NCBI GenBank assembly: GCA_026982235.1
Contig: JALSHM010000397.1
Span: forward strand, 1 to 49,507
DNA: 49,507 nt
Reading direction: 5' to 3'
DNA from: Robiginitomaculum sp.
GTDB taxonomy: Bacteria; Pseudomonadota; Alphaproteobacteria; Caulobacterales; Maricaulaceae
In this document: positions 1 to 49,507 of the stretch, piece by piece
Layout of the letters: the number at the start of each line of letters is the position of its first letter
Numbering within the stretch: the stretch's first letter is position 1
Notes under the pieces: model-generated
What the model was told of the DNA's origin: nothing
What the model saw: only the letters and a program-made list of their open reading frames with translations
Database searches by the model: none
Program-made: the position numbers and the translations under genes

Positions 1-1
1 A

Positions 2-553
2 ATTATGGCAGGGACATTGATACCTGCCAGTCTGGTTACAGGGCTTAATTCCGACCTGCCAGGACAAGTCATTGGGCAAGTCACCGAGAATGTCTATGAT
101 ACCGTCACGGGCGAATATTTACTGATCCCCCAAGGCGCACGTCTGCTTGGCCGATACGATAGCGTCATTGCTTTCGGTCAAAGCCGCGCCCTAGTCGCTT
201 GGACACGCATCATATTCCCCAACGGTAATTCCATACAGCTTGATAATCTGCCCGCCGTTGACGGCCAAGGCTTTGCCGGACTGAAAGACAAAGTAGATCG
301 TCACACATGGCAATTCATGAAAGGCGCGGTGTTGTCTTCGCTCTTGAGTGTTGGGTCGGAACTCGCTTCAGATGATGAAGGCCGTCTAGCCCGCGCCCTG
401 CAAAACGCAGGGCAGGATACGGCCAATATAGCAGGCCAGCGCATCATCGAGCGTAGCCTAAATATCCAGCCAACCCTAAGCGTCCGCCCCGGTTGGCGTT
501 TTTCAATCATCGTTTCCAAAGACCTCATCCTCAAACCATATGGAGAGAAATAG
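2..553 (+). CDS. trbI: TrbI/VirB10 conjugal transfer protein, C-terminal part (5' end lies outside the window)
   Basis: The reading frame is open from the window edge. The 182 aa differ at only about 7 positions from the C-terminus of the 424-aa TrbI at 8939-10213. A DUF2274 gene follows, as in Trb operons. Confidence 0.85.
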   Translation: MMAGTLIPASLVTGLNSDLPGQVIGQVTENVYDTVTGEYLLIPQGARLLGRYDSVIAFGQSRALVAWTRIIFPNGNSIQLDNLPAVDGQGFAGLKDKVDRHTWQFMKGAVLSSLLSVGSELASDDEGRLARALQNAGQDTANIAGQRIIERSLNIQPTLSVRPGWRFSIIVSKDLILKPYGEK

Positions 554-777
554 TGACCAAACCAAATCTCAAACTCGCTAAACTTACAGACACCAAACCC
601 TCAAAACTGTCGGTATCATTACCGCCTGATTTATTAAGTGATTTGGAAATATATGCCCAAATCTATGAGCAAACTTACGGTGAGAAACAGCCCGTAAATG
701 CGCTCATCCCGTCCATGCTCGCCGGCTTTCTAGCCAGTGACCACGGATTTAAGAAAGCCAAGCGTGAGCTGGCTTAA
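553..777 (+). CDS. DUF2274-family small protein (follows trbI)
   Basis: A GTG at 553 overlaps the trbI stop (TAGTG). The product (VTKPNLKLAKL...FKKAKRELA) is homologous to that of 8639-8863. The M at 493 in the ORF track lies inside trbI and is not used. Confidence 0.7.
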   Translation: MTKPNLKLAKLTDTKPSKLSVSLPPDLLSDLEIYAQIYEQTYGEKQPVNALIPSMLAGFLASDHGFKKAKRELA

Positions 778-812
778 AGCTGTTTCAAAACACGAACATA
801 CGGAGAATTACT

Positions 813-1127
813 ATGCCCACAATAGGAACATTCAAACCAACAAAAACAGGTTATGAAGGCACAATCGCCACACTTAGCATGACCCACAAAGTCAAATTCA
901 TCACCAACGACAATAAGAAGAACGAAGATAGCCCCGACTACTTCATAAAATCAGGCCGTAGCGACTTCGGTGTAGCCTGGAAAGAAACCAAAGACGGTGA
1001 CGAGCCGCTCGATTACGTCAAAGTCCTGCTAGATGGCCCCATGCTACCCAAACCAGTAAACGCCGCCCTATTCAATCACGACAACGGCGCAGACCTCGTA
1101 TGGTCACGGCCTAAAAAAGCACAATAG
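813..1127 (+). CDS. DUF736-family protein (ICE/plasmid backbone)
   Basis: 104 aa starting MPTIGTFKPTKTGYEGTIATL. It is about 93% identical by eye to the 8291-8602 product and more distantly related to the 29533-29868 product. Confidence 0.75.
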   Translation: MPTIGTFKPTKTGYEGTIATLSMTHKVKFITNDNKKNEDSPDYFIKSGRSDFGVAWKETKDGDEPLDYVKVLLDGPMLPKPVNAALFNHDNGADLVWSRPKKAQ

Positions 1128-1142
1128 GCGAAAACCCTACCT

Positions 1143-1172
1143 AATACAGCCCTTTGTGGGCTGTATTATTTT
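1143..1172 (+). terminator. Rho-independent terminator after the trb tail
   Basis: Perfect 10-bp stem AATACAGCCC/GGGCTGTATT with loop TTTGT, followed by ATTTT, 16 nt after the DUF736 stop. Confidence 0.7.
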
Positions 1173-1243
1173 GCATAATGTGCATGATATTTTAATAAAT
1201 ATTCTTGTATAATGGCGTTATTGAACCTATATACTTGATATGA

Positions 1244-1837
1244 ATGGAGAACCGCATGTCTGCGCTAAGTGAATTAAAGCAAAAGTTGAGGCCGGGCCGA
1301 GTGTATCGGCGGTCTGATCTTGCGCGTTGGTCAAAGGCCGTTGATCGACATGTTAGCCAGTTAGTGGAAGAAGGTGTTTTGGTTAAGGCTTCGGGCGGGC
1401 TTTATATGACACCGAGCAGAAGCCGGTTTGGCGATATGCCTGCCAATCCTGCAAAACTTGTTGCTAAGTTCCTAAATGATGATCGGTTTTTGATGGTCAA
1501 TCCTAATGCCTATAATAGCCTTGGGGTCGGCACGACGCAGCTTTATAATGAAGTGGTTGTCTATAATCGCAAACGTCATGAGCATTGTGAGCTTGGCGGA
1601 CTTAAATTTGATTTTCGTAGAAAAATGGACTTCCCCAAAACGGTAACGCCTGAATTTCTTTTGGTTGATTTGTTTAACAATGTAAAACATCTCGCGGAAA
1701 ACCATGAGGACGTATTGCGCCGTGCTAAAGCTCGTGCCGCAAATATGGACGCCAAAGCCCTTCACAAAGCAGCTAGCAAATACGGCAAGATAGGAACCAA
1801 GAAGATAGTTGAAAGTCTTTTGGCAGAGGCGGCCTAA
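1244..1837 (+). CDS. AbiEi/DUF6088-like antitoxin partner of AbiEii
   Basis: 197 aa. Its stop overlaps the start of the nucleotidyltransferase gene (TAATG). It has an N-terminal winged-helix-like segment (RSDLARWSKAVDRHVSQLVEEGVLVKASGGLY). An alternative start is at 1256. Confidence 0.6.
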   Translation: MENRMSALSELKQKLRPGRVYRRSDLARWSKAVDRHVSQLVEEGVLVKASGGLYMTPSRSRFGDMPANPAKLVAKFLNDDRFLMVNPNAYNSLGVGTTQLYNEVVVYNRKRHEHCELGGLKFDFRRKMDFPKTVTPEFLLVDLFNNVKHLAENHEDVLRRAKARAANMDAKALHKAASKYGKIGTKKIVESLLAEAA

Positions 1838-2775
1838 TGTACCTGCATGAATTGCCTGACTTTTCAGATTTGCTGTCGGTGGTTGGCGACAAGCACAAAA
1901 TTGCACCTTTTCTCATCGAAAAAGACTATTGGATTATGCACTGCCTTTACGGTCTGCAGAAAATGGGTATTGGTTTTGAATTAAAAGGCGGTACGTCACT
2001 GTCAAAAGGTTACGGGCTTATCCATAGGTTTTCCGAAGACATCGATATTCACATTCAAGAGCCAGACACGCTTCGGACAGGACGCAATCATAACAAGCCC
2101 AAAGACGTTGCCGCTCGAAAGGCGTTCTATGATGCACTTGCAAAGAAAATTGAAATTGCGGGCATAGTCAGTGTGGAGCGCGATAGCGCTTTTGATGATG
2201 AAAAATATATGCGTAGTGCGGGCATTCGGCTGCATTATGAAAAGCAAAGCCCGATTGAAATGGGTGTTAAGGACGGCATATTGCTCGAAGCTGGCTTTGA
2301 TCAAATTACGCCGAATAGGCCCGTTGATATTTCGTCATGGGCATATGATTTTTCCTGTACACAAAACCTAGAGGGAATTGAGGACAACCGCGCACTTGCT
2401 GTAAAGTGCTATGACCCTGGTTACACATTTGTAGAAAAGCTACAAACGGTTTCGACTAAGTTCAGGCAGCAACAAGACAGAGGCTCATTACCGCAAAATT
2501 TTATGCGCCACTATTATGATATTTATTGCTTACTCAAAGACCCATCCGTTCAGGATTTTATAGGAACCGCGCCTTACCTCAAACATAAGGAAAAGAAGTT
2601 TAGAGCGGCGGAAGAATATGACCTCACCTCTAACGAGGCCTTTGTTCTAAGTGATGCCAGCACCTTCGCGCTCTATGAAAAAGCATATAACGATACGGCG
2701 GCGCTCTACTATAAAGACCAGCCTGCCTTCGTTGATATTATTTCGTCTATCCAAAAGGCCGCGCCTAGATTATAA
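1837..2775 (+). CDS. AbiEii/AbiGii-family nucleotidyltransferase toxin (type IV TA)
   Basis: 312 aa with the KGGTSLSKGYGLIHRFSEDIDIHI motif characteristic of DUF1814/AbiEii nucleotidyltransferases. It is translationally coupled to the upstream gene. Confidence 0.8.
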   Translation: MYLHELPDFSDLLSVVGDKHKIAPFLIEKDYWIMHCLYGLQKMGIGFELKGGTSLSKGYGLIHRFSEDIDIHIQEPDTLRTGRNHNKPKDVAARKAFYDALAKKIEIAGIVSVERDSAFDDEKYMRSAGIRLHYEKQSPIEMGVKDGILLEAGFDQITPNRPVDISSWAYDFSCTQNLEGIEDNRALAVKCYDPGYTFVEKLQTVSTKFRQQQDRGSLPQNFMRHYYDIYCLLKDPSVQDFIGTAPYLKHKEKKFRAAEEYDLTSNEAFVLSDASTFALYEKAYNDTAALYYKDQPAFVDIISSIQKAAPRL

Positions 2776-2804
2776 TCTGTGAGGGTTTAACGAAAGGGCT
2801 TTTT

Positions 2805-3428
2805 ATGAAATCTCCAGAGTCGATCAAAAGCCTTGAAACACTGGGACGAGTGCAACTCTCCAAATCGTTTTTTATGCGTGATATGTTGTATTCGGAAATA
2901 TCCAATTTTTACAAAATTCAAAACATCCCCGAATTTCCAGATATTGCCATAGAGGCAGGCCGTCAGTTTTGTGAAAACCTGCTAGAGCCTTTGCAAGAAA
3001 AATTTGGGCGCATATCTATCCGTTCCGTCTATAGAAGTCCGATGCTCAATAAGTTTGGCAATGAAAAGAAACTGGGCTGCGCTCGCAATGAATCTAATTA
3101 CGCTAAACATATCTGGGATTACCGCGATAAAGATGGATGTTTAGGCGCGCTTGCAACAATCGTTGTGAACCGTTTTATTCCTTATTATGAACAAACGAAG
3201 GATTGGCAATCAATGGCGTGGTATATCCACGACCATCTCCCATACTCCACATTGTTCTTCTACCCAAAGCTTGGCGCCTTCAATATAGGTTGGCATGAGC
3301 AACCAAAACGGCGCATAGACAGCTTTATTCACCCAAAAGGCACACTGACAAAAGTGGGTATGGATAATCATGATGGCGACCACTCTGACCTTTATAAAGA
3401 TATGCTTGAAGCCTTGGCTGATAACTAG
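2805..3428 (+). CDS. Hypothetical protein, possible M15-like zinc peptidase fold
   Basis: 207-aa clean ORF. The segments IRSVYRSPMLN and AKHIWDYRD resemble the SGYRSxxxN and HxxxxxxD signatures of peptidase M15A. The resemblance is weak and judged by eye only. Confidence 0.4.
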   Translation: MKSPESIKSLETLGRVQLSKSFFMRDMLYSEISNFYKIQNIPEFPDIAIEAGRQFCENLLEPLQEKFGRISIRSVYRSPMLNKFGNEKKLGCARNESNYAKHIWDYRDKDGCLGALATIVVNRFIPYYEQTKDWQSMAWYIHDHLPYSTLFFYPKLGAFNIGWHEQPKRRIDSFIHPKGTLTKVGMDNHDGDHSDLYKDMLEALADN

Positions 3429-3550
3429 TCGTAAACTGACGCAAAGATTATTGCCAAGTTAGTCCCCGTCATTAGGTTCTCATGTTGTACCGACATTAGG
3501 TTATTGTGTTGTTTGTGGAAATTTCGATCAAGCTGTTCGATGAAGAAGCT

Positions 3551-4267
3551 TTATTTATTATGAACATAATGGTCAGTGTCCAAGCGGAGCGCCACTTTCC
3601 AGAGAGGCGTTTTTACATATAGCCTGTCAGCGAAATAATTGTTGGCCACTTTAATTTCTTCTAAAAAACCCACCCAACATAATGGCTGGAGTACACCAGA
3701 GAAAAAACTGGCACTCTCGGGGTTGGCGAAAAGCCCTTTTTCTTTTTGCTTAACGCCATAAATTTTCTCAACCAACTCAACCCCCGTAATAGCGGTTTGC
3801 GCTTCAACATTGATGACGTTCAGGAATATATCCCAATTTCCCATGGGCGCTGTTGGCCGTCGGCTATAGGCCCAGTGGTCAAACTCAAAGAGAAAAAACG
3901 GAGCCATGATTCCAAATAGCTGAGCAGGGTTTCCGACGAGTTCTTTTCCGCTGCGCGTAAGTTTGAACTCTCCTTTATAGTGTCGCCCAATCTTAAGAGC
4001 TAATAAGGCTTCGCGTATGAAGCCAAGAGGTGGCAGATCCATTTCATTGAGAACTTTGTTAACCGCATACAGATCCTCAGAAGTATAACCGGGCCAATCA
4101 AATGCTCGTGCGGCCCAATCTACAAATGTCCGCTTGAAACCTTTACTAGCCGTCAGGCCAATGCCGCCATGCTCGGCGCAATAGTCCAGGGTCAGTGCAG
4201 TTGACTTGACAAACAGCGAGTGCCGTAAGACCAGCTCTGCATTATCTATACTCTTAAATTCAATCAT
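3551..4267 (-). CDS. Hypothetical protein
   Basis: 238-aa ORF with no competing long ORF. I recognise no motif. Confidence 0.5.
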   Translation of the reverse strand: MIEFKSIDNAELVLRHSLFVKSTALTLDYCAEHGGIGLTASKGFKRTFVDWAARAFDWPGYTSEDLYAVNKVLNEMDLPPLGFIREALLALKIGRHYKGEFKLTRSGKELVGNPAQLFGIMAPFFLFEFDHWAYSRRPTAPMGNWDIFLNVINVEAQTAITGVELVEKIYGVKQKEKGLFANPESASFFSGVLQPLCWVGFLEEIKVANNYFADRLYVKTPLWKVALRLDTDHYVHNK

Positions 4268-4586
4268 GATGCCTTCTATTGTTTTCCTATACGAACTTTA
4301 CAGAGTAACGCGAAAAATGCCATTTGTTTAGCATGGATATGGCGAGACCAAAATATGTGGCGGAAGGCCCAACGGTTAAGATGTGTTGGTTTACTTCAGG
4401 TTACTCCAAAATAAGTGTGAATTTGGGATATCCGAACGGATAAGCTCCAAATAATATTACCCGCAAAGTCACCCGAAACACCCTGTTTTTCACTGCAATT
4501 TGCTACCCATGTGCTACCCAGAGCATTTTTTGGAAAACGTCAATTTTGGTGAAAATAGATAATTCATTGATATAACTAGAGAAATT

Positions 4587-4631
4587 TGGCGCACCCGACA
4601 GGATTTGAACCTGTGACCTCTGCCTTCGGAG
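4587..4631 (-). other. 3' fragment of tRNA-Arg(CCG): anticodon loop through CCA; probable att core of the integrase-bearing element
   Basis: The minus strand reads CTCCGAA-GGCAG-AGGTC-ACAGGTTCAAATCCTGT-CGGGTGC-G-CCA. That is the anticodon loop (CCG), 3' anticodon stem, variable loop, T-arm, 3' acceptor strand and CCA. Upstream sequence cannot form the 5' anticodon stem, D-arm or acceptor strand GCACCCG, so it is not a complete gene. Confidence 0.8.
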
Positions 4632-4820
4632 TTGCGTGTCGTTGATTTTTCTGGAGTTAGCTGAAGTACGATAATGGTATATTTACTTATATATATCAAT
4701 GACTTATGACACATGTAATTTTAAACTTATATTTTTTACTTTCCCCAAATAGGCTCGAATGTTATGCTTTTTGGTGCCCCCATGGTGCCCGATTTGACCC
4801 CTGCCTATAAAGATTGAAAA

Positions 4821-6068
4821 ATGCCAAGACGTTCAAAACAAAATTTAACCAAGAGATTTCTCGATAGTATCACGCCTTTAGAAGGCAAAGAATTCATTGT
4901 CTGGGACGCTAGCCTTACAGGATTCGGCGTTAGAGTGAAACCCTCTGGCCGTAAATCTTTTCTCTATAAATATAGAACGCCGGACGGCAGGCAAAGAAAA
5001 GTTACCTTGGGCGCATTTGGCCAAATAACGGTTGAACAAGCAAGGCGTCTTGCTACGGCTGGCCTCGGGAAAGTTGCGAGCGGCCTTGACCCTTCTCAAG
5101 AACGGCACGACATCAAGAAGGCCCAAACTGTTGGTGATTTATGTGATCAATATTACGCAGATGCGGAGGCAGGTAAAATCCTGTATCGTGGCAAACCTAA
5201 AAAGGCTTCAACGCTCGCAATCGATAAAGGACGAATAGAGCGCCACATAAAACCAATGATAGGCCGCAAGCAAATCGCGGCCTTAACCCGGCAAGACGTG
5301 ACAAAATTCATGTACGATATTCGTGATGGTAAAACCGCAATAACGGTTAAGACTGGGCCGCGAGGTTTAGCGCGTGTGCGGGGCGGTATGGGCACTGCCA
5401 AAAAGGCCGTGTCGGTTTTATCTGCAATATATAATTACGCCATTCGTTCTGGCATGGTCGAGCATAATCCTTGCCAATATGTCGAGCGGCCTGCCGACAA
5501 CAAGCGTACACGGTTTTTAAACCCCGATGAATATGCCCGCCTTGGCACGGCTTTGAATGATCAAGCTATCAGCTCACAATATGCATCCGCTAGCCTCGCA
5601 ATAACAATACTCGCGCTTACTGGGTGCCGCCGCAATGAAATTTTGTCACTGGTTCGAGATGAAGTAGACGTAACTGGTCGGTGCCTGCGTTTAGGTGATA
5701 CTAAAACGGGTGCGCAGATAAGGCCGTGCGGCAAGCCTGCCCTTGAACTCCTAACTCAGCAACTTGCCTCACACACAAGCCAATTTGTTTTCCCCTCTAC
5801 AAAAAATAACGGCCCCATTATCAACATCCGCACGCCTATGGGCAAAGTCTGCAAAATGGCAAAGCTGGAAAATGTTACCCCGCACACCCTGCGCCATAGC
5901 TATGCAACGGTTGCGCATGAACTTGGTTATAGTGAACTGACAATAGCAGGGCTTCTTGGGCATAGCGCAGCAAGCGTAACTAGCCGCTATGCTCACCATG
6001 TAGATCATGTGCTAGCAGATGCGGCAGATAAAGTGTCGAGTTTGATTTATCAACGATTACAAGAGTGA
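4821..6068 (+). CDS. int: Tyrosine site-specific integrase (P4-type, DUF4102 arm-binding N-terminus)
   Basis: 415 aa. The N-terminus has FIVWDASLTGFGVRVKPSGRKSFLYKYR. The C-terminus has the HTLRHSYAT...LLGHS...YAH catalytic R-H-R-Y signature. It sits next to the tRNA fragment. Confidence 0.92.
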   Translation: MPRRSKQNLTKRFLDSITPLEGKEFIVWDASLTGFGVRVKPSGRKSFLYKYRTPDGRQRKVTLGAFGQITVEQARRLATAGLGKVASGLDPSQERHDIKKAQTVGDLCDQYYADAEAGKILYRGKPKKASTLAIDKGRIERHIKPMIGRKQIAALTRQDVTKFMYDIRDGKTAITVKTGPRGLARVRGGMGTAKKAVSVLSAIYNYAIRSGMVEHNPCQYVERPADNKRTRFLNPDEYARLGTALNDQAISSQYASASLAITILALTGCRRNEILSLVRDEVDVTGRCLRLGDTKTGAQIRPCGKPALELLTQQLASHTSQFVFPSTKNNGPIINIRTPMGKVCKMAKLENVTPHTLRHSYATVAHELGYSELTIAGLLGHSAASVTSRYAHHVDHVLADAADKVSSLIYQRLQE

Positions 6069-6133
6069 GGTTAATGGCACACGATTTTAAGGCCATAACC
6101 AAACGTACCCTTGATATACCCAACGATAATTGA

Positions 6134-6430
6134 TTAGCCTCTTGTCGTGAATTCCTTGGCCGCAATAATGTTGTGAATATATACAAACTTGTCATCGTAT
6201 GAATACATCACCCAATGTGTCCGCATAATGAGCAAGCCGCATAATAATTCACCATCAATTTTGAATGGTTTCCCTATGCCAGGAAATTCTTTCAGGAATT
6301 CTTCAATTACATTTCTAATAGACTCATCGATGCGTTTTGCAACGTCTGGCACGCCACGTTCATAGGCATAGTGCTCATAGATGCGTAGAAAATCAGCGTC
6401 TGCTGTTGGTAGCGTGATAATTGTTCGCAT
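6134..6430 (-). CDS. ParE/RelE-family type II toxin
   Basis: 98 aa, sitting 5 nt downstream of a small partner ORF. The pattern (ADADFLRIYEHY...FPGIGKP...VMYSYDDKFVYIHNI) is typical of ParE-like toxins. Confidence 0.6.
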   Translation of the reverse strand: MRTIITLPTADADFLRIYEHYAYERGVPDVAKRIDESIRNVIEEFLKEFPGIGKPFKIDGELLCGLLIMRTHWVMYSYDDKFVYIHNIIAAKEFTTRG

Positions 6431-6435
6431 AAGAA

Positions 6436-6702
6436 TTATGCGGTCTGATACTTAGCGTCCACTTTGGCTTTTAACTTATCAAAGTGATTCTCAATTTCTT
6501 TACGAGAAGAAAGCTTTGTGCCTAAACCTTGTTTTTTCTGCTCAATGGACGGTGCCATTAAAGTCTCAAGCTCCTCTTGTGTGTACCCAGGAATAGGATT
6601 GCTTTCATCGTCAATAACAACGGTTACAAAAGCATCACGAGGAATGTCCCCGCGTAATTCGGCGGGCAATTTGGAAGCTGGAAATTTATAAACAGTATTC
6701 AT
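6436..6702 (-). CDS. Putative antitoxin of the ParE-like toxin
   Basis: 88 aa from the ATG at 6702 (MNTVYKF...). The longer track ORF start at 6753 runs to the IS end. The assignment is by position only. Confidence 0.45.
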   Translation of the reverse strand: MNTVYKFPASKLPAELRGDIPRDAFVTVVIDDESNPIPGYTQEELETLMAPSIEQKKQGLGTKLSSRKEIENHFDKLKAKVDAKYQTA

Positions 6703-6752
6703 GTGTTTGAGTATAGCAGAAAAAGGGTAAATAAAAAGTCCTAAATTCCGCA

Positions 6753-7887
6753 TGTATAGGTTCAGGTGTTTTGAGACTCATCCGCCGTTTGGGTGTTTTG
6801 AATGTAGGCCATTGGTGTTAAGCCTGCAAGGGCATGATGTGGTCTGTATGTGTTGTACTTTTCTACGGCTTTTTTCAGTTCAAACCGCATGGCTCCGATG
6901 CTGTCTGCCAAGAGGTCTCTTCGGTAATAGAACTCTTCCTTAAAGGTTCGGTTTCCGCGCTCAACGCCGCCATTATATTTGGGTCTGCTGGGCGGCAGGA
7001 CATCAAGCGGGATTTTCATATCTTCACAGGCTTGCTCAAATTCGGCCATAAATTCTGAACCGCCATCGACCTGTATGGATTTGATTTTGAACGGGGCTTT
7101 GTCGATAAATTCGGCCAAGAACCGCTTAGCGGACGAGGCTTTGGCGTGTGAATAAACCTGTGCGTGAATGAATTTGGATTTTCTTTCCCAGGCCTGGAAG
7201 TGTTTGACGGTGATGCCGTTCTTTGTCACTGTCATGTGGTCAATCTGCACGCGTTCGCCCATTTTCATGTGCTTATGTGCCTTGTAAACCCAGCGTTTGG
7301 CGTGGGATTTTCTGAAGTTTCTCTTTCTTTTAGCGCGTGGGGCAGAGCGTGATTTGGTGATAATACCTTTGGCAAACAGTGTTTTGAGTATGCGCCCTAC
7401 TGTGCTGGTGCTCATAGTCTGGCCGTGGTCACGGCGCAAGACGGTGGCTATCTTGTCTTTACCCCACGTCTGGTTGGCTCTGCGAATGCGCAAGACCAGC
7501 TGTTTCTCTGCTTCGCCCCATTTAGGCTTATTGAGCCTACGGGGCCGTTTGGACGGCGGTGTAATCCCGCGTGCAAGCTTGTCCAGGACTTTCTTATACC
7601 GATAATACGTCGCCCGCGATATGCCCACGAACTCGGCACATTTACGGTCGCAAACACCCTCGGCTTTCAAGGCTTGCCACTGGCGCACAACGTCTTCGTG
7701 CTTGCGCCTGTAGGCGTCCAAACATTCTTGTGTACGCGCCCACGCGTACAGTCTATAGATGTTTGGGTGTAGATATTTGATCTGCATAGCTGCTTCCTCC
7801 AATTTGGTCTCAACACAAACCCATTATGGCGGAAGCAGCTTAAATAAGCCAAACCTAAAAAGTCTCACATCTATCTGGACTTATACA
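6753..7887 (-). mobile_element. IS481-family-like insertion sequence (~1135 bp)
   Basis: A single DDE transposase ORF is bounded by imperfect inverted repeats TGTATAGGTTCAGG...TGAGACT (6753-6779) and AGTCTCA...CTGGACTTATACA (7861-7887). CGCA flanks both ends (6749-6752 and 7888-7891). Confidence 0.75.
6762..7802 (-). CDS. DDE (rve-type) transposase, IS481-like
   Basis: 346 aa with an N-terminal HTH (FVGISRATYYRYKK) and an integrase core (VQIDHM...QVDGGSEF...NGGVERGNRT...YNTYRPHHAL). It is a single ORF with no frameshift. Confidence 0.88.
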   Translation of the reverse strand: MEEAAMQIKYLHPNIYRLYAWARTQECLDAYRRKHEDVVRQWQALKAEGVCDRKCAEFVGISRATYYRYKKVLDKLARGITPPSKRPRRLNKPKWGEAEKQLVLRIRRANQTWGKDKIATVLRRDHGQTMSTSTVGRILKTLFAKGIITKSRSAPRAKRKRNFRKSHAKRWVYKAHKHMKMGERVQIDHMTVTKNGITVKHFQAWERKSKFIHAQVYSHAKASSAKRFLAEFIDKAPFKIKSIQVDGGSEFMAEFEQACEDMKIPLDVLPPSRPKYNGGVERGNRTFKEEFYYRRDLLADSIGAMRFELKKAVEKYNTYRPHHALAGLTPMAYIQNTQTADESQNT

Positions 7888-8004
7888 CGCAGGCTTAATT
7901 GTTTTACAGTTTTGCGGTTGCCAGGTTTTGAGTTTACCGTCGGTTGGGTTGCCATATTTTTTATCCTTCAAGTATCAAGTGTATGCACCATTTACCGATT
8001 TGCC

Positions 8005-8220
8005 TTAATAGCTAGATGTCGAAGTCGCCGCTCCATTTGACATAAATGTTTCTAGATCTTCTGGCCTATATCTCACTGCTCGTCCCATCTTGATAAACAC
8101 GGGGCCACCGCCGTGGCAACGCCATTTATTAAGGGTCGAGCGAGCGAGTCCAAGATACACTGCAGCTTGCTCCACTGTAAGCAACATTACGCTGGGCTTT
8201 ATTCGGCTCATGGTTTCCAT
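8005..8220 (-). CDS. Excisionase/AlpA-like HTH DNA-binding protein
   Basis: 71 aa with LLTVEQAAVYLGLARSTLNKWRCHGGGP, an HTH_17/MerR-like excisionase motif. It lies between the trb tail and the integrase. Confidence 0.7.
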   Translation of the reverse strand: METMSRIKPSVMLLTVEQAAVYLGLARSTLNKWRCHGGGPVFIKMGRAVRYRPEDLETFMSNGAATSTSSY

Positions 8221-8290
8221 TTTAATCTCCTTAGTATCATAAATTAGATAGCCATCGGCATGGCGTCAGCCATGCCAATGTTACTGATTG

Positions 8291-8602
8291 CTATTTTGAC
8301 TTAGGCCGTGACCAAACGAGGTCAGCGCCATCGTCATGATCGAATAATGCGGCGTTCACAGGCTTGGCCAGCATAGGCCCGTCTAGCAGCACTTTGACGT
8401 AATCAAGCGGCTCGTCACCATTTTTGGTTTCTTTCCAGGCTACGCCAAAATCGCTACGGCCTGATTTGATGAAATAGTCGGGGCTATCTTCGTTTTTCTT
8501 ATTGTCGTTGACGATAAACTTGACTTTGTGGGTCATGCTAAGTGTGGCGATTGTGCCTTCATAGCCTGTCTTTGTTTGTTTAAATGTACCGATTGTGGAC
8601 AT
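8291..8602 (-). CDS. DUF736-family protein
   Basis: 103 aa, paralogous to the 813-1127 product. Confidence 0.75.
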   Translation of the reverse strand: MSTIGTFKQTKTGYEGTIATLSMTHKVKFIVNDNKKNEDSPDYFIKSGRSDFGVAWKETKNGDEPLDYVKVLLDGPMLAKPVNAALFDHDDGADLVWSRPKSK

Positions 8603-8638
8603 AATTTTCTCCGTGCGTTTGGTTTTGATGAAACAGTA

Positions 8639-8863
8639 TTAAGCCAGCTCACGTTTGGCTTTCTTAAATCCATGATCGCTAGCCAGAAAGCCAGCTATCA
8701 TGGACGGGATAAGCGCGCCAACGGGCTGTTTCTCGCCGTAAGTTTGCTCATAGATTTGTGCATAGATTTCCAGATCGCCCATAAGGTCGGGCGGCAGCGC
8801 CACCGTTATTTTCGCTGGTTTCATGTCTGGTAGTTTAGCGAGTTTTAGTTTTGGTTTGGACAT
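8639..8863 (-). CDS. DUF2274-family small protein
   Basis: 74 aa, located just downstream of trbI. Homologous to the 553-777 product. Confidence 0.75.
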   Translation of the reverse strand: MSKPKLKLAKLPDMKPAKITVALPPDLMGDLEIYAQIYEQTYGEKQPVGALIPSMIAGFLASDHGFKKAKRELA

Positions 8864-8938
8864 AGTTTTCTCCTTGTTTCGCCCCTACCGGAGCCTTTTC
8901 CGATTATTTTATGTCCACCGGACATAAAATTTGACACG

Positions 8939-10213
8939 TCAATCATCTCCAAAGGGTTTGAGGATGAGGTCTTTAGACACGATAATTGAGAACCGCCAAC
9001 CGGGGTGCACGCTCAAAGTCGGCTGGATGTTGAGGCTGCGCTCGATAATGCGCTGGCCTGCGATATTGGCTGTATCCTGCCCTGCATTTTGTAAGGCACG
9101 GGCAAGCCGGCCTTCATCATCTGAAGAAAGCTCGCTGCCAACGCTCAATAGTGATGATAACACCGCGCCTTTCATGAACTGCCAAGTATGGCGATCCACT
9201 TTGTCTTTCAGCCCCGCAAAGCCTTGGCCGTCAACGGCAGGCAGATTATCAAGCTGAATAGAATTTCCATTGGGAAATATAATCCGTGTCCACACAACAA
9301 GAGCGCGGCTTTGACCGTAAGCAATAACGCTATCATAACGGCCAAGAAGACGTGCTCCCTGCGGGATCAGTAAATACTCGCCAGTGACCGTATCATAAAC
9401 ATTCTCGGTCACCTGTCCAATCACTTGACCCGGCAGGTCAGAATTAAGCCCTGTGACCAAGCTCGCGGGTATCAATGTTCCCGCCATTATCTGATATGGC
9501 GATTTGGGCATTTGCAGAACATACGGATTATATATCTCGCCTGCTGATTGCCCAAGAAACGCTGACTTACTGTTTTGGTAAGCAGGCGCAGCATTAAATT
9601 CCGCATTCCCTATTATCGGCGCTCCATAACCAGCCGCCATATTGACATTGGCTAGGTTTGAGTAAGCCAGCTCCAACTGTGCATCCATTTGAGCGAATTG
9701 ATCTGGCGGTTCAACGGAACCACGTTGATTTGAATCGACAGAAAAGAACAACCCCGACTCTCGTGCTTCATCACGTTTATCTGGCGCGGGTGCTGATTGA
9801 TAGCTCGCTGCTGGCCTGTATTGTCGAGGCGGCTGCGCACCCTTAGGCGCATACTGAAACGGATTATCCAGTTCTGCTGCTGGCGCGCCGCCCTGATTGG
9901 CTTCCAAGAACGCCGCACCTAAATCACCCGGCAATGGCGGGCCCAAAATAGCTTTCTGGTTAGGCTGCATATCGGCATAGGTTTTTGGCAGAGCATCAAG
10001 AGCATCCGTCATAGGTTTATGAGACACGTTATAAAGCTCACTTGGCCGCTCGCTATCACCATATTCAGGTGATTGTAGGGCAAAGGCCAAGGCTGCGAAT
10101 AACCCAGCACTTAATGCTGTGCCCCCAAGAATTAGTGCCTTGCGGCTAAACCGTTTGACGGGTTTTGGCTTGGCTCGGATAGCGAGGTCTGGACTGTTGG
10201 TAGCTTCACTCAT
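8939..10213 (-). CDS. trbI: TrbI/VirB10 T4SS protein
   Basis: 424 aa with an N-terminal TM segment, a Pro-rich linker and a conserved C-terminal barrel. It occupies the last core position of the trb operon. Confidence 0.92.
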   Translation of the reverse strand: MSEATNSPDLAIRAKPKPVKRFSRKALILGGTALSAGLFAALAFALQSPEYGDSERPSELYNVSHKPMTDALDALPKTYADMQPNQKAILGPPLPGDLGAAFLEANQGGAPAAELDNPFQYAPKGAQPPRQYRPAASYQSAPAPDKRDEARESGLFFSVDSNQRGSVEPPDQFAQMDAQLELAYSNLANVNMAAGYGAPIIGNAEFNAAPAYQNSKSAFLGQSAGEIYNPYVLQMPKSPYQIMAGTLIPASLVTGLNSDLPGQVIGQVTENVYDTVTGEYLLIPQGARLLGRYDSVIAYGQSRALVVWTRIIFPNGNSIQLDNLPAVDGQGFAGLKDKVDRHTWQFMKGAVLSSLLSVGSELSSDDEGRLARALQNAGQDTANIAGQRIIERSLNIQPTLSVHPGWRFSIIVSKDLILKPFGDD

Positions 10214-11259
10214 GATTTTGTATCACGGACAATGCGGACAACATCTTGGTCTTTTTCGCCAAGTCGTAATTCTGCAGACTTGAAGAGACGGTCAACGATG
10301 TAATAACTGCCTTTGACGCGGTAATTGACCAGTTGGCTTTTGCCTTTACGCCCCATCACAAAGAGTGGCGGCGCTTCGCCTTGATCTAACCGTGCTGGGA
10401 ACTGGATAAATACCTTTTTCCCATCATCAAAGGCGCGCAGTGGTCGCCAATGCGGACTGTCACCTTTAATCTGGTAACGGAAATTCAGATTATCTATAGA
10501 TAGGCTTTGTTTATTGATGGCAGCCGTCGCTTTTGATTTAGCCCGCCGCGTCATTTTCTTTACACCGCGAAGCCCAAACGCCTCACGCGGGTAACGCCAA
10601 GATACCGCAGCCATATAAGTATCTTTATATGAATGTAGCTCCAAATAATATGTGCGTTTGTTCGTCGTAATCACAAGATTAGTCGCAAGGTTTGGCTTGG
10701 TCGGTTTAACAAGGATATGCACTTGGTCGCCACCGATTGCACCGGAAACGGTATCGCCCACTATCCAGCGAATGGTGTCGCCCGCTGATACAGATGTTAG
10801 CTCTTCTCCAGGCTGCAAGGCAATGTCAGTCACTTGCTGCGGCGCGCAATACACTTGGTAAAGCGAACCCGGCGTGTATGGATAGACCTGAATGGCATTG
10901 AGATAATTACTGCTATTGGGTTCAATAGAACTATTTGCATTTGCCTGTTCAATCGCTTCAAAGGGTTTGAGAACTAGGCCGGATGTAACATAAGACGCTG
11001 GCCGCAATTTCATCTGGGCTTTTTTAATAAATTCTGGCATGACGGCGGGCCCGAAAAACTCAATTTCTATCGGGCGTTCTTCTTGAATGATGGGTTCTTC
11101 GGTTTCCAAAATAGCGGCGCTCATCTCTACGGGCGCAACATCTTTACGCGACATGTCGAGTTTGAAATCAGCAAACTGCTCTTGCAGGCTGGCGCATCCC
11201 GTAAGGGATACCAATAAGCAAGCCGCTGCTGTCGTTTTTAATAGATATGAATGTCTCAT
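10210..11259 (-). CDS. trbG: TrbG/VirB9 T4SS outer-membrane protein
   Basis: I place the start at the ATG at 11259 (MRHSYLLKTTAAACLLVSLTGCAS, a lipoprotein-type signal), preceded by GGAG. The longer track ORF (to 11532) overlaps trbF. The stop overlaps the trbI start. Confidence 0.88.
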   Translation of the reverse strand: MRHSYLLKTTAAACLLVSLTGCASLQEQFADFKLDMSRKDVAPVEMSAAILETEEPIIQEERPIEIEFFGPAVMPEFIKKAQMKLRPASYVTSGLVLKPFEAIEQANANSSIEPNSSNYLNAIQVYPYTPGSLYQVYCAPQQVTDIALQPGEELTSVSAGDTIRWIVGDTVSGAIGGDQVHILVKPTKPNLATNLVITTNKRTYYLELHSYKDTYMAAVSWRYPREAFGLRGVKKMTRRAKSKATAAINKQSLSIDNLNFRYQIKGDSPHWRPLRAFDDGKKVFIQFPARLDQGEAPPLFVMGRKGKSQLVNYRVKGSYYIVDRLFKSAELRLGEKDQDVVRIVRDTKS

Positions 11260-11260
11260 T

Positions 11261-11950
11261 TTATTCTCCGGAGTTAAGGTCTTTTGACCAGTTAAGGCCG
11301 TGCACATAGAGGCCAAGGGGGTTGCTATGCAGAGTTTGCGCATCGGTCGGGGGATGGATGATGATGGATAGAACTGCCGTGAAGTTTTCTGTGCCGATGA
11401 GCGCGCCGTCGCGATATGAGGTTTCCCGCCATCGGATTTCAAAACTGTCATCTGATGAGCGCACAATAGAGGCAACATCAACGGTGACGCTGCGTTGGCC
11501 GATATCGGCGAATGGGTCGTTCTCGGTCGCATAAGCGTTCAAGGTCACGGAAGCTTGGTCAGTGGCAAAGCTGTACGCTTCTAACCAGTTGTGCCTTAGC
11601 ACAACGGGGTCGATAGAAACCGAACGGACATTGCTGATAAAATCCGCAAGTTGATGGGCAATCTGCGCATCCGACGGAATGAAATTTTCTGTAGCGGGAC
11701 CGATAGCGCGGACGGAACCATTGGTATCCACTTCCACAACATAGGGCGTGACCATACTTTGCGAGCTTTGCCAGATAAACGCCCCTGCTAGCAGCGCAGA
11801 TAAACCGATTGACAGTAATGTCGCTAACCGCCAATTCTTGGCTTGCACGCGGGCAGAGCCGATGCGGTCATCCCAGACTTGCGCTGCTCGTTGATATGGC
11901 GTTTCGGGGACAGGCGTTGTTCCGTATCTCGATTGACTGCGTTTCCACAT
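11261..11950 (-). CDS. trbF: TrbF/VirB8 T4SS protein
   Basis: 229 aa with a single TM (WRLATLLSIGLSALLAGAFIW) and a VirB8-like periplasmic domain. Assignment also rests on operon position. Confidence 0.88.
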   Translation of the reverse strand: MWKRSQSRYGTTPVPETPYQRAAQVWDDRIGSARVQAKNWRLATLLSIGLSALLAGAFIWQSSQSMVTPYVVEVDTNGSVRAIGPATENFIPSDAQIAHQLADFISNVRSVSIDPVVLRHNWLEAYSFATDQASVTLNAYATENDPFADIGQRSVTVDVASIVRSSDDSFEIRWRETSYRDGALIGTENFTAVLSIIIHPPTDAQTLHSNPLGLYVHGLNWSKDLNSGE

Positions 11951-11973
11951 TTCATTTCTCCTATTCTTGCTGA

Positions 11974-13311
11974 TTATTCATCTTGGTCTAATTTGAGGGC
12001 AAAGCCGCCGCCGTGTGTGTCGCCAGAGCGGATAGCGTCACTGGCGCGCCGCGTGGCGTTATGGGTTGATTGCTGGCGTTTAATCTTCTTGGCCCAATCA
12101 GGTTGATTTGCCCCGCCGCCAGAACCGCCGCCATCATTGGCAGATATTGGCTTTAAACCTTTTTGCGATAGCGCATTAAGCCCGCCGCGCATTCCTGCTT
12201 TATGAGCCGCGCCGACACTGCCTGTGGCTTTTGATGCTGCGGCTTTGCCCGCGTTTTTAACGGCGCCCATGCCTGCTTGTGCGACAGCGGACGCACCGCC
12301 AAGCGCGCCCTTTACGCCGCCGGAACCTGAGGCCGCTTTACCAAGGGCGAAGGAAAGCTGTGTGCCGCCTGCGAGGGACGCGCCCGCTTTAACCGCGCCG
12401 CCTGCCGCTTTGCCTGCCATGCCTGCGCCCGCTCCTGCGGCAGCTCCGCCTGCCATTGCGCCTGCGCCAACGGCGGCCATAGTGCCAACCGCCGCGCCTG
12501 CTCCTAATTGTGGTGCTCCAGATACAAGACCAGTGGCAATGCCTGGGCCAAAGATGCCCAATGCGAATATAGCGAGAGAGGCAAGGATTACGGAAGCAGC
12601 GTCTTCAAGCGTAACTTCGCCCGGTACGAACGCTGCTGTCACTTGCCCAAATATAGTCGAGCCAATGCCGATAATAATCGCCAGCACCATCAGTTTAATG
12701 CCGGACGCGATAATATTGCCGAGCACTTTCTCTGCGAGGAATGATGTTTTATTCCAGAGAGCGAATGGTATCAGCACAAACCCTGCAAGCGTGGTCAGTT
12801 TAAACTCAATAATCGTAACAAAAAGCTGGATGGACAAAAAGAAGAAGGCGAACAGAGTGATCACCCAAGCCAGTAATAATATAATGATGGTGACAATATT
12901 AGTGAAGAATTTAATCGGGCCTGTGAGGTTTTGAACTTCTGTTAGGAGCGGATGCGCTGCATCAAAGCCGACACTGGCAACAAAACCAGGACGCATCAGA
13001 TCCGCCGCAGTTATGGTTTTGCCCGTAGCGTTAAGGCCGAGCTGTCCAAAGCTGGTAAAAATGATGTCGCTCAAGAATGAAAAATTATTCAAAATAAGAG
13101 CAAAGAAGCCAACATACATTACTTTTTTGAGGAACTTGGCAATGACATTAGTATCCGGCCCCATTGCCCAATACAGGCCTGCGAGCGTAATATCTATGCC
13201 GATTAGAAAGGCAGTCAGGAACATCACATCTGGGCCGAGCAAACCAAAGCCCGAATCTATGTAAGTAGAGAACGTCTTGAGGAACTCATCTATGACGGAG
13301 AGATTGTCCAT
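11974..13311 (-). CDS. trbL: TrbL/VirB6 T4SS inner-membrane protein with a Gly/Ala-rich C-terminal tail
   Basis: 445 aa, polytopic and hydrophobic, followed by a long GA-rich low-complexity tail. Assignment also rests on operon position. Confidence 0.88.
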   Translation of the reverse strand: MDNLSVIDEFLKTFSTYIDSGFGLLGPDVMFLTAFLIGIDITLAGLYWAMGPDTNVIAKFLKKVMYVGFFALILNNFSFLSDIIFTSFGQLGLNATGKTITAADLMRPGFVASVGFDAAHPLLTEVQNLTGPIKFFTNIVTIIILLLAWVITLFAFFFLSIQLFVTIIEFKLTTLAGFVLIPFALWNKTSFLAEKVLGNIIASGIKLMVLAIIIGIGSTIFGQVTAAFVPGEVTLEDAASVILASLAIFALGIFGPGIATGLVSGAPQLGAGAAVGTMAAVGAGAMAGGAAAGAGAGMAGKAAGGAVKAGASLAGGTQLSFALGKAASGSGGVKGALGGASAVAQAGMGAVKNAGKAAASKATGSVGAAHKAGMRGGLNALSQKGLKPISANDGGGSGGGANQPDWAKKIKRQQSTHNATRRASDAIRSGDTHGGGFALKLDQDE

Positions 13312-13313
13312 GA

Positions 13314-14039
13314 TTAGCGCCCTCTCTTTTTGCCGTAGGCATTTCTAGTGCCGACAAAGCGCTTGTGTTTCTGGCGGGATTCTTTCTCGATGGCGAGTTG
13401 GCGAGAGTGTTCAAGCGCTTGGGCGCGATATTGCACAGCGTCCATCTGCTGCATTTGCATGATTTGTTTGATGAGCAATGCTAGGAGTTGATTGCCTGCT
13501 TGCGCTACGGATAAATTCCCTGTGGAGCTTTGGCTTTCTGTCACCAGCTTATCTAATGTTCGCGCATCCACCTTGACGCTGCTAATCATTTTGGATTGCA
13601 TGACGATGGCTTCTTCAAAAGCAACACGGGAGTTCTCCCATTGTACCTCTGCATTTGCCAACATTTCATCATCTGACATATCGGCGTATTCTTGTGGATA
13701 ATGCTCCCGCATAAGATCGCGGCTACGCCCAACCTCATAGCTGACATTTTCTGCTTCTTCTGTGAGCGTGGCTATTTCTTCTAAGATACGCAGCAATTCA
13801 TATTGAGCATTATAATCAAGCTTAGCTAAATCCTTGGCCTGGCCAATCAGCATGCGGGCTTCATTACGAAGTTGGCTGACCTGTTGACGTATCTGGATCA
13901 GCGTTCGTGATGCCGTATAGAGATTTTGCACAAAGTTCTTAGGGTCAAAGACGATACCGCCAAATTGCGCTTGCGCGGCCTGCGCGAATGACAGCAGCAT
14001 CAAAAAGACAAGAATGAATGATTTTATTCGGCGGCGCAT
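13314..14039 (-). CDS. trbJ: TrbJ/VirB5 T4SS protein
   Basis: I place the start at 14039 (MRRRIKSFILVFLMLLSFAQAAQA, a signal peptide). The product is a coiled-coil-rich periplasmic protein. Its start overlaps the trbE end by 16 nt. Confidence 0.85.
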   Translation of the reverse strand: MRRRIKSFILVFLMLLSFAQAAQAQFGGIVFDPKNFVQNLYTASRTLIQIRQQVSQLRNEARMLIGQAKDLAKLDYNAQYELLRILEEIATLTEEAENVSYEVGRSRDLMREHYPQEYADMSDDEMLANAEVQWENSRVAFEEAIVMQSKMISSVKVDARTLDKLVTESQSSTGNLSVAQAGNQLLALLIKQIMQMQQMDAVQYRAQALEHSRQLAIEKESRQKHKRFVGTRNAYGKKRGR

Positions 14040-16501
14040 ATGTCCTCGCTTTCTGTTGTAGTTTCTCTCCAAGGCAATGCTTCATTTGTGAGATTAAATT
14101 CAGCGCCCATAAGGTCAGCGGCCCAATTAAGGGATTTTGCCCGTAGCCATTCACTGGCGAATTGTTCTGTCCCGTACGTATCAATCACTGCATCAATACC
14201 CGCATGTTCACTCTCCGAACCTGCGCCGCAAAATGCCAAAGCCACTTCGCCAAGCCCGAGGTCGAACAAGCGGTTACCTGCTCGTGACTGAAAGTAATAA
14301 TCTTGCTTGGGAATGCTGGACGCTATGATTTCTATCTGGCGTTTATTCAGGCCAAAGCGTTCGTATATTTCCGCTTGCTGTGGTTCCATCGCGCGGTCAT
14401 TGGGTAGGAATATTCGGGATGGGCAGGATTCGATAAGCGCAGGCGCAATATCGCTGCTGGCAATGTCGGCTAAGGATTGTGTCGAGAATATTACTGACAC
14501 ATTTTTCTTACGCAGGACTTTCAGCCATTCGCGTATCCGCTCTGCAAAGAATGGGTCATCTAGAAACACCCAAGCTTCATCGAGTATGAGCAGGCTGGGC
14601 TTGCCGTTAAACCGCGCTTCTAATCTGTGAAACAGATATGTTAGCACGGGTAGCACAAGCGCCTTGGAGTGCATCAATGTTTCCATCTCAAAACATTGCA
14701 TATCGCCCGCTTTGAAGGATTCAGTATTTCCGTCGAGTAAATGACCATAAGCACCATCAAGTGTATAGGGTTGCATGGCTTGGCGTAATTTATTAGATTG
14801 TAGGAGCGCGGATAATCCTGTCAACGTTCTTTGCTCGGTGGGCGCAGTGGCTAGGCTTTGTAAAGCGCTCCACACTGCTTCTTTAATATCTGGGTCAGTT
14901 TCTAAGCCTTCATTACGGAGCAACCCCAATATCCAATCAAGCGCCCATGCTATCTCGCCATCGTCATCAATCCCTTTTAGGGGTTGGAAGATGATAGAAT
15001 TTTCTGCACCGAGGTCATAATAATCACCATTCAGTGCAAGCGTTGCGGCGCGCGCAGAACGGCCTTTGTCAAAGACAAATACTTGCGCGCCTTTATAACG
15101 GCGAAACTGCAAGGCGAGCAGTGACAGCAAAACCGATTTACCCGCGCCCGTTGGCCCAACGATGAGCATATGCCCGACATCGCCCTGATGGGTAACAAGA
15201 CGAAACGGCGTGTGACCTGCCGTTGTTGCATGCAGCAAGGGCACATCACCCAAATGCTCATTCCGCTTTGGCCCAGCCCATATGGCAGACAGCGGCATAA
15301 GGTGGGTGAGATTTAGGGTATGGATTATTGGTTGTCGGATATTGGCGTATGGATTGCCGGGCAGCGTGCCGAGCCAAGCATCAACCGCATTGACACTTTC
15401 ATGGATAGAGACAAAACCCCGTCCATTGACAATGCGCTCAATTGAACGGATTTGCTGCTCGGCTAAGAGCGCGTCTTTGTGACTGACTACAATACAGGTG
15501 GTGAGATAGCCAAAACTCACATGATCTGCCCCAAGGTCTTGCAGGGCCTCATCGGCATCGAGGGCTTTGTTATCGGCGTCGCTATCAACCAATGCCGATG
15601 TTTCGTTAAACAGGCTTTCCCGCAGTAGCGACATGACCGATTTTCGTTTAGCAAACCATTGGCGGCGAAATTTACCGATGACCTTTGTAGCCTCTGCTTT
15701 ATCCATCGGTAAATACCGTGTCATCCAGCGGTATGAGAATCCTAAAGAATTTAGCTCATCCAATATTCCCGGCGTTGTTTCTCCCGGAAATCCGCGCACG
15801 GTAATCATGTGTAGATTTTCACCGCCAAGCCTTGGCACGAGACCGCCGACTAAATCAGCCCCGCCAATGAGGGCGTCAATATAGGCGGGTGTTTCTGGAC
15901 AGGTGATTTTGTGTTTGTTTGGCGATATGCAAGAGTGGAGGTATGTGAGCGTTTCGGTATCATCTAAGAATTCCGCTAATGGGAACAAGCTTCCCATTAA
16001 ATCTAAGCAGCGCTCGCTTTCCGTAATGAAGGCCGTGAGATGATCGGACGCAGTTTCTGTTAATTCGTCATCTGGCTTTTCTATAAGCAGACTCTCGGCG
16101 CGCTTGGCGCTATCGGCTGGCGGTAGATAGGCAAATGTCAGATAGTATTCACTTTCAAAATGATGTTCGGATTGTTCAAATTGCCCGCGTCTCTCTTGGT
16201 CTACAATCCACGCCGCTGGGTCTTTGAATGCGCTATGCGGATAGTCAGGCGCAGCGTGGCGGCACGCTTCGAAATACAAAGCCCATCCTGAACCAAAACG
16301 CCTTAGCGCGTTATTGATACGTGCACATGTAGCGACGAGTTCTTCCTCAGTTGCGCTGCCCAAATCCGGTCCGCGAAATCTTGCCGTTCTTTGGAAACTG
16401 CCGTCTTTATTGAGCACTACGCCCGGCGCTATCAAGCACGCCCAAGGGAGATAGTCTGCCAGTCTTGCAGGTTGCTTTTGATATTCAGCGAGATTCAACA
16501 T
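14024..16501 (-). CDS. trbE: TrbE/VirB4 T4SS ATPase
   Basis: 825 aa with Walker A GPTGAGKS and Walker B LLILDEAW. The N-terminus is TrbE-like. Confidence 0.95.
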   Translation of the reverse strand: MLNLAEYQKQPARLADYLPWACLIAPGVVLNKDGSFQRTARFRGPDLGSATEEELVATCARINNALRRFGSGWALYFEACRHAAPDYPHSAFKDPAAWIVDQERRGQFEQSEHHFESEYYLTFAYLPPADSAKRAESLLIEKPDDELTETASDHLTAFITESERCLDLMGSLFPLAEFLDDTETLTYLHSCISPNKHKITCPETPAYIDALIGGADLVGGLVPRLGGENLHMITVRGFPGETTPGILDELNSLGFSYRWMTRYLPMDKAEATKVIGKFRRQWFAKRKSVMSLLRESLFNETSALVDSDADNKALDADEALQDLGADHVSFGYLTTCIVVSHKDALLAEQQIRSIERIVNGRGFVSIHESVNAVDAWLGTLPGNPYANIRQPIIHTLNLTHLMPLSAIWAGPKRNEHLGDVPLLHATTAGHTPFRLVTHQGDVGHMLIVGPTGAGKSVLLSLLALQFRRYKGAQVFVFDKGRSARAATLALNGDYYDLGAENSIIFQPLKGIDDDGEIAWALDWILGLLRNEGLETDPDIKEAVWSALQSLATAPTEQRTLTGLSALLQSNKLRQAMQPYTLDGAYGHLLDGNTESFKAGDMQCFEMETLMHSKALVLPVLTYLFHRLEARFNGKPSLLILDEAWVFLDDPFFAERIREWLKVLRKKNVSVIFSTQSLADIASSDIAPALIESCPSRIFLPNDRAMEPQQAEIYERFGLNKRQIEIIASSIPKQDYYFQSRAGNRLFDLGLGEVALAFCGAGSESEHAGIDAVIDTYGTEQFASEWLRAKSLNWAADLMGAEFNLTNEALPWRETTTESEDICAAE

Positions 16502-16761
16502 GACAGATAACCTTTGTGTTTGATGTGACGAGCCAGCACGTCCATGAATTTAGGATCGCGTTTGGCGAAATAGACGGATAGGGAATGTGAAATGACCCAA
16601 TAGACGATCCCGACGATGGCAAGCTGGAGGCCAAGCCCGAGGGCGGCGGCAAGCGTACCGTTGAGAATCGCTGCCGTTCGTGGTGCACCGCCGAGCAGAA
16701 TTGGTTCGGTTAGCGAACGGTGCAAAGGTATGGAAAAACCGTCTATCATTCCATTTGGCAT
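16495..16761 (-). CDS. trbD: TrbD/VirB3 T4SS protein
   Basis: 88-aa small membrane protein that overlaps the trbE start. Confidence 0.85.
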   Translation of the reverse strand: MPNGMIDGFSIPLHRSLTEPILLGGAPRTAAILNGTLAAALGLGLQLAIVGIVYWVISHSLSVYFAKRDPKFMDVLARHIKHKGYLSC

Positions 16762-17075
16762 TAGATCAATGCTCCGCCGCTAAACTTGAAGAAGGACATG
16801 AAGAAGCTGGTAGCCGTGAATGCAATGGACAGGCCAAAGACAATTTGAATCAGCTTACGAATACCGCCGCCTGTGTCACCAAACGCTAGAGTCAGACCTG
16901 TCATAATGATAACAATGGTGCCGAAGATTTTAGCAACCGGGCCTTCAATAGATTTAAGAATTTTAGTCAGCGGCGCTTCCCACGGCATGGACGAGCCAGA
17001 TGCAAAGGCGGGTTCGGCGAACAGAACAAATGCGAGGATAATAAATATCAGATAAGTAAGTTGACGGGTGGACAT
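16761..17075 (-). CDS. trbC: TrbC/VirB2 pilin precursor
   Basis: 104 aa with a signal sequence and two hydrophobic helices. Assignment also rests on operon position. Confidence 0.85.
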   Translation of the reverse strand: MSTRQLTYLIFIILAFVLFAEPAFASGSSMPWEAPLTKILKSIEGPVAKIFGTIVIIMTGLTLAFGDTGGGIRKLIQIVFGLSIAFTATSFFMSFFKFSGGALI

Positions 17076-17084
17076 AGTTTTCTC

Positions 17085-18041
17085 CTAAGGTTTAGTTTTT
17101 GGGATAAGTTTGCACCCTACGGGCATGGTAAGTAGGGTAAAATTGGGTGCGAGCGGTTCAAAATCATATTCATCGCCATGCACGCCAAGAACGCGGGCAA
17201 TAGTCTCGACGCGGCGGGACAAGCCTCGCCCAGAGATAAAGACGATGACATTTATGGCTTCGGCAATCAGTGTGCGCGGGACAGAGCTAGCGCCTTCCAA
17301 GATAAGCTGCTCGATACGGTATATTCCTGCTTCGGCAGAATTGGCGTGTACGGTGGCAATACCGCCGGGGTGTCCCGTGTTCCACGCTTTGAGCATATCA
17401 AGCGCTTCGGGGCCGCGTACCTCGCCAACGACGATACGGTCGGGGCGTAGGCGCAATGTGGAGCGAACGAGATCTGCGAGTTTTACGTCTTGGCCATGTG
17501 TGCGCAAAGCTACCGTATCTTCTGCGGCGCATTGCAGTTCTCTGGTATCTTCGAGGATAAGTACGCGGTCATTGCAGTTGGCGATTTCGGCCAAGAGTGC
17601 ATTGGCAAAAGTAGTCTTGCCGCTACTTGTACCGCCAACGATCAGGATATTGAGTTTGGCGTTTACTGCATATGACAGAGCATCTGCTTGCGCCTTGGTC
17701 ATAGTTTCCGCTTCTACATAATCACCCAGCGTGAAAATCTTAGCCGCACCCTTACGGATAGAAAAACATGGGGCGGAAACTACTGGCGGGAGCAATCCTT
17801 CAAACCGTTCGCCCCCAAAAGGCGGGATGCCGGGGAGTTCTGCACTTACGATTGGTCTATTAGTCGTCACCTCTTGACGGATATGACTGGCGACTAATTT
17901 AACGATGCGTTCTGCATCAGGCGGTGTAATCATTTCGCCCGTGTAAACCCGTCCTTCGCCGTGACGGTCTAGCCATAATTTGCCATCTGGATTGACCATA
18001 ATCTCAATGACGTTTTTATCATCTAGCGCCGCGCCAATCAC
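17085..18041 (-). CDS. trbB: TrbB/VirB11 T4SS ATPase
   Basis: 318 aa with Walker A GGTSSGKTT and a VirB11/GspE-like fold (RPDRIVVGEVRG, His box). The track uses a GTG start, so the exact start is uncertain. Confidence 0.9.
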   Translation of the reverse strand: MIGAALDDKNVIEIMVNPDGKLWLDRHGEGRVYTGEMITPPDAERIVKLVASHIRQEVTTNRPIVSAELPGIPPFGGERFEGLLPPVVSAPCFSIRKGAAKIFTLGDYVEAETMTKAQADALSYAVNAKLNILIVGGTSSGKTTFANALLAEIANCNDRVLILEDTRELQCAAEDTVALRTHGQDVKLADLVRSTLRLRPDRIVVGEVRGPEALDMLKAWNTGHPGGIATVHANSAEAGIYRIEQLILEGASSVPRTLIAEAINVIVFISGRGLSRRVETIARVLGVHGDEYDFEPLAPNFTLLTMPVGCKLIPKTKP

Positions 18042-18091
18042 TGGCCATTGCGGAGCGGAGCATTTCCAATGTGCGGCTTGCGGTGACGGGA

Positions 18092-18622
18092 TTAAGCTGA
18101 GACATGTTTGGCCTCCGCTTTTACTTTTTTCGCTGTAATTTTCTTGAACTTCTTCCCATCAAGCTTTGCGAGAAGCTCTAATTCTTCTTTCGTAAAATAC
18201 TGGTCTTCTGTCGCCATGACATCTGCCAAGGCGAGTTTCATAATCCGCCCATCAAGCTTCATCTGCGTTTTGAGCTGATCTACAAAATTATTGAAGTGTA
18301 ATGCGCCCTTGGCTTGGCGGCGGTCTTGCTCGCCCTCTTTAATATCTGGTGCCAGTGAAAAGAAATAGCGCAAAAACAATGAGAACGCCTCTGTCAGCAT
18401 ATTCAAATCACGGGAGTGCCGATAATCATGACGGGTCATAAGGTCTAATCGGCGAATTAATTTGGCATCACGGCGGTCATCTCTCTCATAAGAAAAATAT
18501 GAGCTAAGCGCTTTATCCACTATGAGCGATAACGATGCGTCTGGCTTTTTAGCCGCATCATGCAGACGCATATAATTAGCGGCAGAAACACGAGGACGGA
18601 TGCGGGGTCTGTGTACGGTCAT
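18092..18622 (-). CDS. Ribbon-helix-helix (CopG-like) protein between traG and trbB
   Basis: 176 aa. The N-terminal RVSAANYMRLHDAAKK...LSLIVDKAL fits an RHH motif. The position is the usual one in Trb-type ICEs. Confidence 0.55.
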   Translation of the reverse strand: MTVHRPRIRPRVSAANYMRLHDAAKKPDASLSLIVDKALSSYFSYERDDRRDAKLIRRLDLMTRHDYRHSRDLNMLTEAFSLFLRYFFSLAPDIKEGEQDRRQAKGALHFNNFVDQLKTQMKLDGRIMKLALADVMATEDQYFTKEELELLAKLDGKKFKKITAKKVKAEAKHVSA

Positions 18623-18623
18623 A

Positions 18624-20645
18624 TTATATTTCCAATTCTGGGTCTTCAGTGCTGCTCATCAAATGGGCTTGCTGCACGAGTGCTTGGGGGCTAACGAAGG
18701 CGCTAAGCTCCAGCAATGGAAGCTCTTGGTCGTCCATGTCTTGCGCTTGAGATTTTTCACTATCGTTGTTTTTCTTAGGCGCATGCTCATGGCCTTTAAT
18801 TTTTGGAGAGCGTTCTTTGCCGCTAGCAGTAGTTTGTTTTTCTGATTTGTACTGGGCAAAAAGGCGATCATCCACGAGCCGTGTCTGCTTGCCCCAACGG
18901 CAATCCTGCGGAGGGGGAAATCCGGTTGGATCATCTGGGGCGTTTACGGGGGGAGCCATGACACGGCCCGTGAAATTCTTATCGGTGTAATAGGTAATTT
19001 TGTTGGCTTTAATCGGCGCTGTGCCAGAGAGCAGTATTATTTCCTCATCAGCAGGAAGCTGCATCACTTCGCCCGGCGTTAAGAGCTGCCTTGCCGTTTC
19101 TTGGCGAGAGACCATGACGTGAGATAACCACGGCGCCAATCTATGGCCCGCATAATTACGCATGGCCCGCATTTCTGTGGTGCTGCCAACCGCGTCCGAA
19201 ATACGTTTGGCTGTGCGCTCGTCATTAGTGGCGAAAGCAATTCGCACATGGCAGTTATCAAGAATGGCGTTATTGGGGCCATAAGCTTTCTCGATCTGAT
19301 TTAGGGATTGCGCGATTAAGAAAGCGCGCACGCCGTAGCCAGCCATGAACGCCAGTGCACTTTCAAAGAAGTCGAGCCGCCCAAGTGCTGGAAACTCATC
19401 AAGCATAAATAAGACTTTGCGGCGTGACGGATTGTTATTGGTCTCAAGGCTTTCTGTAAGGCGGCGGCCAATTTGATTTAATATCAACCGTATTAACGGC
19501 TTGGTGCGGGATATATCAGATGGCGGCACGACTAGGTAGAGCGAGACTGGCTTGTCCGCGTCCACTAAGTCGCTAATCCGCCATTCGCATTTGGAAGTCA
19601 CCTCGGCAACAGTCGGGTCTCTGTAGAGAGACAAGAAACTCATCGCCGTTGACAATACACCTGAGCGTTCGTTTTCAGATTTATTGAGGAGTTCACGCGC
19701 TGCTTGTGCAACAACGGGATGGGCTTCGGCTTTATGACTATTACCGAGGTGATTGGTTTCCATCATCGCCCAAAGCGTTTTCTCAAAAGAGCGTTTGGGA
19801 TCAGATAGGAATGAGGCTACGCGGGCTAAGGTCTTTTCTTCCTCCGCGTAGAGAATATGCAGGATTGTGCCGACGAGTAATGAGTGCGCGGTTTTCTCCC
19901 AATGGTTACGGCGTTCTAGCACGCCGTCTGGGTCAACCAAGATGTCAGCAATATTTTGTACGTCGCGGACTTCGCATTCACCTTTGCGTACTTCAAGCAA
20001 GGGATTGTATTTTGCACTCGCCGCATTGGTAGGGTCAAACAATAGGCAGTGAGAGAATGTCGAGCGCCATCCTGCGGTAAGCTGCCAGTTCTCGCCTTTA
20101 ATATCGTGAATGACCGTACTGCCTGTCCAAGATAATAGCGTCGGAATAACAAGCCCGACACCTTTTCCCGAACGTGTGGGCGCAATCGCCATGACATGCT
20201 CTGGCCCGTTATGGCGTAGATAATTGTCGTGGGCTTGGCCGAGGAATACACCGTCCTCAGCAAACAAGCCTGCTTGCTTCATCATGGACTTGTTTGCCCA
20301 CTGCGATGAACCAAAGGTGGTTAGCTTCTTAGCCTGCCGTCCGCGCCAGACAGATCCGGCAACGGCAAACAATGTTCCGATGAAACCACCGCCCGCAGCG
20401 ATTTGCCCGCCTTTGGAGAATACGCTCGGCGCATAGGCATCAAATGAATACCACCACTCAAATAATCTCCAAGGAAAGTATATTTTTTGATTTGAAACGG
20501 TAAACCAAGGCGCGCCCAGATAAGCATCATAGTCAAACTGCAAAGCCACCCATTGGGTCGCATACCATGTGGTCAAAATGATGGTCGTAAAGACCAAAAC
20601 AATTTGTCCGATAAGTATTGATTGCGGTGACATAGGCAAGTCCAT
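18624..20645 (-). CDS. traG: TraG/VirD4 type IV coupling protein
   Basis: About 673 aa with N-terminal TM helices and a TraG/VirD4 NTPase core (APTRSGKGVG Walker A). Candidate starts are TTG 20672, ATG 20645 and ATG 20633, and the choice is uncertain. Confidence 0.92.
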   Translation of the reverse strand: MDLPMSPQSILIGQIVLVFTTIILTTWYATQWVALQFDYDAYLGAPWFTVSNQKIYFPWRLFEWWYSFDAYAPSVFSKGGQIAAGGGFIGTLFAVAGSVWRGRQAKKLTTFGSSQWANKSMMKQAGLFAEDGVFLGQAHDNYLRHNGPEHVMAIAPTRSGKGVGLVIPTLLSWTGSTVIHDIKGENWQLTAGWRSTFSHCLLFDPTNAASAKYNPLLEVRKGECEVRDVQNIADILVDPDGVLERRNHWEKTAHSLLVGTILHILYAEEEKTLARVASFLSDPKRSFEKTLWAMMETNHLGNSHKAEAHPVVAQAARELLNKSENERSGVLSTAMSFLSLYRDPTVAEVTSKCEWRISDLVDADKPVSLYLVVPPSDISRTKPLIRLILNQIGRRLTESLETNNNPSRRKVLFMLDEFPALGRLDFFESALAFMAGYGVRAFLIAQSLNQIEKAYGPNNAILDNCHVRIAFATNDERTAKRISDAVGSTTEMRAMRNYAGHRLAPWLSHVMVSRQETARQLLTPGEVMQLPADEEIILLSGTAPIKANKITYYTDKNFTGRVMAPPVNAPDDPTGFPPPQDCRWGKQTRLVDDRLFAQYKSEKQTTASGKERSPKIKGHEHAPKKNNDSEKSQAQDMDDQELPLLELSAFVSPQALVQQAHLMSSTEDPELEI

Positions 20646-20949
20646 TTCTAAGTTGGACTTTAGGCTGGGCAAAATTTCACGTTTCGTCTAGGAGGATAAG
20701 AGGGCTAGAATAGGGACGTTCTGGGACCTCAAGGGATATAGCGGGAAAATCGGGAGATTTTATTTTCCAGAAATACTTCGCCAAGGATTTAAGACATCAA
20801 TGCCCGCAGTATCACAATCCTAACCCTGTAGTGAATAACCGTGGCTGCGATCAAATTATCTGAACTATATATTTCCATTATGAGTGATTAATAAAAGTTG
20901 CAACGAAGCACCAAATGAGGCTAACTTCGGTATTTTCCTCATAATTAAA

Positions 20950-21070
20950 TATCATTTATGATATTATTTTCATCATTGCGCCCATATACTATCACTTATT
21001 ATATCTAATAATGCATTTCTATCGTTACAGGAAACTATTTGTTAATGTACATTCAATATCACTTATGATA
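20950..21070. promoter_or_regulatory. Three TATCA-N4-TGATA palindromes upstream of hipB (putative HipB operators/promoter)
   Basis: TATCATTTATGATA at 20950-20963, TATCACTTATTATA at 20990-21003 (one mismatch) and TATCACTTATGATA at 21057-21070. They lie in an AT-rich intergenic region 44-164 bp upstream of the hipB ATG. Confidence 0.55.
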
Positions 21071-21113
21071 GTTAATACGACATAATGGTCACTTTAATAT
21101 CAGGAACGATAGC

Positions 21114-21449
21114 ATGAAAATTGAACATTTGACTCCAAATAACGCAATATTGCAAGAATTGGGCACACGGCTTGCCCGGATTCGCAAACAGCAGGGTTAC
21201 TCACAACTGCGTTTGGCCAACGAAGCCGGAATCGGGGTGGCTACCCTTCGGCGCATAGAAGCGGGCCATGACAGCCAGATGGAGACGTGGCTGAAGCTTA
21301 TGAAATCTCTCCAGATGATCACCGCCATTGATGATCTTTTACCTAAGAATTATAGCTCGCCAATGGCAGAAGCTTTATCCGACAGAAAAACTAGAAAGAA
21401 AAGAAATAACGCGCCTTCTGGTTCTATATGGGGCGACGAAAAACCATGA
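21114..21449 (+). CDS. hipB: HipB-like XRE-family HTH antitoxin
   Basis: 111 aa with LARIRKQQGYSQLRLANEAGIGVATLRRIEAG. Its stop overlaps the hipA start (ATGA). Confidence 0.8.
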   Translation: MKIEHLTPNNAILQELGTRLARIRKQQGYSQLRLANEAGIGVATLRRIEAGHDSQMETWLKLMKSLQMITAIDDLLPKNYSSPMAEALSDRKTRKKRNNAPSGSIWGDEKP

Positions 21450-22741
21450 CCACAGCTACAATAAAATTATGGGGAACCACCATCGGCTATGTTTCGATGG
21501 ACAAGGCTGAGAAGTTTGCACGTTTTGAGTATGACCCCGACTTTGTAACCCACGGCATAGAGCCCGCGCCATTAATAATGCCTTTAAAGGCACGGCGCAT
21601 CTATCAATTTCGAGGTCTTGAGCCGCACTCATTCCACGGAATGCCAGGCCTCCTCGCCGATAGCCTACCTGACAGGTACGGACAGAAACTAATCAATGTT
21701 TGGCTGGCCCAAACAGGGCGCAAGCCAGAAGAGTTTAATGCCGTCGACCGTTTGTGTTACACAGGAAAAAGGGGAATGGGCGCATTAGAATTTGAGCCCT
21801 CCACAATTACCACGCCAACAAAAGATAAAAGCCTCGAAATCAAAGAGCTGACCGAACTGGCATCTATGGCATTTGCCAGTAAGGAAACGCTCAATGCTAA
21901 ATTGACTGCCCATGGTAGTGACAGCGCCCTTCTCGATATCTTAAGTGTCGGCACATCGGCTGGCGGCGCCCGCGCCAAGGCAGTGATCGCATTTAACCCA
22001 TCCACAAAACAAGTGCGTTCGGGTCAACTTGAATTGCCTGCTGGCTTTGAGCATTGGCTCATCAAGTTTGACGGTGTTGAATTTAGCGGTGACTGGGGCG
22101 TTGCAGACCCATCGGGATACGGCCTGCTTGAATACAGCTATTATCTGATGGCGCAAAAATGCGATATCAACATGACGGAGTGCCGAATATTTTCTGAAAA
22201 TGGTCGCAACCATTTCATGACGCGCCGATTTGATAGGGGCGATGACGGATCCAAAAAATTTGTGCAAACACTCGCGGCTCTCGCGCATTATGATTATTAC
22301 GAAAGCGGGCTCTACTCTTATGAGCAAATCTTTATGCTCATGAAACAATTGAAAATGCCGCAAGCCGCTATTGAGGAACAATTCCGCCGTGTCATTTTCA
22401 ATCTTGTTGGCTGCAATCAAGATGATCATGTTAAAAATTTCTCATTCATGATGGATAGGAAAGGACGCTGGGATTTGTCGCCAGCCTATGATCTCTGCCA
22501 CGCAGAAGGAAGTGACTTCACCCGGTTTCACCAACTCAGCACAAATGGCAAAACATCCGGCTTCACACGCGGCGACATCAAAGCCCTTGCAGATTATGCA
22601 GGTCTTCCGCGAGGCCGAGAGAACACTATATTACAACAAACAATCGACGCCTTTTCAGGCTGGCAGAATGTTGCGGAGGACCTCAACATTCCCTTAAATT
22701 TGCAGAGCCATGTTCTGCGCACACTGAGGTTAAAATGGTAA
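21446..22741 (+). CDS. hipA: HipA-family serine/threonine kinase toxin
   Basis: I place the start at the ATG at 21446 (MTTATIKLWG). It has a HipA N-terminal coupling domain and the C-terminal catalytic motif NQDDHVKNFSF...SPAYDL. Confidence 0.9.
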   Translation: MTTATIKLWGTTIGYVSMDKAEKFARFEYDPDFVTHGIEPAPLIMPLKARRIYQFRGLEPHSFHGMPGLLADSLPDRYGQKLINVWLAQTGRKPEEFNAVDRLCYTGKRGMGALEFEPSTITTPTKDKSLEIKELTELASMAFASKETLNAKLTAHGSDSALLDILSVGTSAGGARAKAVIAFNPSTKQVRSGQLELPAGFEHWLIKFDGVEFSGDWGVADPSGYGLLEYSYYLMAQKCDINMTECRIFSENGRNHFMTRRFDRGDDGSKKFVQTLAALAHYDYYESGLYSYEQIFMLMKQLKMPQAAIEEQFRRVIFNLVGCNQDDHVKNFSFMMDRKGRWDLSPAYDLCHAEGSDFTRFHQLSTNGKTSGFTRGDIKALADYAGLPRGRENTILQQTIDAFSGWQNVAEDLNIPLNLQSHVLRTLRLKW

Positions 22742-22829
22742 TCATTACCGTTTGTGATGACCATGTAGGTGTTTATTCCAGCTAGTGCCCTATAACTTAG
22801 GAATAAGTATATGCAAGTATTAGCCTAAT

Positions 22830-23345
22830 TCACCCTAATATTTTTTCAAATTTCGTATTGGTGCCTTCCTGAGATAGATATCCTTCAAGTTGCTTAGATA
22901 GAGACAGAGCAATTTTTTTATTGCTTGTAAGCACGAAAATTGGTGCTCCAGTCCGCTTCTCTAAATACGCTCGCAAAATATTCTTGAGCTCTGACCACTT
23001 AGACCATTCTCTACCTTGTTCTTTTGAAGTGCTAAGCGAAACCCTGCAGTATTCAATTCCTTCGGATTCGAATGCTTTAAGTGCCATCTCAGTTGACGTG
23101 AACACGGAAAAAAAATCAGGAAACATCCTTGCGTCAATTGCCAATTTTGGTTCCAGCCGCATCCTCTCCCTTTTGAAAGCATGTGCCGAAATATCAGAGA
23201 TTGGAACCATGAATATCCGAATGATATCCAAGTCCTCGAATAATGACAGTTGTCGAGCGTTTTCAAAACCCCATTCTGTTCTGTTCTGGTCTGCTTTGTC
23301 GGAGGCAACAGAGCTATAAACAAGTCGTAATTTGGGGTTAGCCAT
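22830..23345 (-). CDS. Unassigned 171-aa protein translationally coupled to the deaminase gene
   Basis: Its ATG at 23345 overlaps the deaminase stop by 8 nt. I recognise no clear motif. There is a weak resemblance, by eye only, to DUF488 (IDARMFPDF...EGIEYCRVSL). Confidence 0.6.
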   Translation of the reverse strand: MANPKLRLVYSSVASDKADQNRTEWGFENARQLSLFEDLDIIRIFMVPISDISAHAFKRERMRLEPKLAIDARMFPDFFSVFTSTEMALKAFESEGIEYCRVSLSTSKEQGREWSKWSELKNILRAYLEKRTGAPIFVLTSNKKIALSLSKQLEGYLSQEGTNTKFEKILG

Positions 23346-24957
23346 CTTGAAACTCCAGTGCTAATTTGGCTTCCAATTCAGGGTATGCGTCTTTGTAGAC
23401 GTCTGTCGGACACCCCCATTGAGGTTCCCCAATTGACAACTCTCCAGAGACTTTGTCCTTATAACTCCTATCTTTCAGGAAAACCCTTCGATAGAGCCGC
23501 GGTGCGACACCCACAAACGGGCGAAACATTACATGCGTACTACCTTTTGAGGGCGGCTCCCAGTCGCTCGACTCAGTTGTAATGGAGTCCGCATGCAGAT
23601 CGGTTGCTTTGCTCTTTGGATATGGTTCGATGAACTGCACCTCGTCAATTCCCGACGCGACGATGTGGCGAGCGCAATAATGGCACGGATAGGTTGTGAC
23701 GAACATTCGACATGCGCGTGGGGACGTTCCTGATATTGCTGCAGATAGAATTGCGTCCATTTCAGCATGAACCGCCCGACTAAATTCAATTAGCCCCCCA
23801 ATTCGGGTGCTGCGAATCTTTTTTATTAATTCTGCTCTGTCCTTATCCGTGGTCAGATCGGGAAATTCGTCTATCAACTCTTCAATGATGTTGTTTTGCT
23901 CTCGATTGCTGCTGCAGAAAACAGTTTCGCGAAATGCGCACCGTTCATCCCCCTCAATATCAATGGAAAAACTTTCCCCGTACAATCCCCCACCTGCTCG
24001 GGGAACATCATTAGCTCCAGTTGCAATGATATTTCCTCTTGCATCCACCAACGCGGCGCCAACCTGGCGTGAAAGGCAAGCGCTTCTCATTTGTGCGGAA
24101 CGTGCTTGATGCATCCCTGTTTCCGCAATAGTCGGGCGGATTATCTTGGATTGAGTGATTAGGTTCACAAAGCGGCGGAGGTGATCGTTCATCCCCGTTA
24201 TAGCAAGATCTTCTCCCGCGTCCTGAGAGTTATCAACAAAAAAATCTGCCTCATGAAAGGTGTCAGAAACATGTTGGCCGTGCTTTTCCGGCGCATCCTC
24301 ATCGCGAGTAAGAAAATTTTTGACCTGCTGTTTTACCGATTTGTCACTCCATTTCGCTCTATCAAATAAGTTTTCGCGAATACGGCGCTCGCGTTCGACC
24401 GGGTCGCAAACAATCCCAAGAAGTGAAAATGCGTCTTGGTAGACCTCTCGAAGCAATGCAACTTCGGCCGGATGGCGAAGAGAGTCCATGATATAAGCTC
24501 GGTGTTTTCCGTCCGGTTCAACGGGCTCGCCAGAAAACGACTTATCTTGAAGCATTGCACGTCGTTCAGCAATCTCCCTTAGAATGAGTCGGGCAACAGC
24601 GGAATGGTCCTCGGGCAAGCTATACAGCTCCCCTTTCCGCAATTCATCGCCGCGGTCTTGCATTTTTTGGATATTTTCGAGCGATTTCCGTGCGTCCACA
24701 GCTGGAACCATTTGGTCGATATTTTCAGCAGCACGTCGAATAAGACCACTCGCTTTAATGATTTCAACTTCGAAATCACTTTCTTCGAGAAAATTTTTCA
24801 ATATCTTAGCTGCGGTTCCAGAACCTGCTCCAGCGGGCCCGACAATTGCAACGAAGACTTCGTTTGTACGAAGATCTCGCAGAACGTCTTGGCCCGCTTG
24901 GGCACTGGATGATCGTTTTGCGTGCTTCTTCGGAATTTTGATTGGATCGGAGGTCAT
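23338..24957 (-). CDS. P-loop NTPase + cytidine/dCMP deaminase fusion (anti-phage dCTP deaminase / AvcD-like)
   Basis: 539 aa with an N-terminal Walker A (VGPAGAGSGT) and C-terminal zinc-deaminase motifs (VHAEMDA and PCHYCA). Confidence 0.85.
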   Translation of the reverse strand: MTSDPIKIPKKHAKRSSSAQAGQDVLRDLRTNEVFVAIVGPAGAGSGTAAKILKNFLEESDFEVEIIKASGLIRRAAENIDQMVPAVDARKSLENIQKMQDRGDELRKGELYSLPEDHSAVARLILREIAERRAMLQDKSFSGEPVEPDGKHRAYIMDSLRHPAEVALLREVYQDAFSLLGIVCDPVERERRIRENLFDRAKWSDKSVKQQVKNFLTRDEDAPEKHGQHVSDTFHEADFFVDNSQDAGEDLAITGMNDHLRRFVNLITQSKIIRPTIAETGMHQARSAQMRSACLSRQVGAALVDARGNIIATGANDVPRAGGGLYGESFSIDIEGDERCAFRETVFCSSNREQNNIIEELIDEFPDLTTDKDRAELIKKIRSTRIGGLIEFSRAVHAEMDAILSAAISGTSPRACRMFVTTYPCHYCARHIVASGIDEVQFIEPYPKSKATDLHADSITTESSDWEPPSKGSTHVMFRPFVGVAPRLYRRVFLKDRSYKDKVSGELSIGEPQWGCPTDVYKDAYPELEAKLALEFQDG

Positions 24958-25127
24958 TGGTTCATATCAACTTGGTTTTCAGTTACTTTGTCATCTTTAG
25001 TCAACGCGATGGCTGTTAGTCAATCAAATTGATTTTAAGGTTTACCCTCATAGCAAAAATATCAGCAAATTACACTAGCTATGTTCATCACTGGAAATCC
25101 TAACAATTCCTTTTACCCCGAAGCCAA

Positions 25128-27053
25128 CTAAGAAATCTCTCGCCCCTTATTCAGTGTCCATGAAATCGAATTCCCCCGCATGATACCTGACACAGCTTTG
25201 CCTCGATTACGCTCAAGTACATCCCGCCAAGGCACTAGAGAAAAATCTTTGGCGCGTTCTATGATCGCGTATTTTCCGCTTGGGCGGGTGATGGCTTCTC
25301 TGTAAGTGCCGTTTATTCTGGCTGCGCCCTCCATACCCAAATATGCTTTGCCCAATGTGGCCGAGAGTTTCTTCGCCGCACATGCTAGGTCGCGCCGTTC
25401 GAGTTCGTCTAAATGTTTTGCACCTAATGGCGTGTTTTCATTTTCTAAAATACCTTGCTGAACCAAGTATTGGGTGCGTGCAGATTTTGCGGCCTGAACA
25501 TCACTGCCAAACCCATCGTTTACTGGCGCATTATCAGCCATTATTTCTACATCAAGCCATGTGCGCCCCATCGTTGTTTGTAGCTCTTTGAGTCGCAATC
25601 GCGACTGTACATTTACATCGACAGGCTTTGCTCTGCTTCTGAACTTTTCATAAGACTTAGCCCTATCCAAATAATCATGGGGTATTTTCCATGAGCCGTC
25701 TTTGTTTCGGGTTACATGTCCTGCGCGGCGCAATGCTTCCAGCCTACGGATATGCGCTTGAATATACTCTGGCCGTGCGCCTTGGTCAGACGCTTGGTGT
25801 ACCGCCGGGCTGTAGTCGCCATTTCGTTTTGCGGCTAGCTTATCAATCGTCAAGTCAGATTGCTTTGGTTCAATATCAGCGGGGCTAACAGTAACAACCA
25901 TGCCTATTTTTACATCTTCAATGTTCTCTCGGCGGCCTGCTTTGACATAAATGGCTTCACCCTCGGTGGTATCAATAATGAGATAAGCATTGTCATTTAT
26001 ATCGTCTAAGGAACCCACTGCAAGAATTTTTCCCGTTAAAGGTTTTGCTCGCACGTCATGAGGATCATAAACCACATCGAATTTATCGCGGCGATTTAGT
26101 TTTAAATCTTCCAATGCGTGATGATAGGCTTTTAAAATGTCACCTCGCTCTCCCATACTGCGCAGTGTATTTTCCATTTTTATATCAAGATGCCATACGC
26201 CTCGTTTTTCCTGATAAGCTAGCCCCATACGGCTTAGGGTTTTAAGACGCGCAATATCTAGGCGGCGTGTCCATTCCGTAGCTCGTTTTGGCGGCGTTGA
26301 TATATCTACAACATTGGCGTCTGCCATGCGAAGTAAGGCCCTATCAAGCTGCGTAAATCTCTCTTTGGTCACTTCGTTAGCAAGTTTCACGCCCGCTTCA
26401 TATTGATTGATGGGGCCAAGTTCTAACGTCACCATTTCTTCCGCCCGCTCCCGCATCCCGTATGAAATATATTGGCGAGGAATAACGAGATTTTTACCAT
26501 CATCATTTTTACCACCAATGACTATGTGCGTGTGCGGCGTTGCGGTGTCATAATGATTAGCCGCCACCCAATCGAGGCGTGTGCCTAAATCTTCTTCCAT
26601 CTGCGCCATAATGTCCCGCGTGAATGAACGTAAATCAGTTATCTCTTTGCCGTCTTCGGCAGAAACAATAATTCTAAATTGGTGACGATCATTTTTTCCT
26701 CGTTTTTGAAACTCATCTGCATCAGCAATGTCATTATGTTTGTCGTAGATACTGCCGCGTTCATTATCCGGGGCGGCGTTGTCACGAGCGATATAATCCA
26801 AGTGAAGGGATTGCGTCTGTGCGCCTTGTCCGCCCATTTTAACAAGGTTCACTTTTACGATAACCCGCCGCGAGAAAAACTGCTCCCGAACGGCGCTGCT
26901 ATTCCCGTTCAAACGCAGTCCATTCTTTGGCAAAGAAGCAGCGCCTGCCGCTCTCTTTACCCGTCCGGCAAAACTTATCATTCTACGAGAGCCACTCGGC
27001 GAATAAATACGCCCAATTTTAATCTCAAATATGTTTTCACCCTTGCCGCTCAT
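25128..27053 (-). CDS. Conjugative relaxase (VirD2/MobP-like with a DUF3363-type C-terminal region)
   Basis: 641 aa with the histidine triad motif HYDTATPHTHIVIGG. Assignment also rests on its position between traG and traF in the ICE backbone. Confidence 0.85.
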   Translation of the reverse strand: MSGKGENIFEIKIGRIYSPSGSRRMISFAGRVKRAAGAASLPKNGLRLNGNSSAVREQFFSRRVIVKVNLVKMGGQGAQTQSLHLDYIARDNAAPDNERGSIYDKHNDIADADEFQKRGKNDRHQFRIIVSAEDGKEITDLRSFTRDIMAQMEEDLGTRLDWVAANHYDTATPHTHIVIGGKNDDGKNLVIPRQYISYGMRERAEEMVTLELGPINQYEAGVKLANEVTKERFTQLDRALLRMADANVVDISTPPKRATEWTRRLDIARLKTLSRMGLAYQEKRGVWHLDIKMENTLRSMGERGDILKAYHHALEDLKLNRRDKFDVVYDPHDVRAKPLTGKILAVGSLDDINDNAYLIIDTTEGEAIYVKAGRRENIEDVKIGMVVTVSPADIEPKQSDLTIDKLAAKRNGDYSPAVHQASDQGARPEYIQAHIRRLEALRRAGHVTRNKDGSWKIPHDYLDRAKSYEKFRSRAKPVDVNVQSRLRLKELQTTMGRTWLDVEIMADNAPVNDGFGSDVQAAKSARTQYLVQQGILENENTPLGAKHLDELERRDLACAAKKLSATLGKAYLGMEGAARINGTYREAITRPSGKYAIIERAKDFSLVPWRDVLERNRGKAVSGIMRGNSISWTLNKGREIS

Positions 27054-27071
27054 AGTAGTTTTTCCGGGACA

Positions 27072-27225
27072 TAGCGGGAACTAGCGGGACGTGGACTCTC
27101 TTTTTTCCCTTGTAGCATGGGGCATAGCGCCAAAAGTGTGGACTCTCCAAAATGGAGTGTGGACTCTAAAAAACGATGTGCAGACAATGACTTAAGCCCG
27201 TTTGGGCCCAGTCCTTTATCTTGCC
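27072..27225. promoter_or_regulatory. Candidate oriT / relaxase promoter region with direct repeats
   Basis: TAGCGGGA occurs twice (27072-27079, 27082-27089). GTGGACTCT occurs three times (27091-27099, 27138-27146, 27159-27167). TATCTTGCC at 27217-27225 resembles the RP4/Ti nic core ATCCTG/C with one mismatch. The region lies directly upstream of the relaxase start. Confidence 0.4.
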
Positions 27226-27261
27226 GTACACATATCCCCTTAAAACCACCCATAATTTCTC

Positions 27262-27789
27262 CTATTCCCGCGAATGTGTAATTTTGCGATTTCCAAGATA
27301 TTTAACTTTTCCCAAAATATTTTGGCCACGTACGGCACCAAAATAACGGCTGTCATATCCGTCCTGCACATCGGGTGAAACGAGAAAGTACTCATCCATT
27401 TTCAGTGTAAAGCAGCCCGATAATTTTGGCATGTCGCGCCCCAAACTATCCTGCGACAGGCTAATGATAACAGGATAGTTTGGGACGCTAACCCGGTTAT
27501 TATTGACACATATTTGAGTGCCAGAACTTGCCCAAATGGTTTTAATCATGGGGTATTCATAGGGTAGATAGCGGCGTTCATCCGCGAGTTTCCGTGCCCA
27601 GTTTGGCGCGTAAGCGGCCACTTGGTCACCGACTTTAGGCGGCGTTCTATCCGCTAATTTATACCATCCGATAGGCGCACTTGCGCTTGGATTATAAAGA
27701 AGTTTTGGTCTTGGTGGGAAAGATATTTCCGTTGTTGTAGCAACGATTAACATCGTAATACCAACGGCGATTAAAGTGTTTTTAAGCAT
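27262..27789 (-). CDS. traF: TraF-like S26-family conjugative signal peptidase
   Basis: 175 aa with an N-terminal TM, NPSASAPIGWY and DSRYFG motifs. Confidence 0.8.
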   Translation of the reverse strand: MLKNTLIAVGITMLIVATTTEISFPPRPKLLYNPSASAPIGWYKLADRTPPKVGDQVAAYAPNWARKLADERRYLPYEYPMIKTIWASSGTQICVNNNRVSVPNYPVIISLSQDSLGRDMPKLSGCFTLKMDEYFLVSPDVQDGYDSRYFGAVRGQNILGKVKYLGNRKITHSRE

Positions 27790-28224
27790 TTACACCTCCA
27801 GTATTTTAGAGAATTTCCGGATTGGACGGGCTATGCGGACGGCTAATTGCATTTGCCGCCAATGACTTTCTGGGACATTTTCCAAAGCACAACCGACCTG
27901 TTTCTCAAGGCTATCAAGCTGTCTGAGAATATATTTCATGGCTTCTGTGCCGTGAACATTGAGGAGAATATCAGCGCCGGGGCTTATACCTGTAATGCGG
28001 GTTATCTTGCCTGCCGCACATGTTTTGCAAACATAAAGCCGCCAATCCGTTGTGCCAAAACTGTTGGCCTGCCAGCGTATATAACCAAAAATTTGCTGTG
28101 GGCTGAACGCATACAGCGTCCGCGCCCGGTCAAGTCTAACTTGATATGTTGGTATGCCAAACCGGATACGGTGATTGCAATGCGCCTTGACGAACTTGCC
28201 TTGTACCAATGTTAAATCAGACAT
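27790..28224 (-). CDS. DUF2840-family ICE backbone protein
   Basis: I place the start at the ATG at 28224 (MSDLTLVQ...), overlapping the upstream HTH gene by 8 nt. The family call rests on synteny and general sequence resemblance. Confidence 0.55.
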   Translation of the reverse strand: MSDLTLVQGKFVKAHCNHRIRFGIPTYQVRLDRARTLYAFSPQQIFGYIRWQANSFGTTDWRLYVCKTCAAGKITRITGISPGADILLNVHGTEAMKYILRQLDSLEKQVGCALENVPESHWRQMQLAVRIARPIRKFSKILEV

Positions 28225-28435
28225 AGGTTTTGGCCTTAACTTGTTTCTCGCAGTAATCAGAATTCTTAGACCATCTGAGCAAATCGCGAACATGGTATAA
28301 GATCAATCCGCCGTGCTTACGGTATTCTGGGCCATCACCTTTCCAGCGCATATTGGTCAAAGTTTTAGGCTGCACACGCAATAAACGCGCGGCTTCCTTG
28401 GTCGTGTAGAACGGGCTTCTTTCTGGTTTCTTCAT
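28217..28435 (-). CDS. Small HTH (excisionase/MerR-like) DNA-binding protein
   Basis: I place the start at 28435, preceded by GGAG. The motif is YTTKEAARLLRVQPKTLTNMRWKGDGP. Confidence 0.65.
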   Translation of the reverse strand: MKKPERSPFYTTKEAARLLRVQPKTLTNMRWKGDGPEYRKHGGLILYHVRDLLRWSKNSDYCEKQVKAKTYV

Positions 28436-28580
28436 GGCAAACTCCATAATTATCCGATAGCTAAACAAACATTTGCGGAACTATCGGGATAATTAAGGCA
28501 CGTTTAGGGACGCTTGGGGAGTGTCGTTTTTTCGATTTCGAAAAACCGATACACCAGCTACTCGCCTGAAAGGGGAAGAG

Positions 28581-29360
28581 TTATTCGAGCAGGGAAAGGT
28601 ACTTTCCATTGCGATATTCTTCGGCGTTTTTATATATTCTTCGTACCTGTTGCTTAAGCGCAGAGTGGCCATCTCCCCATTCCATATTCACATATTCTTC
28701 GCCCATGAGGGCAATGGCTATATCGCGGTAATCACCGCCATCTCTTTTAGCGCGCAATGCAATAAGATATTTTTGCAATCGTTCCGTATTCCTACGATAG
28801 CCAATTTGACTTAATTTACCGCCGCGTGAGCGGTGCAAAGCAATAATTTGATGGATGGATTTCATTCGCTTATTTGAGTGCAATCCGCCATCTACACGGA
28901 ACTCTACCAATGCTTTATCGTCGATTGGGTGCGGGCTATCACAATACAGTTGAAACCAGTAACGCCTACTTTTTAGCACAATATGTCGGCTCCCATTTAT
29001 GCTTTCAAACAGTGTCTTACGACAACAAAACTCTTGCAGCATAACCGTATCTGACGTCCGCCCAAAATTACGGTTATCTGTCTGTGTGTCATCTTGTGGC
29101 CGTCCAAGGCGAACATGAACGGTAGCTGGATAGTATGAGGGCTTCCAAAAGACATCTGCTTCCATCGCGTTCAAGTCGGGATCAACAAAGAATAATAAGC
29201 CCCATTTTCGAGCTTTTTCATACCGCCTATTACCAATAAGTAGGCGGCAACCACTTTCTAGTTCAACCATTTTTGGACTGTATTTTAGGCCGTCAATGCA
29301 GTCGTGGCGGTAGTCCATATTTTCGCGCAACATATCCCATGCCCATGCCGCGCTTGGCAT
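28581..29360 (-). CDS. DUF2285-domain transcriptional activator-like protein (FseA-like)
   Basis: 259 aa. The N-terminal AWAWDMLRENMDYR resembles the LAWEFLRRNPxY motif of DUF6499/DUF2285 proteins from alphaproteobacterial ICEs. Confidence 0.6.
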   Translation of the reverse strand: MPSAAWAWDMLRENMDYRHDCIDGLKYSPKMVELESGCRLLIGNRRYEKARKWGLLFFVDPDLNAMEADVFWKPSYYPATVHVRLGRPQDDTQTDNRNFGRTSDTVMLQEFCCRKTLFESINGSRHIVLKSRRYWFQLYCDSPHPIDDKALVEFRVDGGLHSNKRMKSIHQIIALHRSRGGKLSQIGYRRNTERLQKYLIALRAKRDGGDYRDIAIALMGEEYVNMEWGDGHSALKQQVRRIYKNAEEYRNGKYLSLLE

Positions 29361-29532
29361 AAGAAGTCTCTCCGCAGGCGCGGCAATGTTTCTCCCATTT
29401 GGTGTAGTGATAAGCCTATTCCCCAGTCATTTTTTGCCTCTTTTAGAGCAAAAACGCTTAAAAATTGTAAAAAACATAAGAAAACCCCCATCGGTTGTAA
29501 GGCCGATGGGGGCTGTCGTCTGGGCGGCTTAT

Positions 29533-29868
29533 TTATCCGACTGGGTTCCAGAGGATGGCGTAGTCGCCTTTTGGCTTATCGTTAGCTCTGCCGAGATTGG
29601 CATAGACCTTACGCGGGCCAATCATCGGATGGGCGAGCGTGAGCGAGATATAAGGCTTGCCAGAGGTCTTGCCGACCCGGTTCCAGCCGCCACCAATCTC
29701 TGCGCCGTCATTGGTAAACACCCGAAAGTCTGGTTGTTTATCCGCCGTTTTGTTGTCGTTCGCGACGATGCTGATGCGGGATTTCAGGCCCCCAGAGCTT
29801 ATTAAGCCCAGAGTTCCTTCAAAATTACCGTCTTTGCTTTGGCTTACATATCCTAGTGCTTGTGCCAT
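29533..29868 (-). CDS. DUF736-family protein (third paralogue)
   Basis: 111 aa with GNFEGTL...NDNKTADKQPDFRVF...GGGWNRVGK...YISLTL, matching the pattern of the other two DUF736 ORFs. Confidence 0.7.
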   Translation of the reverse strand: MAQALGYVSQSKDGNFEGTLGLISSGGLKSRISIVANDNKTADKQPDFRVFTNDGAEIGGGWNRVGKTSGKPYISLTLAHPMIGPRKVYANLGRANDKPKGDYAILWNPVG

Positions 29869-30599
29869 TTTTTAGTCTCCATTTAATGCCAGCTAATTTA
29901 CGGGAGCCTGTCTCCCTGCTGACGGGGACCGAAGAGGCCTGTGACAAAAACTGCATACCCCCTTCAAAAATTCTTACTAAAAATGTGGGCGTAACAAAGT
30001 GGAGCAGGTCAGTTTCAAACTATTTTGGCGCGTAGCGCATTTCGCGATGAATGGGCGTAGCCCAGAGGAAAATAGTTTAGAATTGTCCTTATGCAGGCTT
30101 TTGGCATGGGCTAGGTCACCACCCAGACAGCAGGAAGACAAGGCTTTCGTCACTTCGTTTGGTTCTTACTTGGGGGCTAGAAAATTGCGCGAGCGCACGG
30201 TTGTGTATGACAATGTGAAGATGGTAATTTTTAAGAACTGGGTTTCTTGGTGTAGAGTTCTGTTTCAGTGTCGCCACGAATGATAATGAAATGGTTGATA
30301 AATTTCCCGAATTTTACAGCGTTTACCACTGATGGCTGCTGATACTGGTAGCGGCTGCAACCTGATTGATAAGATGTCTGCCAAGCCTAAATGTCTCGCT
30401 CATGCACGCCCACCTGATGAATGAACCGCAGCAAGGTGTATGATAATCGCGGTCGAGCTAATGGTAAGCTAAAAGAACTTTGCCTTGCTTTGTAATTCAG
30501 CAGGATAGCAAACCACCCAATCGACAGCCCCTATTGGCCTAACAAACGAAGGGGTTTCGTGTGTGCGAGGGCAAGCCCGCTTATAAAACATCGGCTGAG

Positions 30600-30890
30600 C
30601 GGTTCAGCCAATGTGTTGCGACGACCCGTTGAACCCACACCCCCAAGCAGTGATAATAAAGACTTCCAAAGAATCACCCTATTTGGGTACAACATCTTTA
30701 TTGAACGTCTATGGTGTTCCCTCAAATATGAGAGTGTCTACCTACATGAGTGGAATGTGGCGGTCGTGAAGCCAAGGCCGAGATTGGAAAATAGATGGAC
30801 TTTTAGGGGCTGCCCTTGGGGTACGACCTCAAGCGACCTCACAGCCCATAAGTGCTTGACACCAGACGTCGCCTACCCGAAAATCATCCG
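30600..30890 (+). pseudogene. Degraded C-terminal remnant of an IS3-family transposase (orfB)
   Basis: NIFIERLWCSLKYESVYLHEW starts at 30691. The ...EAKAEIGK.. and ..TPDVAY segments follow in shifted frames with stops. A 10-bp-period duplication (CGACCTCA at 30824 and 30834) is present. Boundaries are approximate. Confidence 0.65.
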
Positions 30891-30908
30891 AACGTACCAA
30901 GGAATAGT

Positions 30909-32084
30909 ATGAATATGTTATTGAAAAACATTAATGACAAATGGGTCGCAGTTGCCATAATTACTTTAATAGCTTGGATGCTGGTTGCACCTATTAAAGC
31001 TTTTGGTGCCGAAAATAACCCACAAGAAAAAATGAAATTTTGGCATGCTGGCACTGGTGGAAATTGCAGTGTTTGCTCTTGGACAGCGGCCGAGGGAGTT
31101 ATTACTGAAGAAACCCCAGCCGACTTTCTAAAATATATTGAATCTGAAAAGCATGTTGGTGCCTTTGTTTCTTTCCATAGTCCCGGTGGAAACTTAAATG
31201 CCGGATTGGAGTTAGGCCGAATAATTAGAAAGCATGGCATTGCGACGCAGGTCGGAAAAACGGTTGTCTACCCGGAGCCCGAGTATGGAGGGCGATATTC
31301 TGACATAGAAATTGGAGAGTGTTCCAGCTCATGCGCCTATGCATTTATGGGTGGTACAGATAGGCAATTTGGTAAATTGGGTTTCCACAAATATAGTTCA
31401 GGGTCATCTTTGAGTAAGATTCTAAATATTGATAAAATTGATGACGTAGAAAAGCTTTCAATATCTTTATCGCAGTATATATCTGGGCTACTAATTGAAT
31501 ACATAGTAGAAATGGGAGTCGATCCGCGCATTTTATCCTTCATTAAAAACACATCATCAGATGCAATTATCTACCCCACTAAAGAGGTTTTAGAAGAATA
31601 TAATATCATATCACGAACAGGGCTATCTTCTTGGTCGCTTGAACCTGTTGGATCCGGAGCTGTAATGCTCGCATCAGATCAGGAGGCCTCAACTCCTATT
31701 GAGAAAGTCATATTTCACTGCCGAAAAACTGACGGTGCAAGATTGCTGACTATGGTTTCGGTTTATTCAAATGCTGAATGGGATATAGAGGCCTTACATC
31801 TAAATTCCGGTCTTATAGATGGCTGGGCAGGTGGTGGTGCCGATATAGAAATTAATGGGGTTAAAGTTGAAATCCCAAAAGCGCGAGTGGAGTTTTACAA
31901 TGATAAGAAATTTCGATATTACAGATTAAAAATAAACCAAAGAGAAGCCAATCTCTTGTTGAACGCTAAGGACGTTTCCTCACTTGTGTATTGGTCCAAC
32001 GCGGATGGTTTTCACCGTTTTAGGGCAACCTTTAAGGACTATGAGCGAAAAGCATTACGGATAGCTTGGACCAATTGTCTCTAA
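30909..32084 (+). CDS. Secreted/periplasmic protein, COG3904-like (ClpP/SppA-like fold?)
   Basis: I place the start at the ATG at 30909 (MNMLLKN..., signal/TM then AFGA). The pattern FHSPGGNLNAGLELGRIIRKHG...CSSSCAYAFMGGTDR fits that family. The track start at 30852 lies inside the IS3 remnant. Confidence 0.5.
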   Translation: MNMLLKNINDKWVAVAIITLIAWMLVAPIKAFGAENNPQEKMKFWHAGTGGNCSVCSWTAAEGVITEETPADFLKYIESEKHVGAFVSFHSPGGNLNAGLELGRIIRKHGIATQVGKTVVYPEPEYGGRYSDIEIGECSSSCAYAFMGGTDRQFGKLGFHKYSSGSSLSKILNIDKIDDVEKLSISLSQYISGLLIEYIVEMGVDPRILSFIKNTSSDAIIYPTKEVLEEYNIISRTGLSSWSLEPVGSGAVMLASDQEASTPIEKVIFHCRKTDGARLLTMVSVYSNAEWDIEALHLNSGLIDGWAGGGADIEINGVKVEIPKARVEFYNDKKFRYYRLKINQREANLLLNAKDVSSLVYWSNADGFHRFRATFKDYERKALRIAWTNCL

Positions 32085-32236
32085 AAATATTTCCGAGTTC
32101 TGTTGGCGAAAAGCGTTAATATCAAAGTGTAAAATTGTGTATGCTGAACCTTAGAAATCGGATGTTTTTCCCATTGATTTCGAGAATGTATGATTTTTGC
32201 TTAAGCTTGTGCACCAAACGCTTGCCATACAAATAC

Positions 32237-32265
32237 GGCTCGCGCCCCTTTTGGGAGCGCGAGCC
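32237..32265. terminator. Hairpin between convergent genes (bidirectional terminator candidate)
   Basis: GGCTCGCGC / GCGCGAGCC 9-bp stem with an 11-nt loop. It lies 28 nt beyond the parB-like stop. Confidence 0.55.
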
Positions 32266-32292
32266 GCTTTACAGACGGTGTATCGGGGGAGA

Positions 32293-34071
32293 CTAGGCCG
32301 CCTGTTTTCTCGGTGTGGGTTTGCGCTTGGCGAATAGTTTCGCGATGCGTTTCCAGTTCTGTGCGGGTGGGCAACCGCTTGCTTCGCGGTAATGGATGGC
32401 AGGAAATGCTGCCCATCTTGGGAGCCAATCTGGGCTTGCTTTATCAACGCCGTGACCTGCCATGCGGTTCTTGATGATTTGCTTTTGGCTCTTGGCCGTG
32501 TCGGTGATGCACCCTTGGGCGGTTGGTTTTCCTGCTATGTCAGCGACCATTTGATTGACCACGCCCTTGTCGCGCAAGATGTCAAAGAACGCTTCATCAG
32601 GTTGCCAATAACTTCCAAAATCCGCGCCCGTTAGAACGCCAACGGCTTCTACGGCTCCGCTATTGGTCGAGAGGGTTTCGGCCATACAAAACGTCATTAT
32701 CCGCAAGACCGATTTGTCATCTAAGTCGAGCAATGTAGCGAATACGGTGTTCAAGCTGAACATGCTTTCATAGCGGTGATAGATTTGGGTATCATCTTTC
32801 TTTAGTCCCAATAACCCTGCAATGACTTTGCGCTCTGCGGCAAGTTCCTGCTCGGCCTTGGAGTTTTCAACACTTAACTGCGTGGCTTCCTTTCTTGTGC
32901 ATTGTTCATCCTTAGTAACTTTCCAATGGCGTGAACCCGTAATCATATGAGCAACGGTCAAGCGCAAAGCCATCTTGGGGTGCTTAATCAGCGCCGCCCG
33001 TGCAATGGAATGGCGGTGCAAATTCATATACTCCGCCATCGGGCCTGACATTTCAGGGCGCGGTTTGGTGTCGGGCTTGCTATCTCCATTTTGCGTCTGG
33101 CGGTCTAGCCGCCGCGCTTCGGCTTCTGGCATAAAGCCCTCATGGAATATGACCTGTCCATCGTTCTTAACTTCGATATAGACATTGCCGCCTTGTTCCT
33201 TACTGCGCTCTACATGCTCCCATCCATAGAATGTTTGCCCTACATCACCGATAAACACGTTTTTCCAACCGTCTTTCTCGTATTGCTCCGCTTCCATTGC
33301 GACAATCGTATTCTGGCATGACCAGAATAGTTCGGGGTCGGCGAATTGCCCGTGTTCCCCGAATAGGTCTGTGATGATAGTGCCCTTATACTCCTCCATA
33401 GGGAATAAGGCTTTATCAGTGGTGATAAGACCGCCGCCTGATAGCCAAGCCTTTAACTGGTCACCTTGGGGCGCATAGTCGTCAGATTTGAAAATTTTGA
33501 GCCATGCCGTTTGTTGTTTCTTGCTCGCCATTGTCAGGGCGCGGATGGTGGCGGGGTTAATCTCTTCGTCCGTGTATAATTTACGCAGTTGCGGCAGTAA
33601 CGCGCCAAGCGCAAGCCGCTGTTTTACGGCACGTTCCGTAATGCCAAACACGGCGGCGATCTCGGCAATGCTCTCGCCTTTGTCCGCGAGTGTCTTAAAG
33701 GCTTCGTATTGCTCCATTTCTGTGGGCGCAAGGCGGGCGATATTTTCTAAGATACTGGCTTCTAGTCCCTCCGCATCGTCGTCCGCGTCCATAATACAGC
33801 ACGGCACGGGCGCAATCTTATCGCCATCATCTGCAATGGCTTTCAGGCAAAAATAGCGTCTGCGCCCTGCGATAATGCCGTAAGCGTTTTTATTATCCTT
33901 GGTCGGCTCTGGCCGTACCAAGAGCGGCTGACGAATACCGCGCTGTTTTACGCTCGGCAATATGTCCGATATATCGGGCGGTTTATTGCCCTTGGCCTTA
34001 TGGCGCATATTCAGTGTAGATATATGCAAATCGTCAAATGCGATATGTTTCAAGTCGAGTGGTTTAGTCAT
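32293..34071 (-). CDS. ParB/Srx-domain protein (ICE ParB-like nuclease/partition family)
   Basis: 592 aa with N-terminal LHISTLNMR...GIRQPLLVRP...GIIAGRRRYFCLKA ParB-box motifs and a following HTH. Confidence 0.8.
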   Translation of the reverse strand: MTKPLDLKHIAFDDLHISTLNMRHKAKGNKPPDISDILPSVKQRGIRQPLLVRPEPTKDNKNAYGIIAGRRRYFCLKAIADDGDKIAPVPCCIMDADDDAEGLEASILENIARLAPTEMEQYEAFKTLADKGESIAEIAAVFGITERAVKQRLALGALLPQLRKLYTDEEINPATIRALTMASKKQQTAWLKIFKSDDYAPQGDQLKAWLSGGGLITTDKALFPMEEYKGTIITDLFGEHGQFADPELFWSCQNTIVAMEAEQYEKDGWKNVFIGDVGQTFYGWEHVERSKEQGGNVYIEVKNDGQVIFHEGFMPEAEARRLDRQTQNGDSKPDTKPRPEMSGPMAEYMNLHRHSIARAALIKHPKMALRLTVAHMITGSRHWKVTKDEQCTRKEATQLSVENSKAEQELAAERKVIAGLLGLKKDDTQIYHRYESMFSLNTVFATLLDLDDKSVLRIMTFCMAETLSTNSGAVEAVGVLTGADFGSYWQPDEAFFDILRDKGVVNQMVADIAGKPTAQGCITDTAKSQKQIIKNRMAGHGVDKASPDWLPRWAAFPAIHYREASGCPPAQNWKRIAKLFAKRKPTPRKQAA

Positions 34072-34082
34072 GGCGTAGTCTC

Positions 34083-34334
34083 CTATTTTGCCGTTTTGGT
34101 TTTGGGTAGGGTTTGGGGTGAATTGATAAAATCTATTAGGTCGATTTGGGCGCGTCCGACTTCGTCAAACATGCCGATGTCGCACGGTTTTTGCTGTGCA
34201 TTCGGGTTCCGCTTTGGTGTCATAGGGTGGCATGTTCGGGCGGTAAGTTTCTCGCCAAGAGTGACGGGGCGCACACCGTTAATCAGGGTCTGCACTCCGA
34301 CTTCCGTCTGCTCGCATATGGGTTTGGCACTCAT
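34083..34334 (-). CDS. Small hypothetical protein (83 aa) in the ardA-parB operon
   Basis: Its ATG at 34334 overlaps the upstream stop (ATGA). It ends 12 nt before the parB-like start. Confidence 0.5.
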   Translation of the reverse strand: MSAKPICEQTEVGVQTLINGVRPVTLGEKLTARTCHPMTPKRNPNAQQKPCDIGMFDEVGRAQIDLIDFINSPQTLPKTKTAK

Positions 34335-34816
34335 GCCGCGCTTTCGCAAACACTCGCGCACAGCCGTTCCCGTGCTAGCTTTGCCGCGTCCAGTGCTTCG
34401 GATAGCAATTCATTTGCGACTTGGGATAAATAGGCATTATCACTATCGGGGTAATTGGCTTCAATTCCCCAAAGGCTTGCGGCGTGGTCTGTGAGTTCGG
34501 TGTCGTCTATGGTGACTGACAGGATAATGCCGCAATAAAACCATTCGTCATTTAGCCATGCCGCCATGACGGACTCGGCCTTGGCCTGTTGTTCCTCGCA
34601 CCGCTTGCGCCATCCATTTCCCGCGCCAATAAATCCTGCGGCATTCGGGTCTAGGCTCGGCCAAAATCCGTCTTGGCGTTCGTCGGGTTTATCGGGGCTT
34701 TCGTCGTGGGCAATTCTTGCGGTAACGGTATAATCGCCAACGTCCACGCTTATGCTATCGCCAAGGCAGACATATGGCAAAAACTGCTCGCTAAATTCTG
34801 GTTCTCGCGCTTCCAT
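34331..34816 (-). CDS. Hypothetical protein (161 aa) in the ardA-parB operon
   Basis: Clean acidic ORF that starts 1 nt after the ardA stop. I recognise no family. Confidence 0.55.
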   Translation of the reverse strand: MEAREPEFSEQFLPYVCLGDSISVDVGDYTVTARIAHDESPDKPDERQDGFWPSLDPNAAGFIGAGNGWRKRCEEQQAKAESVMAAWLNDEWFYCGIILSVTIDDTELTDHAASLWGIEANYPDSDNAYLSQVANELLSEALDAAKLARERLCASVCESAA

Positions 34817-34817
34817 C

Positions 34818-35417
34818 TTAGCTATTCCAGAAAACGTGAATTTCTTTATAGCCTGTCTCTATAGAGAATATGTCGCCGCTTAATTCCATGTCACGCGCCA
34901 TAGATTTATAGTCGATATAGTATTTTAGGGTTTTGGGAATCTCGGTGGTGGACTCGGTGAGTTCCTCGGCAAAGTCTGCTAAGCTTTCATACTCGCCGTT
35001 ATAGCGCTCAAGGGCGGATTCTGCGTCCTTGACATGCCCTTTGGGTGCAATATCGCCGCCATAGTTTTCCAGTAACTTGCCGCCAAAGCCTGAACAGTTT
35101 TCCAAAAACTCGGCAATCTCAACCACACGGGCAAAGCTGTCATATTCGTTTATGGTTACACCATCGAAATTCTCGTAATCGTGAATTGCCCATTCCTCGG
35201 CATCGGGGATGGGGGATGATTTAAGGATGGCGCGAACTGCGTCCTGAATACTGTCCTCGTCCTCAACGTCTATCCAAGAGCCGTGCAAGTGGCCGTTATT
35301 GTAGGCGGCAAGGCAAGCCACATAGATTCTAGGGGTGTCGGGGTCTAGCACGAAAGGTGCGGTTAAATTCCCTGTAGGTTGGGCTTGGCTCGGTGTTGCG
35401 GTTCTAGGTTCGGTCAT
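34818..35417 (-). CDS. ardA: ArdA antirestriction protein
   Basis: I place the start at the ATG at 35417 (MTEPRTA...). It has the signature IYVACLAAYNNGHLHGSWIDV and a very acidic C-terminal half. The track's N-terminal extension to 35657 runs through the hairpin. Confidence 0.85.
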   Translation of the reverse strand: MTEPRTATPSQAQPTGNLTAPFVLDPDTPRIYVACLAAYNNGHLHGSWIDVEDEDSIQDAVRAILKSSPIPDAEEWAIHDYENFDGVTINEYDSFARVVEIAEFLENCSGFGGKLLENYGGDIAPKGHVKDAESALERYNGEYESLADFAEELTESTTEIPKTLKYYIDYKSMARDMELSGDIFSIETGYKEIHVFWNS

Positions 35418-35448
35418 GGGGCAGTCTCCTCTTTTTTCTCCGCACCAG

Positions 35449-35631
35449 CCTCCGCCGGAAGGGCGGGGATGGGCGGCTAAGAGGCCCGCCAGCAGGGCGC
35501 ACAAGGGTGCGGGGCAAGGGTTTTGGTAGGCAGACCAAGACAAATTATATGCATATAAAGCCAAAGCCCTTGCGCCGTGACCGCGCCCTGCTATCAGGGC
35601 CGCCCGCCCATCCCCGCACTTTCGAAGGAGG
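35449..35631. repeat. ~183-bp GC-rich imperfect inverted repeat (bulged hairpin) upstream of ardA
   Basis: Three arm pairs match: 35449-35476 with 35604-35631, 35491-35500 with 35583-35592, and 35514-35526 with 35561-35573. The apex is the perfect palindrome TTATATGCATATAA (35545-35558). Confidence 0.85.
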
Positions 35632-35705
35632 CGTTCATGATGTGGGGATTTAAACAAAGAAAGAATTCAATCGCCAAAATACATGGATGTGCTATAACGT
35701 GAATC

Positions 35706-37265
35706 ATGTCCGATGAAATTAAAAAATTTGAACAATTTTGGGATGTTTTATCCCGGGCTGGTATTGATGAGCGGGCGCGGGTGCGGGCGGAGCGGTTGGT
35801 TGCCAAGACCGGGGAGGCAATTCCTGTTGTTATCGCTGAATTGGGGTTAGCGTCTGATGCGGTTGTTGTTGATGCGTTTTGCGAAGTTACAGGTTTACTA
35901 AAAACGGATGTTACGCAAATCTCTGATAACTCTATTTTGGAGGACACTATCAGCACAGAGTATTTGCGTTCTCACAGAGTTTTACCTTTGTCGCAGAATG
36001 AGAGTGTGCTTGATGTCGCGATAATTGATCCATTTGATCTGGATGCCATCACGGCTTTGGAGTTTGCTTGTAAGGTTAAAGTATCACCGTCAATCATGAC
36101 GCTCACGGATTGGCGGGCGGCCTTTGACCAGTTGTATGGACGACAGGATGATATCGATGAAACCGAAGCAGCGTTGACGGGAGCGGGTTGGGCCGATGAT
36201 ACGCAGCGATTGAAGGATTTATCCAATGAAGCACCTATTGTGCGTATGGTTGATCGGTTGTTGACGGATGCTGTGGATAAGGGAGCTACTGATATACATG
36301 TGGAGCCTGCTCCAAACATTACCCGCATCCGTGTTCGCATAGACGGGGCATTGCAAGCTTTGCCAGACGAAGCACCTGAACTTGCCGCGTTGTTGGTCTC
36401 GCGGGTTAAGGTGCTCTGCGATATGGATGTGGCTGATAGGCGCCGCCCGCAAGATGGCCGGACATCTGTTGCCGTGCGTGGTCGTCCAATCGACCTACGG
36501 GTCTCTACAGTGCCAACGGCTTACGGAGAGAGTATGGCTATACGGATATTGGACCGCGCTGCCTCTATGCTGTATTTAAGCAAACTCGGATTTTCTGATT
36601 ATGACCGGGAATTGATAGAGACCGTATTAATAACTCCCAAGGGCATTTTTCTGGTCACCGGGCCGACGGGTTCTGGTAAGACAACTACGCTCTATGCAGC
36701 ACTGAATAAACTACGGCAGACCCAACGCAAGATACTAACGGTGGAAGACCCGATCGAGTATTTCTTTGAAGATGTAAATCAGGTGCAGGTCAACGAAGCG
36801 GCGGGTGTTACCTTTGCCACGACTTTACGCTCATTCCTACGTCAAGACCCGGATATACTAATGGTCGGCGAAATACGCGACGGAGAAACTGCGCGTATCG
36901 CTGTGCAGGCGGCGCTAACCGGGCATTTGGTATTATCCACTCTGCATACCAATGATGCCGTCTCGTCCATTGCACGGCTCAAGGACATGGGGGTTGAAGA
37001 CTACCTCATCGCGGCAACACTAAGCGGTGTCACGGCACAAAGACTTGTGCGCAAGAAAAGCGGAACAGGCCGCACTGTTATTGCTGAAAGTTTTCTCTGT
37101 ACACCAGAGATAACCAAAGCCATCAGATCAGGTGCTCCCGAAGATGAAATTGTCAAACTCGCGAGCAAACAAGGCATGGTATCTCTACGGCAAGACGGAG
37201 AAGCCAAAGCAAAAGCCGGACTGGTCAATCTTGATGATGTTTATATTGCTACAGGGCAGAACTAA
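35706..37265 (+). CDS. gspE: GspE/PilB-family secretion ATPase
   Basis: 519 aa with a T2SSE_N/MshE-like N-domain, Walker A GPTGSGKTT, Asp box, Walker B ILMVGEIRD and His box STLHTND. It lacks the tetracysteine segment. Confidence 0.9.
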   Translation: MSDEIKKFEQFWDVLSRAGIDERARVRAERLVAKTGEAIPVVIAELGLASDAVVVDAFCEVTGLLKTDVTQISDNSILEDTISTEYLRSHRVLPLSQNESVLDVAIIDPFDLDAITALEFACKVKVSPSIMTLTDWRAAFDQLYGRQDDIDETEAALTGAGWADDTQRLKDLSNEAPIVRMVDRLLTDAVDKGATDIHVEPAPNITRIRVRIDGALQALPDEAPELAALLVSRVKVLCDMDVADRRRPQDGRTSVAVRGRPIDLRVSTVPTAYGESMAIRILDRAASMLYLSKLGFSDYDRELIETVLITPKGIFLVTGPTGSGKTTTLYAALNKLRQTQRKILTVEDPIEYFFEDVNQVQVNEAAGVTFATTLRSFLRQDPDILMVGEIRDGETARIAVQAALTGHLVLSTLHTNDAVSSIARLKDMGVEDYLIAATLSGVTAQRLVRKKSGTGRTVIAESFLCTPEITKAIRSGAPEDEIVKLASKQGMVSLRQDGEAKAKAGLVNLDDVYIATGQN

Positions 37266-38479
37266 TGACCAAGTTTAGCTACAAGGTACAGGGCGCGGAC
37301 GGGCGGGCACAATCCGGTATTGTTGAAGCTGCCAGCAAATCTGGGGCGCTGGAGGTTTTGCTTTCGCGGGGGCAGACGCCTTTGCGGTTACATGCGGTTG
37401 GAGATAAGTCTGAATTTCAAAACTGGTTTAAACCTGCACCCAAGGAGTTCAGCGTTAAGGATGCGGCGGAGTTTTCGGGGGATTTATCACGGTTGCTCAG
37501 TTCGGGGTTTTCTTTGCATCAGGCTTTGCAAATGACTGCGGTTTCGGCGGGCTCCAAACCTGCTCGCGCTTTGGCAGAAAAGTGCGCAGAGCAAGTGCAA
37601 AAAGGCGGCAGTTTACACAGTGTATTAGTCAAAGAAACTTCCGGTCCGGCATTGGCATTGGCTGGGCTGGTACAGGCTGGAGAAACCACCGGGCATTTGG
37701 AAAAAGTGCTGCAGGATGCGTCGGGCAGTTTTGGTGCCAGTGCCGAGTTTAAAGAAAAACTGGGTTCGGCTTTGATCTATCCGGCAATTATTATGTTTAT
37801 GATTTCGCTGACTTTGCTCATATTTTTTACGATGGTGTTGCCGCGTCTCCGGCCATTATTTGAGGATGTAGGTGATAGGCTACCGGCTATGACCAAAGTC
37901 TTACTAGGCTTTGGTGATTTTTGCGAAAATTGGGGGCCGTGGCTGGCTTTGGGCTTGGTTATGTTGCTGATTGGTATGCGTGTGCGGCCAGGGCTGAGAC
38001 AGAAAATAAAACATTTTTTTGACAGTATCTTGTTAGGTCGGCTTGGTATGGGTGCCCCTAAATTGGCTGGGTTTGCCGCCTATGCCCGCACGCTAGGCCT
38101 GTTGGTCAATTCGGGTGTGCCGTTACCCGCCGCTAATTCTGTTGCCGCCGGGGCTGTGGCTAATCTGGTGTTAAGTGAGAAATTTGAAAGTCTGACATCT
38201 CCACTTCGCGGCGGTGAAAATCTATCAAAATTATTGGGAAAACTTTCAGAAGCCCCGGAGCTGTTGGTACGAATGGCGGTGATTGGTGAACGCTCAGGTA
38301 AGCTAGGTCCGGCGCTGACCGACGCAGCAGGCATTTTGGAACGCTCTGCCCGTACTCGTATGGAGCGGTTGATGGCCGCGCTTACACCAGCAATTACAAT
38401 AATATTGGGTATTATTGTTGCGCTGGTTGTCGGGGCGTTATTCTTGGGCTTGGCGAGTTTAACCGAGATTGATGTATGA
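37265..38479 (+). CDS. gspF: GspF/PilC-family inner-membrane platform protein
   Basis: 404 aa with two T2SSF-like repeats and three TM segments. Its start overlaps the gspE stop. Confidence 0.88.
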   Translation: MTKFSYKVQGADGRAQSGIVEAASKSGALEVLLSRGQTPLRLHAVGDKSEFQNWFKPAPKEFSVKDAAEFSGDLSRLLSSGFSLHQALQMTAVSAGSKPARALAEKCAEQVQKGGSLHSVLVKETSGPALALAGLVQAGETTGHLEKVLQDASGSFGASAEFKEKLGSALIYPAIIMFMISLTLLIFFTMVLPRLRPLFEDVGDRLPAMTKVLLGFGDFCENWGPWLALGLVMLLIGMRVRPGLRQKIKHFFDSILLGRLGMGAPKLAGFAAYARTLGLLVNSGVPLPAANSVAAGAVANLVLSEKFESLTSPLRGGENLSKLLGKLSEAPELLVRMAVIGERSGKLGPALTDAAGILERSARTRMERLMAALTPAITIILGIIVALVVGALFLGLASLTEIDV

Positions 38480-38940
38480 TGCTAAGCAAACAGGCTGGAT
38501 ATACTTTGACCGAATTACTTGTGGTTCTTATGTTGTTAACCTTGATGACCGCTATCGGGCCGGTGGCTCTACAAAAGTTATTACCCGGCATGGCGGTAAA
38601 TAGTGCGGCCCAAACACTACAAGCAGATTTGCAAACCCTACGCGTCCGTAGCTTGACTTCGGGGAGTATGGGCGAATTACGCATTGAGAAAAATGGGCGA
38701 GGCTATATACTGCTGGTTGCAGAGCAAATAATACGGCGTCGCAGCTTGGGGAATGCAGTTCGTATTCGCAGTGTGGATGGTGAAGAATATGGCAACGAGG
38801 ACAGCATTATTACGGCAGATGCAAGTGGGAGGTTATCCGGCTTGTCATTACGCGTTGAGCGCGGTAAACGTGTCAAATCTATTCAGATTAACCCTGTATT
38901 CGGGACGGCAGAAATTGTAAGTGCTTATGTGGAGCAATAA
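38476..38940 (+). CDS. gspH: Minor pseudopilin, GspH-like
   Basis: Prepilin leader KQAG/YTLTELLVVLMLL with Glu at +5. Size (154 aa) and pattern are GspH/FimT-like. Confidence 0.65.
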   Translation: MMLSKQAGYTLTELLVVLMLLTLMTAIGPVALQKLLPGMAVNSAAQTLQADLQTLRVRSLTSGSMGELRIEKNGRGYILLVAEQIIRRRSLGNAVRIRSVDGEEYGNEDSIITADASGRLSGLSLRVERGKRVKSIQINPVFGTAEIVSAYVEQ

Positions 38941-39337
38941 ACCAGATTATTATAAAAAAGCCGGGAATCAGGAAAATGGCTTTATTCTCAGCGAAATTCT
39001 TGTGGCCATGGTAGTATTGGCGATTGCGGCTATCGGCTTTTTACAAACCATACAATTTGCAGCAAGCAGAATGCATAATTCAAAGGTAAGTCATACGCAA
39101 ACGGTCTTTGCACTCTCACTTATGGAAGATGCAATTGAACGGGATTTGTATGATAAAGAAGGTGGGGAGGGCGTTGACAAAAAAACCAAGCTCAATTGGC
39201 GTGTTGTCGTTGTTCCGGATAAAAACCGTCAATCACAAAGCTCGGAACAACCAAGCCTAAAAACAGTCAGTGTCGAAGTGTGGAAAACGGAAACTCGTAA
39301 GTTAAAACTCACCAGTATGAAATGGTCGGGGCGTTAG
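38921..39337 (+). CDS. gspI: Minor pseudopilin, GspI-like
   Basis: Leader ...NQENG/FILSEILVAMVVLAIA. About 136-138 aa. The start is either GTG 38921 or ATG 38927. Confidence 0.6.
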   Translation: MLMWSNKPDYYKKAGNQENGFILSEILVAMVVLAIAAIGFLQTIQFAASRMHNSKVSHTQTVFALSLMEDAIERDLYDKEGGEGVDKKTKLNWRVVVVPDKNRQSQSSEQPSLKTVSVEVWKTETRKLKLTSMKWSGR

Positions 39338-39338
39338 T

Positions 39339-39884
39339 ATGAGCGCCGGGTTTACATTAACAGAGGTGCTTGTGGCGCTCATGATCTTGGGGGCAACGGC
39401 AGGAACAATGAGTACGACTATGGGGACGGCGTTTAAATCTTACGAGCGACTTGATAGCAGTTCATCTGATTTACGCAAACAATCCAAGCTCAAACAAGTT
39501 ATGGCAGAAGTGTCAGGCCGGTATTGGCTCGCGGACGGTAAAGTCAAAGAAAAGAAACTAACCGAAATTCCTGTGAACGGGCCGTATTTTTGCAAGTTAG
39601 CCATTGAAGAAAAGCAAGCTGATATTTGGGGTCTTTATGCCATAAGTGAAAGCGGTGAGAAAACGCAAATAATAGCGTCTAAAACAGAATTGCGCTTTAG
39701 AGCGATTGGTCAGCGCAGAAAATTGGGTGTGACCCGGAACACCCCTTATGATTATCACACCTTGATATTGGAGCAATTAGAAGATAGCTTGGTCAGTGAG
39801 TGGAACCCCATCATATCTGTAGCGTTAAAGGTAGATGCCGACCCCGCCTGCCGATTTGATATTGTGGGGCTTCAATGTCGATAA
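39339..39884 (+). CDS. gspJ: Minor pseudopilin, GspJ-like
   Basis: Leader MSAG/FTLTEVLVALMILG. 181 aa. Confidence 0.6.
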   Translation: MSAGFTLTEVLVALMILGATAGTMSTTMGTAFKSYERLDSSSSDLRKQSKLKQVMAEVSGRYWLADGKVKEKKLTEIPVNGPYFCKLAIEEKQADIWGLYAISESGEKTQIIASKTELRFRAIGQRRKLGVTRNTPYDYHTLILEQLEDSLVSEWNPIISVALKVDADPACRFDIVGLQCR

Positions 39885-40861
39885 CTAATGAGTTGGTAGA
39901 AAAAAACTTGGAACGATATATAAGTAATGGAACATTACTTGGTGACGGCTTAGATATTGTTGCTAGGTTTGGGAAATCTCTTTCGAAGGCATTCGGATGG
40001 AACAGCGCCAATGCTATAGGCATAATTTATGCTGAGCCGCCAATCGATTTGCTTGAACAGAAATTGACTTTGAATGTAACAACCCGTGCAAGTGCAAAGC
40101 GCGCCGCAAATTTAATGATAACAAGGCTGTCGCCGCTCCATGAAGATCAAATTGAATGGGATATTGTTGGTCCCCATACTTCGCTAGATAACGGCGTTGA
40201 TAACACCGAAAATGTTGGTGCCCAAATAGTGAATACGAAGAAACAATATACGCTCGGGATTGTCCGCAAAACAGATTTGGAAAATTGGGATAGATTACAA
40301 ACACAGCACAGTTCGTTAAAAACCATCGGGCGTAGCGGCGATGTATACCAGTTTATCAGTACCCTTAGTCGTCAAACCAAACGTAAGCAAACTCTGTTAG
40401 GTATATTGGCATTTATGGCCTGCTATATTGGTTTGTTGTGGGGTATGGCGCAGTGGGCCAGCCGACCTGTAAGAATTGCGAACCATTGGCAAGAACAAAC
40501 TCGCACTATCCGATTAGACATCCAGAATATGCGTATAGAATTGAAGAAAAATAAAGCCCGCTCAATATTGATGGAAAGTTATCAATCAAGTTCGCACCGA
40601 GTAAATTTGTTAGATATCCTTGCCATCACGGCACAAACCATGCCGGACGGCGGTTGGATACGTGAAATAAACTTATCTGCAAACCAAATAAAGATAAGCG
40701 GGACGTCTGATAATCCGTCCAAGCTTGCTGTGCAAATGGAAGCCAAGCCATTTATTGGACAAGTGCAATTGGGTGCAGTATCCGCAGATCGTTCCAGTGG
40801 ATTGCAGAGGTTTACCCTGACGATTATCCTCGCTGACAATTTGGCGAGGGAAAAACCATGA
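39875..40861 (+). CDS. gspL: GspL-like (PilM/PilN-type fusion) assembly protein
   Basis: 328 aa with a cytoplasmic N-domain, a single TM (LLGILAFMACYIGLLWGMAQW) and a PilN-like periplasmic C-domain. Assignment also rests on its position before a GspM-like gene. Confidence 0.55.
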   Translation: MSITNELVEKNLERYISNGTLLGDGLDIVARFGKSLSKAFGWNSANAIGIIYAEPPIDLLEQKLTLNVTTRASAKRAANLMITRLSPLHEDQIEWDIVGPHTSLDNGVDNTENVGAQIVNTKKQYTLGIVRKTDLENWDRLQTQHSSLKTIGRSGDVYQFISTLSRQTKRKQTLLGILAFMACYIGLLWGMAQWASRPVRIANHWQEQTRTIRLDIQNMRIELKKNKARSILMESYQSSSHRVNLLDILAITAQTMPDGGWIREINLSANQIKISGTSDNPSKLAVQMEAKPFIGQVQLGAVSADRSSGLQRFTLTIILADNLAREKP

Positions 40862-41439
40862 GCAAAACCAGCCAAAACACTAACCGACTTGTTCAAGGAG
40901 TAGGCCTCGTCTTAGCGCTCCTATTGTTACTCCCATTTATTTTAATGGGCGGAAAAATGTTGAATGCATATACCGACCTGAAGGATGTTCGGTTTCAATC
41001 AGAAAAACTATTGCGACAACAACAAACCTTAAGACAAGACTTGCAAATTAGCCAAGAAAACCTTTCTGCATTACAACGGGACTTTAAACCTTTAGACGGG
41101 AGTATAGCCAAAGCCAATGCTATACTTCAAACCCGATTGCGTAAGTTGATTACGGTGGTTGGCGGTACTGTAGAAACCAGCTCTCAAGTCAAAATAAGGA
41201 ATGATATTAGGGCGGATGCGTCACTATCCCTTAGCCCGGTTTCAGTTAATGTTCGTTGGAGTGTGAGTGAAGTGGGCTTGGGCGAATTCTTGGCGAATAG
41301 TGCTGCGCCCAAACAAAACCTAAAAATAGACAGTCTTCTCATTCGGCGTAGACAGGGCACAGCCAGCCTACTTGATATTCGCATGCAATGTTCCGCACTC
41401 TGGCAAGACCCGTCTTTGGACAGTAAGGGGAGACGGTAA
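40858..41439 (+). CDS. gspM: GspM/PilO-like assembly protein
   Basis: 193 aa with an N-terminal TM, a coiled coil and a ferredoxin-like C-terminal pattern. It has 4-nt overlaps with its neighbours. Confidence 0.5.
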   Translation: MSKTSQNTNRLVQGVGLVLALLLLLPFILMGGKMLNAYTDLKDVRFQSEKLLRQQQTLRQDLQISQENLSALQRDFKPLDGSIAKANAILQTRLRKLITVVGGTVETSSQVKIRNDIRADASLSLSPVSVNVRWSVSEVGLGEFLANSAAPKQNLKIDSLLIRRRQGTASLLDIRMQCSALWQDPSLDSKGRR

Positions 41440-41912
41440 TGAAAATAACGACAAAAATATTTGGCTTTATTGTTGTGAGTTTACTGCTCGGTTTAGCGGC
41501 TAAAACACTTCCCCATAAACAAGTAATCGTTACCCCGTTGAATGTAGAGATAAGTCCTCAAACTGTTACCTCTATACCTGCCATTGATGCATCGCTCTTG
41601 TTGCAGCGTTATCAATCGCGTCCTTTATTTGTCTCAAAAATTGCACATGATGTCGGGGCTGGGAACGAAACAGACATAGTAATTGTCAAAGAATGGTCAC
41701 CATTTGATTATCAACTTATCGGGATTAGTCGTGTTAGCAGCAAGACAACGGGTTGGTTTAAAAATATTGATACAGGCGATCTTGTTTCTGGGCGCCAAGG
41801 TATGCAATTGGGAAATTGGACACTGGATGCTATGTCTGGTACTGAGGCGAAATTGTCTTCGGAAGGTAAAACTGAAAGTTTAAAGTTGTTTCAAGGGGGA
41901 GAAGCGCGTTAA
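41439..41912 (+). CDS. GspC/PilP-like small bitopic protein (HR-domain candidate)
   Basis: 157 aa with an N-terminal TM. It lies immediately upstream of the secretin gene. There is no PDZ or coiled-coil extension. Confidence 0.4.
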   Translation: MKITTKIFGFIVVSLLLGLAAKTLPHKQVIVTPLNVEISPQTVTSIPAIDASLLLQRYQSRPLFVSKIAHDVGAGNETDIVIVKEWSPFDYQLIGISRVSSKTTGWFKNIDTGDLVSGRQGMQLGNWTLDAMSGTEAKLSSEGKTESLKLFQGGEAR

Positions 41913-41927
41913 GGTGCGGTTTTGTAG

Positions 41928-44039
41928 ATGTATATGGGATTAGGTTTGAAAAGTTCGCAAAATAACACACGTATATTGAACACATTGCTGTGCGGTATAG
42001 CCGTCTTTGCGGTGACGGCTTGTCAGACAATGGATGGTCAGACTTTGCCCAAACGTACAATCGGTGATAATGTGCTTGACGGTGTATTGCATCCAGACAC
42101 GGAAATTGATACAGAAGCGACGAAAAGAACACTAACCCAGAAAACCACTAGAAAAACTGTCCCATCAGTTATGCAGGATGTTCAGTTGGGCGCTGGCCAA
42201 TATGTGAAAGCCGGAACGGCGCAAACGGACTTTGTGACCCAAAGGTCGGGGCGTGTTGAACTCGCCTTTGATAAGGCTCCTGTGGAGCAAATCATCAATG
42301 CGGTTCTTGGTAATATACTGGGAGCTGATTTCATTATTGACCCTGCCGTTAAAGGTGAAGTGACTTTGCGTACAGCTAAATCCGTGAAGAAATCCGATAT
42401 TCCTGCGCTTTTAGAACAAGCCTTACGTCTGGTTAATGTCTCACTTATTGAAACTGCGCCCAATACATTCACTGTCATCCCATCATCACAAGCAAAACGG
42501 TTTGCCCGGGCTCCGGGTTTGGTCGGTAATGGCGTAAGAGGGGGCATGGTGATTGCGCCTTTGGAATATATATCGGCGTCAGAAATGGCGCGCGTATTGC
42601 AACCATTCACCCCACAGGGCAGCAGCATAAAAGCAGATAGCAAACGAGAAGTTCTTATCCTGTCCGGTGAACCTGCTCAAATCAATGTACTCTTGGATAC
42701 AATGGAAATGTTTGATGTGGATTGGTTGGCGCAAATGTCGTTTGGGGTGTTTGAAACACGTTATGCGCCACCGGAAACGCTGATTGAAGAACTTGATAAA
42801 ATATTTGGCGGTGCAAATGGCCCTATAGGTTCTCAAGTGGAATTTATCCCAATGCCTCGGCTTGGATCCGTTTTGGTAATTGCCAAGCGGGCTCACAGAA
42901 TTGCTCAAGCCGAAAAGTGGATACGTAAACTTGACCGTAATGTAGGCGGGGAAGGCCGCAGGTTTCAATTTTTGTCAATTATTAACGCAGATGCGGAGGA
43001 GTTGGCTGACACAATTACTGATTTGGTTGGTGACGAAAGTAGCGGTGGTAATCAATATGATAGCGCTCGATCTGAATCCGATACGCAAAACCAAATTCAG
43101 GCGCAAAGACCGGCGCAAACAAATGGAGGCTCTAGGCAGAAATTGCGCATACGCGCTGATTTAGCAACAAACTCTCTTATAATTTTTGGTACAGACGAAG
43201 AATATCGCCAGATAGCTGACCTCGTGCAAAAACTGGATGTATTACCAGATCAGGTTTTAATCGAAGCCGTAATTGCCGAAGTTACCTTGAACGATGAATT
43301 GCGTTATGGTGTGCAGTGGTTTTTTGACAGTCGTACGGGGGGGACAGCGACTTTTTCTGACGCGGGTACTGGCGCGGTGTCTTCGCGCTTCCCCGGCTTT
43401 GCCTATGCATTCTCGGGCAATTATGTCAAAGTCGCTATGAACGCATTGGCTGCGGTTACCGATATAGAAATTGTGGCTTCCCCGCAAATTATCACGCTAG
43501 ATAACCACACCGCAACCTTACAGGTAGGTGATCAAGTCCCCATCGTTACCCAGTCAGCTGTTAGTGTCGATAACCCCAATGCCCCAATTGTTAATTCCGT
43601 ACAATTTAGGGACACAGGCATTTTGTTGACGGTCACGCCACGGGTCAATGACGGTAATATGGTGTTCTTAGAGGTGGCACAAGAAGTCAGCAATGCTGTG
43701 CCAACCCTGACATCTGGAATTGATGCGCCAACTATTCAGCAAAGACGTTTTGATACGGTGGTAACGATTGCCGATGGTGACACATTGGCTCTGGGGGGGT
43801 TAATCCGCACCAGCCGCACCGTCGGTGATACAGGCATCCCGATACTGAAGGATATTCCGCTCCTCGGCAATGCCTTTAGCGGTAAATCTGACAGTCGTGG
43901 TCGGACGGAATTGGTGATTTTTATGACGCCCCATATCATCCGTTCGCGCGAAGATGCCAGACGCGCCAATGAGCATATCAAGAGCCGTTTGCAACGCTTA
44001 AAACTTACAAATTTTAGTGATGAACAAACGCAGCCTTAA
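41928..44039 (+). CDS. gspD: GspD-family secretin with a lipoprotein-type signal
   Basis: 703 aa. The C-terminal secretin domain includes VIAEVTLND...YGVQW, ...ASPQIITLDNHTATLQVG..., ...IPILKDIPLLGNAF. The N-terminus has N0/N1-like repeats. A lipobox VTAC has its Cys at residue 32. Confidence 0.9.
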   Translation: MYMGLGLKSSQNNTRILNTLLCGIAVFAVTACQTMDGQTLPKRTIGDNVLDGVLHPDTEIDTEATKRTLTQKTTRKTVPSVMQDVQLGAGQYVKAGTAQTDFVTQRSGRVELAFDKAPVEQIINAVLGNILGADFIIDPAVKGEVTLRTAKSVKKSDIPALLEQALRLVNVSLIETAPNTFTVIPSSQAKRFARAPGLVGNGVRGGMVIAPLEYISASEMARVLQPFTPQGSSIKADSKREVLILSGEPAQINVLLDTMEMFDVDWLAQMSFGVFETRYAPPETLIEELDKIFGGANGPIGSQVEFIPMPRLGSVLVIAKRAHRIAQAEKWIRKLDRNVGGEGRRFQFLSIINADAEELADTITDLVGDESSGGNQYDSARSESDTQNQIQAQRPAQTNGGSRQKLRIRADLATNSLIIFGTDEEYRQIADLVQKLDVLPDQVLIEAVIAEVTLNDELRYGVQWFFDSRTGGTATFSDAGTGAVSSRFPGFAYAFSGNYVKVAMNALAAVTDIEIVASPQIITLDNHTATLQVGDQVPIVTQSAVSVDNPNAPIVNSVQFRDTGILLTVTPRVNDGNMVFLEVAQEVSNAVPTLTSGIDAPTIQQRRFDTVVTIADGDTLALGGLIRTSRTVGDTGIPILKDIPLLGNAFSGKSDSRGRTELVIFMTPHIIRSREDARRANEHIKSRLQRLKLTNFSDEQTQP

Positions 44040-44934
44040 ATCCATTCTTGTTCTAGGATCTAATGAGGGTACGGCCTTGGTTGCAGCTTTGTGGCTCTCT
44101 CTCATACTGGCACTGTTGGGGATTGCTGCAATCTCATTGGTAAAATCAAATGTCCTAGAAACCAAAGTCCAAACCCGTCTTGACAAGGCGTGGGTAGTCG
44201 CAGAAGGCGGGGTGGCTATTGCAACTTATCATATAGCCGATTCCCGCAATCCATGGCGTCCACGTACAGAGAACTACACGGCAAAAATTGGTGATGATGA
44301 GCTAACAATTTATGTCAATAGCCCACAAGCGAAAATTGATCTTAACGGGGCTGTTCCCGTATTGTTGGCAAGTCTATTCAGCGAACTGGGGTATGAACAA
44401 GACCTGGCTAATCAGCTCGGTGATAGGATAGCCGACTGGCGCGACGGCGATGATTTTATTCATCTAAACGGTGCGGAAGCCCGCGCTTATTTGCAAGCAG
44501 GGTTGGATTACAAGCCAAGCAATGCGCCTTTTAAAAATGTATCAGAACTTGGTCGTGTATTAGGAGTAGACGCTAACATAATGGCGTGTGCCGCGCCGTT
44601 CCTAACCATTTATGCACCAAGTGGACGGGTTGACCCGTATCTTTCCCGTAGCGTTGTGCGACGTGCTGCTGGGCTACGGGACACGCCACCACCAACAATC
44701 CCCGGTGTGCGCCGTACAAGTTTGGCTGGGCAAGTGTTTGAAGTGCAAGCTCTTACGCCGATTAGCAAACATTCCGCAGCCCGTATAACAGCTGTCATTC
44801 GCTTTACGGGCGACCCGTCCGATCCAGTTTGGCGCCACCGCATTACACGCGATGTAGTTCTGTTAAAACAGGCCACATCCGAAGAACAACTACCGATTAC
44901 ATGCCCGGCACTAGCACAAGGAACCGCTCAATAA
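44017..44934 (+). CDS. gspK: GspK-like minor pseudopilin
   Basis: 305 aa. The hydrophobic N-terminus has no Glu5. The T2SSK pattern is KIDLNGA...IADWRDGDD...NGAEARAY...KPSNAPFKNVSELGRVLGV. Confidence 0.8.
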   Translation: MMNKRSLKSILVLGSNEGTALVAALWLSLILALLGIAAISLVKSNVLETKVQTRLDKAWVVAEGGVAIATYHIADSRNPWRPRTENYTAKIGDDELTIYVNSPQAKIDLNGAVPVLLASLFSELGYEQDLANQLGDRIADWRDGDDFIHLNGAEARAYLQAGLDYKPSNAPFKNVSELGRVLGVDANIMACAAPFLTIYAPSGRVDPYLSRSVVRRAAGLRDTPPPTIPGVRRTSLAGQVFEVQALTPISKHSAARITAVIRFTGDPSDPVWRHRITRDVVLLKQATSEEQLPITCPALAQGTAQ

Positions 44935-44984
44935 AGCTCTGTTTTGTATTGCGCTTAGACACATTTATCAGTTAAGGTAAATTT

Positions 44985-45434
44985 ATGGAACAGACGAAAT
45001 ACGCAAATTTAAAACATCAACACGGATATACGTTGACCGAGCTACTCGTCGTTTTGGTCATCATCTCCTTGCTCACAGCCATCATAGCGCCGCGCCTAAT
45101 AGGTCGTATCGGTAAAGCCAAATCAACAACCGCCCGCACCCAAATAGAAAATCTAATCAGTGCGCTTGATATATACCAACTGGATATGGGAGAGTATCCA
45201 AGCACAGAACAAGGCTTAGCCGCACTCATAATCAAGCCGGAACTCGGTGAAGAACAATCAAATCTATGGTCCGGCCCATATATGCGCAGAGGCAAAGTCC
45301 CAAAAGACCCCTGGAAAAACCCGTTCATCTATACAAGGTCAGTTGACGGCGAAACAATCCTAGTAAAATCTTTAGGTAAAGATGGCCAAATAGGCGGTGA
45401 AGGCGAAAACCGTGACATTACGAGTGATGATTGA
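44985..45434 (+). CDS. gspG: GspG major pseudopilin
   Basis: Leader ...QHG/YTLTELLVVLVIISLL, followed by the canonical GspG core (AKSTTARTQIENLISALDIYQLDMGEYPSTEQGLAAL...DPWKNPFIY...SLGKDGQIGGEGENRDI). Confidence 0.92.
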   Translation: MEQTKYANLKHQHGYTLTELLVVLVIISLLTAIIAPRLIGRIGKAKSTTARTQIENLISALDIYQLDMGEYPSTEQGLAALIIKPELGEEQSNLWSGPYMRRGKVPKDPWKNPFIYTRSVDGETILVKSLGKDGQIGGEGENRDITSDD

Positions 45435-45521
45435 TTTGTTTTAATTAATTTCTAAAAGGGGTTGTGGTTGTGATATGTTTTTGTTAACTATAACTTGGGT
45501 GAAGAGATTGGGGATTCGGAT

Positions 45522-46232
45522 ATGCGAATATTTAGGTTTAGGCTTGGTTCATATTTTAATGTATTAAGCTACTTGATTGTTTGTTTCTCTTATACCGTAG
45601 TTTTTACGCCAACCGCATCCGCTGAATGCTATACATATGATGATCTGGGTCGGCTCATCACAGTCGTTTATGACAATGATGGTGCGACAGGGGACAATGC
45701 CAAGCGACAGTATAATCTTGATAAGCACGGTAATCGAAAAACAGTTGAGGATGCCATTATTGGTGGCGGTGTTTGTGCCCAACCGACAGGTAGCACAACG
45801 CAGGGGGCAGATGGTGCCGCTGATGTAGATTATGGGGCTTCCGCAAATGCCAGCGCGGAGCCGCCGAGTAATGTTCCGCCCATAGCCAATGATGATGTAA
45901 TAGCCGTTGAGGTCAATAGCAGTATTACTGTGACGCCTTTGGATGATGACACGGATGCTAACTCGACCGATGTGTTAGTCTTGGCAGGGTTTGTTAATAA
46001 TAATGCGTCTTTGATCAGTGTCTCGCAATCAGGGAATTCAATCTTTGTGACTGCATGGAGTAGCGCGGGCACGGCCACCATTACCTATACGATTAGCGAC
46101 GGCAATGGCGGTACAGATACGGGATTGATTAGTGTGACGATTACGGACGCTTCTGGTGGTATTTCCAGTGGGGATCCTTGCCTGCTTGATCCTAGTCTAG
46201 CAGGGTGCGGAGGAGGTGTCGGCAATCAATGA
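45522..46232 (+). CDS. Secreted protein with YD (Rhs-type) repeats and a cadherin/Ig-like domain
   Basis: I place the start at the ATG at 45522. The signal peptide ends TASA/E. YD-repeat motifs are YTYDDLGRLITVVYDN and YNLDKHGNRKTV. A cadherin-like block follows (PIANDDVIAVEVNSSITVTPLDDD...ATITYTISDGNGGTDTGLISVTI). Confidence 0.65.
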   Translation: MRIFRFRLGSYFNVLSYLIVCFSYTVVFTPTASAECYTYDDLGRLITVVYDNDGATGDNAKRQYNLDKHGNRKTVEDAIIGGGVCAQPTGSTTQGADGAADVDYGASANASAEPPSNVPPIANDDVIAVEVNSSITVTPLDDDTDANSTDVLVLAGFVNNNASLISVSQSGNSIFVTAWSSAGTATITYTISDGNGGTDTGLISVTITDASGGISSGDPCLLDPSLAGCGGGVGNQ

Positions 46233-46290
46233 TGGTTAAGTGTGCAATAAGCCGTGTCATACACATTTTGACCTGCGCTGGGGCGGAGTT

Positions 46291-46833
46291 ATGAGCGACC
46301 AAGCTTGGAAAGTGCTGGCTGGTGCCGTTATTGTTGCTCTGGCAATATTTGCTGTGCTGCAATTTGGGCATATGGGGCGTAAGAAAGCGTTTAGGCAAGA
46401 CAGTGGTGACGCTACAGTGACAGAGACACAGCAAAGTACAAATAGCCCTAGCAAGCCCATGTCCATGCAAAGGGCAGAGCAGCAAATTGATATTGTACAG
46501 GCTGAACAAGTCGCGGAATCAGATATTGAGGCCATGGCCACCGAACAAGAAGGTTTGGCACCGCTTGAACAAGATGCCCGCCTTTATGCCAAAGCAACAG
46601 CCAATATGGGCATTACCCAGATCCGCGCCCTCCAACAAAGTAGGCAGGGGGTAATTGTGCGCGATATAAATGGACACCTTATCCCTCCATACGCAGAGCG
46701 TGAACTATGTAATGCTAACAAGAAATGTAAAACAATCATAACCAACACAAAAACAGGCGTAACTGTCTGGGATGGCAGTTGGAAAGGTGGGATACACCCA
46801 ACAGGAATTGGTAAGGAAGTGGTAAAAAAATGA
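46291..46833 (+). CDS. Membrane-anchored hypothetical protein
   Basis: I place the start at the ATG at 46291 after GGCGGAG. It has one N-terminal TM (WKVLAGAVIVALAIFAVLQ). Its stop overlaps the start of the next large ORF. Confidence 0.5.
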   Translation: MSDQAWKVLAGAVIVALAIFAVLQFGHMGRKKAFRQDSGDATVTETQQSTNSPSKPMSMQRAEQQIDIVQAEQVAESDIEAMATEQEGLAPLEQDARLYAKATANMGITQIRALQQSRQGVIVRDINGHLIPPYAERELCNANKKCKTIITNTKTGVTVWDGSWKGGIHPTGIGKEVVKK

Positions 46834-49507
46834 TGATGAGAAATTTAATGAGAGTTTTGATTGTTGGCAAAAACATATCGGCATTAATAGTTTTGATGGT
46901 TTTGTGCTCATTCAATTCACTTGCAGGTGTACCACATGCTGCTTTTGACGCCGGTCGGTCCGTAAATCTCGCGGAAGCCCAACAGTATTTTACCACAGAT
47001 GAAACGAACAAACCCAGTACAAGTGTTAGAACTGCACACATAACAAATAGTGACTTAGATAATTTGTTGGCTCTAACTGCTAAAGGTTTAAATTATGATC
47101 CTGAAAGAATTTACGAGTTTGTCAGGAATAACGTAAATTTACATCCTGTATTTGGTGAAAGTAAGGGCGCTTACGGTGCCCTCATCGATTTTGAAGGTAC
47201 AGCATTTGATCAGTCTAGATTAGCTATGTTACTTTTACATGAAAGTGATGGAAAGCATAATCAAAGTATCTCTGCAAAAATCCATATAGGTAAAGTAACG
47301 CTAACGCCCTCGCAATTATCTAGTTGGTTGGGTGTTTATGATAAAAAAATGGCATGTAGATATTTTGCTAATGGTGGAATACCTTCTTCTTTAGCTAATT
47401 GTGGAGTATTATCAGGTAATGTAACATCGAATGTTGATATTGCTCATGCCTGGATTGATGTCACTATTAATGGTCAAGTAGAACGGTGGGACTTAGCCTT
47501 CAAAGAAATGGATTATTTGCCCAAACTAGGAAATTTAAGAAGTACCGCTAGAAATAATAGTGAGGTTCCTGCACAAAAATTGCTTATTGGAGCAGAAAAA
47601 AACTTTGACGGTTTAGTCCCATATATTAGGGGAATAAACAAAAATGGCTTGATGAACGATTTAACGGATGCGTCGATAGGTTTGGATGCTTTTCTTAAGT
47701 CAAATGACAATTATTCTAGGCAATTGGATGATGTTGTTGGTGGCCACAAGATCGTCAGGTATAAAAATGGAATGAGCAAAGCGCCATTAAGCAATTACAC
47801 AACTTGGTCGGCAGGGGGGTATCAAGATATTCCAGATATATACAGGATAATATTGGATTTGGATGTATGGTCAGTCGGCTATCCCGCTAATCCTGACTAT
47901 TCTGGGCATACAGCAGAGAATCTAATTAGCTCTATATTGTCAGCAGATGAAGTATATGGTCGTCTGTTTCGGATTAAGGCCCGGACTAATTGTAATGATG
48001 GTATGTCAGGCGATGATATTCATATAACAGGCTCATATTGTCTCATGTTAAGTGTTGGTGATACCAATGTTGTCGAAGTTATGCGCGACACGATGTTCAT
48101 GATTCCGTCTGCTTTTGGCAAAGAGGTACCTAGTTTAAAGAAAAATATTGATATCACTATAGCCTACAATCATCCCTATGCTAACAGCTATAGTAGTTCT
48201 CAAACAAATGCTGGAGATTTTCAAGATGGGCACATTATAAAAAGGGCTTCGGTTCTGTCGGATACAATAATAGTTAATGGCTGGGGAGCGACTTCAGCCG
48301 ATCTTATAGCTATGTGGAATAAACGTTTGGGGCGAGATGGAAAACCGCCTAGTTTTGGACATCCCTGCGGAATTTCAGACCCGGAAGTTACGAGAGATTA
48401 TAGCTGTTTAAAGCCAAGACGTGCATCGAATATAGTAAGACATAAGCTAGCAGCGTCCTATTTATCACAAAGTAGTTTGTTTTATGACATGTTAGCATCA
48501 TTAAGTACTACGAATATTATCCATCATAGAACAATTGGATTTGTTTATGGAACTCATGTTGTGAAAGATATGAACCAAGCTCAACCTACAGGAGGTGTAG
48601 GTACACCCGTTGCAGCCACAAATGCACCATACTTCACTTCTGCTGACGACAGTATATATTTTGATATCCGCCCCTCTTGGAATGTTATTTCTGACACCAA
48701 CAATTCGAATATTGAGACTAGTGTGAAAAGAAGTTTGGCGGTCATATCATCTGCGCTTGAAGGGTTAGTGTTCAAACACGTACTTGGTTCCTATGATGTG
48801 GTTACCACCGGAAGCAAATTTGCTTGGGCAAGTTCAGGGCCACCAAGAGATACGGATGGGCCGGCTAGAAAGCTCTTTAATGGCGACTTTGTTGATGATT
48901 CTGATGCACCATTTCCCTATACTATTCCCAAGTTTTATCTTTTTAATCCCAGCAATTATTCTATTGAGGTAGCAGGGAATTTACTAACAGAAGAAAACTA
49001 TTTACGACTACCCGGGGGAGTTTTTCTGGGCCTGCCCCACCCAAAACTTTTATCAATTTTTCAATTAGATAAGTATATAGCGAGTGGTTATTCCGTCGTG
49101 ATGCCGTCAGAAACTTTTTTGGGCCCCGGGCCTGTCAAAGGAACTACGCTGGGTATTTATACAAGAGTGAGTTGCTTGAATTATGGGGCTGTTGGTGGTG
49201 GCGGATGCGCAACAACGAGGACGCAAGTGCATAACCCTCATCCGAGCCGTGGCAGTGCGATGGTGGCTTGGAATTCGGACACTAGCAAAATCGGGCACGC
49301 TATCGTTAGACGTTTTGGGGTTGTTAAGGGAGGGGGTGCGTCTTTTGCTCCAGGTGAAATAGCACAACCTAAACCACCAAAGGCTGATACATTCATTGAC
49401 CCATCTGATAAATTAAAGCTTGCCTATGGAGTTGACACAAAGAGTGGTTCTTTCTCATACAGCACTCCAGAAATGGTTGTTGGTGAAGGCACCGGCCGAA
49501 ATAGCTT
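46830..49507 (+). CDS. Large secreted protein (at least 892 aa, 3' end outside the window) with a transglutaminase-like core and an Rhs-type motif at the window edge
   Basis: Frame 3 is open from ATG 46830 to the window end, checked codon by codon. The ORF is absent from the track because it has no stop. The N-terminus is signal-like (MMMRNLMRVLIVGKNISALIVLMVLCSFNSLAG). See the corresponding finding for the TGase-like block. The last residues, GVDTKSGSFSYSTPEMVVGEG, resemble the start of Rhs cores. Confidence 0.8.
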   Translation, partial: MMMRNLMRVLIVGKNISALIVLMVLCSFNSLAGVPHAAFDAGRSVNLAEAQQYFTTDETNKPSTSVRTAHITNSDLDNLLALTAKGLNYDPERIYEFVRNNVNLHPVFGESKGAYGALIDFEGTAFDQSRLAMLLLHESDGKHNQSISAKIHIGKVTLTPSQLSSWLGVYDKKMACRYFANGGIPSSLANCGVLSGNVTSNVDIAHAWIDVTINGQVERWDLAFKEMDYLPKLGNLRSTARNNSEVPAQKLLIGAEKNFDGLVPYIRGINKNGLMNDLTDASIGLDAFLKSNDNYSRQLDDVVGGHKIVRYKNGMSKAPLSNYTTWSAGGYQDIPDIYRIILDLDVWSVGYPANPDYSGHTAENLISSILSADEVYGRLFRIKARTNCNDGMSGDDIHITGSYCLMLSVGDTNVVEVMRDTMFMIPSAFGKEVPSLKKNIDITIAYNHPYANSYSSSQTNAGDFQDGHIIKRASVLSDTIIVNGWGATSADLIAMWNKRLGRDGKPPSFGHPCGISDPEVTRDYSCLKPRRASNIVRHKLAASYLSQSSLFYDMLASLSTTNIIHHRTIGFVYGTHVVKDMNQAQPTGGVGTPVAATNAPYFTSADDSIYFDIRPSWNVISDTNNSNIETSVKRSLAVISSALEGLVFKHVLGSYDVVTTGSKFAWASSGPPRDTDGPARKLFNGDFVDDSDAPFPYTIPKFYLFNPSNYSIEVAGNLLTEENYLRLPGGVFLGLPHPKLLSIFQLDKYIASGYSVVMPSETFLGPGPVKGTTLGIYTRVSCLNYGAVGGGGCATTRTQVHNPHPSRGSAMVAWNSDTSKIGHAIVRRFGVVKGGGASFAPGEIAQPKPPKADTFIDPSDKLKLAYGVDTKSGSFSYSTPEMVVGEGTGRNS

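Follow-up and report, generated by a model that had tools for sequence, protein, structure and literature searches.

The window analysed here, a stretch of 49,507 nucleotides from Robiginitomaculum sp. (contig JALSHM010000397.1), carries on its minus strand a gene for a 539-aa deaminase, the end of which overlaps the start of a second gene coding for a 171-aa protein, referred to below as the partner. The features of the locus are listed in Table 1.

Table 1. Features of the deaminase/partner locus, with positions in the window.
Feature	Position	Strand	Basis
Anti-phage dCTP deaminase, 539 aa (predicted): P-loop kinase-like N-domain and zinc cytidine/dCMP deaminase C-domain	23338..24957	-	HMM matches
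Walker-A-like loop GPAGAGSGT (aa 40-48) of the kinase-like domain	24814..24840	-	read from sequence; conservation of G43
Zinc deaminase domain (aa 278-450), with HAE at 23761-23769 and PCHYC at 23674-23688	23608..24126	-	Pfam PF00383, PF14437
8-nt overlap ATGGCTAA of partner start codon (ATG, 23345-23343) and deaminase stop codon (TAA, 23340-23338)	23338..23345	-	read from sequence
Shine-Dalgarno-like GGAG within the deaminase coding sequence, 7 nt before the partner ATG	23353..23356	-	read from sequence
Partner protein, 171 aa, unnamed family tied to one deaminase clade	22830..23345	-	homologues, selection, synteny
Partner N-terminal segment (aa 1-40), motifs KLRLVYSS and W-x-FENA-x-QL-x-LF-D; proposed docking peptide	23226..23345	-	alignments
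Partner α/β core (aa 41-170), DUF488-like in its N-terminal half	22836..23225	-	hhalign, AF2
D71-x-R73-x-x-P76-D-F-F loop of the partner core	23109-23135	-	family alignment
170-nt region upstream of the deaminase, expected position of AvcI	24958..25127	-	Rfam, fold z-score, promoter scan

The 539-aa protein matched the NCBIfam model NF041025 'anti-phage dCTP deaminase' with 436.9 bits (cutoff 400) and the PADLOC dCTPase model (PDLC02373) at 1.6e-164, which bears out its preliminary description as an AvcD/dCTP-deaminase-type protein. Pfam dCMP_cyt_deam_1 (PF00383) aligned to aa 278-442 (5.5e-16), and generic AAA and kinase HMMs matched aa 26-91 weakly. The diagnostic motifs lie at aa 39-48 (VGPAGAGSGT), 396-402 (VHAEMDA) and 424-429 (PCHYCA). 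Among them, H397-A-E399 and P424-C-x-x-C428 were invariant in 27/27 aligned deaminases, and G43 of the glycine-rich loop was unchanged across the 27 homologues. Mutation of the equivalent Walker-A-like motif abolished defence by an E. coli dCTP deaminase (bioRxiv 10.1101/2021.04.26.441389). On sequence grounds, the window deaminase is classed as a full member of the AvcD/dCTP-deaminase defence family with intact catalytic motifs. It belongs to the same protein family as the single-gene dCTP deaminase of Tal et al. (DefenseFinder/PADLOC 'dCTPdeaminase', NF041025), whose essential kinase-like and deaminase motifs are also present in the window protein; that system consists of one 576-aa protein (bioRxiv 10.1101/2021.04.26.441389), whereas the window clade carries an extra gene recognised by none of the defence HMM libraries.

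A second known arrangement is AvcID (DcdV/DifV) of V. cholerae and enterobacteria, which shares with the window the P-loop kinase-like and zinc deaminase architecture, matches to the same HMMs and the organisation as a two-component locus on mobile DNA. Its companion AvcI is a non-coding RNA of ~174 nt that lies 5' of avcD and is co-transcribed with it (bioRxiv 10.1101/2021.03.31.437871). The companion in the window is, by contrast, encoded 3' of the deaminase as a translationally coupled 171-aa protein, and no AvcI-like element was detected in the 170 nt upstream of the deaminase: Rfam gave no match at E<=1, the fold z-score (+0.74) was no better than that of shuffled sequences, a promoter scan returned no promoter-like site, and comparison with the upstream regions of relatives, made by eye on the printed sequences rather than on an alignment, revealed no evident conservation. 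At several loci the start of the deaminase gene lies within a called upstream ORF, so that an intergenic space of the size of AvcI would be missing. Because AvcI homologues are not conserved in sequence (bioRxiv 10.1101/2021.03.31.437871), an AvcI-like RNA may still exist upstream of the window deaminase. A small upstream ORF at the position of AvcI was seen at two partner-less loci, both gammaproteobacterial. The window protein was 33-36% identical to the deaminases of these plasmid loci, from Photobacterium (L027) and E. coli (L028), neither of which is V. cholerae AvcD itself, and fell into a clade separate from theirs.

The junction of the two genes reads ...CTGGAGTTTCAAGATGGCTAA.... The RTGnnTRA type of overlap found in the window recurred in 13 related loci, more distant loci had a 4-nt ATGA overlap or one of 0, 11 or 19 nt, and GGAG or GGAGG stood at the same site in most relatives. 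The translational coupling proposed for the window from its 8-nt stop/start overlap was therefore supported by the architecture kept in relatives, and, judged from these junctions, coupling of deaminase and partner is conserved among them.

Homologues of the partner were 163-187 aa long and 16-56% identical to the window protein, compared with 44-79% for the deaminase, so that the partner evolves ~2-3 times faster; such faster evolution is typical of antitoxins. The dN/dS ratio was 0.09-0.31 for the partner and ~0.05 for the deaminase. By this measure the partner is kept by purifying selection, and together with its homologues and the overlap conserved in relatives this marks it as a real gene and not a chance ORF. 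The family is rare: out of 1.84 billion proteins, it accounts for ~44 clusters (50% identity); the search yielded 12 close clusters and 45 representative clusters, one of the latter a false positive. A protein of 3397 aa (P0037) was rejected as a family member, being a repetitive adhesin. No match to the partner was found in Pfam, NCBIfam or PADLOC, PHROGs gave nothing useful, and a sequence search of solved structures with the family profile returned a chance match only. Phage contigs contained no partner, all three pattern matches being due to chance. Within the N-terminal segment, L8, Q32, L35 and F36 were invariant in partner alignments A1 and A3, and in A4, a distant subgroup, the last three of these residues were conserved to 90% or more. 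R73 and P76 of the core were unchanged in all 46 family sequences, among which no cysteine or other obvious nucleophile was conserved. An origin of the partner as a split-off deaminase domain was considered and rejected, since deaminases without a partner are not longer by any such region and the sole clade-specific indel comprises 7 residues.

Related loci were collected in part with a hand-made degenerate DNA pattern; carriers of the gene pair include Gluconobacter sp. Dm-62, Paracoccus sp. S1E-3 and Sulfitobacter delicatus DSM 16477. The partner lay directly 3' of a P-loop deaminase in ~30 independent loci, even where partner identity had dropped to 16-25%, and was the only conserved companion of the deaminase across them; the flanks were otherwise unrelated and included ICE genes, type I R-M, SIR2, Kiwa/GmrSD, ThiF/multiubiquitin and chromosomal rlmN. 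Partner homologues thus followed deaminases in every informative locus and were found in no other context, which answers the question, raised with the preliminary description, of whether they are scattered among unrelated genes. In a tree, the partner-bearing deaminases formed one clade. No deaminase-only locus was seen inside this clade among the ~30, and eight more distant dCTP deaminases (29-36% identity) had no match to the partner HMM even at E<=10. The linkage of the two genes is strict and ancient. Defence of this type has so far been modelled as a single gene, or as a gene with the AvcI RNA in Vibrio and enterobacteria. The window clade, as read from its gene content, is a two-gene version of dCTP-deaminase defence with a co-translated protein partner. 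No published account of such a variant was found in the searchable literature, in agreement with its earlier designation as undescribed, and defence-finder tools would best handle deaminase and partner as one system.

The sequences IDARMFPDF and EGIEYCRVSL, in which a faint DUF488-like pattern had been noticed, were both found in the 171-aa partner. When partner alignment A2 was compared with DUF488 alignment A6 by hhalign, aa 40-116 aligned onto DUF488 positions 5-88 in the N-terminal half (78 columns, probability 89.4%, E 2.1e-6). The Pfam DUF488 model (PF04343) gave no match to the window partner at E<=1 and matched one of the 46 family members (E 0.011), and hhalign against E. coli YeaO alone was uninformative. 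The pattern appears to reflect remote homology too weak for the Pfam model, and the profile comparison suggests a distant kinship of the partner's α/β domain with DUF488, confined to the N-terminal half of the latter. Both families appear to share a β1-α1-β2-loop-α2-β3 core and the motifs D-[VT]-R-x-x-P and G-I-x-Y-x-x-x-P with a subsequent Trp, and they have a similar length (~170-180 aa). They differ in that the C-terminal half of DUF488 cannot be aligned to the partner, that the DUF488 invariants G-H-S, S-R, GG-x-R, W-x-N-x-x-F-R-G-Y-A-D and C-A-E...W-R-C-H-R-S are missing, and that the conserved N-terminal peptide is an extra of the partner. The motif C-A-E...W-R-C-H-R-S, which we take to be the active-site cysteine loop, was invariant in A6 and absent from 46/46 partner-family sequences. 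We further assume, in part from the Pfam entry name 'DUF488-N3a', that DUF488 (PF04343) falls within the rhodanese-phosphatase superfamily, in the RapZ-C/DUF488/DUF4326 clade; its relative RapZ-C is reportedly an adaptor domain that binds RNA and metabolites (Burroughs and Aravind 2023). The partner would provide a first biological context for the cysteine-less branch of the DUF488-like fold.

The AF2 monomer model of the partner (pLDDT 85, pTM 0.74) consisted of a single α/β domain of five-strand β-α-β topology and a flexible N-terminus, with pLDDT values of 57-65 for aa 1-40 and >90 for the core. Residues D/E71, R73 and Y99 clustered at the C-terminal ends of β-strands, the site of ligand binding in Rossmann-like folds. 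No PDB or BFVD entry was matched at E<1e-3 when two AF2 partner models were searched with Foldseek, and the partner was for this reason not filed under any solved fold family; the only resemblances were generic ones to Rossmann-like, Cys-phosphatase (including RNA 5'-triphosphatase) and methylase folds (TM 0.35-0.46, E > 1e-3).

Two fusion proteins carry the partner domain, in both cases at the N-terminus. On a Rhizobium gallicum plasmid it is joined to a TIR_2 domain (E 2.4e-17 for the partner domain, 4e-18 for TIR_2), retains the N-terminal segment at the N-terminus of the fusion and overlaps the preceding deaminase gene by 4 nt. The protein is WP_239599786.1 of plasmid pRGM101a, and its true start is probably 105 nt upstream of the annotated one. 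At the second locus (L122), a defence island that also carries Kiwa and GmrSD, a fusion to a UDG-like domain (3311-4504) lies directly behind the deaminase, which has 612 aa; the UDG-like assignment is weak, with a Pfam E-value of 0.0015 that lies below the gathering score and no NCBIfam or PDB sequence match.

We tentatively favour, at a little under an even chance, the reading that the locus encodes a two-gene dCTP-deaminase defence in which the partner docks onto the deaminase and inhibits it as a protein counterpart of AvcI. Briefly, the locus would be a nucleotide-depletion system of the AvcD/DcdV type, carried as cargo of a conjugative element, whose deaminase is predicted by homology to convert dCTP/dCMP to dUTP/dUMP upon infection and thereby to starve phage DNA synthesis. 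Owing to the conserved overlap of stop and start codons, synthesis of the partner would keep pace with that of the deaminase, onto which the partner would dock with its flexible aa 1-40; this segment looks like a binding peptide, being conserved but of low order in the AF2 monomer. With the invariant D-x-R-x-x-P loop as a probable phosphate or nucleotide pocket, the DUF488-like and cysteine-less domain of the partner (aa 41-170) would keep the self-toxic deaminase inactive in uninfected cells. Release could follow from host shut-off, after which a labile partner would no longer be resupplied, or from binding of a ligand in the DUF488-like pocket. Physical docking, inhibition as the sign of the regulation and the trigger are what we infer. 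Four AvcD homologues caused filamentation unless the cognate AvcI was co-expressed (bioRxiv 10.1101/2021.03.31.437871; PMC10511110). Since the AvcD family is default-on and toxic without its inhibitor, the partner-bearing clade should need an inhibitor as well, and it is this default toxicity that makes the partner attractive as one. Its most likely role is that of an obligate subunit for both docking and regulation, in which a protein probably stands in for AvcI, so that it would occupy the logical role of the co-expressed inhibitor of AvcID. The partner could then reveal a second, independently evolved gating of the same effector.

With toxin-antitoxin systems of type II that have the toxin gene first (higBA-type order), the locus shares adjacent, overlapping and co-translated genes on mobile DNA, of which the second evolves faster. 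Three lineages (L020, L026, L132/133) had a deleted or frameshifted deaminase gene next to an intact partner, and no locus with the reverse decay, an intact deaminase that had lost its partner, was found; such toxin-only decay is a further resemblance to these systems, but the asymmetry (3/3) is not significant (p ~0.44), the deaminase gene being ~3 times longer. Several points speak against an antitoxin-like inhibitor, among them the AvcI-like RNA that may still lie upstream. Neither Pfam nor NCBIfam revealed an HTH, RHH or AbrB domain in the partner, which lacks the DNA-binding domain by which classical type II antitoxins regulate their own operon. The position of its gene downstream of the toxin, in translational coupling, would limit its dosage to ~1:1 at most. 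Fusion to effector domains, moreover, is unusual for antitoxins, and the TIR and UDG-like fusions fit better with a docking, adaptor or sensor module than with a labile antitoxin.

A second role is that of an adaptor docked onto the deaminase, or of a sensor of infection, by which the system would be activated or extended instead of inhibited; we regard it as less likely, though as a serious competitor. The stand-alone form would detect a nucleotide, RNA or DNA-end signal via its DUF488-like pocket and switch the deaminase on. The fused form would recruit another effector to the same complex, either a TIR NADase or a glycosylase of the UDG-like kind with uracil-containing DNA as its substrate. 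Such a role is consistent with the occurrence of both fusions directly behind a deaminase, with the N-terminal place of the partner domain in them, which is the usual place of sensors in defence proteins, with its rapid evolution, as expected of a phage-facing sensor, and with the presumed kinship of DUF488 to the RNA/metabolite-binding adaptor RapZ-C. An activator seems unnecessary, however, given the default activity and toxicity of those AvcD homologues that have been tested, and a mere add-on would predict deaminase-only loci within the clade, none of which was seen among ~30; the UDG assignment, in addition, is the weak one described above. In its most extended form, to which we give about one chance in four, the partner would be a modular docking sensor or adaptor that defines a multi-effector nucleotide-depletion family, its fusions coupling the conversion of dCTP to dUTP to a UDG-like enzyme or a TIR NADase and its stand-alone form gating the deaminase when infection is signalled by a nucleotide, RNA or DNA end. 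If this were true, bacteria would possess, in the pairing of deaminase and UDG-like domain, an analogue of the AID/APOBEC-UNG axis of vertebrates. Judging from the fusions, either NAD+ depletion or uracil excision may be linked to the depletion of nucleotides.

The partner might also act as an enzymatic or ligand-binding co-effector on the products of the deaminase, not as a regulator, a role that we consider improbable. Its targets would be dUTP/dUMP, as for a relative within the rhodanese/Cys-phosphatase superfamily, or uracil-containing, abasic or nicked DNA ends, with more damage to phage DNA or protection of host DNA as the outcome. The remote DUF488 homology, the recurrent weak similarity to Cys-phosphatases, RNA 5'-triphosphatases among them (TM 0.35-0.46), and the clustering of the invariant residues D/E71, R73 and Y99 at the presumptive ligand site point in this direction, as does the UDG-like fusion, which ties the partner module to uracil in DNA. 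Yet the catalytic Cys-His-Arg motif of DUF488 is absent and no obvious nucleophile is conserved in the family, every structural match has an E-value above 1e-3, and a co-effector role would leave the strict coupling and the conserved N-terminal peptide unexplained.

That the partner is a passenger gene unconnected in function with the deaminase, or an ORF that is not translated, is highly improbable and effectively refuted by the comparative data: although standard HMM libraries recognise no domain in it, synteny is kept at 16-25% partner identity across unrelated flanks and several overlap types, its dN/dS lies well below 1, the AF2 core is confidently modelled (pLDDT above 90), and the family occurs in no other context, the lone 'orphan' included. 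This 'orphan' copy (L132/133), which lies near ArdC, was considered as an anti-defence gene and rejected as such, since a 33-aa remnant of a deaminase C-terminus just upstream of it marks a decayed deaminase/partner locus.

The 539-aa protein was assigned to a known defence family by the NCBIfam model NF041025 'anti-phage dCTP deaminase' (436.9 bits, curated cutoff 400) and the PADLOC dCTPase model (1.6e-164), and its zinc deaminase domain was located by Pfam at residues 278-442. G43 of the glycine-rich loop, H397-A-E399 and P424-C-x-x-C428 were invariant across 27 aligned family members. The dCTP deaminase has been described as a single 576-aa protein whose defence function needs both the kinase-like and the deaminase motifs, and T7 mutants escaping it carry changes in gp5.7, a host-transcription shut-off factor (bioRxiv 10.1101/2021.04.26.441389). 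In Vibrio and enterobacteria, AvcD is held inactive by AvcI, an RNA of ~174 nt encoded immediately 5' and co-transcribed; four AvcD homologues were toxic without co-expression of their own upstream elements, which share no sequence similarity with one another (bioRxiv 10.1101/2021.03.31.437871; PMC10511110). No protein partner was described in the literature searched (AvcD/AvcI, dCTP deaminase operons, DUF488 with deaminases), and neither the defence HMM libraries nor RefSeq assign the partner an identity. Within the literature searched, the locus appears to be an undescribed two-gene form of a known defence, as the preliminary description had proposed.

Both ORFs, their junction and every motif quoted in that description were recovered from the window sequence. 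The coding strand across the junction reads CTGGAGTTTCAAGATGGCTAA; the overlap, from the partner ATG (23345-23343) to the last base of the deaminase TAA (23340-23338), measures 8 nt, and a GGAG (23356-23353) lies 7 nt 5' of the ATG. The 8-nt overlap was conserved: 13 related loci have it as RTGnnTRA, typically preceded by GGAG or GGAGG; junctions of more distant loci were ATGA (4 nt) or measured 0, 11 or 19 nt.

Coordinates of the deaminase-partner pair and associated features in the window and at compared loci
Feature	Location	Strand	Remarks
Deaminase ORF	window 23338-24957	-	539 aa; read from sequence
Partner ORF	window 22830-23345	-	171 aa; read from sequence
hipBA module	window 21114-22741	+	hipB-like HTH (111 aa) and hipA-like kinase toxin (437 aa; HipA_C 1.6e-44), genes overlapping
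TraG/VirD4 coupling protein	window 18624-20672
DUF3363 relaxase	window 25128-27053
Conjugative-element genes	window 8939-20672 and 25128-29360		TrbE/VirB4-like ATPase, TraG/VirD4, DUF3363 relaxase, TraF S26 peptidase, DUF2840, RovC-like DNA-binding protein
Pair with type I R-M genes	L003 8001-13624; L010 919-6540; L013 1945-7431; L005 3748-9371		metagenomic contigs
Small 'hypothetical protein' ORFs just 5' of partner-less dCTP deaminases	L028 832-1014; L027 2741-2911		E. coli 4.6-kb plasmid; Photobacterium plasmid
Split deaminase and TIR fusion	L026 3959-8982		Rhizobium gallicum pRGM101a, NZ_CP092345.1
Deaminase and partner/UDG-like fusion with neighbours	L122 1483-10945		defence island
Broken deaminase with intact partner	L020 6380-8516		Pseudogemmobacter bohemicus
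Two divergent pairs	L022 451-2786 and 7584-9951		10-kb TARA Oceans contig
Pair on plasmid	L025 6522-8815		Pseudosulfitobacter, NZ_CP054602.1
Apparent orphan partner	L132/133 4895-5519		172 aa, intact

The partner matched nothing in Pfam, PADLOC or NCBIfam. Twelve related clusters (169-171 aa, 47-56% identity) were retrieved by a word-indexed search of 5.8 billion clusters, and an exhaustive profile search of 1.84 billion representatives gave 45 matches at E<=1e-3, nearly all of 163-180 aa; one, a repetitive adhesin, was discarded as a false positive. R73 and P76 were invariant among 46 sequences, and F57, F78, A88, F92 and Y99 nearly so. Among close relatives dN/dS was 0.09-0.31 for the partner versus ~0.05 for the deaminase, which indicates that the partner ORF is translated and constrained, evolving two to three times faster than its neighbour, and speaks against an untranslated ORF, an outcome that the preliminary description had allowed for. 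The partner gene is genuine and rare.

In a survey of genomic neighbourhoods, as suggested in the same description, a P-loop deaminase lay directly 5' of the partner on the same strand at every locus with enough upstream DNA. The pair was found in Gluconobacter sp. Dm-62, Roseinatronobacter, Paracoccus, Sulfitobacter, Pseudogemmobacter, two alphaproteobacterial MAGs, many metagenomic contigs and a Pseudosulfitobacter plasmid, where RefSeq annotates it as 'anti-phage dCTP deaminase' and 'hypothetical protein'. Even very distant partners (P0055, P0025, P0044, and P0053, whose TARA contig holds a second pair) followed a deaminase. Just upstream of the lone apparent orphan, 33 aa of a deaminase C-terminus were still detected (51% identity, E 8e-6); its two contigs stem from one sample, differ in their downstream flanks and carry an ArdC anti-restriction gene nearby. 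The flanks of the pair were unrelated between loci (conjugative-element genes, type I R-M operons, SIR2, Kiwa/GmrSD, ThiF/multiubiquitin, the chromosomal rlmN region).

The 20 partner-bearing deaminases were monophyletic in a neighbour-joining tree, with eight partner-less deaminases (Photobacterium, E. coli small plasmid, Pantoea, V. nigripulchritudo, Azospirillum, Zymomonas, Rhodococcus, Mycobacterium; 29-36% identity) outside the clade; the partner HMM gave no match at these eight loci even at E<=10. The small ORFs at the AvcI position in the Photobacterium and E. coli plasmids, both gammaproteobacterial, are probably mis-annotated AvcI-like RNAs. Across relatives, identity to the window was 44-79% for the deaminase where it was 16-56% for the partner. 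Since the only clade-specific indel in the 27-member deaminase alignment comprises 7 residues, an origin of the partner as a split-off deaminase domain was ruled out. Of 58 plasmid records encoding a deaminase homologue, only one carried the partner and one a fused form; a motif scan of a species-level genome collection yielded seven species, all Alphaproteobacteria.

An AlphaFold2 model of the partner (46 sequences; pLDDT 85, pTM 0.74) showed a five-strand β-α-β core (residues 41-170, pLDDT above 90), preceded by 40 residues at 57-65. This N-terminal segment contains the conserved stretches KLRLVYSS and W-x-FENA-x-QL-x-LF-D and may be a peptide that becomes ordered on binding a partner, as conservation combined with low pLDDT would predict. 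Profile-profile comparison with bona fide DUF488 proteins (probability 89.4%, E 2.1e-6, 78 columns) aligned the first strand, the D-[TV]-R-x-x-P loop, G-I-x-Y-x-x-x-P and the following Trp. The faint DUF488-like pattern noted previously therefore probably holds as remote homology, over the N-terminal half; membership does not, as the Pfam DUF488 model was unmatched, the alignment does not extend into the C-terminal half and DUF488's invariant C-A-E...W-R-C-H-R-S motif is missing. Foldseek searches of PDB and BFVD returned nothing significant, with weak recurrent matches to Cys-phosphatases, tetrapyrrole-type methylases and SRP GTPases (TM 0.35-0.46). DUF488 has reportedly been grouped with RapZ-C and DUF4326 in the rhodanese-phosphatase superfamily by Burroughs and Aravind (2023), and the Pfam entry 'DUF488-N3a, active DUF488-N3 subclade' is in line with this placement; the searchable literature gives no function for DUF488.

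We tentatively favour the partner being an obligate regulatory subunit, because enzymes of this family are toxic by default unless inhibited, the upstream side of the deaminase is variable across the clade, no RNA element was detected there in the window, and the co-translated partner is the only conserved companion. Its N-terminal peptide would dock on the deaminase and keep it silent, as a protein counterpart of AvcI, and release would follow the loss of partner resupply after host shut-off or the binding of a ligand in the D-x-R pocket. The deaminase was broken or deleted with the partner intact in three lineages, and the reverse was never seen; this points in the antitoxin direction, but the asymmetry is not significant (p ~0.44) because the deaminase gene is three times longer.

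A somewhat less likely but serious alternative is an adaptor or sensor module able to carry extra effectors, which is favoured by two lineages in which the partner domain, still directly behind the deaminase, is N-terminal to another domain. On pRGM101a, the fusion ORF starts at L026:5573, overlapping the deaminase stop by 4 nt, and encodes the partner domain (E 2.4e-17), TIR_2 (E 4e-18) and ~280 more residues; the RefSeq start appears to be placed 105 nt too far downstream. The deaminase is frameshifted into two ORFs, and a 531-aa protein without recognisable domain follows with a 4-nt overlap. On the metagenomic contig L122, the deaminase, of 612 aa, and the 397-aa P0048 overlap by 11 nt; the C-terminal region of P0048 shows UDG-like motifs by eye and matches the UDG superfamily weakly (PF03167, E 0.0015, below the gathering score), an assignment that NCBIfam and PDB sequence searches did not confirm. 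Kiwa (KwaB, KwaA) and a GmrSD type IV restriction gene adjoin it. That the partner is a co-effector working on dU nucleotides or damaged DNA is improbable: the phosphatase-superfamily ancestry would allow it, but no catalytic residue is conserved in the partner. It is all but excluded that the partner is a passenger gene.

The window is part of a conjugative element that carries the pair as cargo, in a slot between coupling protein and relaxase. The hipBA module, directly adjacent and convergent, and TraG/VirD4 form one flank, and the DUF3363 relaxase, the TraF peptidase and the DUF2840 protein the other; the Gluconobacter pair sits in a related element with the same set of genes. In many metagenomic relatives, hsdR-hsdM-hsdS lies directly 3' of the pair, and the 4-nt overlap between partner stop and hsdR start in L003 and L010 points to a single operon of five genes; defensive dGTPases within type I R-M operons were noted by Tal et al. 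(bioRxiv 10.1101/2021.04.26.441389). The Pseudosulfitobacter pair adjoins a relaxase, T4CP and IS630, as well as ThiF-family adenylyltransferase and multiubiquitin-domain genes that may constitute another conflict system. An IS110-family transposase separates the two pairs of the 10-kb TARA contig (partner HMM E 2.8e-38 and 8e-18). In P. bohemicus, the deaminase is divided into three ORFs upstream of an intact 174-aa partner, reflecting either a decaying locus or sequencing errors, and at L085 both genes survive as a truncated remnant. Many 4.6-kb Klebsiella/E. coli plasmids consist of little else than the partner-less deaminase module and a replication gene.

Follow-up and report, generated by a model that had tools for sequence, protein, structure and literature searches.

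Gene organization of the element

The window, namely the whole stretch of 49,507 nucleotides from Robiginitomaculum sp. that was analysed, carries a set of genes that, by their order and content, place it among the ICEs with a Tn4371/ICEMlSym-like backbone (trb, traG, DUF3363 relaxase, traF, DUF2840, ParB-like gene, ardA). The genes were annotated by Pfam, and those that concern the present analysis are as follows, together with the candidate oriT.

8939-18041, - strand: trbI to trbB (Pfam)
18624-20672, - strand: traG (Pfam)
25128-27053, - strand: relaxase gene with a MobA/VirD2-like nuclease domain and DUF3363 (Pfam), transcribed away from the oriT and predicted to be the last to enter
27054-27261, + strand: candidate oriT, traF-relaxase intergenic, proposed from synteny with the Tn4371-family oriT and from the alignment with five relatives
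27262-27789, - strand: traF, S26 peptidase (Pfam)
27790-28293, - strand: DUF2840 gene (Pfam)
28581-29360, - strand: RovC/DUF2285-type regulator gene (Pfam)
29533-29868, - strand: DUF736 gene (Pfam)
32293-34071, - strand: parB-like gene, 592-aa product with a ParB N-terminal domain (Pfam ParB_N)
34083-34361, - strand: orf92, presumed ardA operon
34331-34816, - strand: orf161, presumed ardA operon
34818-35417, - strand: ardA, 199 aa (PF07275, E = 1.1e-43), the first gene downstream of the hairpin
35426-35432, - strand: strong Shine-Dalgarno sequence AGAGGAG of ardA, 8 nt ahead of the ATG (35417-35415) and conserved in the alignment
35706-37265, + strand: T2SS-E ATPase gene (gspE), the start of a type II secretion-like cluster

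After ardA, the genes orf161, orf92 and parB-like (32293-34816, - strand) follow in one direction with tight spacing, and they are presumed to form an operon with it; the order ardA-orf161-small orf-parB is common to most of the relatives. All genes from traF to ardA, save for 30852-32084, lie on the - strand, pointing to the oriT and running in the same direction as the relaxase gene. Since the type II secretion-like cluster runs the opposite way from 35706, the hairpin described below sits at the edge between the backbone and the cargo.

Candidate oriT and polarity of transfer

Deletion experiments have placed the oriT of the Tn4371 family between traF and the relaxase gene (PMC11448139). 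The corresponding region of the window was aligned with those of five relatives found through TraF homologues. On its + strand, a conserved block is followed by an inverted repeat whose sequence varies (27196-27207) and by a nic-core-like motif, TATCTTG/C at 27217-27223 (CTTTATCTTG followed by C or T), the nic-region sequence of the candidate oriT being CTTTATCTTGCC. The position of ATCTTG is constant in all relatives with an intact traF-relaxase intergenic region. In MOBP origins, the elements are arranged in the order IR-spacer-YATCCTG/Y, and the IR and the relaxase gene are located on the trailing side. The conserved IR and motif of the window resemble this arrangement in sequence, with one mismatch between the nic-like motif and the MOBP nic core. 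A perfect TATCCTG inside traF (27446-27453) was also considered as the nic and set aside, because this motif is lost in the Hellea-type relatives, where only the hairpin is kept.

The location of the nic-like motif on the + strand would put traF...parB...ardA in the leading 8 kb and would make the + strand the transferred strand. Thus, we infer a nick in the + strand at about 27223/27224 and entry of this strand with its 5′ end first, the traF side leading and ardA lying 7.6-8.2 kb from the nic. An earlier reading made from the sequence alone (hereafter the sequence-only reading) had placed ardA on the leading side, opposite the relaxase gene, and this placement is supported by the gene layout, the mapped oriT of the family and the nic-like motif on the + strand.

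Structure of the hairpin upstream of ardA

Between ardA and gspE, a GC-rich inverted repeat of about 183 bp had been pointed out in the sequence-only reading; it was confirmed at 35449-35631, and all of the pairing blocks listed there were found. The parts of the hairpin are given below.

35449-35631, + strand: whole bulged hairpin, on the ardA template strand and presumably the transferred strand (ssDNA fold, model R1)
35449-35527, + strand: 5′ arm in the consensus structure; template arm for RNA polymerase towards ardA in the proposed model
35477-35484, + strand: purine-rich bulge CTAAGAGG in the 5′ arm, facing the segment from the -10-like loop to the predicted start
35528-35559, + strand: apical loop; TAGG at its 5′ end (part of the invariant GGTAGG at 35525-35530) is invariant, the 3′ half is A+T-rich, and the remainder is variable
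35560-35631, + strand: 3′ arm; non-template arm with the promoter-like elements in the proposed model

The outer arms (35448-35476 and 35604-35632; 29 nt) have a complementarity of 86%, the middle block AGCAGGGCGC (35491-35500) shows 100% pairing with GCGCCCTGCT (35583-35592), and the inner stem is formed by 35510-35526 and 35561-35577. Two details of the initial description had to be revised. One is that the left arm, which had been taken to be about 20 nt longer, exceeds the other by just about 6-10 nt in the consensus structure (35458-35527 vs 35560-35623). Another is that the apex palindrome TTATATGCATATAA, though present in the window copy, is unconserved among the relatives and thus peculiar to this copy. 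The palindrome was also considered as a protein site, and this was ruled out because its sequence is unconserved among the relatives.

Both strands were folded as ssDNA, as had been proposed along with the sequence-only reading. The + strand gave -70.6 kcal/mol (z = -8.96), a value that none of 200 shuffled sequences equalled, and the - strand gave -59.6 kcal/mol (z = -5.96). In a GC-corrected sliding scan, the hairpin ranked top among the folds of the whole 49.5 kb window (z = -8.1); the other strong folds, at 7681-7840 and 32161-32340, were without strand bias. The GC content of the hairpin is 64% against a background of about 50%. Within it, the 22 nt preceding the inner 3′ stem have a mean A+T content of 57% as compared with 33% for the whole hairpin, a feature found in 75 of 76 sequences. 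The purine bulge is unpaired in the consensus, and across the wide family it is kept as C(T/G)AAGAGG or CGAAAAGG. The Rfam scan of the whole window gave no matches at the gathering thresholds. No intrinsic terminator was found on either strand of 35300-35800, and a T run after the hairpin is absent from both strands.

Distribution of the hairpin and its linkage to ardA

Many dispersed copies in the genome had been named beforehand as an observation that would speak against a promoter. The 49.5 kb window was found to contain a single copy of the hairpin core, on which the searches with the core motif and with the covariance model R1 (built from 18 sequences) agree, and the assessable copies elsewhere are all located upstream of ardA. 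Specifically, scanning one genome per species for 185,579 species with the invariant inner stem yielded 20 loci, with no more than three per genome. Their hosts are represented by MAGs of marine Alphaproteobacteria (Robiginitomaculum, Marinicaulis, Parvularculaceae), together with one MAG labelled Deltaproteobacteria. According to tblastn, every assessable locus lies directly upstream of ardA in one orientation, a single locus (L019) being interrupted by the contig end. The presence of up to three copies in a genome, each beside its own ardA, reflects multiple ICEs.

The linkage also holds at the loci where the ArdA protein is just 50-59% identical. Among 80 metagenomic ardA loci, R1 detected the hairpin in 65, on the antisense strand and just upstream of ardA; of the 15 loci without an R1 match, three have too little upstream sequence to judge. 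Altogether, the hairpin is conserved in at least 85 related elements (20 genomic and 65 metagenomic loci), the relatives being uncultured MAGs or metagenome contigs throughout. Close relatives share about 97% identity over the 238 bp upstream of ardA, as compared with 84-88% for the ArdA proteins. Past the hairpin, the DNA of the relatives is unrelated: type II secretion genes are found here, and McrBC, Dnd-associated, helicase/ATPase defence genes or sugar transport genes are found elsewhere. At one locus (L013), which lacks orf161 and parB, the hairpin stays beside ardA. The ICEs of Nitratireductor and Pelagibacterium, the ArdA of which is 52% identical, also have a hairpin that is recognisable as a homologue.

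Selection on base pairing and on one strand

From 24 unique sequences, RNAalifold predicted 51 pairs, and in 21 of these both sides were changed with the pairing kept. In the consensus structure, 96.6% of the cells are paired, and all five covariation measures were above those of 500 out of 500 shuffles. When the partner was slid by 1-3 columns as a control, the pairing fell to 38-50%. The inner stem does not vary among the marine sequences, but it covaries in the rhizobial-type ICEs: in Nitratireductor and Pelagibacterium, CAAGGGCTTTGG is replaced by CAACCGCTTCGG, and the partner arm is altered to match. These sequence comparisons indicate that the pairing of the hairpin is under selection.

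The strand on which this selection operates can be approached in two ways. R1 scored 197.8 bits on the + strand and 73.5 bits on the - strand of the window, a gap that is partly built in, since the model was made on one strand; for this reason, strand-wise free energies and the counts of non-Watson-Crick pairs were used instead. On the window + strand, 117 G·T cells and 2 A·C cells were counted, using the structure predicted on the + strand, and because of this dependence the free energies were compared strand by strand. The strand antisense to ardA was more stable in all of the 24 unique homologues (mean -12.5 kcal/mol) and in all of 53 unique, independent metagenomic homologues (mean -9.8 kcal/mol), the latter comparison being independent of any alignment. 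In the wide alignment fitted by the model, the G·T:A·C ratio was just 121:50, which is probably due to misalignment of the diverged inner stem and loop. The G·T bias and the strand energies together indicate that the folded molecule is the ardA template strand, or an RNA of that polarity, and not the ardA mRNA; the wobble pairs (G·T or G·U) by their nature do not separate ssDNA from RNA made off the same strand. The antisense strand is also the sole strand from which ardA can be transcribed.

Promoter-like elements in the hairpin

The elements listed below were found in the 3′ arm, and a start zone was predicted from them.

35570-35575, + strand: -35-like hexamer TTGCGC; TTG is paired in the inner stem, and G35574 and C35575 are in a small internal loop of the consensus
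35592-35597, + strand: -10-like hexamer TATCAG; T35592 is paired and closes the helix, and ATCAG forms a conserved internal loop
35476-35486, - strand: predicted start zone of the ardA mRNA, counted from the -10-like element on the consensus structure, which would give a 5′ UTR of about 60 nt; the geometry is comparable to that of the class 2 hairpins of pESBL and F

Three features of these elements are conserved. One is that the TTG is kept in every homologue, including those in which the rest of the inner stem covaries. Another is that the spacer between the two hexamers is exactly 16 nt, with no indels in any homologue. The last is that A35593, which occupies position 2 of the -10-like hexamer at the stem/loop junction, is invariant in both sets (24 of 24 and 53 of 53 sequences). 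Family-wide, no more than nAnAnn is retained at the -10 position, where the most frequent form, CAGACG, does not have the usual T as its last base. The rhizobial-type copies have TTGCGG-N16-TATAAG, with TATAAG, TAAAAG or TACAAG as the -10 variants.

The sequence-only reading had proposed a search for -35 and -10 hexamers across the stem. Such a pair was found, with fixed spacing and oriented into ardA, but it is far from the E. coli consensus: TTGCGC/TATCAG matches TTGACA/TATAAT at 7 of 12 positions. A strict sigma-70 scan of both strands of 35300-35800 returned no promoter, and this pair was likewise not called. Because the -10 is weak and degenerate, recognition by a holoenzyme of the sigma-70 type is not assured. 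The window copy (TTGCGCC, 13 nt, GCTATCAG) fits reasonably well with TTGACGS-N10-14-GCTANAWC, which we take to be the housekeeping consensus of Caulobacter.

When the boxes are read 5′ to 3′, they point from the apex to the base; the template downstream of them would therefore be the 5′ arm and then ardA. The purine bulge (35477-35484) sits on this template arm at the place where an open complex would hold the single-stranded template. On the ardA-sense strand, the mirror-image boxes (TTGCCC, about 20 nt, TGGCGG) are broken by the asymmetry of the arms, which fits with a predicted silence of the duplex form. In the apical loop, the complement of 35552-35557 reads TATAAT on the ardA-sense strand, and this hexamer was also considered as an ordinary duplex -10 of ardA. 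This candidate was rejected because no -35 exists at a sensible spacing, and because the hexamer is variable and missing from the Nitratireductor copy (CGTCCAGA).

Comparison with known ssDNA promoters and single-strand origins

Work on plasmids of the IncI1 and IncF groups has distinguished three ssDNA promoter classes without mutual sequence similarity, their starts being determined by 5′ RACE (PMC12672017). Class 1 is Frpo/ssi (ssp1), class 2 (ssp2) is located upstream of ardA, klcA and ardB/yfgB, and class 3 is located upstream of a methylase gene (PMC12672017). The promoters before ardA, klcA and ardB were validated in pESBL and F by 5′ RACE, deletion and microscopy (PMC12672017; PMC9849209; bioRxiv 2026.01.09.698686). 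In addition, ssp2 is a structural roadblock to second-strand synthesis that is resolved by UvrD (bioRxiv 10.64898/2026.01.09.698686). Frpo/ssi1-3 of F and ColIb-P9 go back to Masai and Arai (1997), as cited in PMC9849209 and PMC11541004.

The hairpin had been called Frpo-like. This term holds for the mechanism and geometry proposed here, but no homology in sequence or structure to Frpo, ssp2 or other known ssDNA promoters was found. The blastn search (word size 11) of 35380-35710 against 72,556 PLSDB plasmids, F included, gave no matches at E <= 1e-3; for Frpo/ssi similarity, Samuel et al. used a BLAST criterion of E <= 1e-6. R1 gave no significant match in the leading region of F, the score on F ssp2 (4472-4720) being 7.3 bits (E = 1.5), and no matches on the pESBL hairpins at 24045-24282 and 17098-17335. 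A homology to F ssp2 through shared 7-10-mers (GGCGGGGATG, CAGGGCGCA, CCCTTGC, GGCTAAGA) was also considered and rejected, because their order differs and the R1 score is insignificant.

The anatomy can be compared in detail with ssp2. The class 2 hairpin was located at 4481-4719 in F (L039) and at 24045-24282 in pESBL; 37 nt separate it from the antirestriction gene in F, and 35 nt from ardA in pESBL. In both systems, a long GC-rich imperfect hairpin on the transferred strand (an assignment that is deduced for the window) stands right before an anti-restriction gene of the leading region, and the 3′ arm has a -10-like element at a mismatched site some 25-30 nt away from the base. The gap from the hairpin base to the start codon is 35-37 nt in the ssp2 of F and pESBL and 31 nt here (35449 vs the ATG at 35417). 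Thus, the description of ssp2 as a stable GC-rich hairpin about 35 nt before such a gene agrees with what is seen in the window (31 nt, 64% GC, -70.6 kcal/mol). Both are GC islands, with 68.6% in a 48% plasmid for ssp2 and 64% in about 50% for the window hairpin, and in F ssp2, too, the transferred strand folds better than its complement (-80.2 vs -73.6). The gene layout is also that of F and IncI1 pESBL, in which the leading genes (among them ardA, ssb, psiB and a large ParB-like gene) face the oriT and run in the direction of the relaxase or tra genes.

Several differences from ssp2 were also found. The window hairpin is 183 nt long vs about 240 nt for ssp2, and its boxes are weaker (TTGCGC-16-TATCAG, family-wide nAnAnn, vs TTGCAT...TAAGAT as read from the F ssp2 sequence). 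The host element is an alphaproteobacterial ICE here and an enterobacterial plasmid for ssp2, and one copy occurs per element here as compared with several classes and copies in the ssp2 plasmids. Whereas the roadblock and promoter activities of ssp2 are experimental, the window hairpin is known from its sequence.

With Frpo, the window hairpin would share the principle of a stem-loop in the incoming strand that rebuilds the -35 and -10, drives the leading genes before the second strand is made, and is inactive as a duplex. The orientation relative to the oriT follows the same logic as in Frpo, and the structural description of Frpo/ssi, a long imperfect hairpin upstream of a gene templated by the transferred strand, applies here on the predicted transferred strand. 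In contrast, the sequences are unrelated, Frpo is about 270 nt long and less GC-rich, and it has near-canonical boxes with direct biochemical and in vivo proof, while the boxes of the window match at 7 of 12 positions.

Another known system is the single-strand origin, which occurs on a conjugative element as sso1 of ICEBs1 (PMC4595007). Like the window hairpin, sso elements are strand- and orientation-specific folded ssDNAs of 150-200 nt that are used only while single-stranded, and some of them are recognised by RNA polymerase (PMC4595007). The difference is that an sso is defined by second-strand priming and has no link to a gene, whereas the window hairpin is locked to ardA with its boxes facing the gene.

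Interpretation of the hairpin and its alternatives

The hairpin is probably a promoter on the incoming single strand during conjugation, driving the ardA operon of alphaproteobacterial ICEs. In this model, the relaxase would nick the window + strand in the traF-relaxase oriT, and the + strand would enter the recipient with its 5′ end first. About 8.2 kb after the nic, both arms of the hairpin would be inside the recipient and could fold. The folded stem would rebuild a duplex with TTGCGC and, 16 nt on, TATCAG, the first base of which would be paired and the invariant A of which would open a pre-melted loop. The housekeeping RNA polymerase holoenzyme would bind the hairpin as a mimic of an already open promoter, and the polymerase would take the 5′ arm as the template, unwinding the outer stem of about 25 bp. 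The genes for ardA, orf161, the small orf and the parB-like protein would then be transcribed before a complementary strand exists, so that the anti-restriction protein would be produced as early as possible. Conversion to double-stranded DNA would remove the hairpin, and since the ardA-facing boxes are spoiled in the duplex (spacer of about 20 nt, -10 reading TGGCGG), the expression would be shut off. As with Frpo and ssp2, this transcript or structure may in addition serve to prime or to delay the synthesis of the complementary strand.

Since the anatomy is like that of the known ssDNA promoters and no homology is detectable, the hairpin falls outside all three known families. We conclude that it represents a putative new and widespread class of ssDNA-promoter-like element in alphaproteobacterial ICEs. 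A more comprehensive reading is offered here tentatively, as a possibility for which the odds are rather against than in favour. It assigns the hairpin to a fourth class of ssDNA promoters, which would have no relation to the three described so far and would be the first to be established in ICEs, and in which recognition would be based on structure (the paired -35 TTG, the fixed 16-nt spacer, and the single invariant A at the edge of the pre-melted loop) rather than on a canonical -10. The stable stem and the apical and bulge motifs would time or prime the second strand, so that promoter, roadblock and sso would be combined, and the hairpin would also mark a fixed backbone edge at which defence and other cargo is exchanged.

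Four alternatives were weighed. The best of them, which we nevertheless regard as unlikely, is that the hairpin serves only as a single-strand origin, a priming site or a replication roadblock and has no role as an ardA promoter. Strand- and orientation-specific ssDNA hairpins of 150-200 nt are indeed typical of sso elements, one of which is carried by ICEBs1 (PMC4595007); the priming of DNA synthesis is among the functions of Frpo, and ssp2 acts as a physical roadblock (bioRxiv 2026.01.09.698686). The loop motifs that a promoter does not need could likewise be start or stop signals of a primer. However, an sso would be free to sit anywhere on the transferred strand, while the hairpin is found at more than 85 loci directly ahead of ardA, with a single orientation and a short, nearly constant spacing, travels with ardA while the other neighbours change, and has promoter-like elements that point out of it into ardA. 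The short primer of ssoA-type origins is directed to the loop. Since the roles of sso and promoter are not exclusive, the sso is a rival only in the form that denies the promoter.

Less probable still is a structured antisense RNA from the + strand, started within or near the ardA start and regulating ardA or a neighbour. Such an RNA would explain the G·U strand bias, and covariation of this quality is typical of structured RNAs. Nevertheless, no Rfam family was matched, and the scan of 35300-35800 found neither a promoter-like site before the hairpin on the + strand nor a terminator after it. The 3′ flank is variable cargo, sometimes with convergent genes, and the RNA would be antisense to the untranslated leader only. 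The leading position and the coincidence with the template strand would also have to be fortuitous.

The third alternative, that the hairpin is a leader structure of the ardA mRNA (sense) or a duplex palindromic operator or cruciform for divergent ardA and cargo promoters, appears quite improbable. As a leader, the sense strand does fold well (-59.6 kcal/mol), but it is less stable than the antisense strand in 77 of 77 homologues, and the 117 G·T cells would become A·C mismatches in the mRNA. An operator would be in keeping with the divergent intergenic location in the window, and the inner stem is invariant in sequence among close relatives as a protein site would be. On the other hand, a duplex needs no complementarity across 60-170 bp, yet 21 pairs covary, and because the cargo side is unconserved, a shared divergent control region is unlikely. 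Finally, a dispersed repeat (REP, MITE or similar) or a chance GC-rich palindrome, to which the GC-rich, palindromic and intergenic character would conform, is hardly credible, since the single copy in 49.5 kb and the fixed one-way link to ardA (at most three copies per genome, each by its own ardA) rule out a REP or MITE, and since none of the 200 shuffles folds as well and covariation is strong.

Early anti-defence expression from the incoming single strand has so far been demonstrated experimentally only in enterobacterial IncF and IncI plasmids, and outside these groups the candidate ssDNA promoters rest on the search for E. coli-type boxes. The present hairpin family provides evidence of an evolutionary kind, namely compensatory changes, a one-sided G·T bias and a better fold of the antisense strand in all 77 homologues, which indicate that the hairpin is maintained on the ardA template strand in both marine and rhizobial-type ICEs. 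If the promoter activity is true, the strategy of the ssDNA promoter would extend to integrative elements and to Alphaproteobacteria, and the features that it requires would become known (the TTG, the spacing, one unpaired A, and the template-arm bulge). In that case, R1 would also provide a way to orient the transfer polarity and to find leading regions in unannotated ICEs, and the hairpin would be a compact part for single-strand-specific expression in non-enteric hosts.

It was also observed that a simple promoter model does not require all of the conserved unpaired motifs. Those left over are the purine bulge, GGTAGG at the entry to the loop, and TA-N-ACG/AGACG in its apical part. These motifs may represent extra contacts or a second function.

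Cargo slot and strong folds

The slot immediately past the hairpin upstream of ardA (35449-35631) is a cargo hot spot, located at 35632-47000 in the window and at the same place in the related ICE loci L001-L014; sequence conservation ends 8-22 nt past the hairpin base. In the window, this slot is occupied by a T2SS-like cluster composed of GspE, GspF, pseudopilin-like orfs, a PilN-like protein and a secretin (41928-44039). The cargo of the relatives consists of McrBC, Dnd-associated genes, UvrD-like/AAA pairs, systems combining HATPase with helicase, or a sugar transporter.

The hairpin has the short words GGCGGGGATG, CAGGGCGCA, CCCTTGC, GGCTAAGA and CCCGCCAGC in common with ssp2, the class 2 ssDNA promoter hairpin of the F plasmid (L039 4481-4719), but they differ in order and in arm, and the similarity was without significance by the covariance model built from the ardA hairpin family. 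These common words could reflect convergence under like constraints or a very old relationship.

Two more strong folds were found in the window, neither of which has a strand bias. One is at 7681-7840 (z about -5) and adjoins the IS transposase gene at its start. The other, at 32161-32340 (z about -3.2), is probably a bidirectional terminator, since it was placed between parB and the gene at 30852-32084, which converge.

Repeats in and near traF

The following repeats were found in the traF coding sequence and in the oriT-candidate region, the traF-relaxase intergenic region (27054-27261):

27436-27488, inverted repeat of 18 bp with a loop of 17 nt, inside the traF coding sequence
27091-27099, 27138-27146 and 27159-27167, three direct repeats of GTGGACTCT, oriT-candidate region
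27070-27089, tandem CATAGCGGGA/ACTAGCGGGA, oriT-candidate region

The structure of the traF inverted repeat is kept among the relatives, with compensatory changes: the arms AACTATCCTG/CAGGATAGTT are replaced by AATGGTGCCG/CGGGACCATT in the Hellea-type ICEs. Its sole wobble pair favours the traF-sense strand. In the window, a perfect TATCCTG, which resembles the MOBP nic core, is present on both arms. Close to the direct and tandem repeats of the oriT-candidate region is a conserved block, AAAAAACGATGTGCAGACAATG; these elements are probably sites of relaxosome accessory proteins or RdfS-type proteins.

Accessory genes and the second ICE

Between traG and the relaxase gene, the following genes (21114-24957) may represent a toxin-antitoxin and, in addition, a module for defence or anti-defence:

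21114-21449, small orf preceding the HipA-family gene
21428-22741, HipA-family kinase toxin
23338-24957, 539-aa protein with cytidine/dCMP deaminase and MafB19-like deaminase domains

At its left end, the window contains the tail of a second ICE that belongs to the main ICE's family; 2-1127 was matched against 8291-9490, with 80-88% identity and inverted orientation. The tail genes are as follows:

5-553, trbI 3' end, second ICE
813-1127, DUF736, second ICE
8291-8602, DUF736, main ICE
8939-10213, trbI, main ICE

The two ICEs are arranged tail to tail, and their junction may be a shared insertion site. The stretch that separates the tails, with features at 1244-2775, 4821-6068 and 6762-7802, carries the toxin-antitoxin pair AbiEi/AbiEii, a tyrosine integrase and an IS with an rve-type transposase.

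Follow-up and report, generated by a model that had tools for sequence, protein, structure and literature searches.

The window analysed here, a stretch of 49,507 nt, carries eleven open reading frames (ORFs), all on the plus strand at 35706-45434, where an earlier note had placed a type II secretion system (T2SS)-like gene set (Table 1). Its gene-by-gene assignment was confirmed, the products being GspE, F, H, I, J, an L-like protein, M, a minimal C, D, K and G, while the tight packing it described holds in part: overlaps of 1-23 nt occur, but so do gaps of 1 nt (I-J), 15 nt (between the gene for a 157-aa protein and gspD) and 50 nt (K-G). All eleven ORF lengths match those of orthologues in 9 other loci, so the cluster is intact, and prepilin leaders are present in 5/5 pseudopilins (H, I, J, K and G). 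Since the stretch running from ardA through the T2SS to the Rhs gene is 100% identical in two further public assemblies (L001 and L002), its junction is not an assembly artefact.

Table 1. Features of the conjugative backbone, the secretion cluster and the genes that follow it.
Feature	Position	Strand	Description
att core	4587..4631	-	45-nt 3' fragment of tRNA-Arg(CCG), anticodon loop to CCA
P4-type tyrosine integrase	4821..6068	+	Arm-DNA-bind_3 + Phage_integrase
IS transposase (rve_3)	6762..7802	-	repeat; other assemblies break here
Putative excisionase	8005..8220	-	AlpA/HTH_17-like, 71 aa
MPF_T conjugation genes	8939..20672	-	trbI, trbG (CagX), trbL, trbJ-like, trbE, trbB, traG (coupling protein)
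RlxS-type relaxase	25128..27053	-	MobA/VirD2 nuclease + DUF3363
ParB-like backbone gene	32293..34071	-	PF02195, TIGR03734
ardA	34818..35417	-	antirestriction, 199 aa; last backbone gene before cargo slot; PF07275 2.9e-43
Long imperfect hairpin	35448..35632		directly upstream of ardA; inverted repeats
gspE	35706..37265	+	GspE-type secretion ATPase, 519 aa, N-terminal MshEN/T2SSE_N domain
gspF	37265..38479	+	inner-membrane platform protein, 404 aa
gspH-like	38476..38940	+	minor pseudopilin, 154 aa
gspI-like	38921..39337	+	minor pseudopilin, 136-138 aa
gspJ-like	39339..39884	+	minor pseudopilin, 181 aa; J by position only
gspL-like	39875..40861	+	bitopic protein, 328 aa
gspM	40858..41439	+	193 aa
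minimal gspC	41439..41912	+	157 aa
gspD	41928..44039	+	secretin, 703 aa, lipoprotein signal peptide (liposecretin)
gspK	44017..44934	+	minor pseudopilin, 304 aa
gspG	44985..45434	+	major pseudopilin, 149 aa
Candidate cargo/accessory 1	45522..46232	+	236 aa; Sec signal peptide, two YD repeats, Big_9/cadherin-like Ig domain
Candidate accessory 2	46291..46833	+	180 aa, N-terminal membrane anchor (TM by inspection)
Candidate cargo 3	46848..49507	+	giant Rhs-family protein, cut by window end; RHS_repeat matches

GspD scores 438 bits against TIGR02517 (cutoff 351), comprises N0, three Secretin_N and Secretin domains, and can be aligned almost end to end with XcpQ and PulD chains; its lipobox, AVTAC/Q, is kept in every family member. 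GspG reaches 149.6 bits against TIGR01710 (cutoff 88.9), matches PF08334 (9.7e-34) and carries the leader QHG/YTLTE. GspK matches PF21687 T2SSK_1st (63.9 bits, cutoff 26) and NF037980 (3e-15), and its leader, NEG/TALVA, is without Glu5, as is usual for GspK. No curated equivalog cutoff is reached by GspE, F, H, I, J or M. GspE matched PF00437 (4.7e-116) and PF05157 in the profile search, and GspF matched PF00482 twice, scoring 230 bits against TIGR02120 (GspF) versus 148 bits against PilC models; only 17 close relatives of this GspF were found, the next matches being ~30% identical. N_methyl motifs mark the GspH-like (QAG/YTLTE; weak TIGR01708 match), GspI-like (ENG/FILSE; weak XpsI/GspI matches) and GspJ-like (SAG/FTLTE) proteins.

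The GspL-like protein has a short cytoplasmic domain, one TM helix and a PilN/GspL-type periplasmic domain (PF05137 at residues 249-317). Its AF2 model, which is of moderate confidence (mean pLDDT 64), best matches the periplasmic domains of PulL (5hl8) and EpsL (2w7v, TM 0.65), followed by PilN and PilO, and only 12 homologues were found among 5.8 billion proteins. GspM matches NF040576 GspM/XpsM (8e-08, 32 bits, under cutoff) and PF10741 T2SSM_b (0.0016), and some of its relatives match T2SSM_b in precomputed annotation, mostly flagged weak. The 157-aa protein, which matched nothing in the Pfam or NCBIfam profiles, has 7 representatives only among 1.84 billion proteins. Within its AF2 model, pLDDT is 85-89 at residues 91-150, and the best match of the C-terminal beta domain is the GspC HR domain (3oss_C; TM 0.86, rmsd 1.9 Å), with PilP, LspC and PulC-HR next, in agreement with the small C/PilP-like protein described earlier. 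The predicted fold supports its reading as a minimal, PDZ-less GspC made of an N-terminal TM helix and an HR-type beta domain.

Upstream of gspE lies the backbone of a conjugative element. The distance to ardA, whose homologues in Robiginitomaculum and other MAGs are 75-89% identical, is 288 bp (290 bp in the earlier note), and the intervening hairpin folds as ssDNA at -59.6 kcal/mol (z = -5.4). Two related chromosomal ICEs, L028 and L029, are syntenic with the window backbone and share 87-89% DNA identity with it through parB (88% for the ParB-like gene), ardA and the hairpin; this homology stops at 35652 against L028 and at 35651 against L029, just past the hairpin and 54 bp before gspE, and past this backbone/cargo junction they carry RM/helicase or Dnd/GmrSD defence genes instead. 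The relaxase shares ~41% identity with genes annotated as rlxS on replicons of Sphingomonas and Mesorhizobium. At the other end, the tRNA-Arg(CCG) fragment noted earlier is real and 45 nt long; this att core is present in a single copy, no full-length tRNA was found in the window, and the right-hand att site lies outside it. The join between integrase and backbone is seen in this contig alone, across the repeated IS, where both other assemblies are interrupted (the contig of L030 stops at window position 7446 and that of L001 begins at ~7606), and the conjugation backbone is oriented opposite to what int and att would lead one to expect. On these sequence comparisons, the T2SS is probably cargo of a Trb/RlxS-type ICE, in a variable slot beside ardA, and would therefore move by conjugation.

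Downstream of gspG, the small candidate cargo protein matches PF17963 (2.7e-11) and bears the YD repeats CYTYDDLGRL...YNLDKHGNR; its signal peptide, called by inspection like those of the other cargo proteins, and its YD hairpin recur at another 8 loci, some of them on Methylomonas and Burkholderia plasmids. The 180-aa candidate accessory protein gave no family match in the profile search and has homologues at the same position in L003, L007, L010 and L019. The giant Rhs protein is 1299 aa long in L001, which extends 3.3 kb beyond the window and encodes, after the Rhs gene, another YD-repeat protein, at least 692 aa long, that bears a signal peptide of its own; the N-terminal ~1000-1200 aa of the Rhs protein are homologous in L007, L010, L019, Methylomonas pUP202 and Burkholderia plasmids. 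The earlier proposal that these downstream genes supply substrates is credible, given their Sec signal peptides and their standing as conserved partners of the T2SS lineage.

One alternative is a machine akin to type IV pili (T4aP, MSH or Com), serving adhesion or DNA uptake rather than secretion; in its favour are the match of the L-like protein to the PilN Pfam model and the ATPase, which scores 484 bits against TIGR02533 (GspE) versus 462 bits against PilB, both under cutoffs, and about equally against PilB and GspE/EpsE in a PDB sequence search. However, for the secretin and major pilin the scores against PilQ, MshL, HofQ and ComGC models are 3-4 times lower than against the T2SS models, GspD and GspG lie above their NCBIfam equivalog cutoffs, the cluster has GspK, GspM(-like) and GspC-HR proteins, and PilT, PilM, PilO and PilP genes were not found in it; the original T2SS-type call thus stands, and the chance of a pilus is next to negligible. 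A different concern is that in this host the cluster might simply be carried along, inert or decaying, because no pseudopilus could be assembled without a prepilin peptidase of its own. As first reported, the cluster has no Peptidase_A24 gene, nor did the other window ORFs scanned yield a match, and the K-G gap is short where the sister loci L003, L006, L007 and L010 encode an A24 peptidase of 159-215 aa. Against this, none of the eleven ORFs is truncated and the prepilin leaders are intact, and the peptidase is also missing from L011 and from each of the three tier-2 loci (L017, L018 and L019), whose clusters are intact, so its absence is a stable state. Many T2SSs depend on an unlinked PilD. 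We therefore consider decay very improbable; lacking its own A24 peptidase, the window copy would have to borrow the host PilD/GspO. It could also be argued that the ICE ends at ~35652, leaving the T2SS chromosomal or on a separate non-conjugative island, as would fit the abrupt end of related-ICE homology, the absence of a right-hand att site from the window, the L003 T2SS, which adjoins housekeeping genes and tRNA-Thr with no ICE in view, and the L019 T2SS, which lies in an int-xis island whose visible 20 kb contain no conjugation genes. Yet the junction shows no tRNA, att-core copy or repeat in the window, L028 or L029 (the earlier note had counted an att repeat between ardA and gspE as evidence against its idea), the DNA that follows in the two relatives is typical ICE cargo, not core genes, and an intact element must reach beyond ardA because the att fragment and integrase flank the far side of the backbone. 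Moreover, L019 presents, in order, an identical 45-nt att core, an integrase 74% identical to that of the window, an HTH_17 gene resembled by the AlpA-like ORF of the window, and the T2SS with its cargo, so that this T2SS is also carried there by the same int/att family. A location outside the ICE is decidedly unlikely, and the earlier placement inside it is upheld by the slot and the L019 parallel, with the right-hand end left beyond the window.

Whether the Rhs genes belong functionally to the T2SS turns on their linkage. Rhs/YD-shell genes lie within about 5 kb in all 9 family loci having flanking sequence (window/L001, L003, L006, L007, L010, L017, L018 and L019; GspF identity 51-100%), although in varying position and orientation: same-strand downstream, divergent upstream or convergent. 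Across loci there is homology among the neighbours, seen in the small 2xYD protein, in the 180-aa protein and in the N-terminal part of the Rhs proteins. Among six more distant plasmid T2SSs (GspD 36-38% identical), three are Rhs-flanked (Rhizobium, Neorhizobium and Methylomonas, with pUP202 of the latter carrying the same cargo families as the window), and no annotated Rhs neighbour was found in the other three. Because giant Sec-signal Rhs/YD proteins are neighbours at every relative with adequate flanks, the T2SS probably acts as an export machine dedicated to this Rhs/YD toxin family. Rhs genes and secretion clusters are, though, both typical variable-region cargo, so some of the co-occurrence could be hitch-hiking, in which case a working accessory T2SS would serve other, unlinked substrates and the Rhs genes would be independent island cargo whose adjacency is functionally meaningless. 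The IS elements flanking several loci, the three outgroup systems just mentioned that have no annotated Rhs neighbour, and conjugative plasmids of Burkholderia, on which homologous Rhs/small-YD pairs occur without a neighbouring T2SS, are consistent with such an account, but it has to accommodate adjacency in 9/9 flanked loci across unrelated genomic contexts and differing arrangements, homology among the neighbours that extends to a T2SS whose GspD is only 37% identical, and a Sec signal peptide, which T2SS substrates require, on every cargo protein. We regard hitch-hiking as rather unlikely.

We thus favour, with a joint probability of roughly 0.6, the reading that the eleven genes form a complete, intact Gsp-type T2SS of a rare, deep-branching lineage, carried as ICE cargo and dedicated to Rhs export. 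In such a machine, GspE would act as the ATPase, GspF as the platform and the L-like and M proteins as the assembly pair, while the minimal GspC would bear only the secretin-binding HR domain, the lipoprotein GspD would be a "self-piloting" secretin, and GspG would build a pseudopilus with an H-I-J-K tip after prepilin processing by the host enzyme. Its likely job would be exporting the products of the genes immediately downstream, a 2xYD/Ig-like small protein and at least two giant Rhs/YD-shell proteins, with the membrane-anchored 180-aa protein as a putative helper. The cargo would cross the inner membrane via Sec and fold in the periplasm, and the pseudopilus would then drive it out via the secretin, onto the cell surface or into the medium, where it may act as Rhs-type toxins or adhesins. 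The gene content, the homologies, the intact state of the genes, the signal peptides, the conserved linkage and the ICE slot are observed, whereas the substrate relationship, the activity of the Rhs proteins and the reliance on a host peptidase are what we infer.

Compared with known systems, the "re-ordered" layout that the earlier note took as a novelty is normal for the clade: the order E-F-H-I-J-L-M-C-D-K-(O)-G recurs in all 9 independent family loci, and the more distant plasmid T2SSs of Acidisoma (E-F-H-I-J-L-M-x-D-K) and Skermanella (K-O-E-F-H-I-J-L-M-x-D) keep most of it. Nor is a mobile T2SS with its own substrate new, as pO157 Etp/StcE and Txc/CbpE on island RGP69 are precedents, and a near-full-length GspD-like gene occurs on 474 PLSDB plasmids. 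What seems new is the Rhs neighbourhood of this T2SS lineage; the literature searched contained no description of a mobile T2SS dedicated to Rhs proteins. The lipobox of GspD is shared with the HxcQ secretin (Viarre 2009, cited in PMC3230066). A precedent for the link between Rhs proteins and a T2SS comes from Xanthomonas perforans, in which Bcn-A, an Rhs-family bacteriocin, loses its activity when the T2SS gene xpsD is mutated (PMC7259588). The cargo Rhs proteins described here have Sec signal peptides, whereas T6SS Rhs effectors have none.

Rhs/YD-repeat toxins are major weapons of bacterial competition, known in Gram-negative bacteria chiefly as T6SS effectors or Tc-toxin subunits, and we know of little work on how Rhs proteins bearing signal peptides cross the outer membrane. 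The gene cluster analyzed here, with its neighbors and relatives, suggests, at a probability that we put at roughly 45%, a hitherto unrecognized mobile T2SS lineage specialized for exporting giant Sec-dependent Rhs/YD-shell proteins, a dedicated way across the outer membrane unlike the T6SS or Tc-toxin lysis routes, with machine and cargo traveling together on ICEs, integrase islands, and plasmids of Alpha- and Gammaproteobacteria.

The eleven co-oriented open reading frames of the cluster lie exactly where the earlier note had placed them, overlapping by 1-23 nt except for gaps of 1, 15, and 50 nt. The secretin GspD scores 438 bits against TIGR02517 (cutoff 351), carries PF21305 (N0), three PF03958 (Secretin_N), and PF00263 domains, aligns with XcpQ and PulD over almost its entire length, and matches PDB secretins at 150-170 bits. 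The major pseudopilin GspG reaches 149.6 bits against TIGR01710 (cutoff 88.9), with a PF08334 (T2SSG) domain and the prepilin leader G↓YTLTE. The minor pseudopilins H, I, J, and K are four N-methyl proteins, of which H, I, and J are assigned weakly or by position, while GspK exceeds the Pfam cutoff for T2SSK_1st; leaders of the form G↓(F/Y)xLxE occur in all five pseudopilins with the exception of K, whose missing Glu5 is characteristic of GspK. GspM gives weak GspM/XpsM and T2SSM_b matches below the cutoffs. The N-terminus of GspD is a lipoprotein signal peptide (AVTAC↓Q) that is kept in every relative, and such a liposecretin accounts for the lack of a pilotin gene in the cluster.

Two of the inner-membrane components were modeled with AF2. 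The 328-aa L-like protein has a C-terminal PilN-type domain by Pfam; its model, of moderate confidence, places the periplasmic domain nearest those of PulL and EpsL, with agreeing topology, and its short cytoplasmic domain could not be matched with confidence to the actin-like domain of GspL. The L-like profile returned nothing from PDB sequences, and the fold search matched the periplasmic domain only. For the 157-aa protein, which the earlier note had called C/PilP-like, the C-terminal beta domain is confidently modeled, and its best PDB match is the GspC HR domain from a GspC-GspD complex (3oss_C, TM 0.86, rmsd 1.9 Å), followed by PilP, LspC, and PulC-HR (6hcg_e). With an N-terminal TM helix and an HR domain, this protein has the predicted architecture of a minimal GspC; since PilP shares the fold, the choice between the two names depends on the TM anchor and on the neighboring genes.

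A type IVa, MSH, or Com pilus was weighed as a rival to a T2SS. GspE, which has a T2SSE domain and an N-terminal MshEN/T2SSE_N domain (Pfam/NCBIfam), scores 484 bits with the GspE model against 462 with that of PilB, both below their own cutoffs, and matches PilB and EpsE among PDB sequences about equally; GspF is best matched by the GspF model (230 bits, against 148 for PilC), below the 424 bits of the equivalog cutoff. The pilus models score far lower for the secretin and pilin, and the gene content is wrong for a pilus, so we reject this identity. No protein of the cluster fits PilO, PilP, or a PilT-type retraction ATPase better than it fits a T2SS model, and the only further T2SSE-fold ATPase in the window is the TrbB of the ICE. 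With GspD and GspG above their T2SS cutoffs and gene content in agreement, the set is of T2SS type, as proposed earlier, and appears to constitute a complete, intact T2SS save for the prepilin peptidase. The absence of the latter (GspO/PilD), also noted from the sequence, was borne out: no A24 gene lies in the cluster, where 50 bp separate gspK from gspG, and no A24 match was found among the other window ORFs scanned. Four first-tier relatives (L003, L006, L007, and L010, ranked by GspF identity) encode an A24 prepilin peptidase of only 159-215 aa between gspK and gspG, a length typical of Tad-type peptidases, which have no methyltransferase domain; in the window, the first-tier locus L011, and all second-tier loci, the gene is cleanly missing. 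In accepted T2SSs the peptidase is frequently encoded away from the cluster, so a set that lacks it can still belong to the class.

Members of the lineage are few. Among 5.8 billion proteins, 12 are homologous to the L-like protein, and an exhaustive HMMER search with the GspC-like protein returned only 7 representatives among 1.84 billion and did not reach any named GspC or PilP family. For GspF, 8 close relatives (73-100% identical) and 9 of a second tier (51-58%) are followed by a gap down to about 30%, where the nearest matches outside the family are generically annotated T2SS F-family proteins. Scanning for L-like peptide patterns identified one carrier species, a Robiginitomaculum MAG, among 185,579 species genomes, and four short loci in metagenomes; both scans under-count, the patterns being too specific for second-tier relatives. 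Plasmid-borne T2SSs whose GspD is 35-39% identical stand closest among annotated systems. The order E-F-H-I-J-L-M-C-D-K-G, which had been presented as a novel rearrangement, is kept in all loci recovered (L003, L006, L007, L010, L011, and the second-tier L017, L018, and L019) and largely in the plasmid T2SSs of Acidisoma (E-F-H-I-J-L-M-x-D-K) and Skermanella (K-O-E-F-H-I-J-L-M-x-D). This order is normal in the clade, and under the condition that the earlier note itself had set, the gene-order part of the novelty claim falls. For annotation, the odd gene order, minimal GspC, and PilN-like GspL can be read as family traits and not as errors.

Downstream of gspG stand three further genes. The first product has 236 aa, with a Sec signal peptide, a pair of YD repeats just past the cleavage site, and a Big_9/cadherin-like domain; the second is a 180-aa protein with an N-terminal membrane anchor; and the third is a giant Rhs protein truncated at the window end. 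A public assembly contig (L001), 100% identical to the window over the 14.5 kb shared, continues for 3.3 kb, all of it Rhs genes, bringing the giant protein to its full 1299 aa and adding a second protein with YD repeats (≥692 aa), for which both sequences stop short of the C-terminus and its presumed toxin region. Both giant YD proteins bear Sec signal peptides, as do all the neighboring candidate substrates, and both have PF05593 (RHS repeat) matches as well as matches to Rhs proteins in the PDB. The N-terminal region of the giant Rhs protein, some 1000-1200 aa, belongs to no Pfam family; neither its first ~1200 aa nor the 157-aa and 180-aa proteins gave any match in Pfam or NCBIfam.

This neighborhood recurs across the family. 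Rhs/YD-shell genes lie within about 5 kb of the T2SS in 9/9 family loci having flanking sequence, placed downstream on the same strand, divergently upstream of gspE, or convergently, and recognizable homologues of the small 2xYD protein, the 180-aa protein, and the Rhs N-terminal region occur in most of them. In L006, the RHS core motif is followed by a ~230-aa tail and a 70-aa ORF, an apparent polymorphic toxin-immunity pattern, while in L007 and L010 the two giant YD proteins are fused into one of more than 2000 aa. Rhs genes also flank the T2SSs of Rhizobium sp. TAL182 pRetTAL182b, Neorhizobium petrolearium OS53, and Methylomonas sp. UP202 pUP202, the last with a small 2xYD protein and an Rhs N-terminal region of the same families as those of the window. 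On an N. petrolearium plasmid (L023), a 1855-aa TcdB middle/N-terminal protein and a transglutaminase family protein stand on one side of the T2SS and a 2093-aa Rhs protein on the other, a hint that this T2SS clade is connected with B/C components of the Tc-toxin kind. In three further outgroup T2SSs on plasmids, no annotated Rhs neighbor occurs. Conversely, conjugative plasmids of Burkholderia contaminans (L026) and B. gladioli (L027) encode giant Rhs proteins with the same N-terminus and no linked T2SS, so the cargo family is wider than the T2SS lineage; the small signal-peptide/2xYD protein is annotated in the former and only weakly matched in the latter, and these Burkholderia proteins may rely on a housekeeping T2SS of the host.

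Positions of the features discussed, in the window unless another sequence is named
Feature	Sequence	Position	Strand	Remarks
End of second related ICE	window	1-4267		trbI, DUF2274, DUF736, AbiEi/AbiEii toxin-antitoxin pair, Y4jL-like gene; also in L030
ParE-toxin-like ORF (98 aa) and partner (105 aa)	window	6134-6753		between integrase and IS
IS transposase (rve_3)	window	6762-7802		
End of the att-int contig L030	window	7446		
Start of the backbone-T2SS contig	window	~7606		
Small ORF, then HipA kinase toxin (437 aa)	window	21114-22741		ICE backbone
Deaminase protein (539 aa)	window	23338-24957		ICE backbone; cytidine/dCMP deaminase and MafB19-like deaminase domains
Imperfect hairpin, 185 nt	window	35448-35632		directly upstream of ardA; ssDNA fold -59.6 kcal/mol, z = -5.4
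End of homology to L028/L029	window	35652 and 35651		54 bp before gspE
T2SS cluster gspE-F-H-I-J-L-M-C-D-K-G	window	35706-45434	+	11 genes
tRNA-Thr(GGT)	L003	5437-5511		T2SS begins ~270 bp beyond
RHS core motif PF03527	L006 Rhs protein	residues 1401-1425		
Plasmid T2SS locus	L023 (NZ_CP123001.1)	331947-363818		

The backbone to the left of the cluster is of Trb/RlxS type and has a relaxase (RlxS, with DUF3363), a coupling protein (TraG), mating-pair-formation genes (trbB, E, G, I, and L), and traF, ParB, and ArdA. Homologues of ArdA, 75-89% identical, occur mostly in Robiginitomaculum MAGs, and two of their contigs measure 3.07 Mb (L028) and 2.43 Mb (L029), which indicates that these related ICEs are chromosomally integrated. 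At the DNA level, the window is 87-89% identical to both across parB, ardA, and the hairpin, and the homology ends just before gspE; beyond this junction, one relative carries restriction-modification and helicase genes and the other Dnd/GmrSD-type defense genes. Judged by this alignment, the junction looks like the signature of a cargo hotspot rather than an element end, and no tRNA or att-core copy was found at it. Additionally, the second-tier locus L019 begins its island with the identical 45-nt tRNA-Arg(CCG) core, next to an integrase that is 74% identical and a gene resembling AlpA, and directly after these come a second-tier T2SS and the same cargo trio. The T2SS is likely ICE cargo. 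The proposal that the cluster lies inside an ICE stands as regards the backbone/cargo junction and the core and integrase of L019, while the right-hand att lies beyond the window: the visible end is the 45-nt tRNA-Arg fragment with its adjoining integrase, the att core occurs as a single copy in the window (≤3 mismatches allowed), the 3.3 kb from L001 bring neither another copy nor a full tRNA, and the window holds no complete tRNA or other RNA gene by ARAGORN and Rfam.

Assembly error was weighed at both joins of the element. At the ardA/gspE junction, a chimera is ruled out, L001 crossing it at 100% identity. The join between integrase and backbone crosses a repeated IS, probably multi-copy, and the contig of the window is the sole assembly connecting the two; L030, from the same sample as L001, ends within the IS, as the backbone-T2SS contig begins within it. 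The arrangement of the window may accordingly be an IS-mediated inversion isomer or a mis-join, and on both readings the T2SS keeps a place within the element, either between int/att and ardA or past ardA. The trb genes in the left ~4.5 kb, at the end of a second ICE, are 79-84% DNA-identical to the main backbone and inverted, so that two Trb ends stand head-to-head across a single tRNA-Arg fragment and integrase, a configuration not predicted by simple tandem integration.

The backbone has several features of its own. The stretch upstream of ardA in L028 and L029 aligns with the window with both hairpin arms matched, and we take this hairpin to resemble the Frpo-type ssDNA promoters from which the leading regions of plasmids express anti-restriction functions early. 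A HipA kinase toxin gene lies in the backbone, as does the deaminase protein, which may serve a toxin or anti-defense function. The ParE-like ORF and its partner are probably a toxin-antitoxin pair stabilizing the element. Elsewhere, in the Robiginitomaculum MAG locus L003, the T2SS lies close to a tRNA-Thr gene and adjoins housekeeping genes (PF00275 EPSP_synthase-family, maf, and RNase E/G-family), its cargo interrupted by an IS; this is a separate, non-ICE insertion of the T2SS module.

The best-supported model is that of a self-contained T2SS exporting the neighboring Rhs/YD proteins, whose identity as substrates and whose activity we infer. The neighbors would pass the inner membrane via Sec and fold in the periplasm, whereupon a GspG pseudopilus with an H-I-J-K tip would drive them through the liposecretin, with GspE as the power source and the GspC HR domain linking the inner-membrane platform to the secretin N0. 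By analogy with lipase foldases, the 180-aa anchored protein could act as a private periplasmic helper, and the two giant proteins might form a split YD shell resembling TcB-TcC, an idea prompted by their fusion into a single protein in L007 and L010. If true, a portable "toxin plus exporter" package would be spreading on conjugative elements, with a bearing on the size limit that a GspD secretin sets for folded substrates; the question is testable in the cultured Methylomonas sp. UP202, Rhizobium sp. TAL182, and Neorhizobium petrolearium OS53.

In the literature searched, we came upon no account of a T2SS lineage whose genes are coupled to those of Rhs/YD proteins, nor of such a T2SS on an ICE, a silence that is weak evidence. 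The only relevant items there for a T2SS-Rhs linkage were Zhang et al. 2012 and a study of the bacteriocin Bcn-A. In the former, a comparative-genomics survey of polymorphic toxins, "T2SS" denotes a signal-peptide route, and secretin, GspD, and pseudopilin go unmentioned (PMC3482391). In the latter, the Rhs-family Bcn-A of Xanthomonas perforans loses its activity in an xpsD mutant (PMC7259588). Bcn-A is the nearest functional precedent, and the only case found that bears on how such Rhs proteins cross the outer membrane. By its description, Bcn-A is a Rhs/YD protein of ~1400 aa whose extracellular activity needs a T2SS secretin and whose locus contains accessory ORFs (PMC7259588); unlike the cargo of the window, it uses the housekeeping Xps, and no dedicated T2SS is linked to it.

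Compared with canonical Gsp systems (Pul, Eps, Xcp, Xps), the cluster shares the assigned component set C-M, the N0-N3 domains of GspD, the signature domains of GspG and GspK, and Sec signals on its candidate substrates. It departs from them in gene order (canonically C-D-E-F-G-H-I-J-K-L-M), in a GspC reduced to TM helix and HR, in an L protein made of a short cytoplasmic and a PilN-like periplasmic domain, in its lipoprotein secretin, in lacking gspN, S, and O genes within the window, and in its low identity. The Hxc system of P. aeruginosa combines the HxcQ liposecretin with a linked private substrate, LapA. Compared by description, it is likewise a second, specialized T2SS with a lipidated, self-piloted secretin, and differs in substrate class and gene order; the liposecretin solution of HxcQ is credited to Viarre 2009, as cited in PMC3230066. 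Txc, on the genomic island RGP69 of P. paraeruginosa PA7, is also island-borne, horizontally acquired, and adjacent to a specific substrate, CbpE (PMC12369383), whereas its island is non-conjugative, its substrate is chitin-binding, and it has a linked two-component regulator, of a kind not seen in the window. Etp, on pO157 of E. coli O157:H7, pairs a plasmid T2SS with the substrate gene StcE (bioRxiv 10.1101/2020.04.13.038984), in a canonical etpC to etpO set including its own peptidase, on a plasmid instead of an ICE, and with a metalloprotease as substrate. The window GspD matches 437 Escherichia plasmid records, and 474 PLSDB plasmids have a near-full-length GspD-like gene. The earlier note knew of no description of a conjugatively mobile T2SS packaged with its own candidate substrates; mobile or accessory T2SSs having a private substrate are already on record in Etp/StcE, Txc/CbpE, and Hxc/LapA.

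Among annotated systems, the plasmid T2SSs of TAL182, OS53, and UP202 are the nearest relatives (GspD 37-38%, GspE 38-39%, GspG 41-42%) and likewise have an L protein with a PilN domain; the Rhizobium and Neorhizobium copies also show the lipobox of a liposecretin and have a short A24 peptidase annotated. They differ in an order split into two divergent operons, or E-F-G, in GspF proteins only 26-27% identical to that of the window, and in residing on plasmids typed as non-mobilizable. With Rhs/YD polymorphic toxins at large (T6SS Rhs effectors, TcB-TcC, Bacillus WapA), the cargo has YD/RHS repeats in common, whereas it bears Sec signal peptides and has no PAAR/VgrG or T6SS genes nearby. The element resembles ICEs of the Tn4371/ICEMlSymR7A type in its RlxS relaxase with DUF3363, TraF, TraG, Trb MPF_T, ParB, ArdA, P4-type integrase, and tRNA 3' fragment as att core; in contrast to them, its relaxase is only ~41% identical, its backbone is inverted relative to int/att in the window, a second related Trb end stands head-to-head, and one att end is visible. 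Against this background, the machinery is ordinary in kind, and what merits attention is its conserved pairing with Rhs proteins and its conjugative carriage.

Follow-up and report, generated by a model that had tools for sequence, protein, structure and literature searches.

A probable split Rhs toxin with a cysteine-less transglutaminase-like head beside a type II secretion gene cluster on an integrative conjugative element

Results

The window, that is, the whole 49,507-nucleotide stretch of DNA analyzed here, is an integrative conjugative element (ICE) that carries a weapon and its likely exporter. [quoted passage not shown] The T2SS cluster comprises 11 genes on the plus strand throughout, separated by minimal gaps (35706..45434): gspE (35706-37265) and gspF (37265-38479), both from precomputed Pfam matches; three pseudopilin-like genes (38476-39884); a PilN-domain/GspL-like gene (39875-40861, Pfam PilN); a GspM-like gene (40858-41439, Pfam T2SSM_b); a 157-aa open reading frame (41439-41912); the gspD secretin gene (41928-44039, TIGR02517 GspD, 438 bits); gspK (44017-44934, Pfam T2SSK_1st); and gspG (44985-45434, TIGR01710 GspG, 150 bits). 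The TIGR02517 and TIGR01710 matches are to NCBIfam equivalogs and lie above the cut-off.

Two smaller plus-strand genes follow, and the neighborhood previously read from the sequence (a T2SS, a YD-repeat protein and a membrane protein) is borne out, with a complete T2SS cluster, a protein combining a signal peptide, YD repeats and a Big_9 domain, and a protein with a single transmembrane (TM) helix. The first, the small partner protein A (45495..46232, from Pfam and translation), probably starts at ATG 45522. A signal peptide ending in …TPTASA before E is accompanied by roughly two YD repeats (CYTYDDLGRLITVVYDNDG…YNLDKHGNRKTV) and by a Big_9/cadherin-like Ig domain (Pfam Big_9, 2.7e-11; the RHS_repeat match is weak). 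At least 35 of 69 related loci have a counterpart with a signal peptide and two YD repeats immediately upstream, and those on Burkholderia and Methylomonas plasmids are annotated "RHS repeat domain-containing protein." Protein B (46240..46833, from translation; about 180 to 197 aa) has one N-terminal TM helix (WKVLAGAVIVALAIFAVLQF) and gave no family match in Pfam or NCBIfam scans. Its TGA stop overlaps the start codon of the next gene, ORF1 (ATGA), by which the two are translationally coupled.

ORF1 (46830..49507, plus strand) is the N-terminal subunit of what we interpret as a split Rhs toxin. As claimed in the sequence-only reading, the frame is open to the window end, with 892 sense codons and zero stops on translation, a length that at about 41% GC would far exceed chance. 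It is absent from the mechanical list of open reading frames solely because that list leaves out frames running off the source sequence. A Shine-Dalgarno sequence, AAGGAAG, lies about 10 nt 5' of ATG 46830. Two independent public assemblies (L001 and L002) contain the sequence with 100% identity, and an identical metagenome contig supplied the full frame: 1305 aa, ending 1.24 kb beyond the window at a predicted stop at coordinate 50747, so that the window holds the first 892 of 1305 codons. By inspection, the N terminus has a basic n-region, a hydrophobic core and an SLA-G site, which together form a predicted Sec signal peptide (aa 1-32, MMMRNLMRVLIVGKNISALIVLMVLCSFNSLA followed by G; 46830..46925). 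A crude hydrophobic-stretch filter counted signal-peptide-like N termini in roughly 120 of the 153 family members scanned.

The AT-richness noted earlier holds on recounting, with 40.8% GC in the ORF1 part against 47.5% in the rest of the window and 28.3% at 47041-47100; the terminal 2678-bp window ranks second lowest in GC among 469 windows. Codon usage changes in the same way, GC3 being 0.31 in ORF1, 0.43 to 0.50 upstream and 0.58 in the following gene, ORF2, with the break at the borders of ORF1. This break, together with a divergence too great for the window copy to match PF01841 or DUF6531, could be taken to mean that ORF1 is a recent AT-rich acquisition that is decaying and no longer works with ORF2. 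We consider this highly improbable: no frameshift or stop interrupts any of the 1305 codons, which are identical in independent assemblies; the near-invariant residues of the family are nearly all kept, L222 being the exception; and the gene is translationally coupled at both ends and terminates at the conserved fission point of its family.

Residues ~71-235 of ORF1 (47040..47534) are predicted to form a Cys-less transglutaminase-like domain, as judged from PF01841 matches in the family, an AlphaFold2 (AF2) model, fold neighbors and a column census. No PF01841 match was found in the window copy by Pfam scans. The Transglut_core search proposed earlier nonetheless succeeded among relatives, 14 of 19 family members matching PF01841 with a best E value of 9.4e-10 (P0001, 30.7 bits; P0003, 24.1 bits; GA 23); the homology of ORF1 to transglutaminases is therefore transitive. 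The AF2 model of aa 71-235 has a pLDDT of 89 to 95 and the expected order of helices and strands. Foldseek ranks 1 to 7 include FXIIIa, TG2, CPR-C4 and LapG at E values of 0.13 to 1.7, which are not significant, and the TM scores are low, as measured over the whole 857-aa query.

The catalytic positions lie where they had been placed, with G123-T124-A125 at 47196-47204 (T124, 47199-47201; A125, 47202-47204), H206 at 47445-47447 and D221 at 47490-47492. A125 is equivalent to the nucleophile Cys, and its replacement is confirmed. Among the ~150 members examined, this column contains Pro in 82, Ala in 54, Asp in 8, Ser in 5, Gly in 1 and Cys in none, and the helix region 105-140 is without Cys in 160 of 161 aligned rows. 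The missing Cys is thus the state of the whole family and not peculiar to ORF1. His and Asp are retained (H206 and D221, each in 149 of 153 rows), and G123, F126, D127-Q128 (47208-47213), K112, D120, W208 (47451-47453), P222 and K225 are likewise near-invariant. ORF1 keeps nearly all of these residues, the exception being L222, which is Pro in the family. Two further cysteines, C176 (47355-47357) and C191 (47400-47402), co-vary across the family in the column census and likely form a disulfide.

We infer that the head, comprising the transglutaminase-like domain and the middle region that follows, is a noncatalytic recognition module. The near-invariant polar residues K112, D120, T124, D127, Q128, H206, D221 and K225 are also compatible with a catalytic site. 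The head could then be an active enzyme using a non-Cys nucleophile or other chemistry, for example, Thr124 or Ser with His206-Asp221, and its substrate might be peptidoglycan, a surface protein of the target or the toxin complex itself. Column 124 contains Thr or Ser in 144 of 152 members amid near-invariant neighbors, the conservation profile identifies the domain as the most conserved part of the protein, and the proteases LapG and CPR-C4 are among the structural neighbors. Over half of the members have Pro at position 125, however, and 8 have Asn at position 124. To our knowledge, all characterized members of the transglutaminase/papain-like fold use Cys. Moreover, His and Asp are also conserved in noncatalytic binders of the transglutaminase fold, such as those of the Rad4/XPC type. 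We therefore regard an active head as unlikely and retain the noncatalytic recognition module as our reading.

The conserved middle region (aa ~236-860; 47535..49409), delimited by the family profile and the conservation profile, mixes beta and helical elements and contains the motifs HPY (448-450) and NGWG (483-486). The family profile spans this region in the best 150 matches of ~5070 clusters, AF2 confidence over it is patchy, and no match was found in Pfam, NCBIfam or the PDB. It is a candidate receptor-binding or secretion-recognition part.

The Rhs shell starts at aa 866-892 with a DUF6531-like entry, YGVDTKSGSFSYSTPEMVVGEGTGRNS (49425..49507), assigned by alignment to P0004; these terminal in-window residues are as previously reported. 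The suspected Rhs entry gains support from a collinear alignment of ORF1 aa 868-945 with P0004 aa 594-671 (E value of 1e-3), across the DUF6531 segment (PF20148, aa 592-649) of P0004; PF20148 itself was absent from ORF1 in the Pfam scan, even at E values of ≤10. Inside the window, only the entry motif of the shell is present. The YD repeats lie further on, where the RHS-repeat profile PF05593 matches aa 1245-1280 with 32.5 bits (GA 22). ORF1 holds about 440 aa of the YD shell, its first third, and then stops; the full 1305-aa protein ends without an Rhs core and without a toxin.

The shell continues in ORF2, which overlaps ORF1 by 4 bp and bears a separate signal peptide. As in ORF1 and protein A, the ORF2 N terminus shows by inspection an n-region, a hydrophobic core and an AxA-type site. 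Several repeats match PF05593 (62.5 bits), and TIGR01643 also matches. At the related loci L003 and L004, the second protein matches the Rhs-associated core (TIGR03696 Rhs_assc_core, 73 to 76 bits), after which come a divergent C-terminal region (CT) of about 185 aa and a small open reading frame. The earlier proposal of a toxin-type C terminus beyond the window thus stands in that such tails exist; their place is separate from ORF1, on ORF2-type proteins and orphan cassettes.

A linked downstream array (L005) contains three copies of the 3' end of the shell, and the Rhs-associated core was found in all three, each with DPIGYxDQMNLYNYVxNDP. Two ATG-started orphan shells are present. The tails after the core motif, CT1, CT2 and CT3, differ from one another. 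The toxin search suggested earlier identified CT2 as a barnase-type ribonuclease (PF00545, 30.2 bits; GA 24), and immunity candidates are adjacent: frames of 98 aa (with a TM segment) and 117 aa (acidic) lie downstream of tails, the acidic one directly after CT2. The array is present in the same sequencing run, with a repeat depth of ~3x, and one contig of that run joins the repeat to L001 at 17666-17695, linking the array to ORF2. Since the ORF2 end of the window element was reconstructed across a repeat, the CT that it carries is uncertain.

An exhaustive HMMER search defined the family by its shared N-terminal region, which is common to ~5070 clusters. P0002 aligns to residues 20-1383 of P0006 and ORF2 of L003 to residues 1388-2069 of the same protein; the same split-versus-single pattern was found for the L004 pair and for five other single-chain members. 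Members of the 1150- to 1900-aa class have a conserved natural C terminus in common, and ORF1 ends at this conserved fission point. The break that turned the single-chain form into the two-gene form falls at a fixed point.

Genetic linkage to T2SS-like clusters is frequent in this large family. In the window, the module directly adjoins the 11-gene T2SS cluster and reads in the same direction. Of 33 relatives whose flanks extend 8 kb or more, 12 have such clusters, usually 0.6 to 4 kb away, against an expected background linkage of ~1%, estimated from T2SS gene density. The Methylomonas plasmid pUP202 likewise shows T2SS linkage. In the majority of related loci, no T2SS genes were found inside the available flank, and the two closest split-type relatives, L003 and L004, sit inside VirB/Trb type IV secretion system (T4SS) clusters, not T2SS clusters.

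These relatives bring up another reading, in which the module serves conjugation as a surface adhesin or contact-dependent toxin that stabilizes mating pairs or removes element-free neighbors. Export would then occur by the element's own T4SS and may pass through a periplasmic intermediate, as with the Ptl system and pertussis toxin. Besides L003 and L004, L031 and L077 lie within VirB/Trb clusters, 10 of 16 plasmid matches are on conjugative plasmids, F-type tra genes are near relatives on Methylomonas plasmids, and the window itself is an ICE with trb genes, a relaxase, an integrase and ArdA. The plasmid counts are biased, however, as the collection consists of plasmids by design. T4SS markers occur at 2 of 80 related metagenome loci versus 15 of 80 for T2SS markers, many members are chromosomal (e.g., L007 beside ruvABC, and contigs of >1 Mb), and the module is co-oriented with the T2SS genes and opposite to the trb operon. 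We judge a role in conjugation to be quite improbable. The window T2SS probably exports the Rhs complex, and the earlier suggestion of a T2SS substrate gains support from recurrent gene linkage and published precedent, ORF1 being a putative substrate.

Discussion

The locus addresses the question of how Rhs toxins are exported and enter cells without a type VI secretion system (T6SS) or a TcA translocator. The best explanation as a whole, which we consider probable, is that ORF1 supplies the N-terminal subunit of an Rhs polymorphic toxin encoded by two genes. Sec would export the ORF1 and ORF2 halves and the small YD partner, and all three would assemble in the periplasm into a closed, TcB-TcC-like YD cocoon holding a toxin freed by Rhs-core cleavage. 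The adjacent ICE-borne T2SS would release the complex to the cell surface or medium, and the head would recognize either a receptor on target bacteria or the T2SS. The toxin, e.g., an RNase, would kill cells without the cognate immunity protein, and orphan cassettes would permit toxin switching. The GspD channel may be too narrow to pass a closed Rhs cocoon; export of unassembled parts, or lysis, is therefore possible.

More tentatively, and with some doubt, we propose a mobile, self-contained weapon: an ICE with a dedicated T2SS and a Sec-exported two-chain Rhs cocoon, whose Cys-less head enables T2SS export, receptor targeting or both. The family, with its thousands of clusters, would then be a widespread class of Rhs bacteriocins that diffuse and act without cell contact, separate from T6SS and Tc delivery, with the two-YD-repeat protein as third structural subunit. 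A complete T2SS, a small YD partner and both halves of the split shell in one co-oriented mobile block, with the linked toxin/immunity-candidate array downstream, make a compact system that could be transferred to a laboratory strain for a direct test of T2SS-dependent Rhs export.

The two-polypeptide shell is reminiscent of TcB-TcC, in which the second polypeptide also carries an Rhs core (an aspartyl autoprotease) and a variable toxin. Fission into two signal-peptide chains offers a natural experiment on the assembly of a periplasmic YD cocoon. The likeness raises the possibility of a BC-type toxin against eukaryotic cells, the halves forming a cocoon that docks on a separate translocator. 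The source community is a hydrothermal vent, and host-associated vent bacteria are reportedly rich in YD-repeat toxins, which would favor such a target. Yet neither ORF1 nor ORF2 matched SpvB, FG-GAP or VRP1 in Pfam/NCBIfam scans, and no TcA-like Pfam match was found among the other large frames of the window. Unlike Tc components, both halves have Sec signal peptides, and ORF1 has a transglutaminase-like head. The barnase-type tail, immunity-like frames and orphan cassettes are a hallmark of interbacterial polymorphic toxins and point to bacterial targets. We find a Tc-like toxin very unlikely and keep to the interbacterial reading.

With T6SS Rhs effectors such as RhsA, Tse5 and Rhs1, the ORF1-type system shares a YD shell, an Rhs_assc_core with DPxG...Y.Y..N.P, orphan modules and a polymorphic CT followed by an immunity gene (a candidate here), and its putative DUF6531-like entry resembles theirs. 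Those effectors, however, are single-chain, cytoplasmic proteins without a signal peptide and have PAAR or VgrG-binding N termini and Eag/DUF chaperones, none of which is present here. WapA of Bacillus subtilis likewise has YD repeats, a Sec signal peptide, a polymorphic CT and an immunity gene (a candidate here) and is independent of T6SS, whereas it is a wall-anchored, single-chain protein of a Gram-positive bacterium, has no transglutaminase-like head and has no outer membrane to cross. In the PF01841 superfamily, including bacterial transglutaminase-like cysteine proteinases such as LapG, the likeness lies in the family profile match and the predicted fold, with a helix at the nucleophile and strands bearing His and Asp; the absence of Cys (Pro/Ala/Asp/Ser/Gly instead), the new invariant G-T-x-F-D-Q and the fusion to an Rhs shell set the ORF1 family apart. 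Family-wide loss of the nucleophile together with kept His and Asp and the GTxFDQ motif makes the head a conserved pseudoenzyme or an unusual enzyme, and its ligand would account for targeting.

The only precedent for dependence on a T2SS secretin comes from Bcn-A of Xanthomonas perforans, an Rhs-family bacteriocin similar in size to ORF1 (1398 aa) whose activity is found in the >100-kDa supernatant fraction and is lost in a mutant of the T2SS secretin XpsD (xpsD) (PMC7259588). Bcn-A needs further open reading frames (124, 100 and 290 aa), one with a signal peptide and Rhs/Tc similarity, and has an immunity gene downstream (PMC7259588). Compared by description only, these accessory frames differ in size and order from the window module. 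The YD barrel of Bcn-A was modeled from about aa 482, giving an N-terminal region much shorter than the ~860 aa here, and a separate core/toxin half like ORF2 is not described.

Rhs families linked to gspG have also been reported, with T2SS dependence predicted, in Xanthomonas (XRhs F VIII) and Ralstonia (RRhs F II) (10.1101/2025.05.08.652813). As here, linkage is to T2SS rather than T6SS genes and orphan CT modules are present; diffusible delivery was proposed, and the comparison with ORF1 is by description only. The preprint mentions neither a transglutaminase-like domain nor DUF6531, and it does not speak of a split into two genes, a small YD partner or ICE carriage (10.1101/2025.05.08.652813). 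In those families, the linkage is to chromosomal gsp genes, whereas here the T2SS is ICE borne; the presence of such modules on ICEs and conjugative plasmids points to joint spread of the weapon and, perhaps, its exporter.

The gene and its second half

The TGase-like, Rhs-type and T2SS-associated character that the sequence-only reading gave to the open frame at the end of the window (ORF1) was essentially right, and ORF1 is best predicted to supply the head and the entry of a split Rhs polymorphic toxin that is linked to a T2SS and borne on an integrative conjugative element (ICE). Translation of 46830-49507 gave 892 sense codons and 0 stops. The frame is indeed missing from the ORF track, because the lister skips frames that run off the window. 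An AAGGAAG Shine-Dalgarno sequence lies ~10 nt before ATG 46830, and the start overlaps the TGA of the upstream gene (ATGA). As had been claimed, G123-T124-A125 occupy 47196-47204, H206 and D221 lie at 47445 and 47490, and the in-window end reads ...YGVDTKSGSFSYSTPEMVVGEG. Neither Pfam nor NCBIfam matched the in-window fragment, and searches of PDB sequences by phmmer and by profile returned nothing relevant.

With the GspG of the window as look-up query, we retrieved two public contigs, L001 (ENA assembly) and L002 (Logan assembly). L001 matches window 34985-49507 at 100% identity and reaches 3.3 kb further. It gives a full ORF1 of 1305 aa, with its stop 1.24 kb beyond the window end, overlapped by 4 bp by a second gene, ORF2, whose product has a signal peptide of its own at the start (MMFVLRRIRVFLAFLVIGVLWVSTASSAFA) and many YD repeats. 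The Rhs entry perceived in ORF1 gains support through a relative, residues 868-945 aligning to a DUF6531-positive segment of P0004; Pfam made no DUF6531 call in ORF1 itself, and it placed an RHS repeat at residues 1245-1280 (32.5 bits).

By BLASTP, the ORF1 relative P0002 matches residues 20-1383 of the single-chain relative P0006, and the mature second protein of L003, one of the two closest split-type loci, matches its residues 1388-2069. The same collinearity was found for the pair of L004, the other such locus, and for five other single chains. ORF1 and ORF2 are therefore one Rhs protein split at a fixed point, whose second half gained a signal peptide. In both L003 and L004, the second protein carries the TIGR03696 Rhs_assc_core, followed by a divergent ~185-aa tail and then a small ORF.

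The reported AT-richness was also confirmed: the ORF1 part of the window has 40.8% GC versus 47.5% for the rest, and 47041-47100 has 28.3% (about 28% by the earlier count). GC3 is 0.31 in ORF1, compared with 0.58 in ORF2 and 0.41-0.50 in the genes upstream. Since these composition breaks coincide with the borders of ORF1 itself (L001 11846-15763 versus flanks), we infer that the N-terminal subunit may have been swapped in as a cassette. The putative C-terminal toxin tail (CT) and immunity segments are likewise AT-rich (0.33-0.41 GC).

A transglutaminase-like head lacking the nucleophile Cys

Pfam found no PF01841 (Transglut_core) match on the window copy of ORF1, and the profile is matched by 14/19 N-terminal-only family members (best E 9.4e-10). 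An AlphaFold2 model built from a 5-sequence alignment (pLDDT 28) was discarded before the fold search; that from a 19-sequence alignment reached pLDDT 89-95 over the head (aa ~71-235), with a helix beginning at residue 125 and H206 and D221 on strands. Foldseek searches of the PDB with an 857-aa query yielded no significant match; the proteins at ranks 1-7 (factor XIIIa, TG2, the CPR-C4 protease and LapG), none of them significant, all have the TGase fold.

The proposal that the Cys of the TGase-like block is replaced proved correct for the family as a whole: across ~150 representatives, the equivalent column reads P82/A54/D8/S5/G1 and never Cys. Near-invariant in the same set are K112, G113, D120, G123, T124, F126, D127 and Q128, as well as H206, W208, D221, P222 and K225. 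The absence of Cys is therefore ancestral in a family under constraint rather than a lesion of the ORF1 gene. That another conserved Cys might stand in as nucleophile was considered and rejected. The helix region contains no Cys in 160/161 rows, and the only conserved cysteines form one co-varying pair (both present in 138 rows, both absent in 23), consistent with a disulfide, as expected of an exported protein. We read the head as a probable recognition module; it could also be an enzyme with a non-Cys catalytic mechanism.

A large family with two architectures

ORF1 initially appeared to be a near-orphan, a word-indexed homology search giving 3-4 relatives. This was overturned by exhaustive HMMER with an N-terminal profile (~740 positions), which collected 5070 clusters at E<=1e-3 and 1158 at E<=1e-30, the top 150 matches covering the whole profile. 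The family is large and undescribed, and look-ups of its clusters yielded neither informative names nor taxa; rarity inferred from word-indexed searches is unreliable for divergent families. The top matches include single chains of ~1900-2560 aa, of which 41/66 have the Rhs core motif with 137-318 aa after it, and proteins of ~1150-1900 aa without the core that share the C terminus ...LRTCFKFDxxGNLISxTDPRAxxCP. ORF1 ends at the same repeat position as this core-less class. PGAP names plasmid relatives "RHS repeat-associated core domain-containing" or "DUF6531 domain-containing" and, in one case, "transglutaminase domain-containing protein." The relative P0001 (624 aa) and an overlapping 1363-aa DUF6531/Rhs ORF (L006 2400-2640) are apparently one gene frameshifted in an A-rich run; the two frames read ...GAWLSVK and ...ITHLIGGGLKGGF and match P0004.

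Genomic neighborhood and link to the T2SS

The window is an ICE. Of the Trb proteins, it encodes TrbI, TrbG/CagX, TrbL, TrbE/VirB4, TrbB/VirB11 and one that is TrbJ-like; also present are a TraG coupling protein, a DUF3363 relaxase and a tyrosine integrase, together with a ParB-like protein, ArdA, and AbiE and HipA modules. A record look-up of the relaxase found none. The adjacency to a T2SS noted earlier was upheld, an 11-gene T2SS cluster directly preceding the Rhs module on the same strand without gaps, with GspD and GspG exceeding their NCBIfam equivalog cut-offs. Between this cluster and ORF1 lie a small gene encoding a signal peptide, two YD repeats and a Big_9 domain (protein A) and then a single-TM gene (protein B). 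A small two-YD partner is immediately upstream in at least 35/69 related loci.

Both closest split-type relatives (L003 and L004) sit inside VirB/Trb clusters and the window itself belongs to a T4SS-bearing element, which would fit a conjugation-linked function. This view was dropped because a survey of 80 related loci from metagenomes favored the T2SS as the recurrent neighbor: T4SS markers occurred in only 2/80, versus 15/80 with T2SS markers (at least two kinds per locus). Where one side had 8 kb or more of flank, 12/33 loci were T2SS positive, with the markers mostly 0.6-4 kb away from the Rhs gene. Because of redundancy among the loci, the independent count is nearer 9-10. The Methylomonas plasmid pUP202 likewise carries GspE/F/G, pseudopilins, PilN and GspMb beside genes for an 83-aa "RHS repeat domain-containing protein" and a 1973-aa Rhs protein. 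On contig Ga0335069_10001731 (34.7 kb; L068/L069), a single T2SS-like cluster is flanked by two family genes of ~2127-2129 aa.

Rhs families linked to gspG have been described in Xanthomonas and Ralstonia, where T2SS export is predicted and functionally unconfirmed (10.1101/2025.05.08.652813); that preprint mentions neither the TGase-like domain nor the split. Our literature search found no report tying a TGase-like domain to Rhs proteins. The Rhs-family bacteriocin Bcn-A of X. perforans (1398 aa) requires accessory ORFs; its activity resides in the >100 kDa fraction of the supernatant and is abolished in an xpsD mutant (PMC7259588). Compared by description only, its architecture differs from that of the ORF1 family, so Bcn-A stays a functional precedent rather than a member.

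From the observed anatomy of the locus, we infer a mechanism in which Sec would export protein A, ORF1 and ORF2, which may form a two-chain YD cocoon in the periplasm around a toxin cleaved by the Rhs core. The T2SS of the element would then release this complex, the head and middle region would provide recognition, and cells without the immunity protein would be killed. Against a T2SS route, many relatives have no visible T2SS, and the size of a closed cocoon versus the secretin channel is a concern.

The putative toxin end and an array of orphan cassettes

L001 ends inside a repeat, and its last 50 bases match at two places L005, a MAG contig labeled Robiginitomaculum sp. on which the 3' part of an Rhs shell occurs three times. 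The two full 1566-bp copies share 98.5% identity, and the third is partial (~188 bp, ~92% identical to the full copies). Every copy closes with the canonical core motif DPIGYxDQMNLYNYVxNDPVNxxDPTG and then a differing tail: after CT1 (~175 aa) comes a 98-aa membrane protein and after CT2 (~170 aa) an acidic 117-aa protein; CT3 is truncated. CT2 exceeds the gathering score of Pfam Ribonuclease (barnase family). Two of the shell copies are ATG-started orphans, and such cassettes might allow toxin switching.

The sequencing run containing ORF1, a hydrothermal-vent metagenome, also contains this array, at a depth of 13-19 in its unique parts and ~42 in the shared repeat. One contig of the run goes from the repeat directly into L001 17666-17695; therefore, ORF2 of the element is joined to the L005-type repeat, and the tails of the array are candidates for its own. 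At L005 2413-3837 (-), a third orphan shell has a truncated tail of ~35 aa, and the adjoining ~2.4 kb (1-2400), which has no convincing ORFs, is probably a decayed cassette.

Other features of the element

After a C-terminal TrbI fragment at window 5-553 (+), on the strand opposite to the main trb operon, come AbiEi/AbiEii, a tyrosine integrase (4821-6068) and an IS transposase (6762-7802, -), so that 5-7802 resembles the border of an ICE or two tandem elements. The HipA kinase toxin is encoded at 21428-22741 (+). Between its gene and the relaxase, a 539-aa protein (23338-24957, -) matches, in its C-terminal half, cytidine/deoxycytidylate deaminase and MafB19-like deaminase domains and could be a toxin-type or anti-defense deaminase. 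The protein encoded at 28581-29360 (-) has a DNA-binding domain of the RovC type, which has been described in a T6SS regulator.
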